Shown: piece after piece, positions 1-32,000 of the stretch
Layout of the letters: the number at the start of each line of letters is the position of its first letter
Numbering within the stretch: the first letter of the stretch is position 1
Assembly (NCBI RefSeq): GCF_000025505.1
Contig: NC_013849.1
Coordinates: 2,164,267 to 2,196,266 of the forward strand
Direction: 5' to 3'
Source: Ferroglobus placidus DSM 10642
GTDB lineage: Archaea; Halobacteriota; Archaeoglobi; Archaeoglobales; Archaeoglobaceae
Length of the DNA: 32,000 nt
Program-made: the position numbers and the translations under genes
The notes under the pieces: model-generated
Databases searched by the model: none
What the model saw: the letters and a program-made list of their open reading frames with translations, nothing else
What the model was told of the DNA's origin: nothing

Positions 1-156
1 GGAAAGAGAAGTCTGGTTGAAGCGACGTTCAGCTCATTTAAACAGAGAGTTAAGCTGTTCTTCTGTTCCATTACCGATAAGAATTCAGTTGTGAACTGGA
101 ATTTGTTCTGTAAGTTGTTTATGCCCTATTACAATCATCTGAGGTGGTTAAGTTGA
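1..156 (+). mobile_element. 3' end of a transposase gene (partial; the window starts inside it)
   Basis: Frame 1 is open from base 1 to TGA at 154-156 and reads GKRSLVEATFSSFKQRVKLFFCSITDKNSVVNWNLFCKLFMPYYNHLRWLS. An E followed by K seven residues later (VEATFSSFK) and a distal YN resemble the C-terminal E region of DDE transposases, IS6-like by eye. The family cannot be confirmed without a search. Confidence 0.4.
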
Positions 157-183
157 CAGGGCTTTCAAGTTCAAGCTTCAAAG

Positions 184-378
184 TTACAAGTCCCACATTA
201 CTCCTCTGACTGCTGAACCAAAGATGGATGTTCCTCTGACATTGTATTTTCTCAGTATAGGAACTTTTTGGCAGATTATCTTTAGTCTATGGAGTGTATC
301 CTTTTTGCAATATCCTTCTCCTATTTTTGAACTATTATTCCAGCCAAAAACTATCAAGCTCATTCCTCTCAAGAACAT
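184..378 (-). pseudogene. 5' fragment of a minimal nucleotidyltransferase (MNT/pol-beta superfamily) gene, apparently truncated at the IS junction
   Basis: The ORF ends ...LHRLKIICQKVPILRKYNVRGTSIFGSAVRG-VMWDL*. The xIFGSxxRG motif is the N-terminal signature of MNT-type nucleotidyltransferases. The expected downstream acidic DxD segment is missing, and the sequence diverges right after RG (codons at 202-207), about 45 nt from the transposase stop. Confidence 0.35.
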
Positions 379-626
379 ACTTTCCCCACTCCATTTTAAC
401 CCAAGAAGAATCTCTCAAAAACTTCTGGACTTCGTGAGTACTTCAGCATGTCGTTTAAAGTTACCATAGCTCTCTTTTTTAGCCTTCTCCTCCTTCAAAT
501 TTAAAAGTCGATAAAACTTTTCTCGAATGATCCAATTGCAGCCCAGATGTCTGATTTTGAAAAATCCTCCGTTAGAATCTTAATGAGTTGCGCTTTAGTT
601 GATGGGGCTTTTAACAAAAATTTAGA

Positions 627-699
627 AGCCGCCGCCGGGATTTGAACCCGGGACCTGGTGATTACGAGTCACCCGCTCTACCAGCTGAGCCACGGCGGC
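627..699 (-). tRNA. tRNA-Thr (anticodon CGU)
   Basis: The reverse complement reads GCCGCCGTGGCTCAGCTGGTAGAGCGGGTGACTCGTAATCACCAGGTCCCGGGTTCAAATCCCGGCGGCGGCT. It has a 7-bp acceptor stem (GCCGCCG/CGGCGGC) and an anticodon stem GGTGA/TCACC with loop CTCGTAA, giving anticodon CGT. The T arm is CCGGG-TTCAAAT-CCCGG, the discriminator is U and no CCA is encoded. Confidence 0.93.
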
Positions 700-769
700 A
701 ATCAGAAATAGAATCTGATCGTTTGAATTTAAGGATTGCGGTAAAACGTATAAATCCCGAGCACTCATC

Positions 770-1765
770 TTGATCGTGCACGGAGATCAGGCTGAAAAAT
801 TTTTGAATGATAGAAAAATACTCGACTTCGCTTCGAACATAAACCCGTTTCCTCCCAGAGATCTTCAGGAATTTATAAAAAGTATTTCTTGGAAGGTTTC
901 TTACTATCCAGAAAGCAGCTACTCCGATTTAATCGAAACCATTTCAGAAACTTTTGAATGGAAAAAAGATGAGGTCGTATTCGGGAACGGTTCGATAGAG
1001 TTAATAAGAGCGTTTTTCATGATAAACAAAGGAAAAGTCCTAATCCCTTACCCTACATTCACCGAATACGAGCGATTTGCGAAAGCTTTTGGATTGAAAG
1101 TCGTCAGATGTCAGCTTAGAGAGGTTTACGAGTTTGCGAAAAAAAGTGAATTTGATGCTGTGGTTGTTTGCAATCCGAACAATCCAACTGGAGAATTTGT
1201 CGAATGCGTTGAAGAACTCGACATTCTTGCTGGGAAAAAAGGTTTTAAGCTTCTCGTTGACGAAGCGTTCATCGATTTCTCCAGCGAAAGAGTTCAGCTC
1301 GAAAACGCATTCGTTGTAAGATCTCTAACGAAAATTCTCGGGATTCCTGGCTTGAGGTTTGGGTACGGTAGATTTCCTAAGAAGTTTGCTGAAAGGTTCC
1401 ACGAAATTAGAGATCCTTGGAACGTGAACATTATCGCAAAGGAAGTTGCCAAGAGATACTTGCCAAAGCTGAAAATTTTTTCAAGGAAAGTTAGGAAAAA
1501 GATTTCAATAGAAAGGAGGTACATCAGAAAAAGACTGGGAAAGCTTGATTTCTTAAGCATGGGAGAGGTAAATTTCCTTCTTGTCGAAGGAGAATTCAAA
1601 GCAAGAAACGTTCAGAAATTTTTGTTCGAAAGAGGAATTTTGATAAGAACGTGCGAGGACTTCGTTGGTTTGAATGAAAAGCATTTCAGAATAGCCGTTA
1701 AGGATAGAAAGAGTAATAGAGAGCTGATAAAAAATTTAGAGGTATTTGTCGAGGAAAATTCCTAA
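770..1765 (+). CDS. cobD: L-threonine-O-3-phosphate decarboxylase (CobD), class I/II PLP aminotransferase fold
   Basis: Colinear CobD-type motifs: HG..(10)..ILDFASNINPFPP, NPNNPTG, DEAFIDF, SLTK (PLP lysine) followed by ILGIPGLRFGY, DPWNVN, and ILIRTCEDFVGL..HFRIAVK. Start is TTG at 770, with GTG at 776 as an alternative. A TATA-like GTATAAAT lies at 747-754. Confidence 0.75.
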   Translation: MIVHGDQAEKFLNDRKILDFASNINPFPPRDLQEFIKSISWKVSYYPESSYSDLIETISETFEWKKDEVVFGNGSIELIRAFFMINKGKVLIPYPTFTEYERFAKAFGLKVVRCQLREVYEFAKKSEFDAVVVCNPNNPTGEFVECVEELDILAGKKGFKLLVDEAFIDFSSERVQLENAFVVRSLTKILGIPGLRFGYGRFPKKFAERFHEIRDPWNVNIIAKEVAKRYLPKLKIFSRKVRKKISIERRYIRKRLGKLDFLSMGEVNFLLVEGEFKARNVQKFLFERGILIRTCEDFVGLNEKHFRIAVKDRKSNRELIKNLEVFVEENS

Positions 1766-2584
1766 CTTCCTTCTGACCTCTTCGCTTATCATCTCCGGGG
1801 AAGTAGTTATCGCGAACTTCAAAGCGTCTTTGCACTCGCATTCTCTTTCTTCTGGAATCTTCGGTATCAGCTTTCTGAGAATCGCTTTTATGTTTTCCTC
1901 GTTCTTCGCCATGTTTTCCAAGACGGTCTTAACATCCACTGGCTCCTCCTTCCAGACGTCGTAATCCGTGACGGCTGCAATCGTTACGTAGCAAATTTCA
2001 GCCTCTCTTGCAAGCTTTGCTTCTGGTAAAGCAGTCATACCAATTATGTCGAACCCCATGCTTCTGTAGAATTTCGACTCAGCCTTAGTTGAAAACTGAG
2101 GACCTTCAATGCAAACGTAAGTTCCTTTGTCGTGGTAGCTCAAACCGAGCTCCTTCACGGCTTCTATGGCAACCTCTCTCAACTCCGGACAGAAAGGGTC
2201 CGCCACGCCGACGTGAACCACCACATCTTCGAAAAACGTGTCCTTTCTGTGCTTCGTCCTGTCGAATATCTGATCCGGAATAACTATATCCAGTGGCTTT
2301 ATCTCTTCTTTTAAAGATCCAACTGCCGCTACGCTAATTATCCTCTCAACTCCGAGTTTTTTGAAGGCGTAGATGTTCGCTCTGTAAGGAACGTGCGTTG
2401 GTGAATAGATGTGTCCCTTCCCGTGTCTCGAAATGAAAGCCACTTTTCTTCCCTCGTAATCTCCAATCGTTATCTTCGACGAGGGTTTTCCGAAGGGCGT
2501 GTCGACGTCAACTTCTGTTACGTTCTCGAAAGCGTCGCTATCGTAGATGCCGGTTCCGCCAATAATCCCGATTTCCGCCTTCAT
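1736..2584 (-). CDS. mtnP: S-methyl-5'-thioadenosine phosphorylase
   Basis: 282 aa. The N-terminus reads IGIIGGTG, followed by FISRHG.GH, SVAAVGSL, GPQFSTKAES, GMTALPEAKLAREAEICY, typical of the MTAP/PNP family. It overlaps the convergent cobD end by 30 nt. Confidence 0.9.
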   Translation of the reverse strand: MKAEIGIIGGTGIYDSDAFENVTEVDVDTPFGKPSSKITIGDYEGRKVAFISRHGKGHIYSPTHVPYRANIYAFKKLGVERIISVAAVGSLKEEIKPLDIVIPDQIFDRTKHRKDTFFEDVVVHVGVADPFCPELREVAIEAVKELGLSYHDKGTYVCIEGPQFSTKAESKFYRSMGFDIIGMTALPEAKLAREAEICYVTIAAVTDYDVWKEEPVDVKTVLENMAKNEENIKAILRKLIPKIPEERECECKDALKFAITTSPEMISEEVRRKLGIFLDKYL

Positions 2585-3285
2585 TCTTTAATCCTCCAGT
2601 AGGGTTTGTTATCCTTTAAAATCTTCTCCACTATTCCTCTGTTTTCCATCTCCCTCATAACGTCGAAGAACCTTCCCGGTTGAGCGATCTCCAAGTAAAT
2701 AGGGTCTATCTGGTGAAGCTCATACAGTCTCCACTTTATGTCCCACTCCCCCCAAAGCTTCTCCTTGTCTCTTCTCATCAACCTCGTTATCAACTCTATC
2801 ATGTCCTCCATGAAATTCCACGGGAAAATTATCCAAGCCCACTCCTCGAGGTATTCCCCGAAGTAGTCCGGAGTGAACTTAGACGTGTAAAGAAGCTGTA
2901 ATGTGGCAGTTTTAACCTCTGTTGCTCCCAATTCTTCAACGTGCTGCTTTGCCGTCATCAAACTTTTGCCAGTATCGGCTATATCATCCACGATCAGCAC
3001 CTTCTTACCCTTTACGCTCTCTTCGTGAAGAGGGTATCTTATCCTCACCTCTCCGCTCATCTTAGCCGTGCCTACGTAGTGTTCTACCTTCAAGCTCGTT
3101 AAATCGTCCAAACCGAGAAGATCGCAAAGAACTCTCCCAGCGAACCATCCCCCTCTTGCTAAAGCGACGATAACATCTGGCTCGTAGCCGTCATCTCTGA
3201 CCTGCTCAGCCACCCTCCTACAAAGCCTGTCCATGTACTCCCAGTTTGTCACAACGCACTTGAACTTCTCAGGAAACTCCTCCAT
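2581..3285 (-). CDS. Purine-type phosphoribosyltransferase with a C-terminal extension
   Basis: PRPP-binding loop VLIVDDIADTGKSL, preceded by IVALARGGWFAGRVL. A roughly 80-aa C-terminal extension follows the PRT core. There is a 4-nt overlap with mtnP. Confidence 0.75.
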   Translation of the reverse strand: MEEFPEKFKCVVTNWEYMDRLCRRVAEQVRDDGYEPDVIVALARGGWFAGRVLCDLLGLDDLTSLKVEHYVGTAKMSGEVRIRYPLHEESVKGKKVLIVDDIADTGKSLMTAKQHVEELGATEVKTATLQLLYTSKFTPDYFGEYLEEWAWIIFPWNFMEDMIELITRLMRRDKEKLWGEWDIKWRLYELHQIDPIYLEIAQPGRFFDVMREMENRGIVEKILKDNKPYWRIKE

Positions 3286-3466
3286 AGTTAATCACCAAAG
3301 TTAATCCTTTCCTTCACATTTTTAAAATTTCGTATGTGAAGCTCTCTGGGTAAAGCCTATGAAGAAGTTTGTGTTGTATAAATTCGCGGAAACGATAAAT
3401 TTTAAATTCGAACTACTTGTTTTGCGATGGGTGACGAAGTGAATCCGATCATATTGGTAGGTTTAG

Positions 3467-3784
3467 GTGGATTTTTCGGGGCTTCAAAATGGAATATCGT
3501 ACTTTCCAGTTGGAACACTTGCCGTTAATGTTCTTGGAAGTTTTTTCCTCAGCCTAACCATGTATTTGTCGGAATACCATGGGTTATTCGGAGAAGAAAC
3601 GAGAATATTCCTTACAATCGGATTCCTCGGTTCATTCACGACGATGTCCACATTCTCTTATGAGACGTTCAAGCTGCTCGAAAATAAAGAAATAAATTTA
3701 TTTATCATTAACATAACAGCGACTTTAGCACTTACGTTGCTTGGAGTTTATTTAGGAAAAATGGTGGCTTTGTGGAGGAGATGA
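3467..3784 (+). CDS. crcB: Fluoride ion channel CrcB/FEX (main frame; the N-terminal helix appears to lie in another frame, see findings)
   Basis: FPVGTLAVNVLGSFFLS and GFLGSFTTMSTFSYET are the two conserved CrcB motifs. The protein is small and polytopic. The next gene is DUF190, its usual partner. Confidence 0.8.
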   Translation: MDFSGLQNGISYFPVGTLAVNVLGSFFLSLTMYLSEYHGLFGEETRIFLTIGFLGSFTTMSTFSYETFKLLENKEINLFIINITATLALTLLGVYLGKMVALWRR

Positions 3785-4122
3785 ACATGAGAGAAGGTGT
3801 TCTGCTCAGAATTTTTATCGGTGAGTCGGACAAACACAAAGGTAAACCTCTCTACATGTATATACTCGAAATGTTAAGAAAAGAGGGGATTGCTGGGGCA
3901 ACTGTTTTGAGAGGTATAGCAGGATATGGAAAAACGAGCGTAATCCACACCACTTCAATTCTTCGCTTGTCTTCAGATCTGCCAATAGTAATTGAGATCG
4001 TCGATAGCCAAGATAAGATAGAGAAGGTTAAACCAAAACTTCTCGAAATCGTAAAAGAGAGTTTGATCACCGAAGAAAAAGTGAAAATTATTTTTTACGA
4101 GGGTGACGAGAATAAAAGCTGA
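3781..4122 (+). CDS. DUF190 (PII-like) protein, crcB-associated
   Basis: LLRIFIGESDKHKGKPLY...LRKEGIAGATVLRGIAGYG matches the DUF190/UPF0166 pattern. ATG at 3781 overlaps the crcB stop (ATGA); ATG at 3787 is an alternative. A GGAGGAG ribosome-binding site lies upstream. Confidence 0.8.
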   Translation: MNMREGVLLRIFIGESDKHKGKPLYMYILEMLRKEGIAGATVLRGIAGYGKTSVIHTTSILRLSSDLPIVIEIVDSQDKIEKVKPKLLEIVKESLITEEKVKIIFYEGDENKS

Positions 4123-4147
4123 TTTAAATAAATAAAAAATTCAGATT

Positions 4148-4522
4148 TTAAATTGCATCAACAATTCTCTTCAATCTCTCCTCGACATCCTTGGCGTTTT
4201 CTTCAATCTCTTCAGTTGCAAAAGCTGTCGGCTTAACTGCTTCAACAACAACTTCGCCGTCAATCTCGTAGACCACGACATTACAAGGCATAAGGACTCC
4301 GAAGGATCTGTTCGCTTTCAAAACCTCGAAGGCATTTTTAGGGCTGCACGCTCCGAGAATAACGTACTTGTCAAAATCGACACCTATTTTTTCCTTCAAA
4401 GTCTTTTTGACGTCGATTTCACAGAGAATTCCAAAGACTTCTGACTTTAAAAGCTCTTTAACTTTCTCAACGACTTCTTCAAATTTTCCACTCACTTTTT
4501 TACCTACCGTAAACATAAACAC
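4148..4522 (-). CDS. DUF302 domain protein
   Basis: 124 aa. F.EVVEKVKELLK..GF.I..EIDVKKTLKEK.G.DF..Y.ILGACSP..A...L........LMPCNVVVYE is the DUF302 pattern. Confidence 0.7.
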   Translation of the reverse strand: MFMFTVGKKVSGKFEEVVEKVKELLKSEVFGILCEIDVKKTLKEKIGVDFDKYVILGACSPKNAFEVLKANRSFGVLMPCNVVVYEIDGEVVVEAVKPTAFATEEIEENAKDVEERLKRIVDAI

Positions 4523-4622
4523 CGTTAAACTATCGAAACTTTATAAGTGTGCCGCAGTATATACATTAGAAAGCCAAATCGTCAGGAGAAAATAAATAAA
4601 CCTCCCCTCTTTTTTATATTTC

Positions 4623-5402
4623 GTGAGGCTTAAAGTCAAAGATTACATGACGAAAGACGTGGTGGTTGTGAAGCCGGATCAGACGATAAAAGAGGTAATT
4701 GATCTCATCGAAAAGACTGGTCATGATGGTTTTCCTGTTATTGACGATAACGGAATTGTTATCGGATACATCTCTTCTCGTGATCTTTTGAGGAAAAATC
4801 TGGATACGAAAGTGAAAGATGTTATGTCTAAAAAGTTGATAGTAGCCAGAGAGCACATGGACTTGAGAGATGCGGCAAGGGTGATGTTCAGGACTGGAAG
4901 ATCTAAATTGCCAGTCATAGACGAAAAAGGAAAGCTCATAGGAATTATATCGAACACGGATGTGATAAGGAGTCAGATAGAGAGAGCAGACCCTAAAAAA
5001 GTTGAAAATTTGAGGAAAACGATAGAAAGCGTTCACAACGTTAAGACTGAGCTTAAAAGAGGTAAGATCGAAGTTGACAGAATAATTCCGACCCAAACGA
5101 AAGTTTACGCTGACGAACTTAGAGGAAGGGTTTACGAGCTGAAAAAGGGTTTGGCTGAACCTGTTATCGTTATAAAGAAGGGAGGGAAGTATTACCTTGT
5201 GGATGGGCACCACAGGGTTGTGGCAGCTAAAAAGATAGGGATAGACAAGCTCGACGCATACATTATAGAGGTTCCGGAAAACGTCGAGCTCGGTCTCGAA
5301 AAGCTTGTGAGAAAGAAAGGAATAAAATCAGTCAGGGATATTCAAGTTTTAGAGGACGCGACGCACCCCCTCGTGGAAATAACCTTTAAAAATTCGAAGT
5401 GA
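4623..5402 (+). CDS. CBS-pair domain fused to a ParB/sulfiredoxin-like domain
   Basis: There are two CBS repeats (KVKDYMTKDVVVVKPD..., VKDVMSKKLIVAREHMDLRDAARVM...KLPVIDEKGKLIGIISNTDVI). The C-terminal part has KYYLVDGHHRVVAAKKIG, the ParB/Srx-fold signature. GTG start at 4623, with ATG at 4647 as an alternative. Confidence 0.8.
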   Translation: MRLKVKDYMTKDVVVVKPDQTIKEVIDLIEKTGHDGFPVIDDNGIVIGYISSRDLLRKNLDTKVKDVMSKKLIVAREHMDLRDAARVMFRTGRSKLPVIDEKGKLIGIISNTDVIRSQIERADPKKVENLRKTIESVHNVKTELKRGKIEVDRIIPTQTKVYADELRGRVYELKKGLAEPVIVIKKGGKYYLVDGHHRVVAAKKIGIDKLDAYIIEVPENVELGLEKLVRKKGIKSVRDIQVLEDATHPLVEITFKNSK

Positions 5403-5406
5403 TATC

Positions 5407-5685
5407 ATGCTGGAAGAGCTTCAGGAGATTGTTGAGGAGAGAAAAAGGAATCCGACCCCGGATTCCTATACAGCCAAGTTACTCTATCACGAGAAGGGAG
5501 AGGACAAAGTACTCGAAAAGTTCGGGGAGGAGGCAGTGGAGTTAATCCTCGCTTGCAAAAACAAAGATAAAGAAAGCATAGTTTACGAAGCAGCCGATTT
5601 GCTTTATCACTTCGTCGTTCTCCTTTCTAAATTCGACGTCAAAGTGGAGGAGGTTTACGATGAACTTCGAAGAAGAAAGAAGTAA
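5407..5685 (+). CDS. hisE: Phosphoribosyl-ATP pyrophosphatase
   Basis: 92 aa. SYTAKLL..G.DKVLEKFGEEAVELILA.K......IVYEAADLLYHFVVLL is the HisE/MazG-like signature. Confidence 0.88.
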   Translation: MLEELQEIVEERKRNPTPDSYTAKLLYHEKGEDKVLEKFGEEAVELILACKNKDKESIVYEAADLLYHFVVLLSKFDVKVEEVYDELRRRKK

Positions 5686-5953
5686 CTACTGGATAATCTG
5701 GACGGTCAATTTAGATAAGAAGAAGAGCAGAAGCGAAGGGAGAAAGATTCCGAAGAGGTACGCTGTGCCGAACGTTAAGTTCAAAGAGCTTATCGAAGCT
5801 TGCAAAGCCCTCGGTTTGGAGTTTTACGCTGAGGAAAAAAAGTATCCGAAGTCTTGGTGGGAGGAGGGGGGAAGGGTTAGAGTGAAAAAGACCGGAAAGA
5901 AGCTCGACCTCATGATAGAGATAGCTAAAAAAATAGCAGAAATGCGAAGATGA
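5660..5953 (+). CDS. srp19: Signal recognition particle protein SRP19
   Basis: 97 aa. IIWTVNLDKKKSRSEGRKIPKRYAVPNVKFKELIEACKALGL is the SRP19 core. It overlaps the hisE end by 26 nt. Confidence 0.88.
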   Translation: MNFEEERSNYWIIWTVNLDKKKSRSEGRKIPKRYAVPNVKFKELIEACKALGLEFYAEEKKYPKSWWEEGGRVRVKKTGKKLDLMIEIAKKIAEMRR

Positions 5954-6927
5954 AGCTGATCTTCCTCCTCTCCGGAGATCTGGAGTACGTGGCGAGAAAA
6001 GAAGTCGAGGTTTTTTCGAAAGAAATACTCGGTGGGAAAGTTATTCTTGAGGACAGGCAGATATCAGTCGCGGAAGTTTCAGAAATTAAGCTTCTCGAAA
6101 GATTGAGCTTGGTTCACGAGGTTAGCGAGTTTCTCTTCTCCGGAAGTCTGGAGGAGCTAAAAAGCTTCGTAAATGAAGTGGAGCTGCCAGAGGGAAAGAT
6201 GTGCGTAAGAGTGAGAAACATCGGAGGTCGTTTCGTTCCTTCAAACGAGTTCGAAAAAGAGCTTGGAGCGATTTTCTACAGGAGAGGGGCGAAAATAAGC
6301 GTTTCCAATCCGGATAAAATATTCAGGGTTTACGTCACCGAAAATAACGTTTACGCCGGCTGGTTAATTCACGTTACAAACACGAAGCAGTTCCTCGAAA
6401 GACGACCAGATTTAAAGCCGTTTTTCAGACCCGGAGCTGTAGTGCCGAGATTTGCGAGAAGCTTGGTGAACATAACCGGAGTTGAAAACGGAGTCGTCCT
6501 TGATCCAATGTGCGGAACTGGGACTATGATAATAGAGGCTGGATTGATGAACCTCGATTTTATCGGAGTTGAGGCTTTTGAAAAAATCGCTAAAGGATGT
6601 GCAATCAATCTGAGATACTACAATCTTCCTGTGAACGTTATAGTGGGAGATGCCAAAAATCTTCCTTTGGCTGACGAAAGCGTTGACGGAATAGTGACCG
6701 ACTACCCTTACCTTCAATCGTCGATGAGCTTCGGAGATTTAAGAGAGTTATACGAAAAAAGCTTTCCGGAGTTTCACAGAGTGCTTAGAGGAGAGAGGAT
6801 AGTTTTCCTAACGAACATGGACGTTGAAGAATTCTTCGAGGACTACTTCATTCTCGAATCCAAGTTCTACCAAAAAGTTCACAAAAGTCTGACGAGAAGG
6901 ATTTACGTTTGTAGAAAGAAAAAGTGA
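5950..6927 (+). CDS. THUMP-domain tRNA (guanine-N2) methyltransferase (Trm-G10/Trm11 type)
   Basis: The N-terminal part is ferredoxin-like/THUMP. The SAM motif I is VLDPMCGTGTMIIEA and the catalytic motif IV variant is IVTDYPY. There is a 4-nt overlap with srp19. Confidence 0.8.
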   Translation: MKLIFLLSGDLEYVARKEVEVFSKEILGGKVILEDRQISVAEVSEIKLLERLSLVHEVSEFLFSGSLEELKSFVNEVELPEGKMCVRVRNIGGRFVPSNEFEKELGAIFYRRGAKISVSNPDKIFRVYVTENNVYAGWLIHVTNTKQFLERRPDLKPFFRPGAVVPRFARSLVNITGVENGVVLDPMCGTGTMIIEAGLMNLDFIGVEAFEKIAKGCAINLRYYNLPVNVIVGDAKNLPLADESVDGIVTDYPYLQSSMSFGDLRELYEKSFPEFHRVLRGERIVFLTNMDVEEFFEDYFILESKFYQKVHKSLTRRIYVCRKKK

Positions 6928-7135
6928 GCACTCTCGCACTGAACAGTATGGTTTGGTAACGTTTCTGATGGGATTTTGTTAATTTTTTAGATTTTAGACC
7001 ATTGCCGCAGCGTGTTCAACTATCAGTTCGGAGAGCTCGTTGATAGTGGAGTAATTCTTAAATCCCCTTTTCATGAGAACTCTTTTGCCTCCCAGTCCAG
7101 TAATGTATATTAACTCACAAGGATAAGAAAAGTTT

Positions 7136-7408
7136 ATGGAATTATCCGTAACCAAGAAAGAGGTTATAGAATACAAAAAGTTGGAGATCATTTCCCATAT
7201 AGCTTCGATTAAATCAAAGATCGAACTTTTCGAGTCAAAATACGGATGCAAGTTTGAAGATTTCGAGAAAAAACTAAAAGAAAGGCAAGATGAAGATTTT
7301 GAGGAATGGGACGATTACATCGAATGGAAGGCGTACGTTAAAACACTCGAAGAGCTAAGAGAAAAGCTCAAGGAGATCGAAAATGCTAAAGACGTTAGAA
7401 TTGCTTGA
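7136..7408 (+). CDS. Small acidic coiled-coil protein, putative antitoxin/partner of the downstream gene
   Basis: 90 aa and very E/K/D-rich (FEDFEKKLKERQDEDFEEWDDYIEWKAYVKTLEELREKLKEIE). It overlaps the next gene by 26 nt, a typical two-gene addiction-module layout. There is no recognisable enzymatic motif. Confidence 0.5.
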   Translation: MELSVTKKEVIEYKKLEIISHIASIKSKIELFESKYGCKFEDFEKKLKERQDEDFEEWDDYIEWKAYVKTLEELREKLKEIENAKDVRIA

Positions 7409-7727
7409 CAAAAGTCCGATCGTTAAGTCTTACGAAATACTCGACTTTAAAAAGGGAAGGGATTTCTACTACCTTAAGATCAAAGCTATTTTAATCAACG
7501 ATACAGTTTTGCACATCAGAGAATACGTCTCACCAGATGACTCATCTTACTCATACAATTGGGTTGATGGGGACGGGAATCTCATTTGCAGATGGGACAA
7601 CGCACCACATTATAAACACATTAAAACGTTTCCGCACCATAAACACACTAAAAATGGGGTTAAAGAGTCATTCGAAACAACTCTACAAGATGTTTTAACT
7701 GTTATTGAAAAGGAAGTTACAACATAA
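7383..7727 (+). CDS. DUF6516/TumE-like putative toxin
   Basis: 114 aa with ...YYLKIKAIL.NDTVLHIREYV...YSYNW.D..GNLICRWDNAPHYKHIKTFPHHKH. I recall the WDNAPHH...FPHHKH His-rich signature as the DUF6516 family, named TumE-family toxin in NCBI. This is from memory only. Confidence 0.5.
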   Translation: MLKTLELLDKSPIVKSYEILDFKKGRDFYYLKIKAILINDTVLHIREYVSPDDSSYSYNWVDGDGNLICRWDNAPHYKHIKTFPHHKHTKNGVKESFETTLQDVLTVIEKEVTT

Positions 7728-7747
7728 CTTTACGCTCAAACAAGTCA

Positions 7748-9310
7748 TTACACCTCCAATCTATATCCCAAAGCCTCAAAAACCCCTCTGATTTTAGCTT
7801 TTAGCTCTTCTTCCTCTTTCAGCAATTTCGAAAGTTCTTCGCTGTAAGATCTCATTTTTTCCTCGAATGTTTGTTCATCATCCAAATCAAGCTTAACTCC
7901 GACGTATCTTCCCGGTGTCAAAACGTAGTTGTTTCTCGCAATTTCTTCTATTGTCGCAACCTTAGCAAATCCAACCTCATCGATTTCCTCAAATCTGCCC
8001 TCCTCGAAAAGCCTGAACTTCTCCACGATCTTGCCTATGTGCTCATCTTTCATCACATTCTGCCTTCTCGAAATTGGCTCGTAGAGATCTTTAGCATTTA
8101 CGAAAAGCACCTTTCCCTTCATGTGCTCTGGCTTTTCCTTCCTGACAAACCAAAGAGAAACTGGCAATGATACGTTGTAGAAGAGCTTTGGTGGGCAAGC
8201 AACAATTCCGTAAACAAGGTCAGCCTTGACTATCGCCTTTCTTATCTCTCTCTACACCGCCAGCGGACAACGCACCGTTTGCCATAACGAAGCCAGCCTT
8301 TCCATTAGGTGCTAAATGATAGACAAAATGAAGTATCCACATATAGTTTGCGTTGCTGTTTGGGGGAACTGGTACTCTGACTCCATTTATTCTCAATCTC
8401 GGATCGTCAGGCTTAATTCTTTCAGCACCCCACTCGCTGTCGTTAAAAGGTGGATTAGAAGTAACATAATCGAACCTCATGTCGTAAAACTTGTCATCAT
8501 GATAGGAATCGCCAACTCTTATGTCTCCTTCAACTCCCCTGATAACTAAGTTCATCTTCGTAAGTTTCCAAGCCATAGGATCGGAATCCTGCCCGTATAT
8601 CTGCAACTCGAACCTATCTATTCCCTCTCTTTCGAGTTTCTCTATCGCTGAAACAAAGAAACCTCCGCTTCCACATGCAGGATCGAACATTCTTCCTCCT
8701 TTAATGTCCAAGACCTCGACTATAAGCTTAGTTAATGATCTTGGTGTGTAAAACTTGCCTCCCCTCTTCCCCTCAACTTCCGTAAACTTCCCCAAGAAAT
8801 ACTCGTAAATTCTGCCGAAAATGTCCCTCGCTTTATGATCGTATCCGAAATCAATCTTCGAAAAGAGGTTTATCAGATAGGCTAAATCGTAGTGGTCGAG
8901 GTTCGAGCTTAGGTAAACCTTTGGAATTACATCTTGTAGCTGTTTCGGATATTTCTTTTCCAGAATTTCTATGGCTCTCTCTATGATTTCTGCTATATTT
9001 GGCTGATTTGCATTTTTGGACAGATAGCTCCATCTTGCCTTTTCCGGAATGTAGAGAACGCCAGCCTCGAGGTAATAGTCCTCGTCCTCCAAAGCAAGCT
9101 CTCTTAACTCTGCACTCGTTTCTTCTTTCATCGAAAGCGTAGGAAAGATAACGCAAAAAGATTAGTCAGAGAACTATGTATTTGTATTGATGTACCTTCT
9201 ACCTTCCTCCTCAACTTATCTGCCGCCTTCCAAAGTTGATTTTCGAAATCGGGTGTTAATTCATGAATCTGAGAATTACCAATATCTACGAAATCGCTGA
9301 GCTTTGCCAT
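7748..9310 (-). pseudogene. hsdM: Type I restriction-modification methylase subunit HsdM, inactivated (three frameshifts and one in-frame TGA)
   Basis: HsdM-colinear peptide pieces lie in different frames. Piece 1 is MAKLSDF..NQLWKAADKLRRKVEG, starting at ATG 9310 behind GGAGGTG. Piece 2 is HQYKYIVL*LIFLRYLSYAFDERRNE, with TGA at 9166-9168 where VLGLIFL is expected. Piece 3 is the 8220-9131 ORF with GKFYTP, DPACGSGGF and NPPFN. Piece 4 is KAIVKADLVYGIVACPPKLFYNVSLPVSLWFV..., continuing into the 7748-8167 ORF. No hsdS or hsdR is adjacent. Confidence 0.85.
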
Positions 9311-9407
9311 CCATCTACACCTCCAAGCAATGTTACTAAAATGCGCGGAATTTTTAGTTTGGGAATAAGGGAAAAAGTTTTGCAAGCAACGTTTTTATAA
9401 AGTTCGT

Positions 9408-10178
9408 TTACTGCTCTTTCTTACCTCTCTTCGTCTCAGCGAAGTATTCGAGGATTTCTATCGGAATTGGAAAGACTATTGTTGTGTTTTGAGCGTTGGA
9501 GATTTCGTTCATCGTCTGGAGAATTCTCAGCATCATAGCCCCTCTGCTTTCCGAAAGTATTTCTGCCGCTTCTTTCAACTTCAAAGCAGCTTGATACTCT
9601 CCGTCCGCCCTTATAATCTTCGCCCTCCTCTCTCTTTCAGCTTCAGCCTGCATAGCCATAGCCCTCTGCATTTCCTTCGGCAGCTCGACATCCTTTATTT
9701 CAACAGCCGAAACTTTTATTCCCCACTGATCCGTGGCTTCGTCTATTATCTGCTGAAGCTTTAAATTCAGCTTTTCTCTTTCCGAAAGCAGTTCGTCAAG
9801 TTCCGCCTGACCAATAACGCTTCTCAGGGTGGTCTGGGCAATTTGGGCTGTTGCGAACTTGTAATCGTAAACTTCCGTTATCGCTTTCTCCGGATCGACA
9901 ACTCGATAGTAAACAACCGCGTTAACCCTAACAGTGACGTTATCTCTTGTAACGACTTCTTGCGGAGGTACGTCGTAAGTTACCGTTCTAAGGTCGACAA
10001 CCTGCATGCTTTCGAGAATCGGGATGACGTAAAATATTCCAGGTCCTCTCGCACCGACGAGCCTTCCGAGTCTGAAAATTACACCTCTCTCGTACTCCTT
10101 AACGATTCTGATTCCCGAAAGGAGGAACAGAATTATGACTATCGCCAGTCCCAACAGTATCGTGTCGCTTAAAGCCAT
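9408..10178 (-). CDS. SPFH/band-7 (stomatin/prohibitin-like) membrane protein
   Basis: An N-terminal TM helix is followed by [30 protein letters not shown]....PPQEV.T.DNV.V.V.AVVYYRV.DP, and a coiled-coil [18 protein letters not shown] at 10178 is preferred over the TTG at 10202 used by the ORF track. Confidence 0.85.
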
Positions 10179-10250
10179 AAAATAGAAATTTAACTTAAAC
10201 AAATAAGTTTTTCGATGGATTTATATGTAGCAGTTTTTAAAATCGCGTAG

Positions 10251-11171
10251 GTGATAAAGGAGCAGTTTAGAGAGATAAATAGGAAGTTCGTGGAGAAATA
10301 CGAAAAAATAGACGATTCGAAAGAGTTCTACGAGTTCATGGCTAAGCCAATAAGACAGAGCTTCAGAGTTAACACGCTTAAAATAGATGTTAAAAGCGTT
10401 GTGGAAAGATTATCGGAAGAGTTCGAACTCGAAAGAGTCCCTTGGTGTAAAGAGGGGTTTTTCGTTTACGGAGAGGGAATAACCAAAACTCCTGAATTCG
10501 CTCTCGGCTTGATATTCATGCAGGAAGCTTCCTCGATGATACCGCCGGTTGTTATGGATTTGAAGGAGAACCTCTTCGTTCTCGACATGGCAGCCGCTCC
10601 TGGAGCGAAAACGACGCAGATTTCGCAATACATGAACAACACCGGCTGCGTTATTGCCAATGATGTGAAGTACTCGAGGTTGAACATTCTCATTTCTAAC
10701 GTTCAGAAGTACGGATGCATAAACGTTGTTGTGACGGAAAAGGACGGAAGATACTTTGGAAGGTTCAGAGACACCTTCGATAGAGTTTTACTTGATGCTC
10801 CCTGCAGCAACGTGGGGATGATAAGGAAGAACTACAAATATTTAAAGCTCTGGAGGCAGATGGAAGTGGAAGCTTTGTCGAGGCTGCAAAAAAGTCTGAT
10901 TTTGGCAGCTTACAAAGCTTTGAAGCCGAAAGGTGTTCTTGTTTACTCCACTTGCACTCTCGATCCCGAAGAAAATGAAGAAGTAATCGACTACCTTCTC
11001 TACAATACCGACGCGAAGCTCGAAAAAATAAAGCTTCCAGTAAAGTCTACAGAGCCGATATTGGAGTTCAACGGGAAAAGGTACAGCGAAGAAGTCAAAA
11101 AGTGCCTGAGAATTCATCCTCAAGATAACGACACCGAAGGCTTCTTCGTCGCCAAGGTGGTGAAACCGTGA
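10251..11171 (+). CDS. NOL1/NOP2/Sun-family RNA cytosine-C5 methyltransferase (Trm4/RsmF-like catalytic core)
   Basis: SAM motif VLDMAAAPGAKTTQ, motif IV DRVLLDAPCSNVG and motif VI LVYSTCTL, which carry the two catalytic Cys, then NEEV. GTG start. Confidence 0.85.
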   Translation: MIKEQFREINRKFVEKYEKIDDSKEFYEFMAKPIRQSFRVNTLKIDVKSVVERLSEEFELERVPWCKEGFFVYGEGITKTPEFALGLIFMQEASSMIPPVVMDLKENLFVLDMAAAPGAKTTQISQYMNNTGCVIANDVKYSRLNILISNVQKYGCINVVVTEKDGRYFGRFRDTFDRVLLDAPCSNVGMIRKNYKYLKLWRQMEVEALSRLQKSLILAAYKALKPKGVLVYSTCTLDPEENEEVIDYLLYNTDAKLEKIKLPVKSTEPILEFNGKRYSEEVKKCLRIHPQDNDTEGFFVAKVVKP

Positions 11172-11566
11172 ACTATTTGGAAATTTTAAGGGAACTTTAC
11201 GGAGTCGAGAAGGTGAATTTCGAGCTGAAAAAGATGGGAAAGGACAGGCTCTACGCTTTTCTGAAGTGCGACAAGAAGGACGAGCTCGGGATAAAAGAGT
11301 ACCACCAAGGAGTCTACTTCGGCAAGCTCGAAAAAGATGGGATAAGGTTGAGCATAGAGGGTTGCTATTTGCTTCGAGACGAGATTAAGAAAAACCTCAT
11401 AGAAGTTTCCTACGAAGATGCGATTAAGTGGTTGAAAGGAGAAGATTTGGATATTCCTTACAAAGGATACGTCGTGCTGAAGTGGAGAAACTACTTTTTG
11501 GGTTGCGGAAAGGGGGATGGAAAGAAAATAAGGAACTACGTCCCTAAGGAGAGGAGAATAATCTAA
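11168..11566 (+). CDS. Stand-alone PUA-like RNA-binding domain of the RsmF/YebU C-terminal type
   Basis: 132 aa ending GYVVLKWRNYFLGCGKGDGKKIRNYVPKERRI, which matches the G.v.l...g..lG.GK..g..lkN.yPk..R tail of the RsmF C-terminal PUA-like domain. It overlaps the methyltransferase gene by 4 nt (GTGA). Confidence 0.55.
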   Translation: MNYLEILRELYGVEKVNFELKKMGKDRLYAFLKCDKKDELGIKEYHQGVYFGKLEKDGIRLSIEGCYLLRDEIKKNLIEVSYEDAIKWLKGEDLDIPYKGYVVLKWRNYFLGCGKGDGKKIRNYVPKERRII

Positions 11567-11602
11567 CAAAACATTATTAAATTCCAAAATCAACGCTTAA
11601 AA

Positions 11603-12115
11603 ATGGATCCGAGAGCGTTTTATAAAATAAGTTACGGACTTTACGTCGTTTCCTCCTCCTACAATGGTAGACTGAGCGGGCAAATTGCCAATACAGTTTT
11701 TCAGGTCTCCTCAGAGCCTCCGATGATTGCAGCTTGTTTGAACAAGAAAAACTTCACCCACGAAATAGTGAAGTCGAGTAAGGTTTTCGCTGTTAGCGTT
11801 TTGGAAGCTGAAACGCCACTGACGTTCATAGGAAGGTTTGGGTTCAGAAGTAGCAGGGACTTCGACAAGTTTGAAGGAGTGGATTACGAAATAGGAGTAA
11901 CTGGCGCTCCAGTCGTAATTCAGCATGCAACAGCAATTTTCGAGGCAAAGGTCGTTAAGGAGTGCGACGTTGGAACTCACACCTTGTTTATCGGTGAAGT
12001 CGTGAGGGCTGAGCTGAGAAGAGATGCCGAAGTTTTGACTTACGCCGACTACCATCGGATTAAGAAAGGAAAAACTCCGAAAACTGCTACCGTTTACTTC
12101 GATAAGCAAAGTTAG
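11603..12115 (+). CDS. Flavin reductase-like (FMN-binding split-barrel) protein
   Basis: 170 aa. YGLYVVSS.....SGQIANTV.QVSSEPP.IA.CLNK.N.THE.....K.FAVSVL and H.LFIGEVV are typical of the flavin reductase/DIM6-NTAB family. Confidence 0.8.
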   Translation: MDPRAFYKISYGLYVVSSSYNGRLSGQIANTVFQVSSEPPMIAACLNKKNFTHEIVKSSKVFAVSVLEAETPLTFIGRFGFRSSRDFDKFEGVDYEIGVTGAPVVIQHATAIFEAKVVKECDVGTHTLFIGEVVRAELRRDAEVLTYADYHRIKKGKTPKTATVYFDKQS

Positions 12116-12123
12116 TTGCTAAA

Positions 12124-12153
12124 TTGCAAAAAATGCAACATTGATGCTTTTTT
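12124..12153 (+). terminator. Possible terminator: short dyad followed by a T7 run after the flavin reductase gene
   Basis: The dyad TTGCA-AAAAA-TGCAA sits at 12124-12138. It is followed by GCTTTTTTT, with the T run ending at 12153, starting about 10 nt after the TAG stop. Oligo-T tracts are the usual archaeal termination signal. Confidence 0.3.
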
Positions 12154-12154
12154 T

Positions 12155-12764
12155 ATCACTCACTTTTTGGGCTTTCGAACAATTTTAAATTTTGGAGATA
12201 ATAATAAAAAATTAAAATTTAAACTTTTTAAATTATATCTTCTAACTCTTATGTTTTCCATTTTTAAATCTTTTATAAAAATTAAAATGACAAAAATTGA
12301 ATTGATAATTTAAATTAATTAAATATTAATGAGCTATGTAATCTGTAGCCTTATCACAAAATTTTTAGAATACAACATTTTTAGGTTTACCTAAAAATGT
12401 TGAATGTGGCGACTCGCTTGTTCCAAAAATTATGTGAATTTAGGCTGCGTCGCGAATTTACCCCCCCTTAACTGCATGAAGTGTGCAAATTTGTGAAACA
12501 ACGCTATTTAACGGTGTTAAATATTACAATAATTTTGGAATAAAGATTATTTAGCCTCAGCAATATATATTTGCTTCAAAATTAACTGCTCAAGAAATTA
12601 TTGATTTGTGAGTAGATATTTGAATATACAAAATTAAAAACTAAAATTAATTAAAATAAATTTTGAAAATTAATATATTACATTAAATAAATAATTTTAA
12701 TTAAATTACTTAGATACAACAGAACAAATGTAAATTAACCTCCAAGTTTCAAAAAGTGAGTGAT
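12155..12764. repeat. 610-bp extremely AT-rich non-coding element bounded by a perfect 15-bp inverted repeat
   Basis: ATCACTCACTTTTTG at 12155-12169 is the exact reverse complement of CAAAAAGTGAGTGAT at 12750-12764. The interior has no credible ORF. One example line, 12661-12720, has 6 G/C in 60 nt. See findings. Confidence 0.6.
12373..12402. repeat. 30-bp near-perfect palindrome
   Basis: CAACATTTTTAGGT-TT-ACCTAAAAATGTTG has 14-bp arms and a 2-nt centre. It lies inside the AT-rich gap. Confidence 0.7.
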
Positions 12765-12826
12765 GAAGAAGAGAGAAGATTTTGGGGAAAACGTATAAGA
12801 GTGAGTAAAGCAGATGTTCGGATGTT

Positions 12827-13945
12827 ATGAAAATTTCGAAAAGCGCGTATCGGAAGAGAGTTGAAAAAGTCCAAGAGCTTATGGAAAAGGAAGGGATAGA
12901 CGCTTTCCTCGTGCTTTCCCTCGAAAATTACAGGTATTTCACTGGAGATGTGAGAAAGCAACCGAGGATGGTAATTCCGTCTAACGACGAGCCTTTTTTA
13001 ATAGTTTTCGACACCGAAAAAGAGGAAGCTGAGAAAAAGACCGGTCTCGAGGCAAAAACCTATAGATCCCTCCCGGATATGATGAAGCACATCGTAGCAT
13101 TCACAAACTCCCTTGGGGACAACCCGAAGATAGCTGTTGAGATGGAGTTTTCAACGCCAGCTTTTCTCCTTGAGAGGTTCAGAAAAATGAATCCTCACGT
13201 GGAAGTTGTAGATGCGAAGCAGATAGTTGCTCCGCTGAGAAAATACAAAGACGAGTACGAGTTAGAACTCATGAAAAAAGCTGGAAAACTTGCGGATGTG
13301 GCAATGGAAAAAGTCTTGGACGTTTTGAAGCCGGGAGTTGCAGAGAGAGAAGTTGCCAACGAAGTGGAGTACTACATCAGAAAGAAGGGAGCTGAAAGGC
13401 TCGCTTTTCCTATGTTCGTTAATTCCGGAGAAAGGAGTCTCTGGCTTCACGGTTTAGCTACAGACAGAAAAATTGAGGAGGGAGATGTGGTTTTAATAGA
13501 TGTAGGTCCGGTTTACGAGGGATACTGCGCTGACATAGCGAGAACTTTCGTTGTAGGTAAAGCTACCGAAGAGCAAAAAAGAGCTCATTCAGCTTACGTG
13601 GAATTACAGGAGAGAGTCGTGGAAATTATCGAAAAAGAAAAGAACGAAATATCGATTCTTGAGATAGAGAGAAGAAACGAGGAGTTCATGAAAAGCAAGG
13701 GCTTTGGAAACTTTTACGTAAAAGGATTTCTCCACGGGATCGGACTGAATTTCGAAGAGACTCCGTTTCCAACGATATTTCCCGAAGATTTGAGGGAGGT
13801 TGTCGAGGAAAGAATGACTTTGTCAGTTGGACATTCTGTTCTCTCAATCAAAGGCGTTGGGGGATTTAGAGTTGAGGATACCATTTACGTTGGAGAAAAA
13901 ATCGAGTTCCTTACGACTTTCACCAGAGAACTTCTGGAGGTGTGA
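12827..13945 (+). CDS. M24-family Xaa-Pro aminopeptidase/dipeptidase
   Basis: 372 aa. A creatinase-like N-domain is followed by a pita-bread domain carrying the metal-ligand context: VVLIDVGPVYEGYCADIARTF, HGIGLNFEE, GFRVEDTI. Confidence 0.85.
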   Translation: MKISKSAYRKRVEKVQELMEKEGIDAFLVLSLENYRYFTGDVRKQPRMVIPSNDEPFLIVFDTEKEEAEKKTGLEAKTYRSLPDMMKHIVAFTNSLGDNPKIAVEMEFSTPAFLLERFRKMNPHVEVVDAKQIVAPLRKYKDEYELELMKKAGKLADVAMEKVLDVLKPGVAEREVANEVEYYIRKKGAERLAFPMFVNSGERSLWLHGLATDRKIEEGDVVLIDVGPVYEGYCADIARTFVVGKATEEQKRAHSAYVELQERVVEIIEKEKNEISILEIERRNEEFMKSKGFGNFYVKGFLHGIGLNFEETPFPTIFPEDLREVVEERMTLSVGHSVLSIKGVGGFRVEDTIYVGEKIEFLTTFTRELLEV

Positions 13946-13948
13946 TTT

Positions 13949-14359
13949 ATGGCTGAAGCTAAAGGAGAAATTGTCGTTTCCGCAGACGTTGAGAGAGTTA
14001 GGAAAGTCCTTTTAGACATGAAAACGGTTGGTAGTTGCTTTAAGTTCGTTAAGAATGCTTCTGAAAAAGGAGAAAAGTGGTTTGTCAGAGCTCCTATGTC
14101 GATGATAACGCAAACAAAGGAGTTAGAAGTGAAAGTTATCAGAGAAGAGCCAGTTGAATGGGAAGCAAAGGGAAAACATCTGTTATGGAAGGGAAGATTT
14201 GAGGTAGAAGAGGCAAACGGGGGAACGAGGATAAAGGTTACGCTCTCCGTTGAGGGGCTGGGAAGCATGGCAGCGATAATTAATCCGATGGCAAGCGTCC
14301 AGATAGAGGGGCAATTAAGGTACTTCCTAAACGAGTTGAAGAAGAAAATTGAGGGTTAG
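13949..14359 (+). CDS. SRPBCC-fold (CoxG/polyketide-cyclase-like) protein
   Basis: 136 aa. The pattern of alternating beta segments and a long C-terminal helix, plus V.A....V...L.D......C, resembles CoxG-like SRPBCC proteins. This is a weak call made by eye. Confidence 0.55.
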   Translation: MAEAKGEIVVSADVERVRKVLLDMKTVGSCFKFVKNASEKGEKWFVRAPMSMITQTKELEVKVIREEPVEWEAKGKHLLWKGRFEVEEANGGTRIKVTLSVEGLGSMAAIINPMASVQIEGQLRYFLNELKKKIEG

Positions 14360-15393
14360 CGTTTCGCTATAAGCTCTTTCACCGCCGTACAACCTCCGCA
14401 GGTGAAGCATCCCGCTTCGGCTTTATTGATTTTGACATGCTTAACGTAACTTTCAACGAGCTCGTAAATCTTTACCACTTCATCTAAATTGACTGGCTGT
14501 TCGTTAGAATAAGGCGGAGGTCTGTAAGGAGCTAGGAAAGGAGTAATTCCTATTTCAACCATCCTTTCAACGTTTTCAGCAGTTACGAATTTATCCTCTC
14601 CGAAACCAAGCACAATCCAGCTGTTAACCTTCCATTTCCCGAAAATATCCACGGCGTTCTCCCAAGCTTTGAAGTACTCTTCAAGCTTCGGCTTTCCTGG
14701 AACAACATTGCTTCTAATTTTTTCGTCCAGAACTTCAGCGTGAATACCTATCGTGTCTGCCCCACTTTCGTAAAGCATTTCAAGAAAATCTCTATCGACG
14801 ACGTCGACCTGAACGTGAATTGGTATGTCCACTTTTTCCTTTACAGCCTTAACAACTTCAGAGATTTTTACAGCCCCTTTGTCTTTCCCCGGCATAATTC
14901 CGGAAGTTATTGTGAGGTGTCTGCTGTTATCCTCTTCGTAAGCCATTTTCGCAGCCTCGGCTATCATTTCTGGAGTTTTTTCCACGATCGAGTTTTCCAG
15001 CCCAATCTCTATAGAGCAGAATTTGCATCTCTTCTTTTTCCACAGAACGCATCTTCTCGACACAGCAGTTACGAGAGCGTTAATTCCGTCGAGAGCAACT
15101 ATTTTCCCGGCTTCAACGCCAAAACTCGTCGGCTTCGAATAATACTCAGCCTTAGGTAGCTTAACCTCGCCAACGACTTCGTCGTTCTTGAAAAGGTAAT
15201 ATTTCTCGTCGATTTTCTCAATTCTGTAAGGGGAGTTTTCAACGAACTTTTGCTTGTTCGGAGCAGAAACCACGCTACCTTCTACCTCAAACCCAACTCC
15301 TCCAGTTGGACCTCCTCCACTCTTTCTGTAGCTTCTAACGTTTCCTCTAACTCCTTTCACTATTATTTCGAGTTTCGTTCTCCAGTCAAGCAT
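14356..15393 (-). CDS. Radical SAM-like enzyme with a non-canonical CX7CX2C cluster motif, unknown subfamily
   Basis: 345 aa. The only N-proximal Cys triad is C-VLWKKKR-C-KF-C. It is followed by TIM-barrel-like segments (HLTITSG, IHVQVD, ADTIGIH, SWIVLGFGE). There is a roughly 110-aa N-terminal extension (SGGGPTGG) and a C-terminal CFTCGGC. Its start overlaps the upstream gene by 8 nt. Confidence 0.7.
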   Translation of the reverse strand: MLDWRTKLEIIVKGVRGNVRSYRKSGGGPTGGVGFEVEGSVVSAPNKQKFVENSPYRIEKIDEKYYLFKNDEVVGEVKLPKAEYYSKPTSFGVEAGKIVALDGINALVTAVSRRCVLWKKKRCKFCSIEIGLENSIVEKTPEMIAEAAKMAYEEDNSRHLTITSGIMPGKDKGAVKISEVVKAVKEKVDIPIHVQVDVVDRDFLEMLYESGADTIGIHAEVLDEKIRSNVVPGKPKLEEYFKAWENAVDIFGKWKVNSWIVLGFGEDKFVTAENVERMVEIGITPFLAPYRPPPYSNEQPVNLDEVVKIYELVESYVKHVKINKAEAGCFTCGGCTAVKELIAKR

Positions 15394-16327
15394 AAACCCT
15401 CACAGCCTCATCCGGAGAGTCGCTGTAAGCCACAGCTGCCAGAGCACCTATTACACCTCTCCTCCCGGTAATTTCTATCAACTCAACCCCGTTTCTCTCC
15501 GCAACATTTTCAGCCTCCTCGATTTCCACCATCTCCCTCTTTACCTTCTCCCCGAATTTTAACAGCTCTTCGTCGATCAAAATTTTTTTGTAAACCGCCA
15601 TAGCCGTTTCGTCGCTGAAAGTGCTCTTTCTAAGCTCTTTTTCAAACGCTTTCACGAGCTTTTCCGAATCTTGCGTTGCGAAAGTTACTGAAATGGATAC
15701 GCAGTTCGTAGTTTTGTATGGATTTTTCGTGTACAGCTGAGTGATCGTGTGAAGGAGGTAGTATCCAAGTCCTTCTTTTTCAAGTTTGTAGGCGATTTCG
15801 TTAACGAGTGCCCAAGTTGCCCCTCCTTCCTTGCTGTCCGTATCATCGACGCCTATCACAACCTTCTCCATTGCCGGAAGAACGAGTTTAGCCTTTCCAA
15901 GTTTCTCTCCTCCTCCCTCTTCGAGAATTTCAATTCCCAACACGTTTTCAGCCATGCCCCTGCAAACTGTCGCAGCTATGCCTCCTCCGGCAAGACCGGC
16001 GTAAGTTACCTCGACTTTATCACCAACAACTTCGACTTTTTCAACACCAGCTCCGGCAATCCCCGGCACGAGCCTCAAAGTCGTTTCTCCCTTTTTCAAA
16101 ACGAAAATGTTCCTCGCTCCTTCTCTCCTCGCTTTTAGAACGAGGTTGCTCACTCTCGGGTAGTGGTAAATCTCCCAAGCAGCTCCGCCTATGCATTTTC
16201 CTCTCGCATGAAACTCGTGGAGCTCAACGTGAAAGCCGTCGTGCATGGCGATAATTCTCTCGTAAGGAGAAATCCACTCAACACCACCATATTTTTTTAA
16301 TACCTCCTCTCTACTCATCAAAACCAT
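15386..16327 (-). CDS. Two-domain protein: unknown Gly-rich N-domain plus a TiaS TCKD-like (Thr18-Cyt34 kinase domain) C-domain
   Basis: The C-terminal half, VIGVDDTDSKEGGATWALV...LYTKNPYKTTNCVSISV, is colinear with the TiaS N-terminus (GIDDTDS..GMCTTY...PYKTRGNGAVS, from memory). No OB-fold or Zn-ribbon part of TiaS is present. The N-terminal roughly 150 aa (HARGKCIGGAAWEIYHYPR, GIAGAG, AGLAGGGIAA) are unassigned. Confidence 0.6.
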   Translation of the reverse strand: MVLMSREEVLKKYGGVEWISPYERIIAMHDGFHVELHEFHARGKCIGGAAWEIYHYPRVSNLVLKARREGARNIFVLKKGETTLRLVPGIAGAGVEKVEVVGDKVEVTYAGLAGGGIAATVCRGMAENVLGIEILEEGGGEKLGKAKLVLPAMEKVVIGVDDTDSKEGGATWALVNEIAYKLEKEGLGYYLLHTITQLYTKNPYKTTNCVSISVTFATQDSEKLVKAFEKELRKSTFSDETAMAVYKKILIDEELLKFGEKVKREMVEIEEAENVAERNGVELIEITGRRGVIGALAAVAYSDSPDEAVRVYA

Positions 16328-16360
16328 AAGTTGTGAAAATTCGAGAACGATTATAAATGT

Positions 16361-17329
16361 TTGGAGGTGCTGAACGTGGAGGCAATACTCGACATAGAGG
16401 GAGAAAAGAGCGAGGAGAGAGAATTTGACGTAGCAATAATCGGAGCTGGACCAGCAGGACTGACCGCTGCAATATATGCTACAAGGTACGGTCTGAAGAC
16501 GGTTGTCTTCGAAACTGTGGAAGCTTCTCAGCTTTCGTTAGCTCCGAAAATAGAGAATTACCCGGGATTTGAAGGATCCGGATTTGAATTGCTTGAAAGA
16601 ATCAAAAGGCAGGCTTTAAAGTTTGGAGCCGTGCACAAGTTCGAGCACGTGGAGAGGCTTAGAAAAGACGGTGACTACTTCGTCGTAAAAACCGACATGG
16701 CTGAGTATAAAGCGAAAGCTTTGATAATTGCTACCGGAGGAAAGCACAAAGAACTCGGAGTTCCTGGAGAAAAAGAATTCGTCGGGAAGGGTGTTAGCTA
16801 CTGCGCCACTTGCGACGGAAACTTCTTTAGAGGGAAAAGAGTTGCCGTCGTCGGTGGAGGAAATACGGCTGTGACCGATGCGATTTACCTCCACGAAATT
16901 GGTTGCGATGTCGTTTTGATCCACAGAAGAGACGAGTTGAGGGCTGAAAAAGCTTTACAAGAGGAACTTTTCAAAAGGAACATCCCAGTAATATGGGACA
17001 CGGTCGTTCTCAGAATAGAGGGTAACGAGAAGGTCGAAAGGCTCGTCCTCCTCAACAGAAAAACGAATGAAGAGAGCGTTTTAGAAGTGGACGGAGTTTT
17101 CATAGCAGTAGGAATCGTGCCAGCGACAGATATAGTCATGGATCTCGGAGTAGAAAGGGATGCTGCCGGTTACATCAAAGTTGACAAAAGGCAGAGAACA
17201 AACGTTCCCGGTGTTTTTGCCGCTGGCGACTGTTGCGACAATCCTCTAAAACAAGTTGTCACAGCATGTGCCGACGGAGCTATAGCGGCGAACTCGGCTT
17301 TTGAGTACATCAAAATGATGCAACTTTAA
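16361..17329 (+). CDS. trxB: Thioredoxin-disulfide reductase
   Basis: FAD motif VAIIGAGPAGLTAA, redox-active CATCDG, second dinucleotide motif VAVVGGGNTAV, and C-terminal GVFAAGD. TTG start at 16361, with GTG at 16376 as an alternative. Confidence 0.85.
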   Translation: MEVLNVEAILDIEGEKSEEREFDVAIIGAGPAGLTAAIYATRYGLKTVVFETVEASQLSLAPKIENYPGFEGSGFELLERIKRQALKFGAVHKFEHVERLRKDGDYFVVKTDMAEYKAKALIIATGGKHKELGVPGEKEFVGKGVSYCATCDGNFFRGKRVAVVGGGNTAVTDAIYLHEIGCDVVLIHRRDELRAEKALQEELFKRNIPVIWDTVVLRIEGNEKVERLVLLNRKTNEESVLEVDGVFIAVGIVPATDIVMDLGVERDAAGYIKVDKRQRTNVPGVFAAGDCCDNPLKQVVTACADGAIAANSAFEYIKMMQL

Positions 17330-17379
17330 ATTTTTTTGAAACTAAAAAAGTTAAATGGCTTGAAAACCTAATAACTTTA

Positions 17380-17439
17380 GCCGCTGTGATGATTACTCCC
17401 GCTGCTGACACGTGATGATTATTGCGCTATCTGAGCGGC
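17380..17439 (+). ncRNA. Box C/D sRNA (2'-O-methylation guide)
   Basis: GCCGC-T-GTGATGA(C, 17386-17392)-TTACTCCCGCTG-CTGA(D', 17405-17408)-CAC-GTGATGA(C', 17412-17418)-TTATTGCGCTAT-CTGA(D, 17431-17434)-GCGGC. There are two 12-nt guides, a 3-nt D'/C' spacer and a 5-bp terminal stem GCCGC/GCGGC. Confidence 0.85.
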
Positions 17440-17621
17440 TACCATTCTATGCTTATCGCGTTGTTCGGACAGGCTCTCGTGCACGCGCCGCACTCCATGC
17501 AGAGGTCTTCGTTTACCTTAGCCACACCGCCGTCGAGATATATGGCTCCTCCCTTCTCGCTGCAAACTTCCACGCAGGCTCCGCATCCATCGCACTTTGA
17601 AGCGTCAATTACGGCAGGCAT
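17439..17621 (-). CDS. 2x[4Fe-4S] ferredoxin
   Basis: 60 aa with CDGCGACVEVC and CMECGACTRACP. Confidence 0.9.
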   Translation of the reverse strand: MPAVIDASKCDGCGACVEVCSEKGGAIYLDGGVAKVNEDLCMECGACTRACPNNAISIEW

Positions 17622-17725
17622 AATAAAAGCTTACACAACTTGAAATTAAAATTCGAGGGCTTTTTCGGTTTTTACTCAAACGCTCACACCCGATAACCTT
17701 TAAATCTTATCTCACGAATATCCTC

Positions 17726-17783
17726 TGTCGATGATGACGAGCGCGGGTGCTGAAAAGTGATGAAGAGCTGACGGTCTGAGACG
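17726..17783 (+). ncRNA. Box C/D sRNA (2'-O-methylation guide)
   Basis: TGTCG-ATGATGA(C, 17731-17737)-CGAGCGCGGGTG-CTGA(D', 17750-17753)-AAA-GTGATGA(C', 17757-17763)-AGAGCTGACGGT-CTGA(D, 17776-17779)-GACG. There are two 12-nt guides, a 3-nt spacer and a short GTC/GAC terminal pairing. Confidence 0.8.
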
Positions 17784-17829
17784 TTACAATAAAAAATTCC
17801 CTGAGTGAAAAACTAAAAAAGAGTTAAAA

Positions 17830-19014
17830 TCATGGTCTGTAGCTTTTCGGCATTCCGAGAACGTGCTCTCCTATGTAGGCGAGCGCCATCTGCTGCGTTA
17901 CGGGAGCGAGCCTTATCAGGTTTATCTCTCTCCACCACCTTTCGACATCGTATTCTTTAGTGTATCCGTAGCCTCCGAAGGTTTGCATAGCCCAGTAAAC
18001 AGCTCTAATTCCTGCCTCTACTGCCACAACCTTAGCCATGTTGGCAGCGTCACCAACTTCTCTGTAAGAAGCGTTGTTGTCGAACAGCCAAGCAGCTTTC
18101 AGGTTCATCAGTTTTGCACACTCCAGCGTGGCGTAAGCCTCAGCCAAGGGGAACTGCAATCCCTGGTAGCTTCCGATCGGATCCTGAAAGACCTTCCTCT
18201 GCTTGGAATACTCCACAGCCTTGCTAACAGCCAATCTCGCTATGCCTATTGCCGCAGCTGCGAAACTCATCCTCTCAGGATTCAGCGTGTCGAGAATTAG
18301 GTACCACCCCTCGTCTTGCGGAGGAATTAAAGCATTTTCCGGCAATCTCAAATTATTGAAGCTGACTTCACAGGTTTTTGAATAGTTTATTCCGTGTTTT
18401 GGTATGGGGTTTATCTTTACCGCTGGATTTGGCAAGTCAGCTAAGAACAAACTTATTCCGTAAGTTCTCTTCGGAGCCTCCTCTCTTGGAGTCGTTCTTG
18501 CGATTATAAGCATTCCCTTCGCCCTGTCAGCTCCGCTTATGAATATCTTGTTGCCGTTTATCACCCACTCGTCTCCGTCTTTAACTGCCCTCGTCCTTAT
18601 GTTGAGGGTGTTCGTTCCAGCGTCGGGCTCAGTCAGAGCCATGCAGAACTCAAGCTTGCCTTTAGCGATCTTCGGAAGGTACTTTTCCTTTTGCTCTTCA
18701 GTTCCGTGCCTCACAATCGTCAAAGCCCCAAAGACCTCGGTAAGAACGAGATACCACACTCCCCCCATTCCGCAGCCGTTGGCGGCTAACTCCTCCATCG
18801 CTATAAGCAGTTCTGTCATTCCGTACCCGGAGCCCCCGTACTCTTCGGGGATTACTATTCCTACGAAACCGGCATCGCTTATAGCCTTCCAGAACTCCTC
18901 GGCAAACTCTCCCTTCTCGTCCTTTTCCCTCCAGTATTCGGGAGGAAAATCTTTAGCGATATCTCTTGCAGCCTCTGCTATCATCTTCTGATCTTCCGTC
19001 AGTTTAAAGTCCAA
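17830..19014 (-). CDS. Acyl-CoA dehydrogenase
   Basis: About 395 aa from the TTG at 19014, which sits 6 nt behind GGAGGTG. The remaining N-terminal extension of the tracked ORF lies in the 26-nt intergenic gap and overlaps the upstream DUF35 gene, which makes it implausible. ACAD-typical segments: LTEDQKMI.E..R.FA, ALTEP.AGT, G.KIFIS.A, QR..F...I...Q.LQF.LAE, A.MAK....E, QTFGGYGY..EY.VERWWRE. Confidence 0.88.
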   Translation of the reverse strand: MDFKLTEDQKMIAEAARDIAKDFPPEYWREKDEKGEFAEEFWKAISDAGFVGIVIPEEYGGSGYGMTELLIAMEELAANGCGMGGVWYLVLTEVFGALTIVRHGTEEQKEKYLPKIAKGKLEFCMALTEPDAGTNTLNIRTRAVKDGDEWVINGNKIFISGADRAKGMLIIARTTPREEAPKRTYGISLFLADLPNPAVKINPIPKHGINYSKTCEVSFNNLRLPENALIPPQDEGWYLILDTLNPERMSFAAAAIGIARLAVSKAVEYSKQRKVFQDPIGSYQGLQFPLAEAYATLECAKLMNLKAAWLFDNNASYREVGDAANMAKVVAVEAGIRAVYWAMQTFGGYGYTKEYDVERWWREINLIRLAPVTQQMALAYIGEHVLGMPKSYRP

Positions 19015-19040
19015 ATCAATCACCTCCAAAAAATAGAAAA

Positions 19041-19511
19041 TTAGGCTGGTTTGAAGTAAAGAATGTCCGTAATCTTTCCTTCTCTCTCTTCCTTCGGCTT
19101 TAGAACCGGTTTGACTTTCATTCCAACGCAAACGTCTTCGGGATTCACTTCTCCGAGCAGGTGAATTATTCTTCCGTTTGTTCCGTCCATCTCTATGAGA
19201 GCGTAGATTTCCGGTTTTTCGAGCTTCTCTCCGTTTTTATCGTAGTACGCCACAGCAAAAGCCGCAACGCATCCCTCTCCGCTCACTTCCACGTATTCCG
19301 TCTCGCTAAAGTCGAACTCGCAGTAGATCCTCGGAGGGAAGAATACGTGCCCGCATTTTTTACATTTGGCGGCTGTAAACTTCCCCTCATCCCTCAGCTT
19401 TTTGAAAAAGTAATCTCCAGCTTCTCCGCTCGTGTAAACCCAGTAAAGCTCTATCTTACCTTCCACGTGCTTCAGCTCTCGAGGATCGATAATTTTTTCG
19501 GTAAAAACCAT
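19041..19511 (-). CDS. DUF35 OB-fold/Zn-ribbon protein (degenerate ribbon)
   Basis: 156 aa. F..L...GKF.AAKCKKCGHVFFPPRIYC is followed by an OB-fold segment ending GMKVKPVLKP....GKITDILYFKP. Only 3 of the 4 ribbon Cys are present (CKKC...C-EFD). Confidence 0.8.
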   Translation of the reverse strand: MVFTEKIIDPRELKHVEGKIELYWVYTSGEAGDYFFKKLRDEGKFTAAKCKKCGHVFFPPRIYCEFDFSETEYVEVSGEGCVAAFAVAYYDKNGEKLEKPEIYALIEMDGTNGRIIHLLGEVNPEDVCVGMKVKPVLKPKEEREGKITDILYFKPA

Positions 19512-19516
19512 TCACA

Positions 19517-20053
19517 TCACCCCTCTATCGGCTTCCAGTACTTTATATCCGTTATCGCTCCCTCCCTCTCCTCTTCGGGCTTCCAGACCGCCTTTACTTT
19601 CATTCCGATGTAAACCTTGTCCGGCTCGACCTCGCCGAGTTTATGTAGAATTCCCATGTGTGGAGAGGCTCCGTCTATAGCTATAACTGCCACAATTTCC
19701 GGCTCTTCTAAAGGTCTCGCGTCTGGATCGATGTAGGAGATCGAGAAGGTCTCAACAACTCCGGTGTCTTTAAGCTCGACCCACTCGTTTATAGGTTTGA
19801 AACAAAGCTCGCAGAATTCCCTTGGAGGAACCATAACCCTTCCGCACTTGTTGCACTTTACTCCGAGAATCTTTCCCTCCTTCAACCCCTTGAGGAACTT
19901 GCTGATAGCCTGTCCGGCTGTAAAGGAATAGCGAATGTCAGGGTGATCTTCCACGTACGTTATCGTCTTCTTCTCGAAATCCTCCGCTTCGAGCTCTCTC
20001 CCCTTAACGTAAGGAGGACAGCTAATATCCTTCTTACCTACCGCCAACTCCAT
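19517..20053 (-). CDS. DUF35 OB-fold/Zn-ribbon protein
   Basis: About 178 aa from the ATG at 20053, which forms a TGATG overlap with the upstream stop. The full ribbon is CNKCGRVMVPPREFCELC. The OB-fold tail is GMKVKAVWKPEEEREGAITDIKYWKP. Confidence 0.8.
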   Translation of the reverse strand: MELAVGKKDISCPPYVKGRELEAEDFEKKTITYVEDHPDIRYSFTAGQAISKFLKGLKEGKILGVKCNKCGRVMVPPREFCELCFKPINEWVELKDTGVVETFSISYIDPDARPLEEPEIVAVIAIDGASPHMGILHKLGEVEPDKVYIGMKVKAVWKPEEEREGAITDIKYWKPIEG

Positions 20054-21261
20054 CACCTCTTGTTTGATAAAACCATAACGGTTCCAACCTGCATCAAATC
20101 TCCCCAAGCCTGAGCGACTCCCGTTGTGACTTCCTTCGGAACCTGCCTCTTTCCAGCTCTGTAGGCGAGCTGCCAGTAGATTTCCGCTACTTTAACTCCC
20201 ATTGTCGCAGCTATCGGGTTTCCTACTCCAAGCAGTCCTCCAGATGGGCAAACAGGAAGATCACCGTCTCTTGCCGTGACTCCCTCTCTCGTTAAGATGG
20301 GTGCCTCACCCTTCTTAGCCAAGCCTAACCCTTCCATGTGGTGCAACTCCTTGTAATCGAAGGGATCGTAGGGCTCAGCCACGTCGATTTCCTTCCTCGG
20401 ATCGGTTATGTGAGCCATCTTGTAAGCCATTTTCGCAGCCTCAGCCACGTACCTCGGGAAGTAGAGGTCTCTGTTCGTCCACCACGTTGTGTCCAAACTC
20501 CAGCCAACTCCTGCCACCCAAACCGGCTCGTCCGTGAGTTGTCTCGCTATGTGGGGAGCGACCATTATCAAAGCAGACGCTCCGTCGCTCGGCGGAGAAA
20601 CGTCGAGTCTTCTCACCGGCAAAGCCATCGGCTCGCTGTTGAGTACGTCTTCAACGGTTATCTTGGCTGCAAGCTGTGCAGCCGGATGGTCTAAAGCGTT
20701 TGCCTTGTTCTTTACGGAAACGAGAGCTATATCTTCATGCTTTATGTTGTGGACGTGCATGTACCTCCTCATTTCCAGAGCGAATATCCAGATGAGGTTC
20801 GGTTTTAGCGGACGATCGAGAATTGGATCCCAGATGTACTTGAAAGCCGACTGCGGATGCGGATGGGAAGAGCTCATCTTCTCTTCGGTAACAACCAAGC
20901 AAACGTCGGCAAGACCGCTTGCAACGTGCCAGTAGCCGGCGATAGGAGCGAATACTCCAGTGCCTCCTCCTACGAAAACTCTCATGTATGGCTTGTTGCT
21001 TCCTCCAGCTCCGTCGAGCAGGTATTCTCCCTTCATGTGCACACCGTCAAAGGCATCTGGAGCTGAACCCATTACAACCATGTCTATGTCGCTGATGTCC
21101 AAGCCAGCTTCTTCCAAAGCCTGCTTTACAGCATAGTAACTAAGCTCTTTTCCAGTCTCGTTAAGCCTCCTTCTGAATATCGTCATTCCCGCTCCAACTA
21201 TCGCGACATCCTGCTTTTTGTGGTACTTCAAACCCTTAACCTTCTCAACTATCATGACCAT
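20053..21261 (-). CDS. Thiolase-fold (SCP-x/lipid-transfer-protein-like) protein 2, apparently lacking canonical catalytic residues
   Basis: About 402 aa from the ATG at 21261 (TGATG overlap). The thiolase-like layout is VAIVGAGMT...VMGSAP...VASGLADVCLVVTEEKM...SGGLLGVGNPIAATMG. The position of the nucleophilic Cys (ACASG) reads GGGTG, and the GHP His reads GNP. Confidence 0.8.
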   Translation of the reverse strand: MVMIVEKVKGLKYHKKQDVAIVGAGMTIFRRRLNETGKELSYYAVKQALEEAGLDISDIDMVVMGSAPDAFDGVHMKGEYLLDGAGGSNKPYMRVFVGGGTGVFAPIAGYWHVASGLADVCLVVTEEKMSSSHPHPQSAFKYIWDPILDRPLKPNLIWIFALEMRRYMHVHNIKHEDIALVSVKNKANALDHPAAQLAAKITVEDVLNSEPMALPVRRLDVSPPSDGASALIMVAPHIARQLTDEPVWVAGVGWSLDTTWWTNRDLYFPRYVAEAAKMAYKMAHITDPRKEIDVAEPYDPFDYKELHHMEGLGLAKKGEAPILTREGVTARDGDLPVCPSGGLLGVGNPIAATMGVKVAEIYWQLAYRAGKRQVPKEVTTGVAQAWGDLMQVGTVMVLSNKR

Positions 21262-22403
21262 CACCTCGAAAATACAGCCACAGCTCCGGTAGCGGTAGGA
21301 ATGTATCTCCAAGACATAGCCACGCCAACCTCAGCGTCAACCTGCCTTCTTCCAGCTTCCCCTCTCAGCTGCAAAACGACCTCCAAAGCTTTTTGCCCGC
21401 CGGTAGCTTCAAGGAGATTTCCAACGCTGAGATTTCCTCCAGAAACGTTCACCGGCAATTCTCCTTTTCTGTCGAAGTAACCGCTCTTCATCAATTCCTC
21501 CACTTCTCCCTTCTTAGCCAAACCGAGAGCTTCGATGTGCTGAACTTCTTTGTAGGCAAACCTGTCGTCAACCTCTGCAAGCTGAATTTCTTTATCCGGC
21601 TTAGTTATTCCAGCCATCTTGTAAGCCATTTCGGCAGCCTTCTTTGCATAAGCCGCTTCAAAGCTCATCGTGTCGTAATTGCTTGTTTCGCTCCACCAGC
21701 CAATTCCGTTAATCCATATCGGATCGTCTCTAAGCTCCTTAGCAACCTGCTCGTTAGCCAAAACGAAAACAATAGCTCCGTCGCTCCTCTCAGCAATTTC
21801 GAGCTTTCTCAACGGATAGAAGGCTGCTTCGCTGCTCAAAACATCTTCGACGCTTACATTAGCTGAGTACGGAGCGTCTTTGTTCAGCCTTCCGTGCTTC
21901 TTGTTCTTTACAACAACTTCAGCGAAAAGCTCGTCGCTGTAGCCTCTTCTGCTCATGTAGTATGATTTTTCGAGGGCGGCGAAGTAGTAAGGATGAGCCT
22001 TTCCGATCGGTCTCAGCCATATCGGGTCGAACGCAAACTTAATGACTTCTCCGAAAGTCACTATGTCGCTCGCTTTGCTGTGAGCTTCTACAACAGCTAT
22101 CTCAGCCAGTCCGCTCTTTATTATCATGTACGCGTTGGCGATTCCGTGGAGAAAATCGGCAGTCACGGTGAACGTTGGCTTCAGCACCGCACCAAGCTGA
22201 TCTGGCACGAACTCGTCGAAAATTGCGAAGCCCTCCCAGAAGTCTTCCGCGCACGTGACGAAGCTGTCGACGTCCTTTCTTGGATTTATCCCTGCATCTT
22301 CGTAAGCTCTGACTGCAGCTTCGTACATTATCTCTTTCCAGCTTAAATCCGGCGTATTTGCGTTAAAACCGGAGTAGCCAACGCCTACGACAGCTACTCT
22401 CAT
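21261..22403 (-). CDS. Thiolase-fold (SCP-x/lipid-transfer-protein-like) protein 1, apparently lacking canonical catalytic residues
   Basis: 380 aa. The layout is VAVVGVGYS...IKSGLAEIAVVEAHSK...SGGNLSVGNLLEATGG...LQLRGEAGRRQV. The nucleophile position reads VTADF with no Cys nearby, and the GHP His reads GNL. Confidence 0.8.
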   Translation of the reverse strand: MRVAVVGVGYSGFNANTPDLSWKEIMYEAAVRAYEDAGINPRKDVDSFVTCAEDFWEGFAIFDEFVPDQLGAVLKPTFTVTADFLHGIANAYMIIKSGLAEIAVVEAHSKASDIVTFGEVIKFAFDPIWLRPIGKAHPYYFAALEKSYYMSRRGYSDELFAEVVVKNKKHGRLNKDAPYSANVSVEDVLSSEAAFYPLRKLEIAERSDGAIVFVLANEQVAKELRDDPIWINGIGWWSETSNYDTMSFEAAYAKKAAEMAYKMAGITKPDKEIQLAEVDDRFAYKEVQHIEALGLAKKGEVEELMKSGYFDRKGELPVNVSGGNLSVGNLLEATGGQKALEVVLQLRGEAGRRQVDAEVGVAMSWRYIPTATGAVAVFSR

Positions 22404-22426
22404 TTTGTTTCACCAGTTTCAGCTTT

Positions 22427-22437
22427 ACTTACGCACT
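22427..22437. promoter_or_regulatory. Copy 1 of an 11-nt motif (ACTTACGCACT) abutting the TATA-like box of the leftward operon
   Basis: ACTTACGCACT is directly followed by ATTTAAAA (22438-22445). The motif lies between that TATA-like element and the ATG at 22403 on the minus strand. Confidence 0.3.
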
Positions 22438-22595
22438 ATTTAAAATTTTCTTTTTTATTCATTTCAAATTTTATGAACTCCAATATAAATTTTTTTAATT
22501 ATTAAACATTCCCGTAAAGCTTTTGCCTATTCGATATCAAAAATCCTGACAAATTTAAGCCGGCTTCAAATAAATTTTTGACAAAGCTTAAATAA

Positions 22596-22606
22596 ACTAA
22601 CGCACT
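22596..22606. promoter_or_regulatory. Copy 2 of the motif (ACTAACGCACT) abutting the TATA-like box of the rightward operon
   Basis: TTAAATAA (22587-22594), then one A, then ACTAACGCACT. The motif lies between the TATA-like element and the ATG at 22640, and 10 of 11 positions are identical to copy 1. Confidence 0.3.
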
Positions 22607-22639
22607 TCTGCTTTCTGTAAAACTTCTGGAGGGGGCAAA

Positions 22640-24199
22640 ATGTCAAGGCTTCAAGAGCATCCGATAGTTGATTTTAAGAGGGGCAAGGAAGTCACAATTT
22701 ATTTCAACGGAAAGCCGATAAAAGCTTATGAGGGTGAAACTGTAGCTGCAGCGTTGTATGCTGCCGGAATTCGTGTTTTTAGCAGATCTTTCAGATTTCA
22801 CAGACCTCGTGGATTCTTCTGCGCTATAGGAAAGTGTTCGGCTTGCATGATGGAAGTAGATGGAATACCAAACGTCAGAATATGCAAAGTTTACGTGAGA
22901 GACGGAATGCAGATAAGGACGCAGAACGCGTATCCTTCAGCGGAAAACGACGCTTTAGCGATTTTCGACAGGATAATAGACAGATTCTTTCCCCACGGCT
23001 CACACTACAAGAAGTTCACGAGCTCCAAAACGCTAAGGGAAATAGCGACGAAGCAAATGAGGAAAATAGCCGGAATAGGTGAGTTTCCAAAAGCTCTGCC
23101 GAAAGAAGAGGCGGACTACGAAGAGATTAATGCGGACATAGCGATAGTGGGCGGAGGTCCTGCTGGTTTATCAGCTGCAATTTACGCTGGAAGGCTCGGA
23201 GCGAAAGTTGTTCTGATGGACGAAAATCCGTACTTAGGCGGACAGCTGATAAAGCAGACACACAGATTCTTCGGTAGCGGAGAGCACTATGCCGGAACGA
23301 GAGGAATAAGGATCGCGGAAATTTTAACGAAAGAGGTAAAAGAAATTGAGAACGTGGATGTTAGGACCGAGACGAAAGTTTTCGGAATTTACGGGAAAAC
23401 CGTTGCGGCTGTCGAAAAAGATAGAAAGCTCCTGAAGGTCAACGCTAAAAAGATTGTTATTGCAACCGGAGCTTATGAAAGAACCTTAATCTTTGAAAAC
23501 AACGATCTTCCCGGAGTTTACGGAGCTGGAGGAGTTCAGACGTTAATGAACGTTTACGGAGTAAAGCCCGGAAATAGAGGGTTAATCGTCGGTTCTGGAA
23601 ATGTAGGACTTATTCTCAGCTATCAGCTCTTGCAGGCTGGCGTTGATGTTGCAGCTATCGTCGAGGCTATGCCGTTCGTTGGAGGGTACTTCGTTCATGC
23701 TGCAAAAGTGAGGAGACTCGGAGTTCCCATTTACACGAGACACACGATTCTGAAGGCTCTCGGAGAAAAGAAGGTGGAAAGAGCAATAATTGTTGAGCTG
23801 GATGAAAATTGGAGACCGATCGAGGGAACGGAGAAGGAGATAGAGTGCGACTTCATCTGCGTGGCTGTAGGTTTGTCTCCAGCTCACGAATTACTTTACC
23901 AAGCCGGATGCGAAATGAAATTCGTCCCCGAGCTTGGAGGTTTGGTACCAGTTAGAAACAAGTACGGAGAAACTACTGCAGAAGGAGTTTACGTTGCCGG
24001 AGACGTGGCGGGAATCGAGGAAGCTACGGCGGCAATGATGGAGGGTAGAATTGCCGGGCTTGATGCTGCGATAAAGCTTGGATACGGGGATGAAGAGGCG
24101 GTAAAGCTAAGAGATAAGATAGTGGGAGAACTCGAAGAGTTTAGAAGGGGACCTTTCGGTGAGAGGATTCTCAGAGGTTTGGAGAAGGTGGTGAGGTGA
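22640..24199 (+). CDS. Alpha subunit of a sarcosine-oxidase/L-proline-dehydrogenase-type complex: N-terminal [2Fe-2S] domain plus FAD/NAD(P) oxidoreductase
   Basis: The SoxA/HcnA-like N-terminus is G.PI.AYEGETVAAAL.A.GIR....S....RPRGFFCAIGKCSACMMEVDG.PNVRIC. Next come IAIVGGGPAGLSAA and a second Rossmann motif, LIVGSGNVGL. 519 aa. Confidence 0.8.
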   Translation: MSRLQEHPIVDFKRGKEVTIYFNGKPIKAYEGETVAAALYAAGIRVFSRSFRFHRPRGFFCAIGKCSACMMEVDGIPNVRICKVYVRDGMQIRTQNAYPSAENDALAIFDRIIDRFFPHGSHYKKFTSSKTLREIATKQMRKIAGIGEFPKALPKEEADYEEINADIAIVGGGPAGLSAAIYAGRLGAKVVLMDENPYLGGQLIKQTHRFFGSGEHYAGTRGIRIAEILTKEVKEIENVDVRTETKVFGIYGKTVAAVEKDRKLLKVNAKKIVIATGAYERTLIFENNDLPGVYGAGGVQTLMNVYGVKPGNRGLIVGSGNVGLILSYQLLQAGVDVAAIVEAMPFVGGYFVHAAKVRRLGVPIYTRHTILKALGEKKVERAIIVELDENWRPIEGTEKEIECDFICVAVGLSPAHELLYQAGCEMKFVPELGGLVPVRNKYGETTAEGVYVAGDVAGIEEATAAMMEGRIAGLDAAIKLGYGDEEAVKLRDKIVGELEEFRRGPFGERILRGLEKVVR

Positions 24200-24688
24200 A
24201 TGCAGGAGTTTTGCAAGAGGGGGTATTTGATTGAAGAAGAACTTCCAGAACCGCCAAGCGAAGAAAGGCTGAGAGATAAAAGACCCGTGGCTTACATAGA
24301 ATGCCCTCAGAGAATTCCCTGCTCACCTTGTAAAGAAGCTTGCAGGTTCGATGCTGTGATAATGGAGACGATAAACGACACTCCGAAAGTGGATTACGAG
24401 AAGTGTACCGGATGCATGGCTTGCATAAGAGTTTGCCCCGGCTTAGCAATTTTCATGCTCCAAATTAAGGACGATAAGGGTTACGTTACCTTGCAGTACG
24501 AATTCCTGCCCTGGCTGAAAAAGGGAGACAGAGTGCTCGTTTTGAACAGAAAAGGGGAAGTGATAGGAGAGGGAGTAATAGCGTGGGCTTTGAATCCGGA
24601 AAGGAACGACAGAACTCAGCTCGTAACGGTTGAAGTCGATAAAGATCTGATTTTTGAGGCGAGAGCGGTTAAGAAGGTGGTAGAATGA
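24200..24688 (+). CDS. Ferredoxin-like gamma subunit ([4Fe-4S]-binding)
   Basis: 162 aa with CPQRIPCSPCKEACRFDAV and the canonical CTGCMACIRVCPGLAI. It starts immediately after the alpha stop (TGAATG). Confidence 0.7.
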   Translation: MQEFCKRGYLIEEELPEPPSEERLRDKRPVAYIECPQRIPCSPCKEACRFDAVIMETINDTPKVDYEKCTGCMACIRVCPGLAIFMLQIKDDKGYVTLQYEFLPWLKKGDRVLVLNRKGEVIGEGVIAWALNPERNDRTQLVTVEVDKDLIFEARAVKKVVE

Positions 24689-24957
24689 AGAGCAGAAAGA
24701 TCGTTTGCAGGTGTGAGGATATAACCGAAGAGGAAATAATACACGCTATAGAGGAAGGATACGACGACATAGAAAGTTTGAAAAGGTACACGGGAGCCAC
24801 AACCGGAGCTTGCCAGGGAAAGGGTTGCCTAATGCACATACTGAGGATTCTCAGTCAAAAAACCGGAAAGAGTCCAGAGGAGATCGGGATAACAACCCAA
24901 AGACCTCCCGTAAACCCAGTTCCCTTATACGTTTTGGCTGAGGGTGATAAAGAATGA
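24685..24957 (+). CDS. Small BFD-like [2Fe-2S] delta subunit
   Basis: 90 aa with CRCEDITEEEI...GATTGACQGKGC, the BFD-like/HcnA-like 2Fe-2S pattern. There is a 4-nt overlap on both sides. Confidence 0.75.
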   Translation: MKSRKIVCRCEDITEEEIIHAIEEGYDDIESLKRYTGATTGACQGKGCLMHILRILSQKTGKSPEEIGITTQRPPVNPVPLYVLAEGDKE

Positions 24958-26045
24958 GGGTGGCGATAATCGGTTCCGGCATAGCCGGGATTTCTCTCGC
25001 TTACTTTCTTGCGAAAAGCGGAATTGACGTGGCTGTTTTCGAGAAAAAATATCCTCTTTACGGAGCGAGCGGAAGAAATTCGGGGGGAATAACTCTTCAG
25101 TTCGACAAACCGGAGTTCGTGGATCTCGCTAAGGAGAGCTTAAAAATTTACGACAGAGTTCAGTCGGAAGTGGGATTCAACTTCCTGTACAGGCACGACG
25201 GCTACATAAAAGTGGCGAGAAATAAAGACGATTTGGACAAGCTTGAAAAAGAGGTTAAAGTGGCGAAGTCGAGAGGAGTAAAAGCGAAAATGCTTGAAGC
25301 CGAGGAAGTAAAGGAGTTCGTTCCCGACTTCAACCCTGATGCCATAGTTGGGGCGAGCTATTCGGAAGGGGGAGTGATCTTTCCTTGGCCGGTAATCTGG
25401 GGATTTGCCAAAGGTTGTAAAGAGATGGGAGTTGAGATCAAAAAAATGAGCGAAGTTAAGGAGATCGTCATTGAAAAAGGGTTTGTAAAGGGAGTAAAAG
25501 CTAACGGAGAGATCTACAAGGCTGATTACGTCGTCAACGCAGCGGGAGCTTGGAGCAACGAAGTCTCGTCTTTAGCTGGCGTAGGATTGGATAACAGAAT
25601 AATTAAAGAGGAAATTTGCGTTAGCGAAAGCTTAAAACCTTACCTCGATCTCTACATTCTCGACGTCTCCACCGGCGTTTACCTGAGTCAGAGTGTCAGA
25701 GGAGAGATAGTGGGAGGGATTCTCGGCAGCGAGGTAGAAAAGCCGGACACTTCTTCAAGCTTCGAGTTCTTGACGAAGTACGCTAAAAAAGCGAGCGAGC
25801 TAATTCCGAAGCTTAAGAGCCTAACGATACTCAGGCAGTGGGCGGGAGTTTACGATGTCGCCAAGGACGATATGCCCGTAGTTGGATTAACCTCCGTCAG
25901 CGGCTTCATACAGTTCAACGGGCTCGGAAAATTCGGAATGTGCATCGCTCCAGCTCTGGCAAAGGAGTTGGCAATTTTGATTGTAAGGGGAGAAAACAGA
26001 AAAATAGAAAAGTTCAGTCCCCTCAGATTGAAAATTTACCACTAA
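24954..26045 (+). CDS. FAD-dependent amine/amino-acid dehydrogenase beta subunit (DAO family, sarcosine oxidase beta / proline dehydrogenase beta-like)
   Basis: 363 aa. The N-terminus VAIIGSGIAGISLAYFLAKSG.DV.VFEK....GASGRN.GG, then VVNAAGAWS, are typical of the DAO/SoxB family. Confidence 0.8.
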   Translation: MRVAIIGSGIAGISLAYFLAKSGIDVAVFEKKYPLYGASGRNSGGITLQFDKPEFVDLAKESLKIYDRVQSEVGFNFLYRHDGYIKVARNKDDLDKLEKEVKVAKSRGVKAKMLEAEEVKEFVPDFNPDAIVGASYSEGGVIFPWPVIWGFAKGCKEMGVEIKKMSEVKEIVIEKGFVKGVKANGEIYKADYVVNAAGAWSNEVSSLAGVGLDNRIIKEEICVSESLKPYLDLYILDVSTGVYLSQSVRGEIVGGILGSEVEKPDTSSSFEFLTKYAKKASELIPKLKSLTILRQWAGVYDVAKDDMPVVGLTSVSGFIQFNGLGKFGMCIAPALAKELAILIVRGENRKIEKFSPLRLKIYH

Positions 26046-26242
26046 ATTTTTCTCTTCTTTTTGAGAACTTCCTCAAGTTTCTTTTCTATCGGCTCCTCAT
26101 GAGTGTACGGGCACATCAGATAATGCTCCACAGCTTTTGCTATCGCATCCTTCGTTGCACTCTCACCGGTCTTTTTCTTCAATTCGTTAAGCACGTCCTC
26201 CGGCAGCACGGTTTGAGCATGCACGATCTTTACCATCTCCAT
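26042..26242 (-). CDS. Small ribbon-helix-helix-like protein at the end of the CODH operon
   Basis: About 66 aa. IVHAQTVLPEDVLNELKKKTGESATKDAIAKAVEHYL fits a strand-helix-helix (CopG/Arc-like) pattern. The tail HYLMCPYTHEE is followed by a Lys-rich end. ATG at 26242 forms the same TGATG overlap seen at other junctions; the ORF track uses GTG at 26245. Confidence 0.5.
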   Translation of the reverse strand: MEMVKIVHAQTVLPEDVLNELKKKTGESATKDAIAKAVEHYLMCPYTHEEPIEKKLEEVLKKKRKI

Positions 26243-27480
26243 CACCTATAATGATGATGAGATTGCTGGTATTTAAACTTTGTGCTGAAAGATGCAAAAT
26301 CTGAATCCTTAAGAGTAAAGAGAGGTTTGCCAAACCTTCCGATGTCGAATCCAGAAACCATGATTCTGTAAAATATACCGGCATTTGATATGTCTCCTAC
26401 GATTATGTAGCCTACAAGCCTTCCATTTTTTACGTAAAACCTCCAGTAATTCCCTCTGTCCTCTACTTCTTGGTAATTATTCCCGCTCACGTCTCCGGCG
26501 ACGATAAAGTGGAAACCGAGCTTTTTTAGGCTATTGATAACGTCAGAACCTTCGTAAGGAATCTTATAACCGAGAGCGTTTAAAGCCGCTATCTTCCCTT
26601 GCCTTACAGCGTTCCAGTAGTTGGCGAAAACTCCTCTCTCACCGGTAACTCTGTTTTTTGTCTCACAAACGTCTCCACAAGCGTAGATATCCTTTTGGGA
26701 GGTCTCCATAAATTCGTTAACTACTATACCTTTTGCAGTATCAAGTTCTTCCTTACAGAAATCGACGTTCGGAATCATGCCGGTAGCTGCGACGAACACA
26801 TCTCCGGGAAATTCTTCTCCGTTCTCAGTAACAACCGCTTTACAAACTCCTGAGCTGTCAGCCGCGAACTCCGTACCAAAACTGTTGAACACGAGCTCAA
26901 CTCCCTTGTCTTCAAGTACTTTCTCGACGAATTTCGACGCTTTTTTATCCAACCTCTCGGGCATTATTCTGTCGGTCGCCTCCAAAAGCGTGACGTCAAT
27001 TCCGATCTCTCTGAGCGTTAAAGCTATCTCTGTTCCCTGAAAACCTCCGCCAACGACAACCGCTTTTTTACACTCACCTCTAACAATTTTAGACCGAAGC
27101 TCTCGAACTTGAGTTAGCGACTTGAAATTGTAAACATTCGGAAGATCCAAACCCTTAAGAGGAGCGTAAAGTCTGCTTCCCGAAGCAACTATAATTTTTT
27201 CGAACTCGTAGTCTCCTATTTCGGTTGTTATCTTTTTCCTCTTGGCATCTAATTTTTCAACTTTCTCTCCAATTCTCGCATCAACGTTTAGCCTTTCAAA
27301 AACGTCTTTTCCTTTCCAGAAAATCTCGTCACCGCCGGTTTTAAGATAGGTTGTCAAGACTGCCGGGTTGTAGGGAGGACATTTCTCAGCGGAAAAAATT
27401 GTTATTGGTAGATTTGTTTTCCTTCTGAGAGTCTCCGCAGCTGATATTCCCGCTGGTCCAGCGCCTACTATAGCGATCAT
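26242..27480 (-). CDS. FAD/NAD(P)-dependent pyridine-nucleotide-disulfide-family oxidoreductase (CODH-associated FNOR type)
   Basis: 412 aa. IAIVGAGPAGISAA, a second motif AVVVGGGFQGTEIA, and YACGDV. There is a 4-nt overlap with cooS. Confidence 0.8.
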   Translation of the reverse strand: MIAIVGAGPAGISAAETLRRKTNLPITIFSAEKCPPYNPAVLTTYLKTGGDEIFWKGKDVFERLNVDARIGEKVEKLDAKRKKITTEIGDYEFEKIIVASGSRLYAPLKGLDLPNVYNFKSLTQVRELRSKIVRGECKKAVVVGGGFQGTEIALTLREIGIDVTLLEATDRIMPERLDKKASKFVEKVLEDKGVELVFNSFGTEFAADSSGVCKAVVTENGEEFPGDVFVAATGMIPNVDFCKEELDTAKGIVVNEFMETSQKDIYACGDVCETKNRVTGERGVFANYWNAVRQGKIAALNALGYKIPYEGSDVINSLKKLGFHFIVAGDVSGNNYQEVEDRGNYWRFYVKNGRLVGYIIVGDISNAGIFYRIMVSGFDIGRFGKPLFTLKDSDFASFSTKFKYQQSHHHYR

Positions 27481-29339
27481 ATCCCCAGCTTTCTCCTTTT
27501 ATCCTCGATGTGTTTAATTATAATTTCAGCAGCTTTTTCAGGGTCTGGCTCAACAACGAATTTCCCTCCCGTAAGCTCTTCTACTTTGCTTGTAAGAACG
27601 TCGAGAACAAGCTTGCTTCCGTAAATCGGTGGAGGGACGCCTAAAACGACTAATAAACCAGAAGCAACGAAGTAAGCTCCTATCGCAATTGCTTTCTCCG
27701 AGTACCATTCCATAGCAGCGCCTGCAGCTGGTAGATCGCTAATATCCACCCCCAATTCGTTTGCAAGTGCTGAAAGAGCTACGAGTATTCTTGAATTGTC
27801 CACGCACGATCCGAAGTGCAACACGGGAGGTATGCCGAGAGACTCGCAAACTTTTCTCAATTCTTCTCCTGCCAATTCGGCAGCTTCCGGAACCTTCAAT
27901 CCAGCTTTAGCATCGGCAACCGCTGCGCATCCAGTGTCAACAACGAGTACGTCATTCTCTATCAGTCTTTTTGCGAGAGTTATGTGAGAATAATCCTGCT
28001 TAACCTTCGGATTGTTACATCCAACCGAGCCTACTACTCCTCTAATACTTCCATTTTTTATTGCATCAATCAAAGGCTGCAGCGTTCCTCCTAAAACTTT
28101 TAGAATCGCTTCAACTGAGAAACCTGTCATCAACTTGTTCGGCTTAACATTGGGAATCTTTACGAGTTCCGCTTTTCTTTCTCTGAACCTTTCTATAGCA
28201 AGCTTAACTACTTCTTTTGCTTTTTCATGGGCGTTTTCCGGAGTAAACTCTATGTGAATCGCTCCCTTAAACTTCGCTTTGGGAGAAGTGGTAACTACTT
28301 CTGTGTGGTAGCACTTAGCCACGTCGACGATAGCTGGCATGATGCACTGGTAATCCACCACAATTACATCAACAACTCCGGTTCCGATAACAAGCTCCTG
28401 AATTAGATGGTTGCCAGCCATTGGAATTCCCTTGCGCATTAGAACTTCATTACCGGTACAACAAAGTCCCGCCAAGTTTATTCCTTCAGCTCCATATTCC
28501 TTCGCAAGTTTTAACAACTCCTCGTCAGAAGCCGCTTCTACGATTGCGTCAGAAACGATTGGATTGTGACCGTGCAAAACTATGTTGACCTCGTTCTCCT
28601 TCAAAGTTGCTAAATTAATCTCGGACATCTTGGGCTCCGGCGTGCCAAACAAAATGTCCGAAACTTCCGTAGCAATCATCGATCCTCCGAAACCGTCCGC
28701 CAATGCAGTTCTGAGGCACTGAAGCAGAATGTTGACGGGGTCGTTGTCGACTCCCATATGAGTTCTGTGCATAATTTCAACGACTTCTCTGTCAATCCCC
28801 CTCGGGATTATACCAAGCTTTTCCCATAGCTCAATTCGCTTTTTCGGAGCTCTATTAACAAACTGTATCTTCTCCTTCTTCGATCCAAAATCTTCAAGCA
28901 TAGCCTCCGCAAGTTCGAAAGCTATCTCTTCAACACTTTTATTTGTATTTATTCCGTATTCTTGGGCAACTTTTTTGAGTTTTTCAGCATCTTTCACGGA
29001 ATACGCTTTAACTTTTCCAACCCTCGCGAGAACCTCCACCAAATCCCTGCCGTGGTCGCTGTGGGATGCTGCTCCGCTGGCTACCGCTCTTGCAAGATTT
29101 CTTGCCACTATCACATCTGCATCAGCACCGCAGACACCTTTTTGAGGTCCTTCGCCGAAGGGATCTATTCTGCAAGGACCCATGGCACAGTTTCTGCAAC
29201 TTAAACCCAAGGAGCAGTAACCGCACTGTGGCTCCTGCTCTTTCAATCTGTCCCAAACAAGTAAAATCCCCTCTTCTTTCAGTTTTTTAATCATTGCATT
29301 AGCATCGACGTGGACGGAGTGTTCCTCCACTTTTATCAC
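27477..29339 (-). CDS. cooS: Anaerobic Ni,Fe carbon monoxide dehydrogenase catalytic subunit
   Basis: 620 aa. The N-terminal Cys motifs are CGYCSLGLSCRNCAMGPCRI and GVCGA. Other segments are HGHNP, GLCCTGNE and GSCVDNSR, the CooS/HCP-family layout. Confidence 0.93.
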   Translation of the reverse strand: MIKVEEHSVHVDANAMIKKLKEEGILLVWDRLKEQEPQCGYCSLGLSCRNCAMGPCRIDPFGEGPQKGVCGADADVIVARNLARAVASGAASHSDHGRDLVEVLARVGKVKAYSVKDAEKLKKVAQEYGINTNKSVEEIAFELAEAMLEDFGSKKEKIQFVNRAPKKRIELWEKLGIIPRGIDREVVEIMHRTHMGVDNDPVNILLQCLRTALADGFGGSMIATEVSDILFGTPEPKMSEINLATLKENEVNIVLHGHNPIVSDAIVEAASDEELLKLAKEYGAEGINLAGLCCTGNEVLMRKGIPMAGNHLIQELVIGTGVVDVIVVDYQCIMPAIVDVAKCYHTEVVTTSPKAKFKGAIHIEFTPENAHEKAKEVVKLAIERFRERKAELVKIPNVKPNKLMTGFSVEAILKVLGGTLQPLIDAIKNGSIRGVVGSVGCNNPKVKQDYSHITLAKRLIENDVLVVDTGCAAVADAKAGLKVPEAAELAGEELRKVCESLGIPPVLHFGSCVDNSRILVALSALANELGVDISDLPAAGAAMEWYSEKAIAIGAYFVASGLLVVLGVPPPIYGSKLVLDVLTSKVEELTGGKFVVEPDPEKAAEIIIKHIEDKRRKLGI

Positions 29340-29929
29340 CTCCTTAATTTTTTACCCAATTCCACCCACAATCGGTAATTTTCCGGTACTATCTCCTTTT
29401 TCTGGAAAATAGGGTAATACGCAGACGCTATACGCTTCTCCTCTTCCTTTATTAGCTCGTTTACGTCTCCGAACTTCAAGGCTCCCGTCTTACAAACTTC
29501 AACGCATGCCGGAATCATTCCATTGCGAACTCGCTCAATACATCCATCACATTTATAGCTGACAGGAACATCTTCTGCTCTTCTCCAATCTCTGTAAAAT
29601 CTTATAACTCCAAACGGACACACCATAGCACACATTCCGCAATTTATGCATCTGTCGACTTCAACAAAAACTATATTCTCCTCTCTATTTATTGCAGAGG
29701 TTGGGCAAGCTTCTAAACAAGGTGCCGGATCGCAATGCCTGCACTTGCTTGGAAACGCGTAGCTTTCGGCTGGAAATACGTGAATTCTGGGTTTAGGCTT
29801 TGGCTCCTCAAAAATCCCTGCAAAGTCTTTGTTTCGAGAATGAGAGATTGCACACTCGAACATGCACTGCATACAACCAACGCAGCGCTCAGGAAAAACA
29901 ACCACGGATTTCATATTTTGCTCCATCAA
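29336..29929 (-). CDS. cooF: CooF-type polyferredoxin (4x Fe-S motifs)
   Basis: 197 aa with CVGCMQCMFEC, CRHCDPAPCLEACP, CINCGMCAMVCP and CDGC....ACVEVCKTGAL. There is a 4-nt overlap with cooS. Confidence 0.85.
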   Translation of the reverse strand: MMEQNMKSVVVFPERCVGCMQCMFECAISHSRNKDFAGIFEEPKPKPRIHVFPAESYAFPSKCRHCDPAPCLEACPTSAINREENIVFVEVDRCINCGMCAMVCPFGVIRFYRDWRRAEDVPVSYKCDGCIERVRNGMIPACVEVCKTGALKFGDVNELIKEEEKRIASAYYPIFQKKEIVPENYRLWVELGKKLRR

Positions 29930-30021
29930 AAAATTTAGTGTTGAAAATCATATTTAATCATTTCTTTAAACTTCGGTAGTGTAATCATTGAATTTAAATT
30001 CTTAAAAAAGACAGGTTAGGT

Positions 30022-30663
30022 ATGAACAACGAACTCGTGGAAGGATTGAAAGATCTGAAGACTGGTGCTCTGCTAAATTTGTTAGCGATGCTACTGATTT
30101 TCTTCGGAATGGGAATTATGTTCGCGACTTTCGGATTTACTCCAATGAGAGAGATTAAGCCGGAAGAGTTTCTCGGAATGATGGCTGTTTTCGGCATTTT
30201 CGCCCTTCTTTTCCTTTTGGCGATAATTTTGAGTTTAGCGAGCTTCATCATGTACTTCAAAGCCACGGGACACCTGAAAAATTACGATGAGAGGTACGGA
30301 GTTGGAAGAAAGGGGATGATTCTTGAAATAATAGGCAGTATTTTGATACTCGCATCTTTTATCCCGCTTACGGCAACTGGAACCACTAAAGAATTTCACT
30401 ACGCAACCTTCGAGATACTTGCGGCATTCTCGCTTGTATTCGCAGGAGCCATCGCTTTAATAGTGGGAGCAATTCTTTTCGGGATTATGCTGATGAGGCT
30501 TGAGGAAGTTGAAAGCGATTTCAAAGTTGCTGGAATACTCTATTTCCTCGGAATGATACTGAGCTTTTTCACAGGAATTATTGGGGTGCTGATCGGAATA
30601 GCAACTACAGCTCTAATTTACATCAGCGCAAAAAGCGCTTTAAAGAGGATATCCGCTGCTTGA
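30022..30663 (+). CDS. Integral membrane protein of unknown function
   Basis: 213 aa with about six long hydrophobic segments. No catalytic motif is recognised. Confidence 0.65.
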   Translation: MNNELVEGLKDLKTGALLNLLAMLLIFFGMGIMFATFGFTPMREIKPEEFLGMMAVFGIFALLFLLAIILSLASFIMYFKATGHLKNYDERYGVGRKGMILEIIGSILILASFIPLTATGTTKEFHYATFEILAAFSLVFAGAIALIVGAILFGIMLMRLEEVESDFKVAGILYFLGMILSFFTGIIGVLIGIATTALIYISAKSALKRISAA

Positions 30664-30702
30664 AGAGAAAATGTTTTATCCAATCCCGTATTACTTATAT
30701 TC

Positions 30703-30914
30703 GACCCCAGCGGGGAGGGGTGTGGAGAGAGCTAAGCTTTCGATGAAGCTCCCTGCAAGGCTGGGGTTACACCATGCCGATAGGTCCCCTGGTGAGAGAG
30801 CCCTGGCTTTCGATGACCCTGGGGCAACCCGGGCATGGGACAAAGCCCCGAGAGGTCAGCCGTTTGAGAGAGCGCAGCTTTCGATGATATACGGCGTTAC
30901 ACTCGGGGCACAGG
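30703..30914 (+). ncRNA. Three-hairpin box H/ACA sRNA (pseudouridylation guide)
   Basis: There are three consecutive units with the same architecture: a 7-bp lower stem, an internal pocket, an upper stem, a K-turn, an apical hairpin GAGAGC-loop-GCTTTC, then ACA. Unit 1 has CCCCAGC(30705-30711)/GCTGGGG(30760-30766) with ACA at 30769-30771. Unit 2 has CCATGCC(30772-30778)/GGCATGG(30832-30838) with ACA at 30840-30842. Unit 3 has CCCCGAG(30846-30852)/CTCGGGG(30902-30908) with ACA at 30910-30912. Each ACA lies 14-15 nt from the top of the 3' pocket strand. The lower and upper stems covary between units. Confidence 0.78.
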
Positions 30915-30916
30915 AA

Positions 30917-31534
30917 TTAGAAAACCTTTTTGAGTAAATCTTCGAACTCCTCTCTTCTGATAACTCTTCCGTGCCCCGGATAGAGTTTCTCAAACTCAAA
31001 TTTCAAAACCTTCCTCAGGCTCCTTCTGTATTCTTCGTCGTTCCAGTTGAAGTTTTTCGAGGACAACGTTGGATTGTCACTAAAGACTTTACATCTAACG
31101 AGATCTCCGCAAATAAGCGAGTCACCGACGAGAATGGAAATGCTTCCTTCAGTGTGTCCGGGAGTGTGGATTATTTCGAGATCTTTTAACTCCTCTACGC
31201 TTTCAACCTCCTCAAGATACTTTGGCTTCTTTATGCTTTCGTAAAACCTCGCAAAAGACCCTATCAAGCCCTTGTATTCGTGTTTCTTAATTCCTTTAAG
31301 ATATTCGAACTCTTTCGGATGTGCGTATACCTTGCTCTTCAAAATTTTCGAAAGAGCGCGAGCTGAGCCCATGTGATCGAAGTGGGAGTGCGTGAGAATA
31401 ATTCCTTCGCATTCCTTAACAGCTTCGGCAATTCTCCTTTCATTCCCCGGTAATCCGGTATCTACGACGTATTTCTTTCCATCAACTACTACGAGGTAAA
31501 CGTTACAGCCTTTCGCCTTTATCAGTTCCACCAT
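30917..31534 (-). CDS. Metallo-beta-lactamase-fold hydrolase
   Basis: About 205 aa from the ATG at 31534. It has the motif ILTHSHFDHMG and a later HTPGHT. The tracked ORF's 92-aa N-terminal extension overlaps the divergent archease gene, so it is unlikely to be real. Confidence 0.8.
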   Translation of the reverse strand: MVELIKAKGCNVYLVVVDGKKYVVDTGLPGNERRIAEAVKECEGIILTHSHFDHMGSARALSKILKSKVYAHPKEFEYLKGIKKHEYKGLIGSFARFYESIKKPKYLEEVESVEELKDLEIIHTPGHTEGSISILVGDSLICGDLVRCKVFSDNPTLSSKNFNWNDEEYRRSLRKVLKFEFEKLYPGHGRVIRREEFEDLLKKVF

Positions 31535-31585
31535 GTTACGAGATCTTTTGAATGTATTTATTAACATTGAGGGGAAATTAGGAAT

Positions 31586-31987
31586 ATGTACCGCTTTGTG
31601 GAGCATACTGCAGACATAGCTTTTGAAGTTGAAGCTGAAAGCCTCGAAGAGCTTTTTATAGATGCTGCAAACGCCTTTTACGAAGCTTTTTGTAACAGAG
31701 ACCTTGTCAAAGAGGAGGAAGAGAGAAGATTGGAGCTCGAGGAAGAAGACGTAGAGCATCTCCTTTACTCGTGGCTGAACGAGATTCTCTTTCTGTTCGA
31801 TGCCGAGCACTTCGCAGCGAAAAGAGTTGAAGTCAGCGTAGAGAACAACTCTCTAAAAGCGAGACTTATCGGGGGAAAAATAACTCCTGAAGCCGTCAAA
31901 CTCGAACCTAAAGCCATAACGATGCACAAATTCAGAGTTGAAAGGAAGGACGGAAAATTTTACGCTTTCGTAATTATAGATATTTAA
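31586..31987 (+). CDS. Archease
   Basis: 133 aa. The N-terminus F.EHTADIAFEV.A.SLEELF..AA.A and the C-terminus KAITMHKF.V....G.......IDI form the archease signature. Confidence 0.9.
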   Translation: MYRFVEHTADIAFEVEAESLEELFIDAANAFYEAFCNRDLVKEEEERRLELEEEDVEHLLYSWLNEILFLFDAEHFAAKRVEVSVENNSLKARLIGGKITPEAVKLEPKAITMHKFRVERKDGKFYAFVIIDI

Positions 31988-32000
31988 TTTATTATTTTAA

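Follow-up and report, generated by a model that had tools for sequence, protein, structure and literature searches.

What occupies the 711 bp (12116-12826) that separate a flavin (ferric) reductase gene, ending in a TAG stop codon at 12113-12115, from an M24 peptidase gene, beginning with an ATG at 12827, on the chromosome of the heat-loving archaeon Ferroglobus placidus? Positions are those of the window, the whole stretch of 32,000 nucleotides that was analysed. The gap has a GC content of 24.6%, with G or C at just 6 positions of 12661-12720, and an earlier note on this DNA had proposed a replication origin, a MITE or a small RNA locus on the strength of an inverted repeat, a palindrome, a C7 run and GTGAGTR motifs, all of which, like the 711-bp gap itself, are present where it had placed them. 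Judged by its sequence, the gap is non-coding and composite in structure; it is maintained by selection and, among the Archaeoglobi loci compared, found in Ferroglobus only. The reading that we prefer, a tentative one that may well prove wrong, is that a small non-coding transcription unit, constrained in sequence and specific to Ferroglobus, lies at about 12400-12620 between two ordinary AT-rich spacers.

The composition of the gap, which had been called extreme, is usual for intergenic DNA here as far as AT-richness goes, the other promoter gaps of the F. placidus genome ranging from 23 to 39% GC; its length is unusual, since those gaps measure at most 276 bp and the next AT-rich gap 236-276 bp. 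In layout, about 250 bp of AT-rich DNA is followed by a central module of about 120-220 bp and then by about 200 bp of AT-rich DNA (Table 1). Both AT-extreme arms are the lowest-GC DNA of the window, and the left one, taken over 12170-12370, has 16.9% GC in F. placidus against 15.3% in a sister species; the central island reaches 38-44% GC over 12375-12500, the genome mean being 44%. Because the centre lies at the genome mean, the arms at 4-16% GC and ordinary gaps at no more than 276 bp, a length of 711 bp fits a spacer, a small gene and a second spacer.

Table 1. Features of the gap between the flavin reductase and M24 peptidase genes
Feature	Position	Strand	Description
T7 run and left repeat arm	12148-12169	+	oligo-T cluster
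Left repeat arm ATCACTCACTTTTTG	12155-12169	+	conserved core 12157-12169
Left AT-extreme arm	12175-12325	.	GC 8-16% in 50-bp windows
30-bp palindrome CAACATTTTTAGGT-TT-ACCTAAAAATGTTG	12373-12402	.	14-bp arms
Central module	12405-12620 (about)	.	genome-average GC island with conserved blocks
Conserved central blocks	12418-12443, 12455-12477, 12514-12528, 12578-12593, 12611-12621		26, 23 (with C7 run), 15, 16 and 11 nt
Right AT-extreme arm	12600-12725	.	GC 4-16%
Right repeat arm CAAAAAGTGAGTGAT	12750-12764	-	conserved core 12750-12761; minus strand reads ATCACTCACTTTTTG
M24 peptidase operon BRE/TATA, AAAAC + GTATAAGA	12781-12803	+	34 nt before ATG

The evidence for selection comes from that sister species, a second Ferroglobus species (L002) with the same order of flavin reductase gene, AT-rich gap (701 bp) and M24 peptidase gene. 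The two gaps are 71-73% identical, with 23 gap columns in the alignment, and four-fold degenerate sites of the same species pair (n = 494) show 54% identity, which is near saturation; the gap is thus conserved above the neutral rate, and it is so in a mosaic pattern, with eight runs of 12-26 nt that do not differ at all, among them the two repeat cores and the half-sites of the palindrome, and neutral-level segments between them. There are no indels from 12238 to 12612 (374 columns), identity in the left arm is 57-80%, and 12683-12742 combines neutral-level identity with an 18-nt indel, while the 23-mer TAAAATTAATTAAAATAAATTTT at 12642-12664, BRE/TATA-like on the minus strand, is perfectly conserved. 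The element is absent from the loci of other Archaeoglobi (Geoglobus, JdFR-42 and others), where both flanking genes lie elsewhere with short gaps, and because those genes sit in other contexts in more distant relatives, the comparison stays at two sequences.

This conservation is not that of a protein-coding gene. A comparison of the six-frame translations of both species gave no conserved ORF of at least 30 aa, which agrees with the earlier note's statement that the gap lacks a credible ORF. It is very unlikely that a small protein is made from the 30-aa ORF at 12404-12496, even though its ATG is kept, its frame is open in both species (30 and 35 codons) despite the stop-rich DNA, and 20 of its 30 residues are identical. 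The identical residues lie in blocks almost without synonymous change (2 such changes in the conserved codons against roughly 6-7 expected, an estimate from third-position and four-fold identities) and the other codons change radically (W/Q, A/H, C/Y), so the constraint is on nucleotides, not on amino acids. Moreover, only two of the four cysteines remain, the two species disagree at the C-terminus, and a Pfam search of this ORF and of a 65-aa ORF returned no match. Read-through of the flavin reductase stop codon into the 65-aa frame was also considered and rejected, as that frame ends after 27 codons in the sister species.

The gap is thus conserved beyond the neutral rate and lacks coding potential, as one would ask of an intergenic sRNA gene, which is a functional class and no homology family, and this leaves the small RNA option of the earlier note standing in part: a sequence-constrained transcript is the most economical reading, and a structured RNA is not upheld. 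Rfam covariance models gave no match in the gap (best E = 0.23, for rli30, not reproduced in the sister species), no tRNA was found there, and the folding energy was no better than that of shuffled sequences (plus strand z = -1.33, minus strand z = -0.18). Nor is there an excess of covariation between the two sequences, where 24 of 60 column shuffles did as well as the best conserved stem (5 changes) or better; a 7-bp stem, 12405-12411 / 12448-12454, that keeps pairing through 5 transitions was accordingly rejected as evidence. Known structural RNAs of hyperthermophiles have raised GC, and the GC of the centre is not elevated; this, like the Rfam, folding and covariation results, counts against the small-RNA reading. 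Inspection by eye for a C/D-box sRNA yielded a single GTGATGA, at 12758, which is not conserved and lacks a D box, and this candidate was dropped.

The central module may accordingly be pictured as a small gene, absent from the annotation, that would make a small RNA and no protein. This candidate RNA would be constrained by primary sequence, for instance in base-pairing or protein-binding segments, and not by secondary structure, and its gene would have its own promoter and terminator located in the AT-rich arms. Candidate signals for the minus strand are the BRE/TATA-like block at 12642-12664 together with a T5 tract at 12425-12429. Against this picture, a promoter position weight matrix trained on 21 upstream regions of F. 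placidus found no site both conserved and well placed for the centre, and in the window it did not confirm the site at 12642-12664; a literature search retrieved no published RNA-seq or small-RNA work on F. placidus. We infer that the module is transcribed, and likewise its strand and the roles of the palindrome and of the inverted repeat.

There is precedent for such loci in the Archaea, in that conserved intergenic regions of Pyrococcus abyssi are reported to have been shown to encode sRNAs (PMC3124441), and by analogy this counts for the small-RNA reading. The gap resembles the intergenic sRNA genes of the hyperthermophilic Euryarchaeota P. abyssi (PMC3124441, PMC3849170) and Thermococcus kodakarensis (PMC4247193), traced by way of conserved intergenic regions, in having conserved blocks within AT-rich intergenic DNA, no ORF, a lineage-restricted distribution and no Rfam family; those loci differ in having mapped transcripts and a recognisable BRE/TATA, the transcript of the Ferroglobus gap being putative and no promoter there being at once conserved and well placed.

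Perfectly conserved blocks of 23-26 bp would suit protein-binding DNA equally well, and the main competitor of the small-RNA reading makes the gap cis-acting DNA only, with a regulatory or architectural task and no transcript of its own. The palindrome, the 12-mers of the inverted repeat, the TTAACTGC boxes and the 23-26-bp blocks would then be clustered binding sites through which chromatin proteins or transcription factors regulate the M24 operon or organise the chromosome locally, for instance by a loop that joins the 12-mers. We regard this as rather improbable. It would account for a constraint that falls on primary sequence and not on RNA structure, for the indel-free alignment columns, and for the TTAACTGC boxes at 12468 and 12582, whose spacing of 114 bp is identical in both species. 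The right 12-mer, moreover, lies about 32 nt upstream of the M24 BRE/TATA. Against it, the M24 promoter serves other genera without any of these elements, the motifs are not repeated upstream of other genes within about 40 kb of F. placidus, and the centre, with its GC at the genome average, looks like a gene in composition. Since most archaeal promoters are simple, at least six operators spread over 600 bp would be exceptional.

The palindrome bears on both readings. Hairpin arms of 14 bp or more arose in one of 500 shuffles, and in the sister species only the half-sites of 7-8 bp are retained, the conserved parts TTTTAGG (12379-12385) and CCTAAAA (12390-12396) enclosing 4 nt that vary. Retained half-sites with a variable centre are typical of a dimer site, which speaks for cis-acting DNA, and the palindrome resembles an operator to which a protein dimer would bind, a candidate role. 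Archaeal dimeric transcription regulators use palindromic operators, and the likeness to these lies in the conserved 7-bp half-sites and the variable 4-nt centre; the difference is that here there is no adjacent regulator gene and no second site in the window. In the small-RNA reading the adjacent TTTTAGG-N4-CCTAAAA would be the likely operator of the small RNA gene. A XerA/dif site was rejected for the palindrome, as its outer arms differ between the species, unlike dif. Among the smaller motifs, the C7 run occupies 12461-12467 and CAAATTTG lies at 12486, and a likeness to a relic CRISPR repeat or leader (GTTCCAA...GAATT) was rejected, since there is no direct repeat copy. The plus strand has GTGAGTR at 12608, 12756 and 12801 and the minus strand has it at 12157, which makes four of the seven copies in the window; all four copies listed earlier are there, but only the two within the inverted repeat are kept in the sister species.

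The edges of the gap carry the signals of its neighbours. Archaeal RNA polymerase terminates at oligo-T, and the cluster at 12148-12169 is on that account probably the terminator of the RsmB-PUA-flavin reductase operon; the oligo-T tracts on this side are T7 and T5 in the window and T6, T5 and T5 in L002 and L042. On the other side, the M24 promoter lies at the position given in Table 1; L002 and L037 have its 23-mer without any change, its 11-mer AAAACGTATAA also occurs upstream of the gene at 770, and its distance from the ATG implies that the M24 mRNA would be leaderless or have a very short leader. In another genus (L063), GGGAAAAC-ATATATGA stands 33 nt before the M24 ATG with no AT-rich element upstream, and because the proximal promoter is equally spaced in a genus without the element, the upstream 650 bp are dispensable as an M24 promoter.

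The gap further contains the two arms of the inverted repeat, the left one within the oligo-T cluster; they lie 580 bp apart, are exactly complementary over 15 bp and extend to 21 nt at 90%. When the gap was shuffled 500 times by dinucleotides, 2 of the shuffles contained a perfect inverted repeat of at least 15 bp, and both cores are conserved in the sister species. The 12-mer core ACTCACTTTTTG, which reads inward whichever strand is taken, is identical between the arms and between the species, and the position and length of the arms are kept while the outer 3-9 nt have drifted; cores kept perfectly amid drifting surroundings indicate selection, not decay. As both arms read as ATCACTCACTTTTTG, transcription entering the gap from either side meets a T5 tract. 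For the small-RNA reading, the 12-nt ACTCACTTTTTG cores would probably be paired boundary elements, acting as T5 terminators or as binding sites that halt transcription of the flanking operons before it reaches the module.

Terminal inverted repeats also suggest a MITE, which might be an old non-autonomous element that entered the genome of the Ferroglobus ancestor and later lost its mobility or was co-opted. The repeats themselves (15 bp perfect, 21 bp at 90%), the AT-rich interior, the restriction to one lineage at a junction missing from other genera, and assembly contigs that frequently break within the gap all favour such an origin, and yet we consider it unlikely. The contig breaks coincide with the palindrome and with low-complexity DNA (4-6% GC) and not with the ends of the repeats; the flanks (...GATGC/TTTTTT and GAAGAA/GAGAG) contain no direct repeat, which bears out the absence of a target-site duplication already remarked upon; and arm position, length and the inner 12 nt have been kept across a divergence at which four-fold sites are near saturation. 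Searches for a further copy were negative in about 40 kb of F. placidus (32 kb + 8.6 kb), in the loci of other Archaeoglobi, and in viral, metagenome, plasmid and phage sets: two invariant blocks scanned against viral contigs had 0 matches, in metagenome contigs one had 0 and the other 11 chance matches, none similar in its flanks, and BLAST against plasmids and phages gave no relevant match. MITEs are known from Archaea, for example the SM elements of Sulfolobus. The gap shares with them terminal inverted repeats, an AT-rich non-coding interior and lineage restriction, and it differs in its size (about 610 bp, long for this class), in having no target-site duplication, in being single in the sequences scanned and in the purifying selection on its inner repeat cores. 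The MITE option of the earlier note is not supported by the sequences scanned.

Perfect inverted repeats around a promoter-rich AT segment directly upstream of a gene would likewise be expected of an inverton, in which a site-specific recombinase flips the 580-bp segment between the repeats and so alters expression of the M24 operon. This we hold to be highly improbable: in assembled contigs, every contig that crosses either arm (F. placidus read sets SRR3923786 and SRR019237, and the sister species; two more samples share identical contigs) has one orientation, the M24 promoter lies outside the repeats, and no recombinase is found among the window ORFs scanned.

The same pair of inverted 12-15-mers could instead be initiator sites around AT-rich unwinding DNA, that is, a non-canonical chromosomal origin, which we also judge improbable. 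In its favour are a long AT-rich intergenic stretch with an inverted-repeat pair, kept in the sister species at a synteny break, and arms (4-16% GC) that form the GC minimum of the window. The absence of an adjacent orc1/cdc6 gene, pointed out in the earlier note, holds for the flanks, but an orc1/cdc6 gene lies 19.3 kb to the right, just beyond the end of the window, on a chromosome of 2.2 Mb. In Archaeoglobus, where the origin of A. fulgidus was mapped by marker frequency and that of A. profundus predicted, origins sit away from cdc6 with two inverted elements, and an adjacent initiator gene is thus not obligatory (PMC3035285). The Ferroglobus gap shares with the Archaeoglobus origin a long non-coding stretch, two inverted elements, a cdc6 gene that is not adjacent and the order Archaeoglobales; theirs, however, is the 22-bp ORB TTTCCACAGGAAATAAAGGGGT, where the gap has ACTCACTTTTTG and no ORB, and the elements are 1,264 bp apart there and 580 bp here (PMC3035285).

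As the criterion for an origin we took at least two ORB or mini-ORB elements, of consensus TTTCCACAGGAAATAAAGGGGT or core TCCA..GAAA plus a G-string. What was found is a long intergenic region with AT-rich DNA between inverted repeats, and neither an ORB pair nor an adjacent initiator gene (orc1/cdc6, whiP). The Archaeoglobales ORB TTTCCACAGGAAATAAAGGGGT (22-mer), sought with up to 3 mismatches, has 0 matches in the window, and exact matches number 0 in the loci scanned; the generic core TTCCANNGGAAA is missing from the gap at up to 1 mismatch. An ORB-like site at 30566-30587 (18/22), the only one in the window, was rejected, as it lies inside a CDS and changes synonymously in the sister species. 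The gap has a single repeat pair and no array, its flanks (flavin reductase, M24 peptidase) include no initiator or other replication gene, the flanking operons are co-directional with local GC skew positive throughout the gap and no switch, and the gap upstream of orc1/cdc6 likewise has no ORB. The origin option, although its AT-rich DNA between inverted repeats is real, is therefore not sustained. In a related form, also improbable, the gap might be a cis-acting chromosomal element undescribed in Archaeoglobales, such as an ORB-less (secondary) origin or a chromosome-organising site, whose ACTCACTTTTTG boxes and central blocks would recruit a lineage-specific factor, with orc1/cdc6 19 kb off.

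For specialists, the locus is well-delimited conserved non-coding DNA of unproven function, and as such no surprise. If its centre is transcribed, it would add a small RNA specific to Ferroglobus, with invariant segments of unusual length (26 and 23 nt) and a neat boundary architecture; if it is a cis-acting DNA element, it would show that initiator or organiser sites in Archaeoglobales can depart from the canonical ORB.

The interval between the flavin reductase and M24 peptidase genes is a real, well-delimited and conserved non-coding locus of 711 bp and 24.6% GC. The sequence items that an earlier note had described there (the inverted repeat, the palindrome, the C7 run, the 8-bp palindrome CAAATTTG and four GTGAGTR copies) were all found in place, both when the sequence was read directly and when it was scanned by script. 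Of 500 dinucleotide-shuffled versions of the gap, 2 contained a perfect inverted repeat as long as this one, and a hairpin with 14-bp arms arose in 1 of 500. The gap had also been called extreme, which holds for its length and not for its AT-rich composition, since intergenic DNA of this genome is generally AT-rich (other gaps have 23-45% GC, promoter-bearing ones 23-39%). Two AT-extreme arms (12175-12325 at 8-16% GC and 12600-12725 at 4-16% GC) enclose a central island, 12375-12500, whose 38-44% GC is the same as the genome mean.

Features of the gap and its flanking genes (window positions; perfect runs and neutral segments refer to the alignment with the sister species)
Feature	Position	Strand	Detail
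Flavin reductase ORF	11603-12115	+	Pfam Flavin_Reduct
M24 peptidase ORF	12827-13945	+	Creatinase_N + Peptidase_M24
Inverted repeat	12155-12169 and 12750-12764		15 bp
Palindrome	12373-12402		30 bp
C7 run	12461-12467
Perfect run	12157-12169		13 nt
Perfect run	12418-12443		26 nt
Perfect run	12455-12477		23 nt
Perfect run	12514-12528		15 nt
Perfect run	12578-12593		16 nt
Perfect run	12642-12664		23 nt
Perfect run	12750-12761		12 nt
Perfect run	12781-12803		23 nt
Segments at or below neutral level	12116-12145, 12324-12353, 12474-12503, 12683-12742

The proteins of the window are closest to those of Archaeoglobi, and for the flavin reductase the best foreign match bears the name Ferroglobus sp. A second Ferroglobus species (contigs L002, L037 and L042), with proteins 84-95% identical to those of the window, has the same order of flavin reductase, a 701-bp AT-rich gap and M24. 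Between the two species, six flanking genes, taken as the neutral yardstick, are 54% identical at their 494 four-fold degenerate sites and 60-74% at third codon positions. For the gap, identity is 71% when every column is counted and 73% when gapped ones are left out; only 23 columns of the alignment are gapped, none of them within 12238-12612. Conservation is mosaic: perfect runs take turns with stretches whose identity is no higher than neutral. The GC content of the left arm (12170-12370) is 16.9% in F. placidus and 15.3% in L002, that of the right arm (12621-12749) 13.2% and 12.7%, so that the arms stay extreme in composition in both species. By this comparison the locus is under selection, and neither junk nor a recent insertion. 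Nothing like it was found at the flanking-gene loci of more distant Archaeoglobi (among them Geoglobus ahangari, JdFR-42, A. fulgidus and several MAGs), where the two genes stand beside different genes, with short gaps upstream.

Several observations concern other parts of the window. About 2.5 kb (6928-9407) is missing from sister contig L042, where Band_7 comes immediately after the UPF0020 methyltransferase gene. The extra DNA contains an MJ0235/TumE-like pair (7136-7727) and an N6_Mtase/HsdM broken into two ORFs (7748-8167, 8220-9131), and looks like a degraded restriction-modification/toxin-antitoxin islet. An RsmB/F-type methyltransferase (10251-11171) and a PUA domain (11168-11566) form separate ORFs with a 4-nt overlap, a split that is genuine and not a sequencing error, since the sister species has it too (L042 2892-3812, 3809-4207). 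The apparent 500-bp gap at 17330-17829 (44% GC) is no real gap, because it holds a 60-aa minus-strand ORF (17439-17621) whose two CxxCxxCxxxCP motifs mark a small 2x[4Fe-4S] ferredoxin. The HgcG/Pab40 H/ACA RNA at 30646-30917 (Rfam, 88.4 bits) shares 18 nt with the 3' end of a DUF973 gene; automatic gene calls on Logan contigs place over it an 88-aa ORF (10650-10916 of L059, a contig running past the window's right end), which is probably spurious.

Both edges of the gap look like ordinary gene-boundary signals, and the remaining ~650 bp are something extra. A T7 run precedes the left repeat arm, which itself ends in T5, and the sister species has T6, T5 and T5 at this position. An oligo-T cluster at the end of an operon is how archaeal terminators look, and from this established knowledge the left edge looks like the terminator cluster of the upstream operon. 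At the right edge, a perfectly conserved 23-mer, TTTGGGGAAAACGTATAAGAGTG, holds AAAAC and GTATAAGA, 34 nt before the M24 ATG. In another genus, which lacks the AT-rich element upstream, GGGAAAAC and ATATATGA precede the M24 start codon by 33 nt; the proximal BRE/TATA is thus conserved at the same spacing where the element is missing, so a proximal promoter of its own serves the M24 operon, whose mRNA is probably leaderless. The BRE/TATA 11-mer AAAACGTATAA occurs in this promoter (12788-12798) and at 743-753, in the promoter region that separates tRNA-Thr (627-699, minus strand) from an aminotransferase gene at 770.

What the extra sequence does is a matter of weighing several readings, the first being a replication origin. 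As the earlier note had remarked, no orc1/cdc6 gene adjoins the gap; the nearest one found, by extension through Logan contig L059, lies 19.3 kb away (~32134-33369; L059 12113-13348), starts 134 nt past the window end and encodes a 411-aa product with AAA, Cdc6_lid and WHD_Cdc6 domains, and its 146-bp upstream region is not AT-rich and contains no ORB, the origin recognition element. The lack of an adjacent gene is not decisive, since origins in Archaeoglobus are far from cdc6 according to the genome paper on A. profundus (PMC3035285); the testable defining feature is a pair of inverted 22-bp ORBs (TTTCCACAGGAAATAAAGGGGT), in agreement with the mapped A. fulgidus origin (PMC3035285). No ORB occurs anywhere in the window at up to 3 mismatches and the generic TTCCANNGGAAA core is missing from the gap, so that the origin option failed its defining test. 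The gap has only three motifs that are both repeated and conserved (the paired 12-mer repeats, the half-sites of the palindrome and two TTAACTGC boxes with a spacing of 114 bp) and lacks an initiator-site array; with replication genes absent from the window and local GC skew keeping its sign across the gap, we regard an origin as improbable. One site, TTTTCACAGGAATTATTGGGGT at 30566-30587, agrees with the A. profundus ORB in 18 of 22 positions; it was rejected as a chance match because it lies, partnerless, within the DUF973 coding sequence and, in the sister species (L062), shows three synonymous differences.

A MITE, the second option, is equally doubtful. Its defining test likewise failed: the gap has no target-site duplication, as first noticed. 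Searches of ~40 kb of this genome, of other Archaeoglobi loci and of viral contigs, plasmids and phages brought up no further copy; metagenome contigs gave 0 matches for one invariant block and 11 for a 20-mer, none of the 11 with flank similarity. Contigs assembled independently from short reads or 454 data, for F. placidus and for the sister species, do break in the gap (L034, L035, L036, L037, L042, L043 and L044, at window equivalents of about 12134, 12205, 12395 and 12640-12684), but the breaks are at the palindrome or within the low-complexity stretch 12640-12684 (4-6% GC), away from the repeat ends. In L034, which comes from a 454-era run, the A5 homopolymer at 12636 is A4. Both arms have the same inner 12 nt in both species, whereas their outer positions have drifted, the opposite of neutral decay. 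That the repeats bound an inverton is scarcely credible, given that contigs crossing either arm have one orientation only and the repeats do not enclose the M24 promoter.

That the gap has no credible ORF was borne out, no frame holding an ORF conserved between window and sister species. A 30-aa ORF (12404-12496) keeps its ATG and an open frame there, with only 2 synonymous differences among identical codons (~6-7 expected by our own estimate from third-position and four-fold identities); the remaining codons change radically and 2 of 4 cysteines are lost. It was rejected as a protein, the few synonymous changes and radical codon differences pointing to constraint on nucleotides, not amino acids. 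Judged from the aligned sequences, constraint on the gap as a whole is on primary sequence. Structural RNAs of hyperthermophiles are GC-enriched, and the centre of the gap is not; Rfam returned no family for the gap at gathering threshold and none reproducibly at E up to 10, folding energy was no better than that of shuffles on either strand, and 24 of 60 column shuffles held a stem at least as good as the best covarying one. The third option, a non-coding RNA, thus survives in a sequence-constrained form and not as a structured RNA. A promoter PWM trained on 21 promoters of this genome gave no site for the centre of the gap that is both conserved and well placed; the conserved block 12642-12664 reads as BRE/TATA-like on the minus strand, accompanied by a conserved T5 tract at 12425-12429, and the plus strand has no T5 tract between 12383 and the M24 gene. 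We found no paper on F. placidus RNA-seq. The main rival, that the gap is purely a cis-acting cluster of protein-binding sites, we consider rather unlikely.

We tentatively favour a small Ferroglobus-specific non-coding transcription unit at ~12400-12620, because the layout (~250 bp of AT-rich spacer, a block of genic GC with long invariant segments, and ~200 bp of AT-rich spacer) matches two ordinary intergenic regions around a small gene in this genome. In such a unit the TTTTAGG-N4-CCTAAAA palindrome would be the likely operator, and the identical inward-facing ACTCACTTTTTG boxes may be boundary or terminator elements. The locus would then join the lineage-specific intergenic non-coding loci of hyperthermophilic archaea.

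Follow-up and report, generated by a model that had tools for sequence, protein, structure and literature searches.

Methanogenesis marker protein 11 of Ferroglobus placidus carries a TiaS-type kinase domain and is coupled to a variant radical SAM protein

The window analyzed here, a stretch of 32,000 nucleotides of the Ferroglobus placidus DSM 10642 genome, contains two overlapping genes for the methanogenesis marker protein 11 (Mmp11) and for a radical SAM protein (rSAM). Each family can be recognized from profiles, and the two genes recur side by side in archaea and bacteria. The pairing appears to be undescribed until now, as no mention of Mmp11 coupling to a radical SAM gene was found in the searchable literature. 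With a probability of about 40%, we propose that the pair combines ATP-dependent activation of a carbonyl or carboxyl group with radical chemistry, probably an insertion of sulfur, and that it acts on a small precursor of a cofactor, which may be similar to coenzyme B (CoB). The initial annotation of this DNA had proposed an uncharacterised module of coupled kinase and radical enzymes in a two-step modification. The two-step reading is supported. "Uncharacterised" remains correct insofar as no function has been assigned by experiment to either family (the models TIGR03280 and TIGR04043 both have the status "hypothetical equivalog"), but the families themselves are recognizable, as Mmp11/TIGR03280 and MSMEG_0568-like/"variant_rSAM".

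Organization of the Gene Pair

Both open reading frames lie where they had first been placed (Table 1), and the described overlap of stop and start codons is seen in the sequence. At this junction (...TTT ATG CTT GA...), the rSAM ATG (15393-15391) is located inside the final Mmp11 codons, and Shine-Dalgarno-like motifs, GAGGG (15397-15401) and GAGG (15406-15409), are found just 5' of the overlap. Five further, distinct loci of Archaeoglobi have the same -8 junction, and three bacterial loci have a -4 junction.

The pair is flanked by a divergent trxB gene (TIGR01292, 390 bits), a conserved divergent neighbor in Ferroglobus and Geoglobus, and by a convergent SRPBCC gene (Polyketide_cyc2), with 3' ends overlapping by 4 nt. 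A TATA-like element is situated in a 33-nt gap, ~27 nt 5' of the Mmp11 ATG. Given the usual archaeal promoter geometry, it is probably a divergent promoter common to Mmp11 and trxB, and the Mmp11 mRNA is probably leaderless. Both neighbors had been named initially, and were said to give no clue to the substrate. This stands for the 32-kb window, which contains no substrate-pointing genes, but not for other genomes, where the neighborhoods do give substrate hints.

Table 1. Coordinates of the features of the gene pair in the window.
Feature	Position	Strand	Basis
Mmp11 (methanogenesis marker protein 11) gene, first of pair	15386..16327	-	ORF, 313 aa
Mmp11 N-terminal family-specific domain, Gly-rich, residues 1-150	15878..16327	-	pLDDT >90 in model
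Mmp11 TiaS-type kinase domain (TCKD), residues 155-313	15389..15865	-	Pfam PF22641, TiaS PDB matches, Foldseek
Mmp11 catalytic-motif region, D161-D162-T163-D164...T171	15815..15847	-	residue-by-residue HMMER alignment to 3au7/3amt
8-nt overlap ATGCTTGA, Mmp11 stop / rSAM start	15386..15393	-	sequence
MSMEG_0568-like variant radical SAM gene, second of pair	14356..15393	-	ORF, 345 aa
rSAM N-terminal beta-rich extension, residues 1-110	15064..15393	-	alignments A1/A3/A4; model secondary structure
C115-x7-C123-x2-C126, presumed radical-SAM [4Fe-4S] site	15016..15051	-	invariant in alignments
C329-x2-C332-x2-C335, candidate auxiliary Fe-S cluster site	14389..14409	-	invariant in A1, A3, A4
Near-palindromic TTATAAA/TTTATAA TATA-like element	16351..16357	.	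sequence only

Analysis of Mmp11

The 313-aa product scores 364.7 bits against TIGR03280 (cutoff 255.8), with residues 21-311 covering profile positions 1-292 of 292. On this profile evidence, it is a full-length member of the family with a two-domain architecture. Its identity to the Ferroglobus sp. proteins that bear the name "methanogenesis marker protein 11" is 92-93%, and the Geoglobus and Ferroglobus copies already carry the Mmp11 annotation. The family is also called m17 (Borrel/Adam) or DUF1743 (Pfam DUF1743/TiaS_TCKD), and its function was termed "indeterminate" (Adam et al. 2022). The original phyletic definition, occurrence in methanogens only, does not hold, as the host is non-methanogenic and the closest relatives are those of Ferroglobus and Geoglobus; further members occur in Bathyarchaeia, Undinarchaeales and Geothermincolia bacteria. 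According to JGI, the family is an "imperfect" marker.

The C-terminal half had been described as similar to the TCKD domain of TiaS, and three kinds of comparison agree with this. Pfam TiaS_TCKD (PF22641) matches with E=5.9e-23, and PDB sequences of TiaS (3amt/3au7/4rvz) and 3u02 match with E-values of 2e-6 to 3e-9 (profile E down to 6e-14). In Foldseek, the Mmp11 model (pLDDT 95) matches 4rvz/3amt/3amu with E-values of ~2e-9 to 7e-9, over ~160 residues and with an rmsd of 2.1-2.7 Å. The HMMER alignment places D161, D162, D164 and T171 on TiaS Asp8, Asp9, Asp11 and the autophosphorylated Thr18. These four residues and T163 are invariant in the 26 homologues of alignment A2, which has 53 invariant columns spread over the N-domain and the TCKD. 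Mmp11 and TiaS have the fold, DDTD, the Thr18 equivalent and two further motifs, PYKT and GxIGALAA, in common. Mmp11 probably works like TiaS: a carbonyl would be O-phosphorylated with ATP and then attacked by an amine.

In contrast to TiaS, Mmp11 has no ferredoxin-like, OB or Zn-ribbon tRNA-binding domain, as had been noted, and possesses a 150-aa N-domain of its own instead. The protein was rejected as a tRNA(Ile2) 2-agmatinylcytidine synthetase, since it reaches only 55.9 bits against NF040849 (cutoff 600) and matches TiaS residues 2-152 of 422 only, the point at which Mmp11 itself stops. No relative of the N-domain (residues 1-150) was detected in Pfam, PDB sequences or Foldseek, and its occurrence is confined to Mmp11-length proteins (57 clusters among 1.84 billion representatives). 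Its invariant polar residues are H40, R42, W51, E52, H55, R68, N73 and R123 (A2).

As TiaS, a tRNA modifier, is the sole TCKD enzyme that has been characterized, an RNA nucleoside might be the substrate: Mmp11 would phosphorylate a pyrimidine carbonyl in tRNA or rRNA, as TiaS does, and rSAM would complete a hypermodification. Several radical SAM enzymes modify RNA, RlmN is among the weaker fold matches of rSAM, and in one locus (L006), RtcA, Tpt1 and TrmO-like genes surround the pair. We nevertheless judge RNA modification unlikely. Every RNA-binding module of TiaS is missing from Mmp11, the recurrent neighbors of the pair are metabolic (Mmp4, Aks, TPP enzyme, Tfr, ComDE, transporter), the nearest relatives of rSAM act on small molecules or acyl groups, and the homologous Nit1C rSAM is located in a small-molecule cluster.

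Analysis of the Radical SAM Protein

The 345-aa protein passes the cutoffs of PF04055 (44.6 bits, cutoff 29.5) and of the variant_rSAM model NF045502 (145.4 bits, cutoff 125). Against TIGR04043 it scores 231.3 bits, below the cutoff of 303.7, which is passed by the Mmp11-adjacent orthologue of Methanofastidiosia (336.8 bits). These profiles identify it as a divergent member of the MSMEG_0568-like (Nit1C-cluster)/"variant_rSAM" family. It is homologous over its full length (27-38% identity) to the MSMEG_0568 rSAM (TIGR04043) of the Nit1C nitrilase/nitrogen-starvation cluster, with which it shares the RKGGxGPxG N-terminal domain, the CX7CX2C motif and the C-terminal CX2CX2C. The bacterial protein, too, is partnered with an ATP-dependent enzyme, there an AIR-synthase-like protein related to methanogenesis marker 2 (Mmp2), whereas the partner in the window is Mmp11 and not a GNAT, an AIRS-like protein or a nitrilase.

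The protein contains six cysteines in two triads, all invariant in alignments A1, A3 and A4 (9, 20 and 27 sequences) and none of them in the N-terminal domain. The canonical CX3CX2C is absent, and CX7CX2C stands in its place in the 27 sequences. This motif is a catalogued radical SAM variant (RadicalSAM.org Megacluster-2-5). Its C123 and C126 align with the second and third cysteines of the PylB CX3CX2C and with the start of the Pfam profile, and it is the presumed site of [4Fe-4S]-dependent reductive SAM cleavage. The initial annotation had called this triad the only one of its type; its presence and conservation are borne out, but not its uniqueness, as C329-x2-C332-x2-C335, the CFTCGGC of the initial annotation, is equally invariant. 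The N-terminal extension, for which profile searches returned no solved relative, carries an invariant R23-K24-x-G26-x-G28-P29-x-G31 (15301-15327; A1, A3 and A4).

Foldseek searches with the AF2 model (pLDDT 94.8) gave 192 PDB matches at E<=0.001, and the 50 matches listed were all radical SAM enzymes, in keeping with a partial TIM-barrel fold. The best among these were LipA, HydE, LIAS, PylB, ThiH and BioB, the core matching LipA (5exj) with E=5e-11 and LIAS with E=7e-9. Fold and profile taken together rank lipoyl synthase as the nearest solved relative, followed by HydE, PylB, ThiH and BioB. LipA/LIAS and BioB are two-cluster enzymes, as is proposed for rSAM, but the identity is 14-19%, and rSAM differs in its CX7CX2C RS motif and extra N-terminal domain. 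The auxiliary-cluster motifs of LipA, an N-terminal CX4CX5C and a C-terminal RSSY, are absent from it, as are the [2Fe-2S] ligands of BioB. An identity as lipoyl or biotin synthase was rejected on the scores for LipS2 (38.8 bits, cutoff 270), LipA (23.5, cutoff 310) and BioB (20.5, cutoff 225).

Conservation of the Gene Pair

In 20 of 28 informative Mmp11 loci, rSAM directly adjoins Mmp11 on the same strand, in both gene orders and with junctions of -8 to +34 nt. The pair was found in Geoglobus, Bathyarchaeia, Ca. Mnemosynella-type genomes, a Geothermincolia bacterium, Methanofastidiosia and Ca. Methanoglobus; the adjacency first seen in Ferroglobus is kept across Archaeoglobi and in bacteria. 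The two proteins diverge in a correlated manner (r=0.83, Mantel p~2e-4). This correlation, and the recurrence in 20 other loci, indicate a pairing beyond chance.

The locus sample was drawn from outside the classical methanogen orders, on which the definition of the marker was based. Among the named matches, there was no rSAM orthologue from these orders, which suggests that rSAM is not required everywhere Mmp11 occurs. Mmp11 stands without rSAM in one Actinomycetota locus, and rSAM without Mmp11 in ANME-1 and others.

In the literature, m17 in non-methanogens is termed a "remnant" of ancestral methanogenesis, and the Ferroglobus/Geoglobus synteny could be by descent. Accordingly, the adjacency might be no more than inherited synteny of decaying or independent proteins with no current joint function. 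This is very improbable: both ORFs are intact, the catalytic and cluster residues are all invariant over two domains of life, the adjacency outlasts a gene-order inversion and a transfer to bacteria, and the overlapping start and stop codons are kept.

Genomic Neighborhoods

The genes around Mmp11 in other genomes speak for a small-molecule and thiol context, and the trxB of Ferroglobus and Geoglobus can be counted with them. The phosphotransacylase-like Mmp4/MtxX adjoins in eight loci. In Methanofastidiosia, an SBF transporter gene lies upstream, and TfrB and TfrA (CoM/CoB fumarate reductase) adjoin. The Mmp11 of Methanomethylicia and Methanofastidiosum is found beside HacA/HacB, an AksA-type synthase, an ALS-like TPP enzyme and a GMC-like flavoprotein; the HacB-like protein of this context has a YLRS loop, similar to the YLRT loop reportedly present in methanogen homoaconitase. 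In Geoglobus, cysteate-synthase-like, ComDE-like and SsuA-like genes come after the pair. Several of the neighbor links are each seen in one lineage and could reflect synteny by descent. No sampled locus combines the rSAM context with the Aks context, so that the hint to CoB and rSAM may belong to different functions within the family. The markers m15 (MtxX), m16 (AIR-synthase-like) and m17 (DUF1743) have a common distribution in Archaeoglobaceae and in the non-methanogenic Mnemosynellales, which are predicted users of CoM/CoB-dependent Tfr and Hdr (PMC9635834).

In Methanoglobus-type loci, ycaO-tfuA directly adjoins the pair. YcaO-TfuA thioamidation offers a functional analogy only, as it also couples ATP-dependent carbonyl O-phosphorylation to sulfur chemistry; it differs in having no sequence or fold kinship with the pair and in acting on peptide backbones. 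This linkage is among the observations that favor a protein or peptide as substrate. Mmp11 would then phosphorylate a backbone or side-chain carbonyl, as YcaO does, or a Thr/Ser, and rSAM would modify that protein too; the target could be MCR in methanogens and a different protein in other organisms. Several methanogenesis markers modify MCR (Mmp10, YcaO-TfuA), TiaS autophosphorylates the threonine equivalent to the invariant T171, LipA, the best structural match, works on a protein-bound acyl group, and in L006 rSAM is preceded by a 49-aa ORF. Such a substrate is nonetheless improbable, as the pair occurs in the MCR-less Ferroglobus, Geoglobus and Geothermincolia, neither the window nor most loci contain a conserved small ORF or candidate substrate protein, and no RiPP-recognition or SPASM domain was detected in the Pfam/NCBI model searches.

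In Ca. Methanoglobus, hypF-E-C-D is found a short way upstream of the pair, and Adam et al. mention hyp genes in the vicinity of m16 in M. maripaludis. In a bacterial Nit1C cluster (L053), a genuine MSMEG_0568 rSAM accompanies an AIR-synthase-like protein that scores 306 bits against methanogenesis marker 2. These observations, together with HydE among the best fold matches, would fit nitrile, cyanide or metallocofactor-ligand chemistry, in which an amide is dehydrated or activated (HypE- or QueC-like) and a HydE-like rSAM builds the ligand or a C-N/C-S unit; the Nit1C cluster encodes a nitrilase and an Mmp2-related protein of the HypE/PurM superfamily. We rate this chemistry as quite unlikely. 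The hyp linkage is restricted to a single lineage, the window rSAM stays below the TIGR04043 cutoff, and GNAT, the sll0787-type AIR-synthase-like protein, nitrilase and flavin oxidoreductase are encoded in neither the window nor any Mmp11 locus.

Proposed Function

A role of the pair in a small-molecule pathway is probable. As co-translated enzymes within the "methanogenesis marker" network of the AIR-synthase-like Mmp2, Mmp4/MtxX and Mmp11, the two proteins would share one small-molecule substrate, most likely the precursor of a cofactor. By homology, the family-specific N-domain of Mmp11 would hold this substrate while the TCKD, in which DDTD and T171 are intact, transfers phosphate from ATP to a carbonyl or carboxyl oxygen. 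The carbon would thereby be primed for amine attack, giving an amide or amidine. Alternatively, the kinase domain may phosphorylate a hydroxyl. In a second step, suggested by the fold and the cysteine pattern, rSAM would cleave SAM at the CX7CX2C [4Fe-4S] cluster and abstract a hydrogen from an unactivated carbon. With a second cluster at the C-terminal CX2CX2C, this carbon would be functionalized, sulfur insertion as by LipA/BioB being the most probable single outcome; taken by itself, sulfur insertion by rSAM is a tentative assignment, possible rather than likely.

The likeliest product class would be a thiol-bearing acyl-amino-acid coenzyme akin to CoB, which is 7-mercaptoheptanoyl-threonine phosphate. 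It would serve enzymes of the heterodisulfide-reductase/thiol:fumarate-reductase type in organisms that lost MCR. That the product is actually CoB-like is rather doubtful. We know of no assigned genes for the late CoB steps, an ATP-dependent amide bond to threonine and then phosphorylation; these would match TiaS-like chemistry, which counts for a CoB-like product. Counting against it, radical thiolation of a C7 fatty-acyl precursor has, to our knowledge, no precedent. It is an unlikely but specific proposal that Mmp11, Mmp4/MtxX and Mmp2 supply the coupling of the C7 acid to threonine and the phosphorylation, while the coupled rSAM installs the thiol by a LipA-like alternative route, which would then be placed in Ferroglobus, Geoglobus, Mnemosynellales, some Bathyarchaeia and Geothermincolia bacteria.

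Conclusions

Mmp11, one of the methanogenesis marker proteins, has intact TiaS-kinase catalytic residues. Its coupling to a radical SAM protein with two Cys triads (candidate clusters) is tight and widespread, and links to Mmp4, Aks-type, CoM-type and Tfr genes recur. The Nit1C cluster of bacteria unites homologues of this same rSAM and of Mmp2. A vague "remnant marker" thereby becomes a concrete, testable enzyme set. Should the thiol-cofactor reading fail, the pair would still join ATP-dependent to radical chemistry in an uncharacterised way. If it is true, a gap in methanogen cofactor biosynthesis would be filled, and MCR-less archaea and bacteria would make a CoB-like thiol for Hdr/Tfr-type enzymes.

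Organization of the gene pair and its surroundings

The genes for methanogenesis marker protein 11 (Mmp11) and its radical SAM partner (rSAM) are two minus-strand ORFs that overlap by 8 nt, as described in the initial annotation. The rSAM ATG lies within the final Mmp11 codons (ATGCTTGA) and is preceded, at distances of 3 and 12 nt, by GAGG(G) Shine-Dalgarno-like motifs. The rSAM stop codon overlaps that of a convergent SRPBCC gene. On the other side, only 33 nt separate Mmp11 from the divergent trxB, a neighbor that is conserved in Ferroglobus and Geoglobus. This gap contains one near-palindromic TTATAAA/TTTATAA element, ~27 nt from the Mmp11 ATG, a spacing that would be compatible with a leaderless archaeal Mmp11 mRNA. 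The TTG listed as the trxB start (16361) is just 4 nt past this shared TATA-like element, and an in-frame GVG at 16376, ~22 nt from the TATA center, is a more plausible leaderless start. The nearest homologues are found in Ferroglobus sp. MAGs (92-93% identity for Mmp11, 84% for rSAM), followed by Geoglobus, which places the host among the Archaeoglobi as Ferroglobus-like. No Rfam families were found at 12-18 kb of the window.

Coordinates of features in the window and in other collected loci
Feature	Sequence	Position (nt)	Strand	Type
Mmp11 gene, 313 aa	Window	15386-16327	minus	ORF
rSAM gene, 345 aa	Window	14356-15393	minus	ORF
Shared TATA-like element and trxB start	Window	16351-16378
Third copy of inverted-repeat core	Window	4484-4501
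HsdM-like N6 DNA methylase, 303 aa	Window	8220-9131
RsmB/F-type RNA methyltransferase	Window	10251-11171
PUA domain	Window	11168-11566		ORF
AT-rich stretch	Window	12116-12826
21-nt inverted repeat	Window	12149-12169 / 12750-12770
Hairpin	Window	12370-12405
Beta-oxidation-type cluster	Window	17439-22403	minus
Coenzyme-M-type genes, Geoglobus	L003 (also L013, L014)	10693-13840
49-aa ORF, Mnemosynella-type	L006	4811-4960		ORF
AIR-synthase-like protein, Nit1C	L053	12279-13244
Region with conserved 344-aa protein, Ca. Methanoglobus-type	L056 (also L010/L011)	1041-10882

Elsewhere in the window, an ORF-poor, extremely AT-rich stretch of ~700 nt is bounded by an inverted repeat with 90% complementarity and includes a near-perfect hairpin; a third copy of the repeat core has 3 mismatches (0.06 chance matches expected). 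The stretch has no Rfam or tRNA match; a MITE-like element is one possibility, an origin-like or regulatory region another. The RsmB/F-type methyltransferase has its PUA domain in a separate ORF with a 4-nt overlap, the result of a natural split or of a frameshift. The HsdM-like methylase covers only positions 2-196 of the 311 in the N6_Mtase profile and is possibly a truncated remnant of type I restriction-modification. Besides a 60-aa 2x[4Fe-4S] ferredoxin and an acyl-CoA dehydrogenase, the 17-22 kb cluster encodes two zinc-ribbon-OB proteins of the DUF35/ChsH2 type and two thiolase-like proteins of the SCP-x type; it represents beta-oxidation-type metabolism, typical of Archaeoglobi.

Mmp11 carries a TiaS-type kinase domain

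The 313-aa protein is, judged by its sequence, Mmp11: its match to TIGR03280 runs from end to end (364.7 bits; cutoff 255.8). This model is of the type 'hypothetical equivalog', in which the family is set by distribution and not by function. Residues 155-313 match Pfam TiaS_TCKD (E=5.9e-23), and the PDB sequence matches of this C-terminal half are TiaS and a P. furiosus TiaS fragment. By Foldseek, the Mmp11 model (pLDDT 95) superimposes on TiaS over ~160 residues at 2.1-2.7 Å (E~2e-9). This half, initially annotated as TiaS-like, is thus a TiaS-type kinase domain. TiaS Asp8, Asp9, Asp11 and Thr18 correspond in the residue-level alignment to D161, D162, D164 and T171, all four invariant in 26 Mmp11 homologues. 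In the 2011 work of Terasaka et al. and Osawa et al., those Asp residues are reportedly catalytic and the Thr autophosphorylated, and TiaS is said to phosphorylate cytidine on its C2 carbonyl oxygen ahead of the attack by agmatine.

In contrast to TiaS, Mmp11 has no tRNA-binding domains, as the initial annotation had recognized; TiaS residues 2-152 alone are matched, and the score against the TiaS model is 55.9 bits for a 600-bit cutoff. RNA modification, the TiaS-like role, is an improbable function for the pair.

The N-terminal domain, first described as unassigned, indeed has no Pfam, PDB-sequence or fold relative. When 1.84 billion representatives were searched exhaustively, it turned up in only 57 clusters, consisting of Mmp11-length proteins or fragments. 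Its 150 residues are conserved at least as well as the kinase domain in the 26 homologues, with H40, R42, W51, E52, H55, R68, N73 and R123 invariant. That the pair is a non-functional remnant is very improbable.

All Mmp11 variants tested exceed the TIGR03280 cutoff (291-365 bits), indicating one family with alternative partners. Methanofastidiosia loci appear to hold two types. The first (L002, L021 and L055; 52% identity to the window Mmp11) lies beside rSAM, and in L002 and L021 Mmp4 also adjoins it. The second (L040-L046) is divergent (43-45%), lies beside Aks-type genes, and has HPRGMATASW instead of HARGxCxGGAAW.

In the Borrel/Adam nomenclature, m15 is MtxX, m16 an AIR-synthase-like protein and m17 DUF1743; m17 is 'predicted to function as an ATPase', its exact function being 'indeterminate' (PMC9635834). 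These three markers are retained together in non-methanogenic Archaeoglobi, where each forms one monophyletic Archaeoglobaceae cluster, and m15 and m17 were transferred to bacteria (PMC9635834). Genomic context gave those authors no function for m15-m17; they predicted a CoM/CoB-dependent thiol:fumarate reductase (Tfr) and Hdr in the same non-methanogens (PMC9635834). Presumably, m16 is Mmp2. Our literature search found no functional study of Mmp11/DUF1743 or MSMEG_0568, no assignment of the late coenzyme B (CoB) biosynthesis steps and no paper connecting Mmp11 to a radical SAM enzyme; Mmp11 goes unmentioned in a 2026 paper on the structure of MtxX.

The radical SAM partner

The 345-aa protein exceeds the thresholds of Pfam Radical_SAM and NCBIfam 'variant_rSAM' (145 bits vs 125) and stays under the TIGR04043 cutoff (231 vs 303.7); these scores place it as a divergent MSMEG_0568-like radical SAM enzyme. 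The pair had been called an uncharacterized module, which holds for its function, although both proteins fall into named families.

The six cysteines of rSAM, C115-x7-C123-x2-C126 and C329-x2-C332-x2-C335, are invariant in three alignments (9, 20 and 27 archaeal and bacterial homologues). When aligned, C123 and C126 take the places of the canonical motif's second and third Cys, so CX7CX2C is presumably the SAM-cluster site, its first spacer being longer. The initial annotation had taken it for the only Cys triad; the motif stands, but the C-terminal triad is just as invariant and is a strong candidate, on sequence grounds, for an auxiliary Fe-S cluster site. Novelty of CX7CX2C was considered and rejected, as it is a catalogued variant (RadicalSAM.org Megacluster-2-5, also PoyB/C).

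The N-terminal domain (~110 residues, beta-rich) carries an invariant RKGGxGPxG motif and has no relative in the PDB by sequence or fold. The best structural match of the rSAM model (pLDDT 95) is lipoyl synthase 5exj (E=5e-11), followed by HydE, human LIAS, PylB, ThiH and BioB, and LIAS also ranked first in the family profile search (E=7e-9). That the pair modifies a protein is doubtful.

Conservation of the pairing

Mmp11 was sampled in 42 metagenomic and 10 genome loci, outside the classical methanogens Methanococcales, Methanobacteriales and Methanosarcinales; for distant representatives, cluster look-ups led to no groups other than Methanofastidiosum, Methanosuratincola/Verstraetearchaeota, Undinarchaeales and Mnemosynella. 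Not counting the window and one duplicate, 20 loci have an rSAM orthologue immediately next to Mmp11 and co-oriented with it; these orthologues are 26-51% identical to the window rSAM and, on complete contigs, align over most of its length. The named hosts are Geoglobus acetivorans, Bathyarchaeia, a Ca. Mnemosynella-type archaeon, Methanofastidiosia, Ca. Methanoglobus and, among bacteria, a Geothermincolia bacterium. The adjacency noted in the window is shared by archaea and some bacteria. The order is mostly Mmp11->rSAM, reversed in three loci (L006, L018, L025). Measured junctions are -8 nt in Archaeoglobi, -4 nt in bacteria and between +3 and +34 nt elsewhere. In the Mnemosynella-type L006, a 49-aa ORF without family match overlaps the rSAM start by 4 nt; no counterpart was seen in the window.

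The rSAM family profile matched only 106 proteins at E<=1e-10 (8000 word-sharing candidates from 5.8 billion clusters), which makes chance adjacency negligible. Over 14 pairs, Mmp11 and rSAM identities are correlated (r=0.83, Mantel p~2e-4), which shows that the two are inherited together but need not mean that they are in physical contact.

The coupling has exceptions. The rSAM gene is missing in 8 loci with adequate flanks (Ca. Methanomethylicia/Methanosuratincola, Methanofastidiosum, one Actinomycetota bacterium and one further locus), and 22 loci are too short to judge. Conversely, rSAM relatives without Mmp11 occur beside GNAT, alone, beside a HisA/F-like gene (ANME-1) and in the bacterial Nit1C cluster. 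The Nit1C sll0787-family AIR-synthase-like protein scores 306 bits against TIGR03267 (methanogenesis marker 2; E=3.5e-91), so Nit1C pairs homologues of rSAM and of another marker. Nitrile or metallocofactor-ligand chemistry is, for the pair itself, a rather remote prospect. The AIR-synthase-like gene near rSAM in ANME-1 was rejected as an Mmp2 relative; it is an ordinary PurM (358 bits).

Functional hints from other neighborhoods

The neighbors had been said to give no substrate clue. This holds for the window, in which a scan revealed no Mmp4, Mmp2-like, Aks, ComDE, cysteate synthase, TfrB, GNAT or HisA/F-like genes, and none of the neighbors suggestive of function elsewhere; it does not hold for other loci. 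Eight loci, some of them from Bathyarchaeia and Methanofastidiosia, have Mmp4/MtxX (TIGR03270, phosphotransacylase-like) next to Mmp11; in Methanofastidiosia, an SBF-family transporter is found upstream of Mmp4. In Methanofastidiosia, the pair also abuts TfrB (over cutoff) and TfrA of the CoM/CoB-dependent fumarate reductase. In Ca. Methanoglobus-type loci it lies between hypF-E-C-D and a convergent tfuA-ycaO; a conserved 344-aa protein without Pfam match is found on the hyp side.

In Geoglobus, the pair is followed by cysteate-synthase-like, fused ComDE-like and SsuA-like genes, indicating CoM-type chemistry. These coenzyme-M-type genes of a non-methanogen are located ~0.7 kb 3' of the pair: the cysteate-synthase-like protein is under cutoff (277 bits), the alpha part of the fused sulfopyruvate-decarboxylase ComDE-like protein is over cutoff, and the SsuA-like protein is of the sulfonate-binding type.

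In Methanomethylicia (L028, L031, L037, L047) and Methanofastidiosum (L042-L046, L051), Mmp11 lies, in two different gene orders, among genes for a homoaconitase of the HacA/HacB type, an AksA-type synthase, a GMC-like flavoprotein of 393 aa and a TPP enzyme resembling ALS. The specificity loop of methanogen homoaconitase is YLRT, and the HacB-like protein carries the similar YLRS. By sequence similarity, the Hac and AksA-type neighbors are predicted CoB 2-oxoacid elongation enzymes. The ALS-like enzyme, under every ALS cutoff, is a candidate 2-oxosuberate decarboxylase for CoB biosynthesis.

Possible function of the pair

We tentatively favor, at a probability of about 0.4, a two-step pathway unit acting on a small, cofactor-type molecule. 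At the expense of ATP, Mmp11 would O-phosphorylate a carbonyl or carboxyl, leading to amide formation, with Mmp4 possibly as acyl-transfer partner; alternatively, it may phosphorylate a hydroxyl. The rSAM enzyme would abstract hydrogen and then, most probably, insert sulfur via its second cluster. The recurring thiol/sulfur context (TrxB, Tfr, YcaO-TfuA, CoM-type and Aks genes) points to a thiol coenzyme. White's biochemical work is said to have found the late CoB steps ATP-dependent, which would match TiaS-like chemistry by analogy. The Aks and rSAM contexts, however, coincide in no sampled Mmp11 locus, which weakens this possibility, and a CoB-like product is unlikely.

The initial reading of a coupled TiaS-like and radical SAM module is supported with three refinements: the families are named yet uncharacterized, CX7CX2C was already known, and a second Cys triad exists. 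New are the wide Mmp11-rSAM coupling, its links to Mmp4 and thiol-cofactor genes, and the Nit1C parallel, in which the match of the AIR-synthase-like protein to marker 2 ties Nit1C to the methanogenesis-marker network.

Follow-up and report, generated by a model that had tools for sequence, protein, structure and literature searches.

The thiolase fold occurs with DUF35 proteins or domains in several described systems. Archaeal DUF35-associated thiolases, namely the acetoacetyl-CoA thiolase/HMGCS/DUF35 complex (6esq, 6et9), the P. furiosus enzyme (7yvy) and the Sulfolobus KT/DUF35 system, are real thiolases with intact CxS, HDxF and GHx motifs; they have stand-alone DUF35 partners and are combined with HMGCS or fatty-acid synthesis enzymes, with no second thiolase paralogue. 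Thiolase-fold and DUF35 assemblies are also formed by the benzoylsuccinyl-CoA thiolase BbsAB and the acyltransferases PhlACB and MucABC. Of these proteins, BbsB and PhlC still have the catalytic Cys, the thiolase-fold partners PhlA and MucA are inactive, and the Phl and Muc partner is HMGS/KAS-III-like.

Other members of the SCP2-thiolase fold have no nucleophilic Cys. Ltp2-ChsH2(DUF35) (6ok1) and Sal-Shy(DUF35) (9myr) are homodimers whose DUF35 is carried as a domain within a MaoC hydratase, and an acyl-CoA dehydrogenase (ACAD) stands upstream in the pathway. Ltp2 has the motif Y-D-H-F with Tyr294 as base and Sal has Y-D-C-Y with Tyr302 as base, while the nucleophile position of Sal is Gly (PMC12329534). 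Ltp3-Ltp4, encoded next to a double-DUF35 protein (Rv3521-Rv3522-Rv3523 type) in the steroid catabolism of aerobes, has been described as a heteromeric aldol-lyase (PMC6678751); its reported activity on C24-branched sterol side chains was deduced from genetics. ST0096 from Sulfolobus tokodaii (4yzo), the Sphaerobacter 'thiolase' 4u4e and TbSLP (5ab4-7) are solved SCP2-type proteins with a function that is doubtful or without assignment. 4u4e and TbSLP have Y-D-x-F while ST0096 keeps both His, and a heteromeric pair with two DUF35 proteins is known for none of the three.

We analysed a stretch of 32,000 nucleotides from Ferroglobus placidus DSM 10642 (the window) in which five genes, all on the minus strand, encode two thiolase-fold proteins (T1 and T2), two DUF35 proteins (D1 and D2) and an ACAD (Table 1). 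All five are where the initial annotation had placed them, with the order, overlaps and gaps it gave. The ATG of T2 uses the A of the T1 TGA, D1 overlaps T2 by the same TGATG arrangement, D2 begins 5 nt past D1, and the TTG start of the ACAD, preceded by GGAGGTGA, lies 26 nt past the D2 TAA. GGTGA is found 7 nt upstream of the T1 ATG, and a TATA-like TTTTAAATAG at 22435-22444 lies in the putative promoter region.

Table 1. Features of the five-gene cluster, with positions in the window
Feature	Positions	Strand	Basis
T1, thiolase-fold protein, 380 aa	21261..22403	-	NCBIfam NF004722 (PRK06066), Pfam, alignments, AF2
T2, thiolase-fold protein, 402 aa, putative catalytic subunit	20053..21261	-	NCBIfam NF004721 (PRK06065), Pfam, alignment, AF2
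GGGTGV loop of T2, residues 98-103	20953..20970	-	Invariant motif
YDPF of T2, residues 298-301	20359..20370	-	Invariant motif
Asn348 of T2	20218..20220	-	Invariant residue
D1, stand-alone DUF35 protein, 178 aa	19517..20053	-	Pfam zf-ChsH2 + OB_ChsH2_C
D2, stand-alone DUF35 protein, 156 aa	19041..19511	-	Pfam zf-ChsH2 + OB_ChsH2_C
ACAD, 394 aa, TTG start	17830..19014	-	Pfam (all three ACAD domains), NCBIfam
Putative operon promoter, AT-rich divergent intergenic region	22404..22639	.	Read from sequence
Putative operon end, T runs right after ACAD stop codon	17780..17829	-	Read from sequence

T1 belongs to the family NF004722 (620.6 bits, cutoff 516) and T2 to NF004721 (754.5 bits, cutoff 455); Pfam matches Thiolase_N and Thiolase_C_1 in T2 and Thiolase_C_1 only in T1. 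The catalytic columns were placed by HMMER alignments to the solved thiolases 7yvy, 6esq and 6hsj. In T1 and T2 respectively, the column of the nucleophile in AAC*ASG holds Phe84 (TADF) and Gly99 (GGGTG), that of the HDxF His holds Asp279 (DDRF) and Tyr298 (YDPF), and that of the GHP His holds Asn329 and Asn348. The earlier claim that neither protein has the Cys/His set therefore holds at all three motifs, and no conserved nucleophilic Cys or catalytic His was found in either subunit. Column statistics reveal no invariant Cys at any position in 79 T1 or 66 T2 orthologues. Since all three motifs are missing in both and no Cys is invariant, neither T1 nor T2 can, to judge from their sequences, be a thiolase.

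The residues that replace the thiolase set in T2 are themselves conserved. GGGTGV, YDPF and Asn348 are kept in 66/66 T2 orthologues from archaea and bacteria, the invariance is at least 97% at 146 of the 402 positions, former active-site loops included, and identity across the two domains of life is 60-75%. With the replacements held fixed in archaea and bacteria alike, the thiolase residues were not lost by chance decay, and T2 is not degenerate but carries a strictly conserved alternative set. In T1 the nucleophile loop is 3 residues shorter than in T2 and contains a near-universal Asp83, while the His-equivalent positions vary among orthologues. Both subunits had been called degenerate, an imprecise label given the conserved alternative site of T2 and Asp83 of T1.

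By sequence and fold the nearest relatives are the archaeal DUF35-associated thiolases, with query-normalised TM of ~0.8-0.9. The AF2 model of T1 has a pLDDT of 86.9 and a query-normalised TM of 0.88-0.89 to 6esq/6et9, and that of T2 has a pTM of 0.85. The loops that these monomer models predict with low confidence lie on invariant segments, which would fit a role at an interface or in the active site. In Foldseek the identity of T1 and T2 is 26-33% to 7yvy and 6esq and 23-24% to Ltp2 or Sal, which rank below true thiolases (41-43 for T2, 22-34 for T1). A Bbs identity was rejected by NCBIfam (BbsB 115 against a cutoff of 750, BbsA 25 against 250).

D1 combines an OB fold with a Cys4 zinc ribbon (C67, C70, C81, C84; nt 19802-19855), and 4/4 Cys are invariant in 34 orthologues. 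D2 is the DUF35 protein that had been seen to have only three ribbon Cys: C50, C53 and C64 are followed by Asp67 (nt 19311-19364), and across 52 orthologues these three Cys are invariant, whereas the last ribbon position varies, with 37 carrying Cys and 15 Asp. The Pfam domains bear out the DUF35 and ACAD calls. In the alignment to butyryl-CoA dehydrogenases 4l1f and 9w60 the ACAD has Pro371 in place of the canonical YEGT catalytic Glu, and the helix before it bears Glu247 (nt 18274-18276).

Like Ltp2 and Sal, T2 has Tyr (Tyr298) at the first position of Y-D-x-F, where these enzymes have their catalytic base; the Gly at the nucleophile position is shared with Sal, and the DUF35 partner and ACAD with both. 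The position of Ltp2 Tyr344 and Sal Gln352 is Asn348 in T2, and that of Sal Cys304 and Ltp2 His296 is Pro300. T2 thus lacks the residues that serve as acid in the known aldolases, which counts against an aldolase reading. As T1 and T2 are nearer to archaeal DUF35-thiolases than to Ltp2 or Sal, the Tyr may also be convergent or structural.

The nearest architectural relative is the actinobacterial double-DUF35/Ltp4-like/Ltp3-like cluster, a heteromeric precedent that the initial annotation lacked. In Streptomyces it reads [2xDUF35]-[PRK07937, 'lipid-transfer protein']-[PRK08313], PRK08313 and PRK07937 being equated with Ltp3 and Ltp4 by gene order, protein lengths and NCBI name. As here, an adjacent paralogous pair of Cys-less thiolase-fold proteins is accompanied by two DUF35 domains; the longer PRK08313-type subunit has the Gly-rich loop, Y-x-P-F and x-N-P like T2, and the shorter PRK07937-type subunit resembles T1 in its shortened, Asp-containing loop. 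The DUF35 domains are fused and upstream there, whereas they are two separate downstream genes here, and PRK08313 and T2 are separate HMM families (~37% identity; T2 scores 253 bits on PRK08313, cutoff 514). A Rhodococcus plasmid encodes a T2-like protein (38% identity, YAPF / ANP) in the cluster ACAD-ACAD-MaoC-MaoC-[degenerate thiolase-like]-[T2-like]-DUF35, arranged like the igr operon as ACAD / hydratase / aldolase.

Cluster profiling, which had been suggested earlier, found the order T1-T2-DUF35-DUF35 in 58 of the 60 loci with enough sequence to judge it, across Archaeoglobi, Asgard, Bathyarchaeia, Thermoplasmata, Syntrophaceae, Actinomycetes, WOR-3 and Krumholzibacteria, and one protein (P0243) is a natural T2-DUF35-DUF35 fusion. 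An ACAD adjoins the module in 39 loci, these ACADs being of three different lineages, and a crotonase follows the ACAD in two (L006 and L014). The operon had been said to have no hydratase, which is true of the window, but the same operon carries one in related Archaeoglobaceae. Other neighbours are CoA-transferase, 2-oxoacid:ferredoxin oxidoreductase and solute-binding/permease transporter genes; those identified include no aldehyde-oxidising enzyme. ACADs, crotonase, CoA-transferase and acyl-CoA mutases point to catabolism of short, possibly branched acyl-CoA. An aromatic or branched substrate had been suggested; the context favours acyl-CoA that is short and possibly branched, and nothing in the evidence gathered points to aromatic compounds. 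Since the four genes have only unrelated neighbours in many bacteria, pathway inference is limited to a subset of lineages.

A complex that cleaves or forms C-C bonds, as first proposed, stays the best reading on the Tyr298 motif, synteny and the Ltp3-Ltp4-like clusters. Most likely, at roughly an even chance, T1-T2, D1 and D2 form a heteromeric complex for reversible aldol/retro-aldol chemistry on 3-hydroxyacyl-CoA. A T1-T2 heterodimer would have D1 and D2 on its flanks, serving as zinc-ribbon/OB scaffolds like the DUF35 of Ltp2-ChsH2 and Sal-Shy, and would react without an acyl-enzyme intermediate. Tyr298 of T2 would take the beta-hydroxyl proton, while the backbone of the Gly-rich loop and Asn348 would bind the hydroxyl and stabilise the thioester enolate. 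Cleavage of C2-C3 would give an aldehyde or ketone and acetyl- or propionyl-CoA, with T1 Asp83 or T2 His307/His308 as candidate proton donors to the enolate. T1 would be a paralogous partner, shaping the site or lending a residue.

The same enolate-stabilising site could serve malonyl-/methylmalonyl-type CoA decarboxylation, or C2/C3 isomerisation or hydration, which we consider unlikely. Decarboxylation has precedents in the KS-CLF chain-length factor and in TbSLP, a Y-D-C-F thiolase-like protein that slowly decarboxylates malonyl-CoA (PMC12329534). Methylmalonyl-CoA pathway genes (MCM, epimerase, BCCP, mmdA-like carboxyltransferase) adjoin the module in Archaeoglobaceae, as do an ICM-type mutase and carboxyltransferase in Thermodesulfobacteriota; however, the mutase link is confined to 18 loci in these two lineages, the biotin-dependent carboxyltransferases in the same clusters could already do the step, and the actinobacterial T2-like proteins lie in ACAD-hydratase clusters calling for a lyase. 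Equally improbable is a mainly synthetic direction, in which an acetyl-/propionyl-CoA enolate would be joined to an aldehyde, ketone or acetoacetate, so that for example 3-hydroxybutyryl-CoA or HMG-CoA would arise with no need of a thiolase, and the ACAD would be an enoyl-CoA reductase. The chemistry is reversible and the same as that of the aldol reading, the nearest solved relatives are biosynthetic archaeal thiolase/HMGCS/DUF35 complexes, a DUF35 protein aids condensation in the Sulfolobus fatty-acid synthase, and the surroundings in WOR-3, Krumholzibacteria and Actinomycetes are unrelated and non-catabolic, but where pathway neighbours are present (CoA-transferase, 2-oxoacid:ferredoxin oxidoreductase, crotonase, MCM, transporters) they are catabolic.

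It is rather less probable still that T1 and T2 are pseudoenzymes, which with D1 and D2 would scaffold or regulate the ACAD or other enzymes, or carry acyl-CoA for them, without catalysis of their own. The canonical residues are gone, inactive thiolase-fold partners exist (PhlA/MucA, the HMGS unit of the P. fluorescens complex), and DUF35 proteins serve as scaffolds or, as with Trf (Sso2509), in translation; yet the number of invariant T2 positions would be unusual for a scaffold and the module is often found where there is no ACAD. That one subunit still acts as a thiolase or condensing enzyme, using an unusual nucleophile or a Cys at another place in the fold, as the database annotation and the T1 Asp at the old nucleophile site might suggest, is very improbable given the lack of an invariant Cys, the replacement of both catalytic His and the near abolition of thiolysis by H-to-Y in HDxF of a DUF35-type ACAT (PMC12960953).

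The four-gene module T1-T2-D1-D2 is widespread, being conserved in many archaea and bacteria that are anaerobic, and T1 and T2 are already catalogued as the family pair NF004722 and NF004721. Databases label these proteins acetyl-CoA C-acetyltransferase, and as neither can be a thiolase this label is routinely wrong. In the aldol/retro-aldol reading the co-transcribed ACAD, with the crotonase of relatives, would convert short, probably branched acyl-CoA, released as amino acids or fatty acids are degraded, into 3-hydroxyacyl-CoA, and the route would bypass the 3-hydroxyacyl-CoA dehydrogenase and thiolase steps.

The operon on the minus strand of the window (see table) contains a conserved four-gene module that very probably specifies a heteromeric thiolase-fold complex, Cys-less and with a pair of DUF35 scaffolds; an acyl-CoA dehydrogenase (ACAD) often accompanies it. 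The two thiolase-fold proteins are referred to here as T1 and T2 and the two stand-alone DUF35 proteins as D1 and D2. The gene spacing given in the initial annotation holds, with TGATG overlaps joining T1 to T2 and T2 to D1, and gaps of 5 nt to D2 and 26 nt to the ACAD. Upstream of T1, 236 bp of AT-rich intergenic sequence separate the operon from the divergent genes and include a TATA-like box; T runs directly follow the ACAD stop codon. T1 is 98% identical to its counterpart in a Ferroglobus MAG.

Features of the operon and its surroundings (window positions)
Feature	Position	Strand	Length	Remarks
T1	21261-22403	-	380 aa	Pfam thiolase domains
T2	20053-21261	-	402 aa	Pfam thiolase domains
D1	19517-20053	-	178 aa	Pfam zinc-ribbon and OB-fold DUF35 pair
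D2	19041-19511	-	156 aa	Pfam zinc-ribbon and OB-fold DUF35 pair
ACAD	17830-19014	-	394 aa	three Pfam ACAD domains; TTG start behind GGAGGTGA
Ferredoxin	17439-17621	-	60 aa	2x[4Fe-4S]; ~200 bp downstream of ACAD, beyond T-rich stretch
TiaS TCKD/FLD-domain protein and radical-SAM protein	14356-16327	-	313 aa; 345 aa	8-nt overlap
Four-gene cluster divergent from operon	22640-26045	+	519 aa; 162 aa; 90 aa; 363 aa	2Fe-2S + FAD; 4Fe-4S; SO_alpha_A3/BFD-like; DAO-family subunits
CooS-type CO dehydrogenase (Prismane/CODH family)	26242-29929	-	620 aa	flanked by CooF-like 4Fe-4S protein (197 aa) and FAD/NAD oxidoreductase (412 aa)

The divergent four-gene cluster resembles archaeal proline dehydrogenase and sarcosine-oxidase-type complexes. 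A functional tie to the module was rejected because the two are adjacent only in the closest relative.

The DUF35-associated archaeal acetyl-CoA acetyltransferases (ACATs) are defined by three motifs, CxS, HDxF and GHx, and exchange of the His in HDxF for Tyr nearly abolishes thiolysis (PMC12960953). To place these residues we used HMMER alignments to thiolases from P. furiosus (7yvy) and M. thermolithotrophicus (6esq) and to the zebrafish SCP2-thiolase (6hsj). The position of the nucleophilic Cys (AACASG) is Phe84 in T1 and Gly99 in T2, the His of HDxF is replaced by Asp279 and Tyr298 respectively, and the His of GHP by Asn329 and Asn348. A search for an alternative Cys nucleophile in the orthologue alignments found no invariant Cys in either family. 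T1 and T2 therefore lack the Cys of CxS and both His residues of SCP2/archaeal-type thiolases, as had been claimed from the sequence, but keep the fold. The AF2 models (pTM 0.90 for T1 and 0.85 for T2) gave Foldseek query-normalised TM-scores of ~0.8–0.9 to 7yvy, 6esq and 6hsp, confirming both as complete SCP2/archaeal thiolase folds at the level of predicted structure. Without the Cys/His/His set these proteins are not thiolases, and the complex that they would form is very probably not one either.

The loss of the catalytic set does not make the two subunits alike. In orthologues taken from 80 genomic loci, 146 of the 402 positions of T2 are at least 97% invariant (66 sequences), including G98-G-G-T-G-V103, E126-E-K128, His135, Y298-D-P-F301, His307-His308 and Asn348. 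Archaeoglobi and bacterial T2 sequences share 60–75% identity, which puts T2 with the best-conserved proteins of the SCP2-thiolase superfamily; the figure for T1 is about 50%. The T2 group collapses to ~3 representatives at 50% clustering. T1 is a paralogue of T2 (37% identical at profile level) whose nucleophile loop has lost 3 residues relative to T2 and whose His-equivalent positions are variable (D/N/C/S at 279, N/H/Y at 329). Residue 83 in the shortened loop is nevertheless Asp in 78 and Glu in 1 of 79 orthologues, and among T1-like representatives further afield the same column is acidic in 35 of 39, which argues against T1 being simply dead. The description of both subunits as degenerate thus stands for the catalytic set, but not for the proteins as a whole, as T2 holds its own invariant motifs and T1 a near-universal Asp83. 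Both pass the curated cutoffs of NCBIfam equivalog models that carry no functional name (“thiolase domain-containing protein”): T1 scores 620.6 on NF004722 (PRK06066; cutoff 516) and T2 scores 754.5 on NF004721 (PRK06065; cutoff 455). We found no publication on either family in the literature library searched.

Of 60 loci that extend far enough downstream, 58 keep the order T1, T2 and two DUF35 genes. Archaeal carriers comprise Archaeoglobi, Asgard archaea (Prometh-, Hod- and Hermod-archaeota), Baldrarchaeum, Bathyarchaeia, Thermoplasmata and Nitrosocaldus, and the module also occurs in Thermodesulfobacteriota/Syntrophaceae/Syntrophorhabdus, Chloroflexi, Actinomycetes, Krumholzibacteria and WOR-3. 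T1 is also present in Hadarchaeota and Dehalococcoidia, on contigs that end or break short of the full module. The finding reaches wider than the initial annotation supposed. One representative, P0243 (731 aa), is a natural single-chain T2-DUF35-DUF35 fusion. Given this fusion, the translational coupling and the constant gene order, T1, T2, D1 and D2 very likely assemble into one complex. By analogy with the alpha-beta-beta-alpha Sal-Shy(DUF35) assembly, this would be expected to be a T1-T2 heterodimer with one DUF35 protein on each side. The AF2 models have low-confidence segments (residues 31–34, 70–78, 130–136 and 345–349 of T2, 55–67 and 120–135 of T1) that coincide with invariant loops, which fits loops that would become ordered only within the complex. 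An apparent T1-T2 fusion, P0128 (679 aa), in which T1 runs to residue ~345 and continues into T2 at residue ~67, probably arose as a chimera during assembly or gene calling and was therefore not counted as fusion evidence.

The four ribbon Cys of D1 are all invariant. In D2 three are invariant and the fourth position is Cys in 37 and Asp in 15 orthologues, so the three-Cys ribbon seen earlier in this D2 is real but represents the variant of a minority of lineages. A degenerate zinc ribbon is found in the second DUF35 domain of P0243 and of P0259, which is likewise a natural fusion of T2 with two DUF35 domains.

The closest known arrangement is found in actinobacteria. On a Streptomyces clavuligerus plasmid, the gene for a double-DUF35 protein (339 aa) precedes those for two thiolase-like proteins: a 354-aa PRK07937 “lipid-transfer protein” and then a 388-aa PRK08313 member, which lacks the Cys and carries Y-V-P-F and A-N-P. 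Alignment with this pair and its double-DUF35 neighbour shows that the module has the Ltp3-Ltp4-type layout of adjacent Cys-less paralogues with two DUF35 domains. T2 resembles the PRK08313 member (Y-x-P-F and N-P), and T1 resembles the PRK07937 member (short Asp loop). Rv3521 of M. tuberculosis is a DUF35 protein. The S. clavuligerus 2xDUF35-PRK07937-PRK08313 cluster has the same arrangement as the M. tuberculosis gene order Rv3521-ltp4-ltp3 (PMC6429209). Ltp3-Ltp4 has been described as a heteromeric aldol-lyase acting on sterol side chains, from which it takes off the C24 branches (PMC6678751). T2 scores 253.5 on PRK08313 (cutoff 514) and T1 87.3 on PRK07937 (cutoff 419), and the module is best filed beside, rather than inside, the Ltp3-Ltp4 type. 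A further T2-like protein (38% identity, YAPF/ANP) is encoded on Rhodococcus qingshengii pLP1, where genes for two ACADs, a MaoC hydratase in split form and a degenerate thiolase-like protein precede it and a DUF35 gene comes next, following the same ACAD-hydratase-aldolase logic as the igr operon. The S. clavuligerus and pLP1 comparisons provide the strongest support for aldol chemistry.

Of the 103 full-length representatives at 50% clustering that lie nearest to T2, canonical Cys/His/His thiolases make up 16. T2-like proteins (Tyr and Asn but no Cys) number 22 and T1-like proteins, with the short Asp-bearing loop, ~39; another 11 have lost the Cys alone and the remainder are intermediate. 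The Cys-less T1-like and T2-like proteins in this set outnumber true thiolases, which suggests a sizeable and still unexplored set of enzymes. Three Asgard loci carry a second paralogous Cys-less pair a few kb from the main module (L016:10537-13931, L019:7066-10483 and L025:13027-15223), flanked by DUF35 genes in L016 and L019. In each pair one subunit is T2-like (TGGTTG, Y-S-P-F or Y-E-P-T, T-N) and the other T1-like, so that Asgard genomes contain several such modules. Another Asgard locus has an F420-dependent LLM-class oxidoreductase near the module (L018:11668-12747), which recalls Rv3520c beside Rv3521-ltp4-ltp3 and may be a coincidence.

Ltp2 and Sal, the Cys-less aldolases of steroid and bile-acid metabolism, offer a comparison at the level of single residues. 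In Ltp2 the motif reads Y294-D-H-F; Tyr294 is the catalytic base and Tyr344 the acid. Sal has Y302-D-C-Y, with Tyr302 and Cys304, and Gly in place of the former nucleophile; the SCP2-thiolase motif here is H-D-C-F (PMC12329534). T2 would share the base Tyr with both (Tyr298, invariant) and has the Gly of Sal, but has Pro300 where Ltp2 has His and Sal its essential Cys. Asn348 lies 50 residues past the Tyr, where Ltp2 has Tyr344 and Sal Gln352, and this spacing is equal in all four proteins compared. Ltp2 and Sal fell outside the five best PDB alignments displayed for T1 and T2, and the register of Y-D-P-F against Y-D-H-F was taken through the thiolase HDxF; from this shared register and the +50 spacing we infer that Tyr298 would be equivalent to the Ltp2 and Sal Tyr. 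T1 has D-D-R-F at this place and, like T2, Asn in place of the second Tyr of Ltp2. Ltp2 is also a homodimer on the DUF35 domain of a MaoC hydratase, whereas the module has stand-alone DUF35 proteins and no MaoC gene. With Foldseek identities of only 23–24% to Ltp2 (6ok1), a T2 that has the Tyr and Gly of Sal without its Cys, and overall sequences and structures nearer to archaeal DUF35-thiolases, T1 and T2 lie outside the Ltp2 and Sal aldolase families. The PhlACB, MucABC and HMGS-ACAT-DUF35 systems pair an HMGS/KAS-III-like subunit with a Cys-bearing ACAT, whereas both module subunits are SCP2-thiolase-like by Pfam, with no HMGS domain and no Cys, and the Sulfolobus KT/DUF35 fatty-acid synthase is, unlike T1/T2, a genuine thiolase. 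Membership of the BbsB/BbsA, PhlC or Ltp2 families was rejected on scores far below cutoff or the absence of defining residues.

The neighbouring genes suggest that the module handles acyl-CoAs that are short, possibly branched, and derived from the breakdown of amino acids or fatty acids. An ACAD adjoins the module in 39 loci and belongs to three separate lineages. The window ACAD has Pro371 (17902-17904) in place of the canonical YEGT Glu of the butyryl-CoA dehydrogenases 4l1f and 9w60, and Glu247 (18274-18276) where these have Gly, the catalytic-base site of isovaleryl-CoA and long-chain acyl-CoA dehydrogenases. Module-adjacent ACADs of Hadarchaeota and Asgard archaea have the same Glu pattern, though unrelated to the window ACAD, while those of Thermodesulfobacteriota have the canonical Glu. 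The initial annotation noted no hydratase in the operon, which is correct for the window, but a short-chain crotonase follows the ACAD in two other Archaeoglobaceae loci (L006 and L014), itself followed by solute-binding-protein and permease genes assigned from translations alone. Upstream of the module, L006, L007 and L009 encode a true methylmalonyl-CoA mutase, an mmdA-like carboxyltransferase, a 4-hydroxybutyryl-CoA-dehydratase-like protein and a second crotonase, and L006 additionally an epimerase and BCCP. In Thermodesulfobacteriota the module sits in a fixed HdrA-HdrA-CobO-mutase-B12 subunit-T1-T2-D1-D2-ACAD-MeaB-carboxyltransferase operon, found in L044 (mutase 4578-6251), L047 (4622-6316) and 12 further loci. 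Its B12 mutase has RMF for RQY and AQK for ARG, the signature of an isobutyryl-CoA mutase, in which Phe replaces Tyr89 and Gln replaces Arg207. Family-I CoA-transferase genes lie directly upstream in three loci (L003, L004 and L042), an IOR-like 2-oxoacid:ferredoxin oxidoreductase upstream in Nitrosocaldus, and a BKACE enzyme and an acyl-CoA ligase nearby in Asgard archaea; in Actinomycetes, WOR-3 and Krumholzibacteria the module stands alone. Aldehyde-oxidising enzymes were sought near the module, but the neighbours of 600–770 aa that were checked proved to be a CoA-transferase, an IOR-like oxidoreductase, a ribonucleotide reductase and a protein of cohesin/dockerin type.

We give roughly an even chance to the complex being a 3-hydroxyacyl-CoA aldolase or retro-aldolase with Tyr298 of T2 as base. 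A short branched acyl-CoA derivative is a tentative, rather doubtful candidate for its substrate. At a low probability, the aldolase would be a widespread lyase for small tertiary or 2-methyl-branched 3-hydroxyacyl-CoAs, such as HMG-CoA, 3-hydroxyisovaleryl-CoA or 3-hydroxy-2-methylbutyryl-CoA, with a composite active site to which T1 contributes a catalytic Asp. It would act as a beta-oxidation shunt, passing branched-chain amino-acid or fatty-acid carbon without dehydrogenase or thiolase in anaerobic archaea, including Asgard archaea, and bacteria. The clues to this lyase are circumstantial: the ACAD Glu at the isovaleryl-CoA-dehydrogenase position, the ICM-type mutases, and the neighbouring Family-I CoA-transferases and acetoacetate-forming BKACE enzymes.

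Public sources label T1- and T2-family proteins as acetyl-CoA acetyltransferase, although every thiolase catalytic residue is absent. Metabolic reconstructions built from these labels would count the module proteins as thiolases in Asgard archaea, Bathyarchaeia, Thermoplasmata, Archaeoglobi and syntrophic bacteria. If the aldolase assignment is true, it would give thiolase-fold aldolases a general, non-steroid role, add a new kind of heteromer built with two different DUF35 scaffolds, and provide a thermostable C–C bond-forming catalyst acting on CoA esters.
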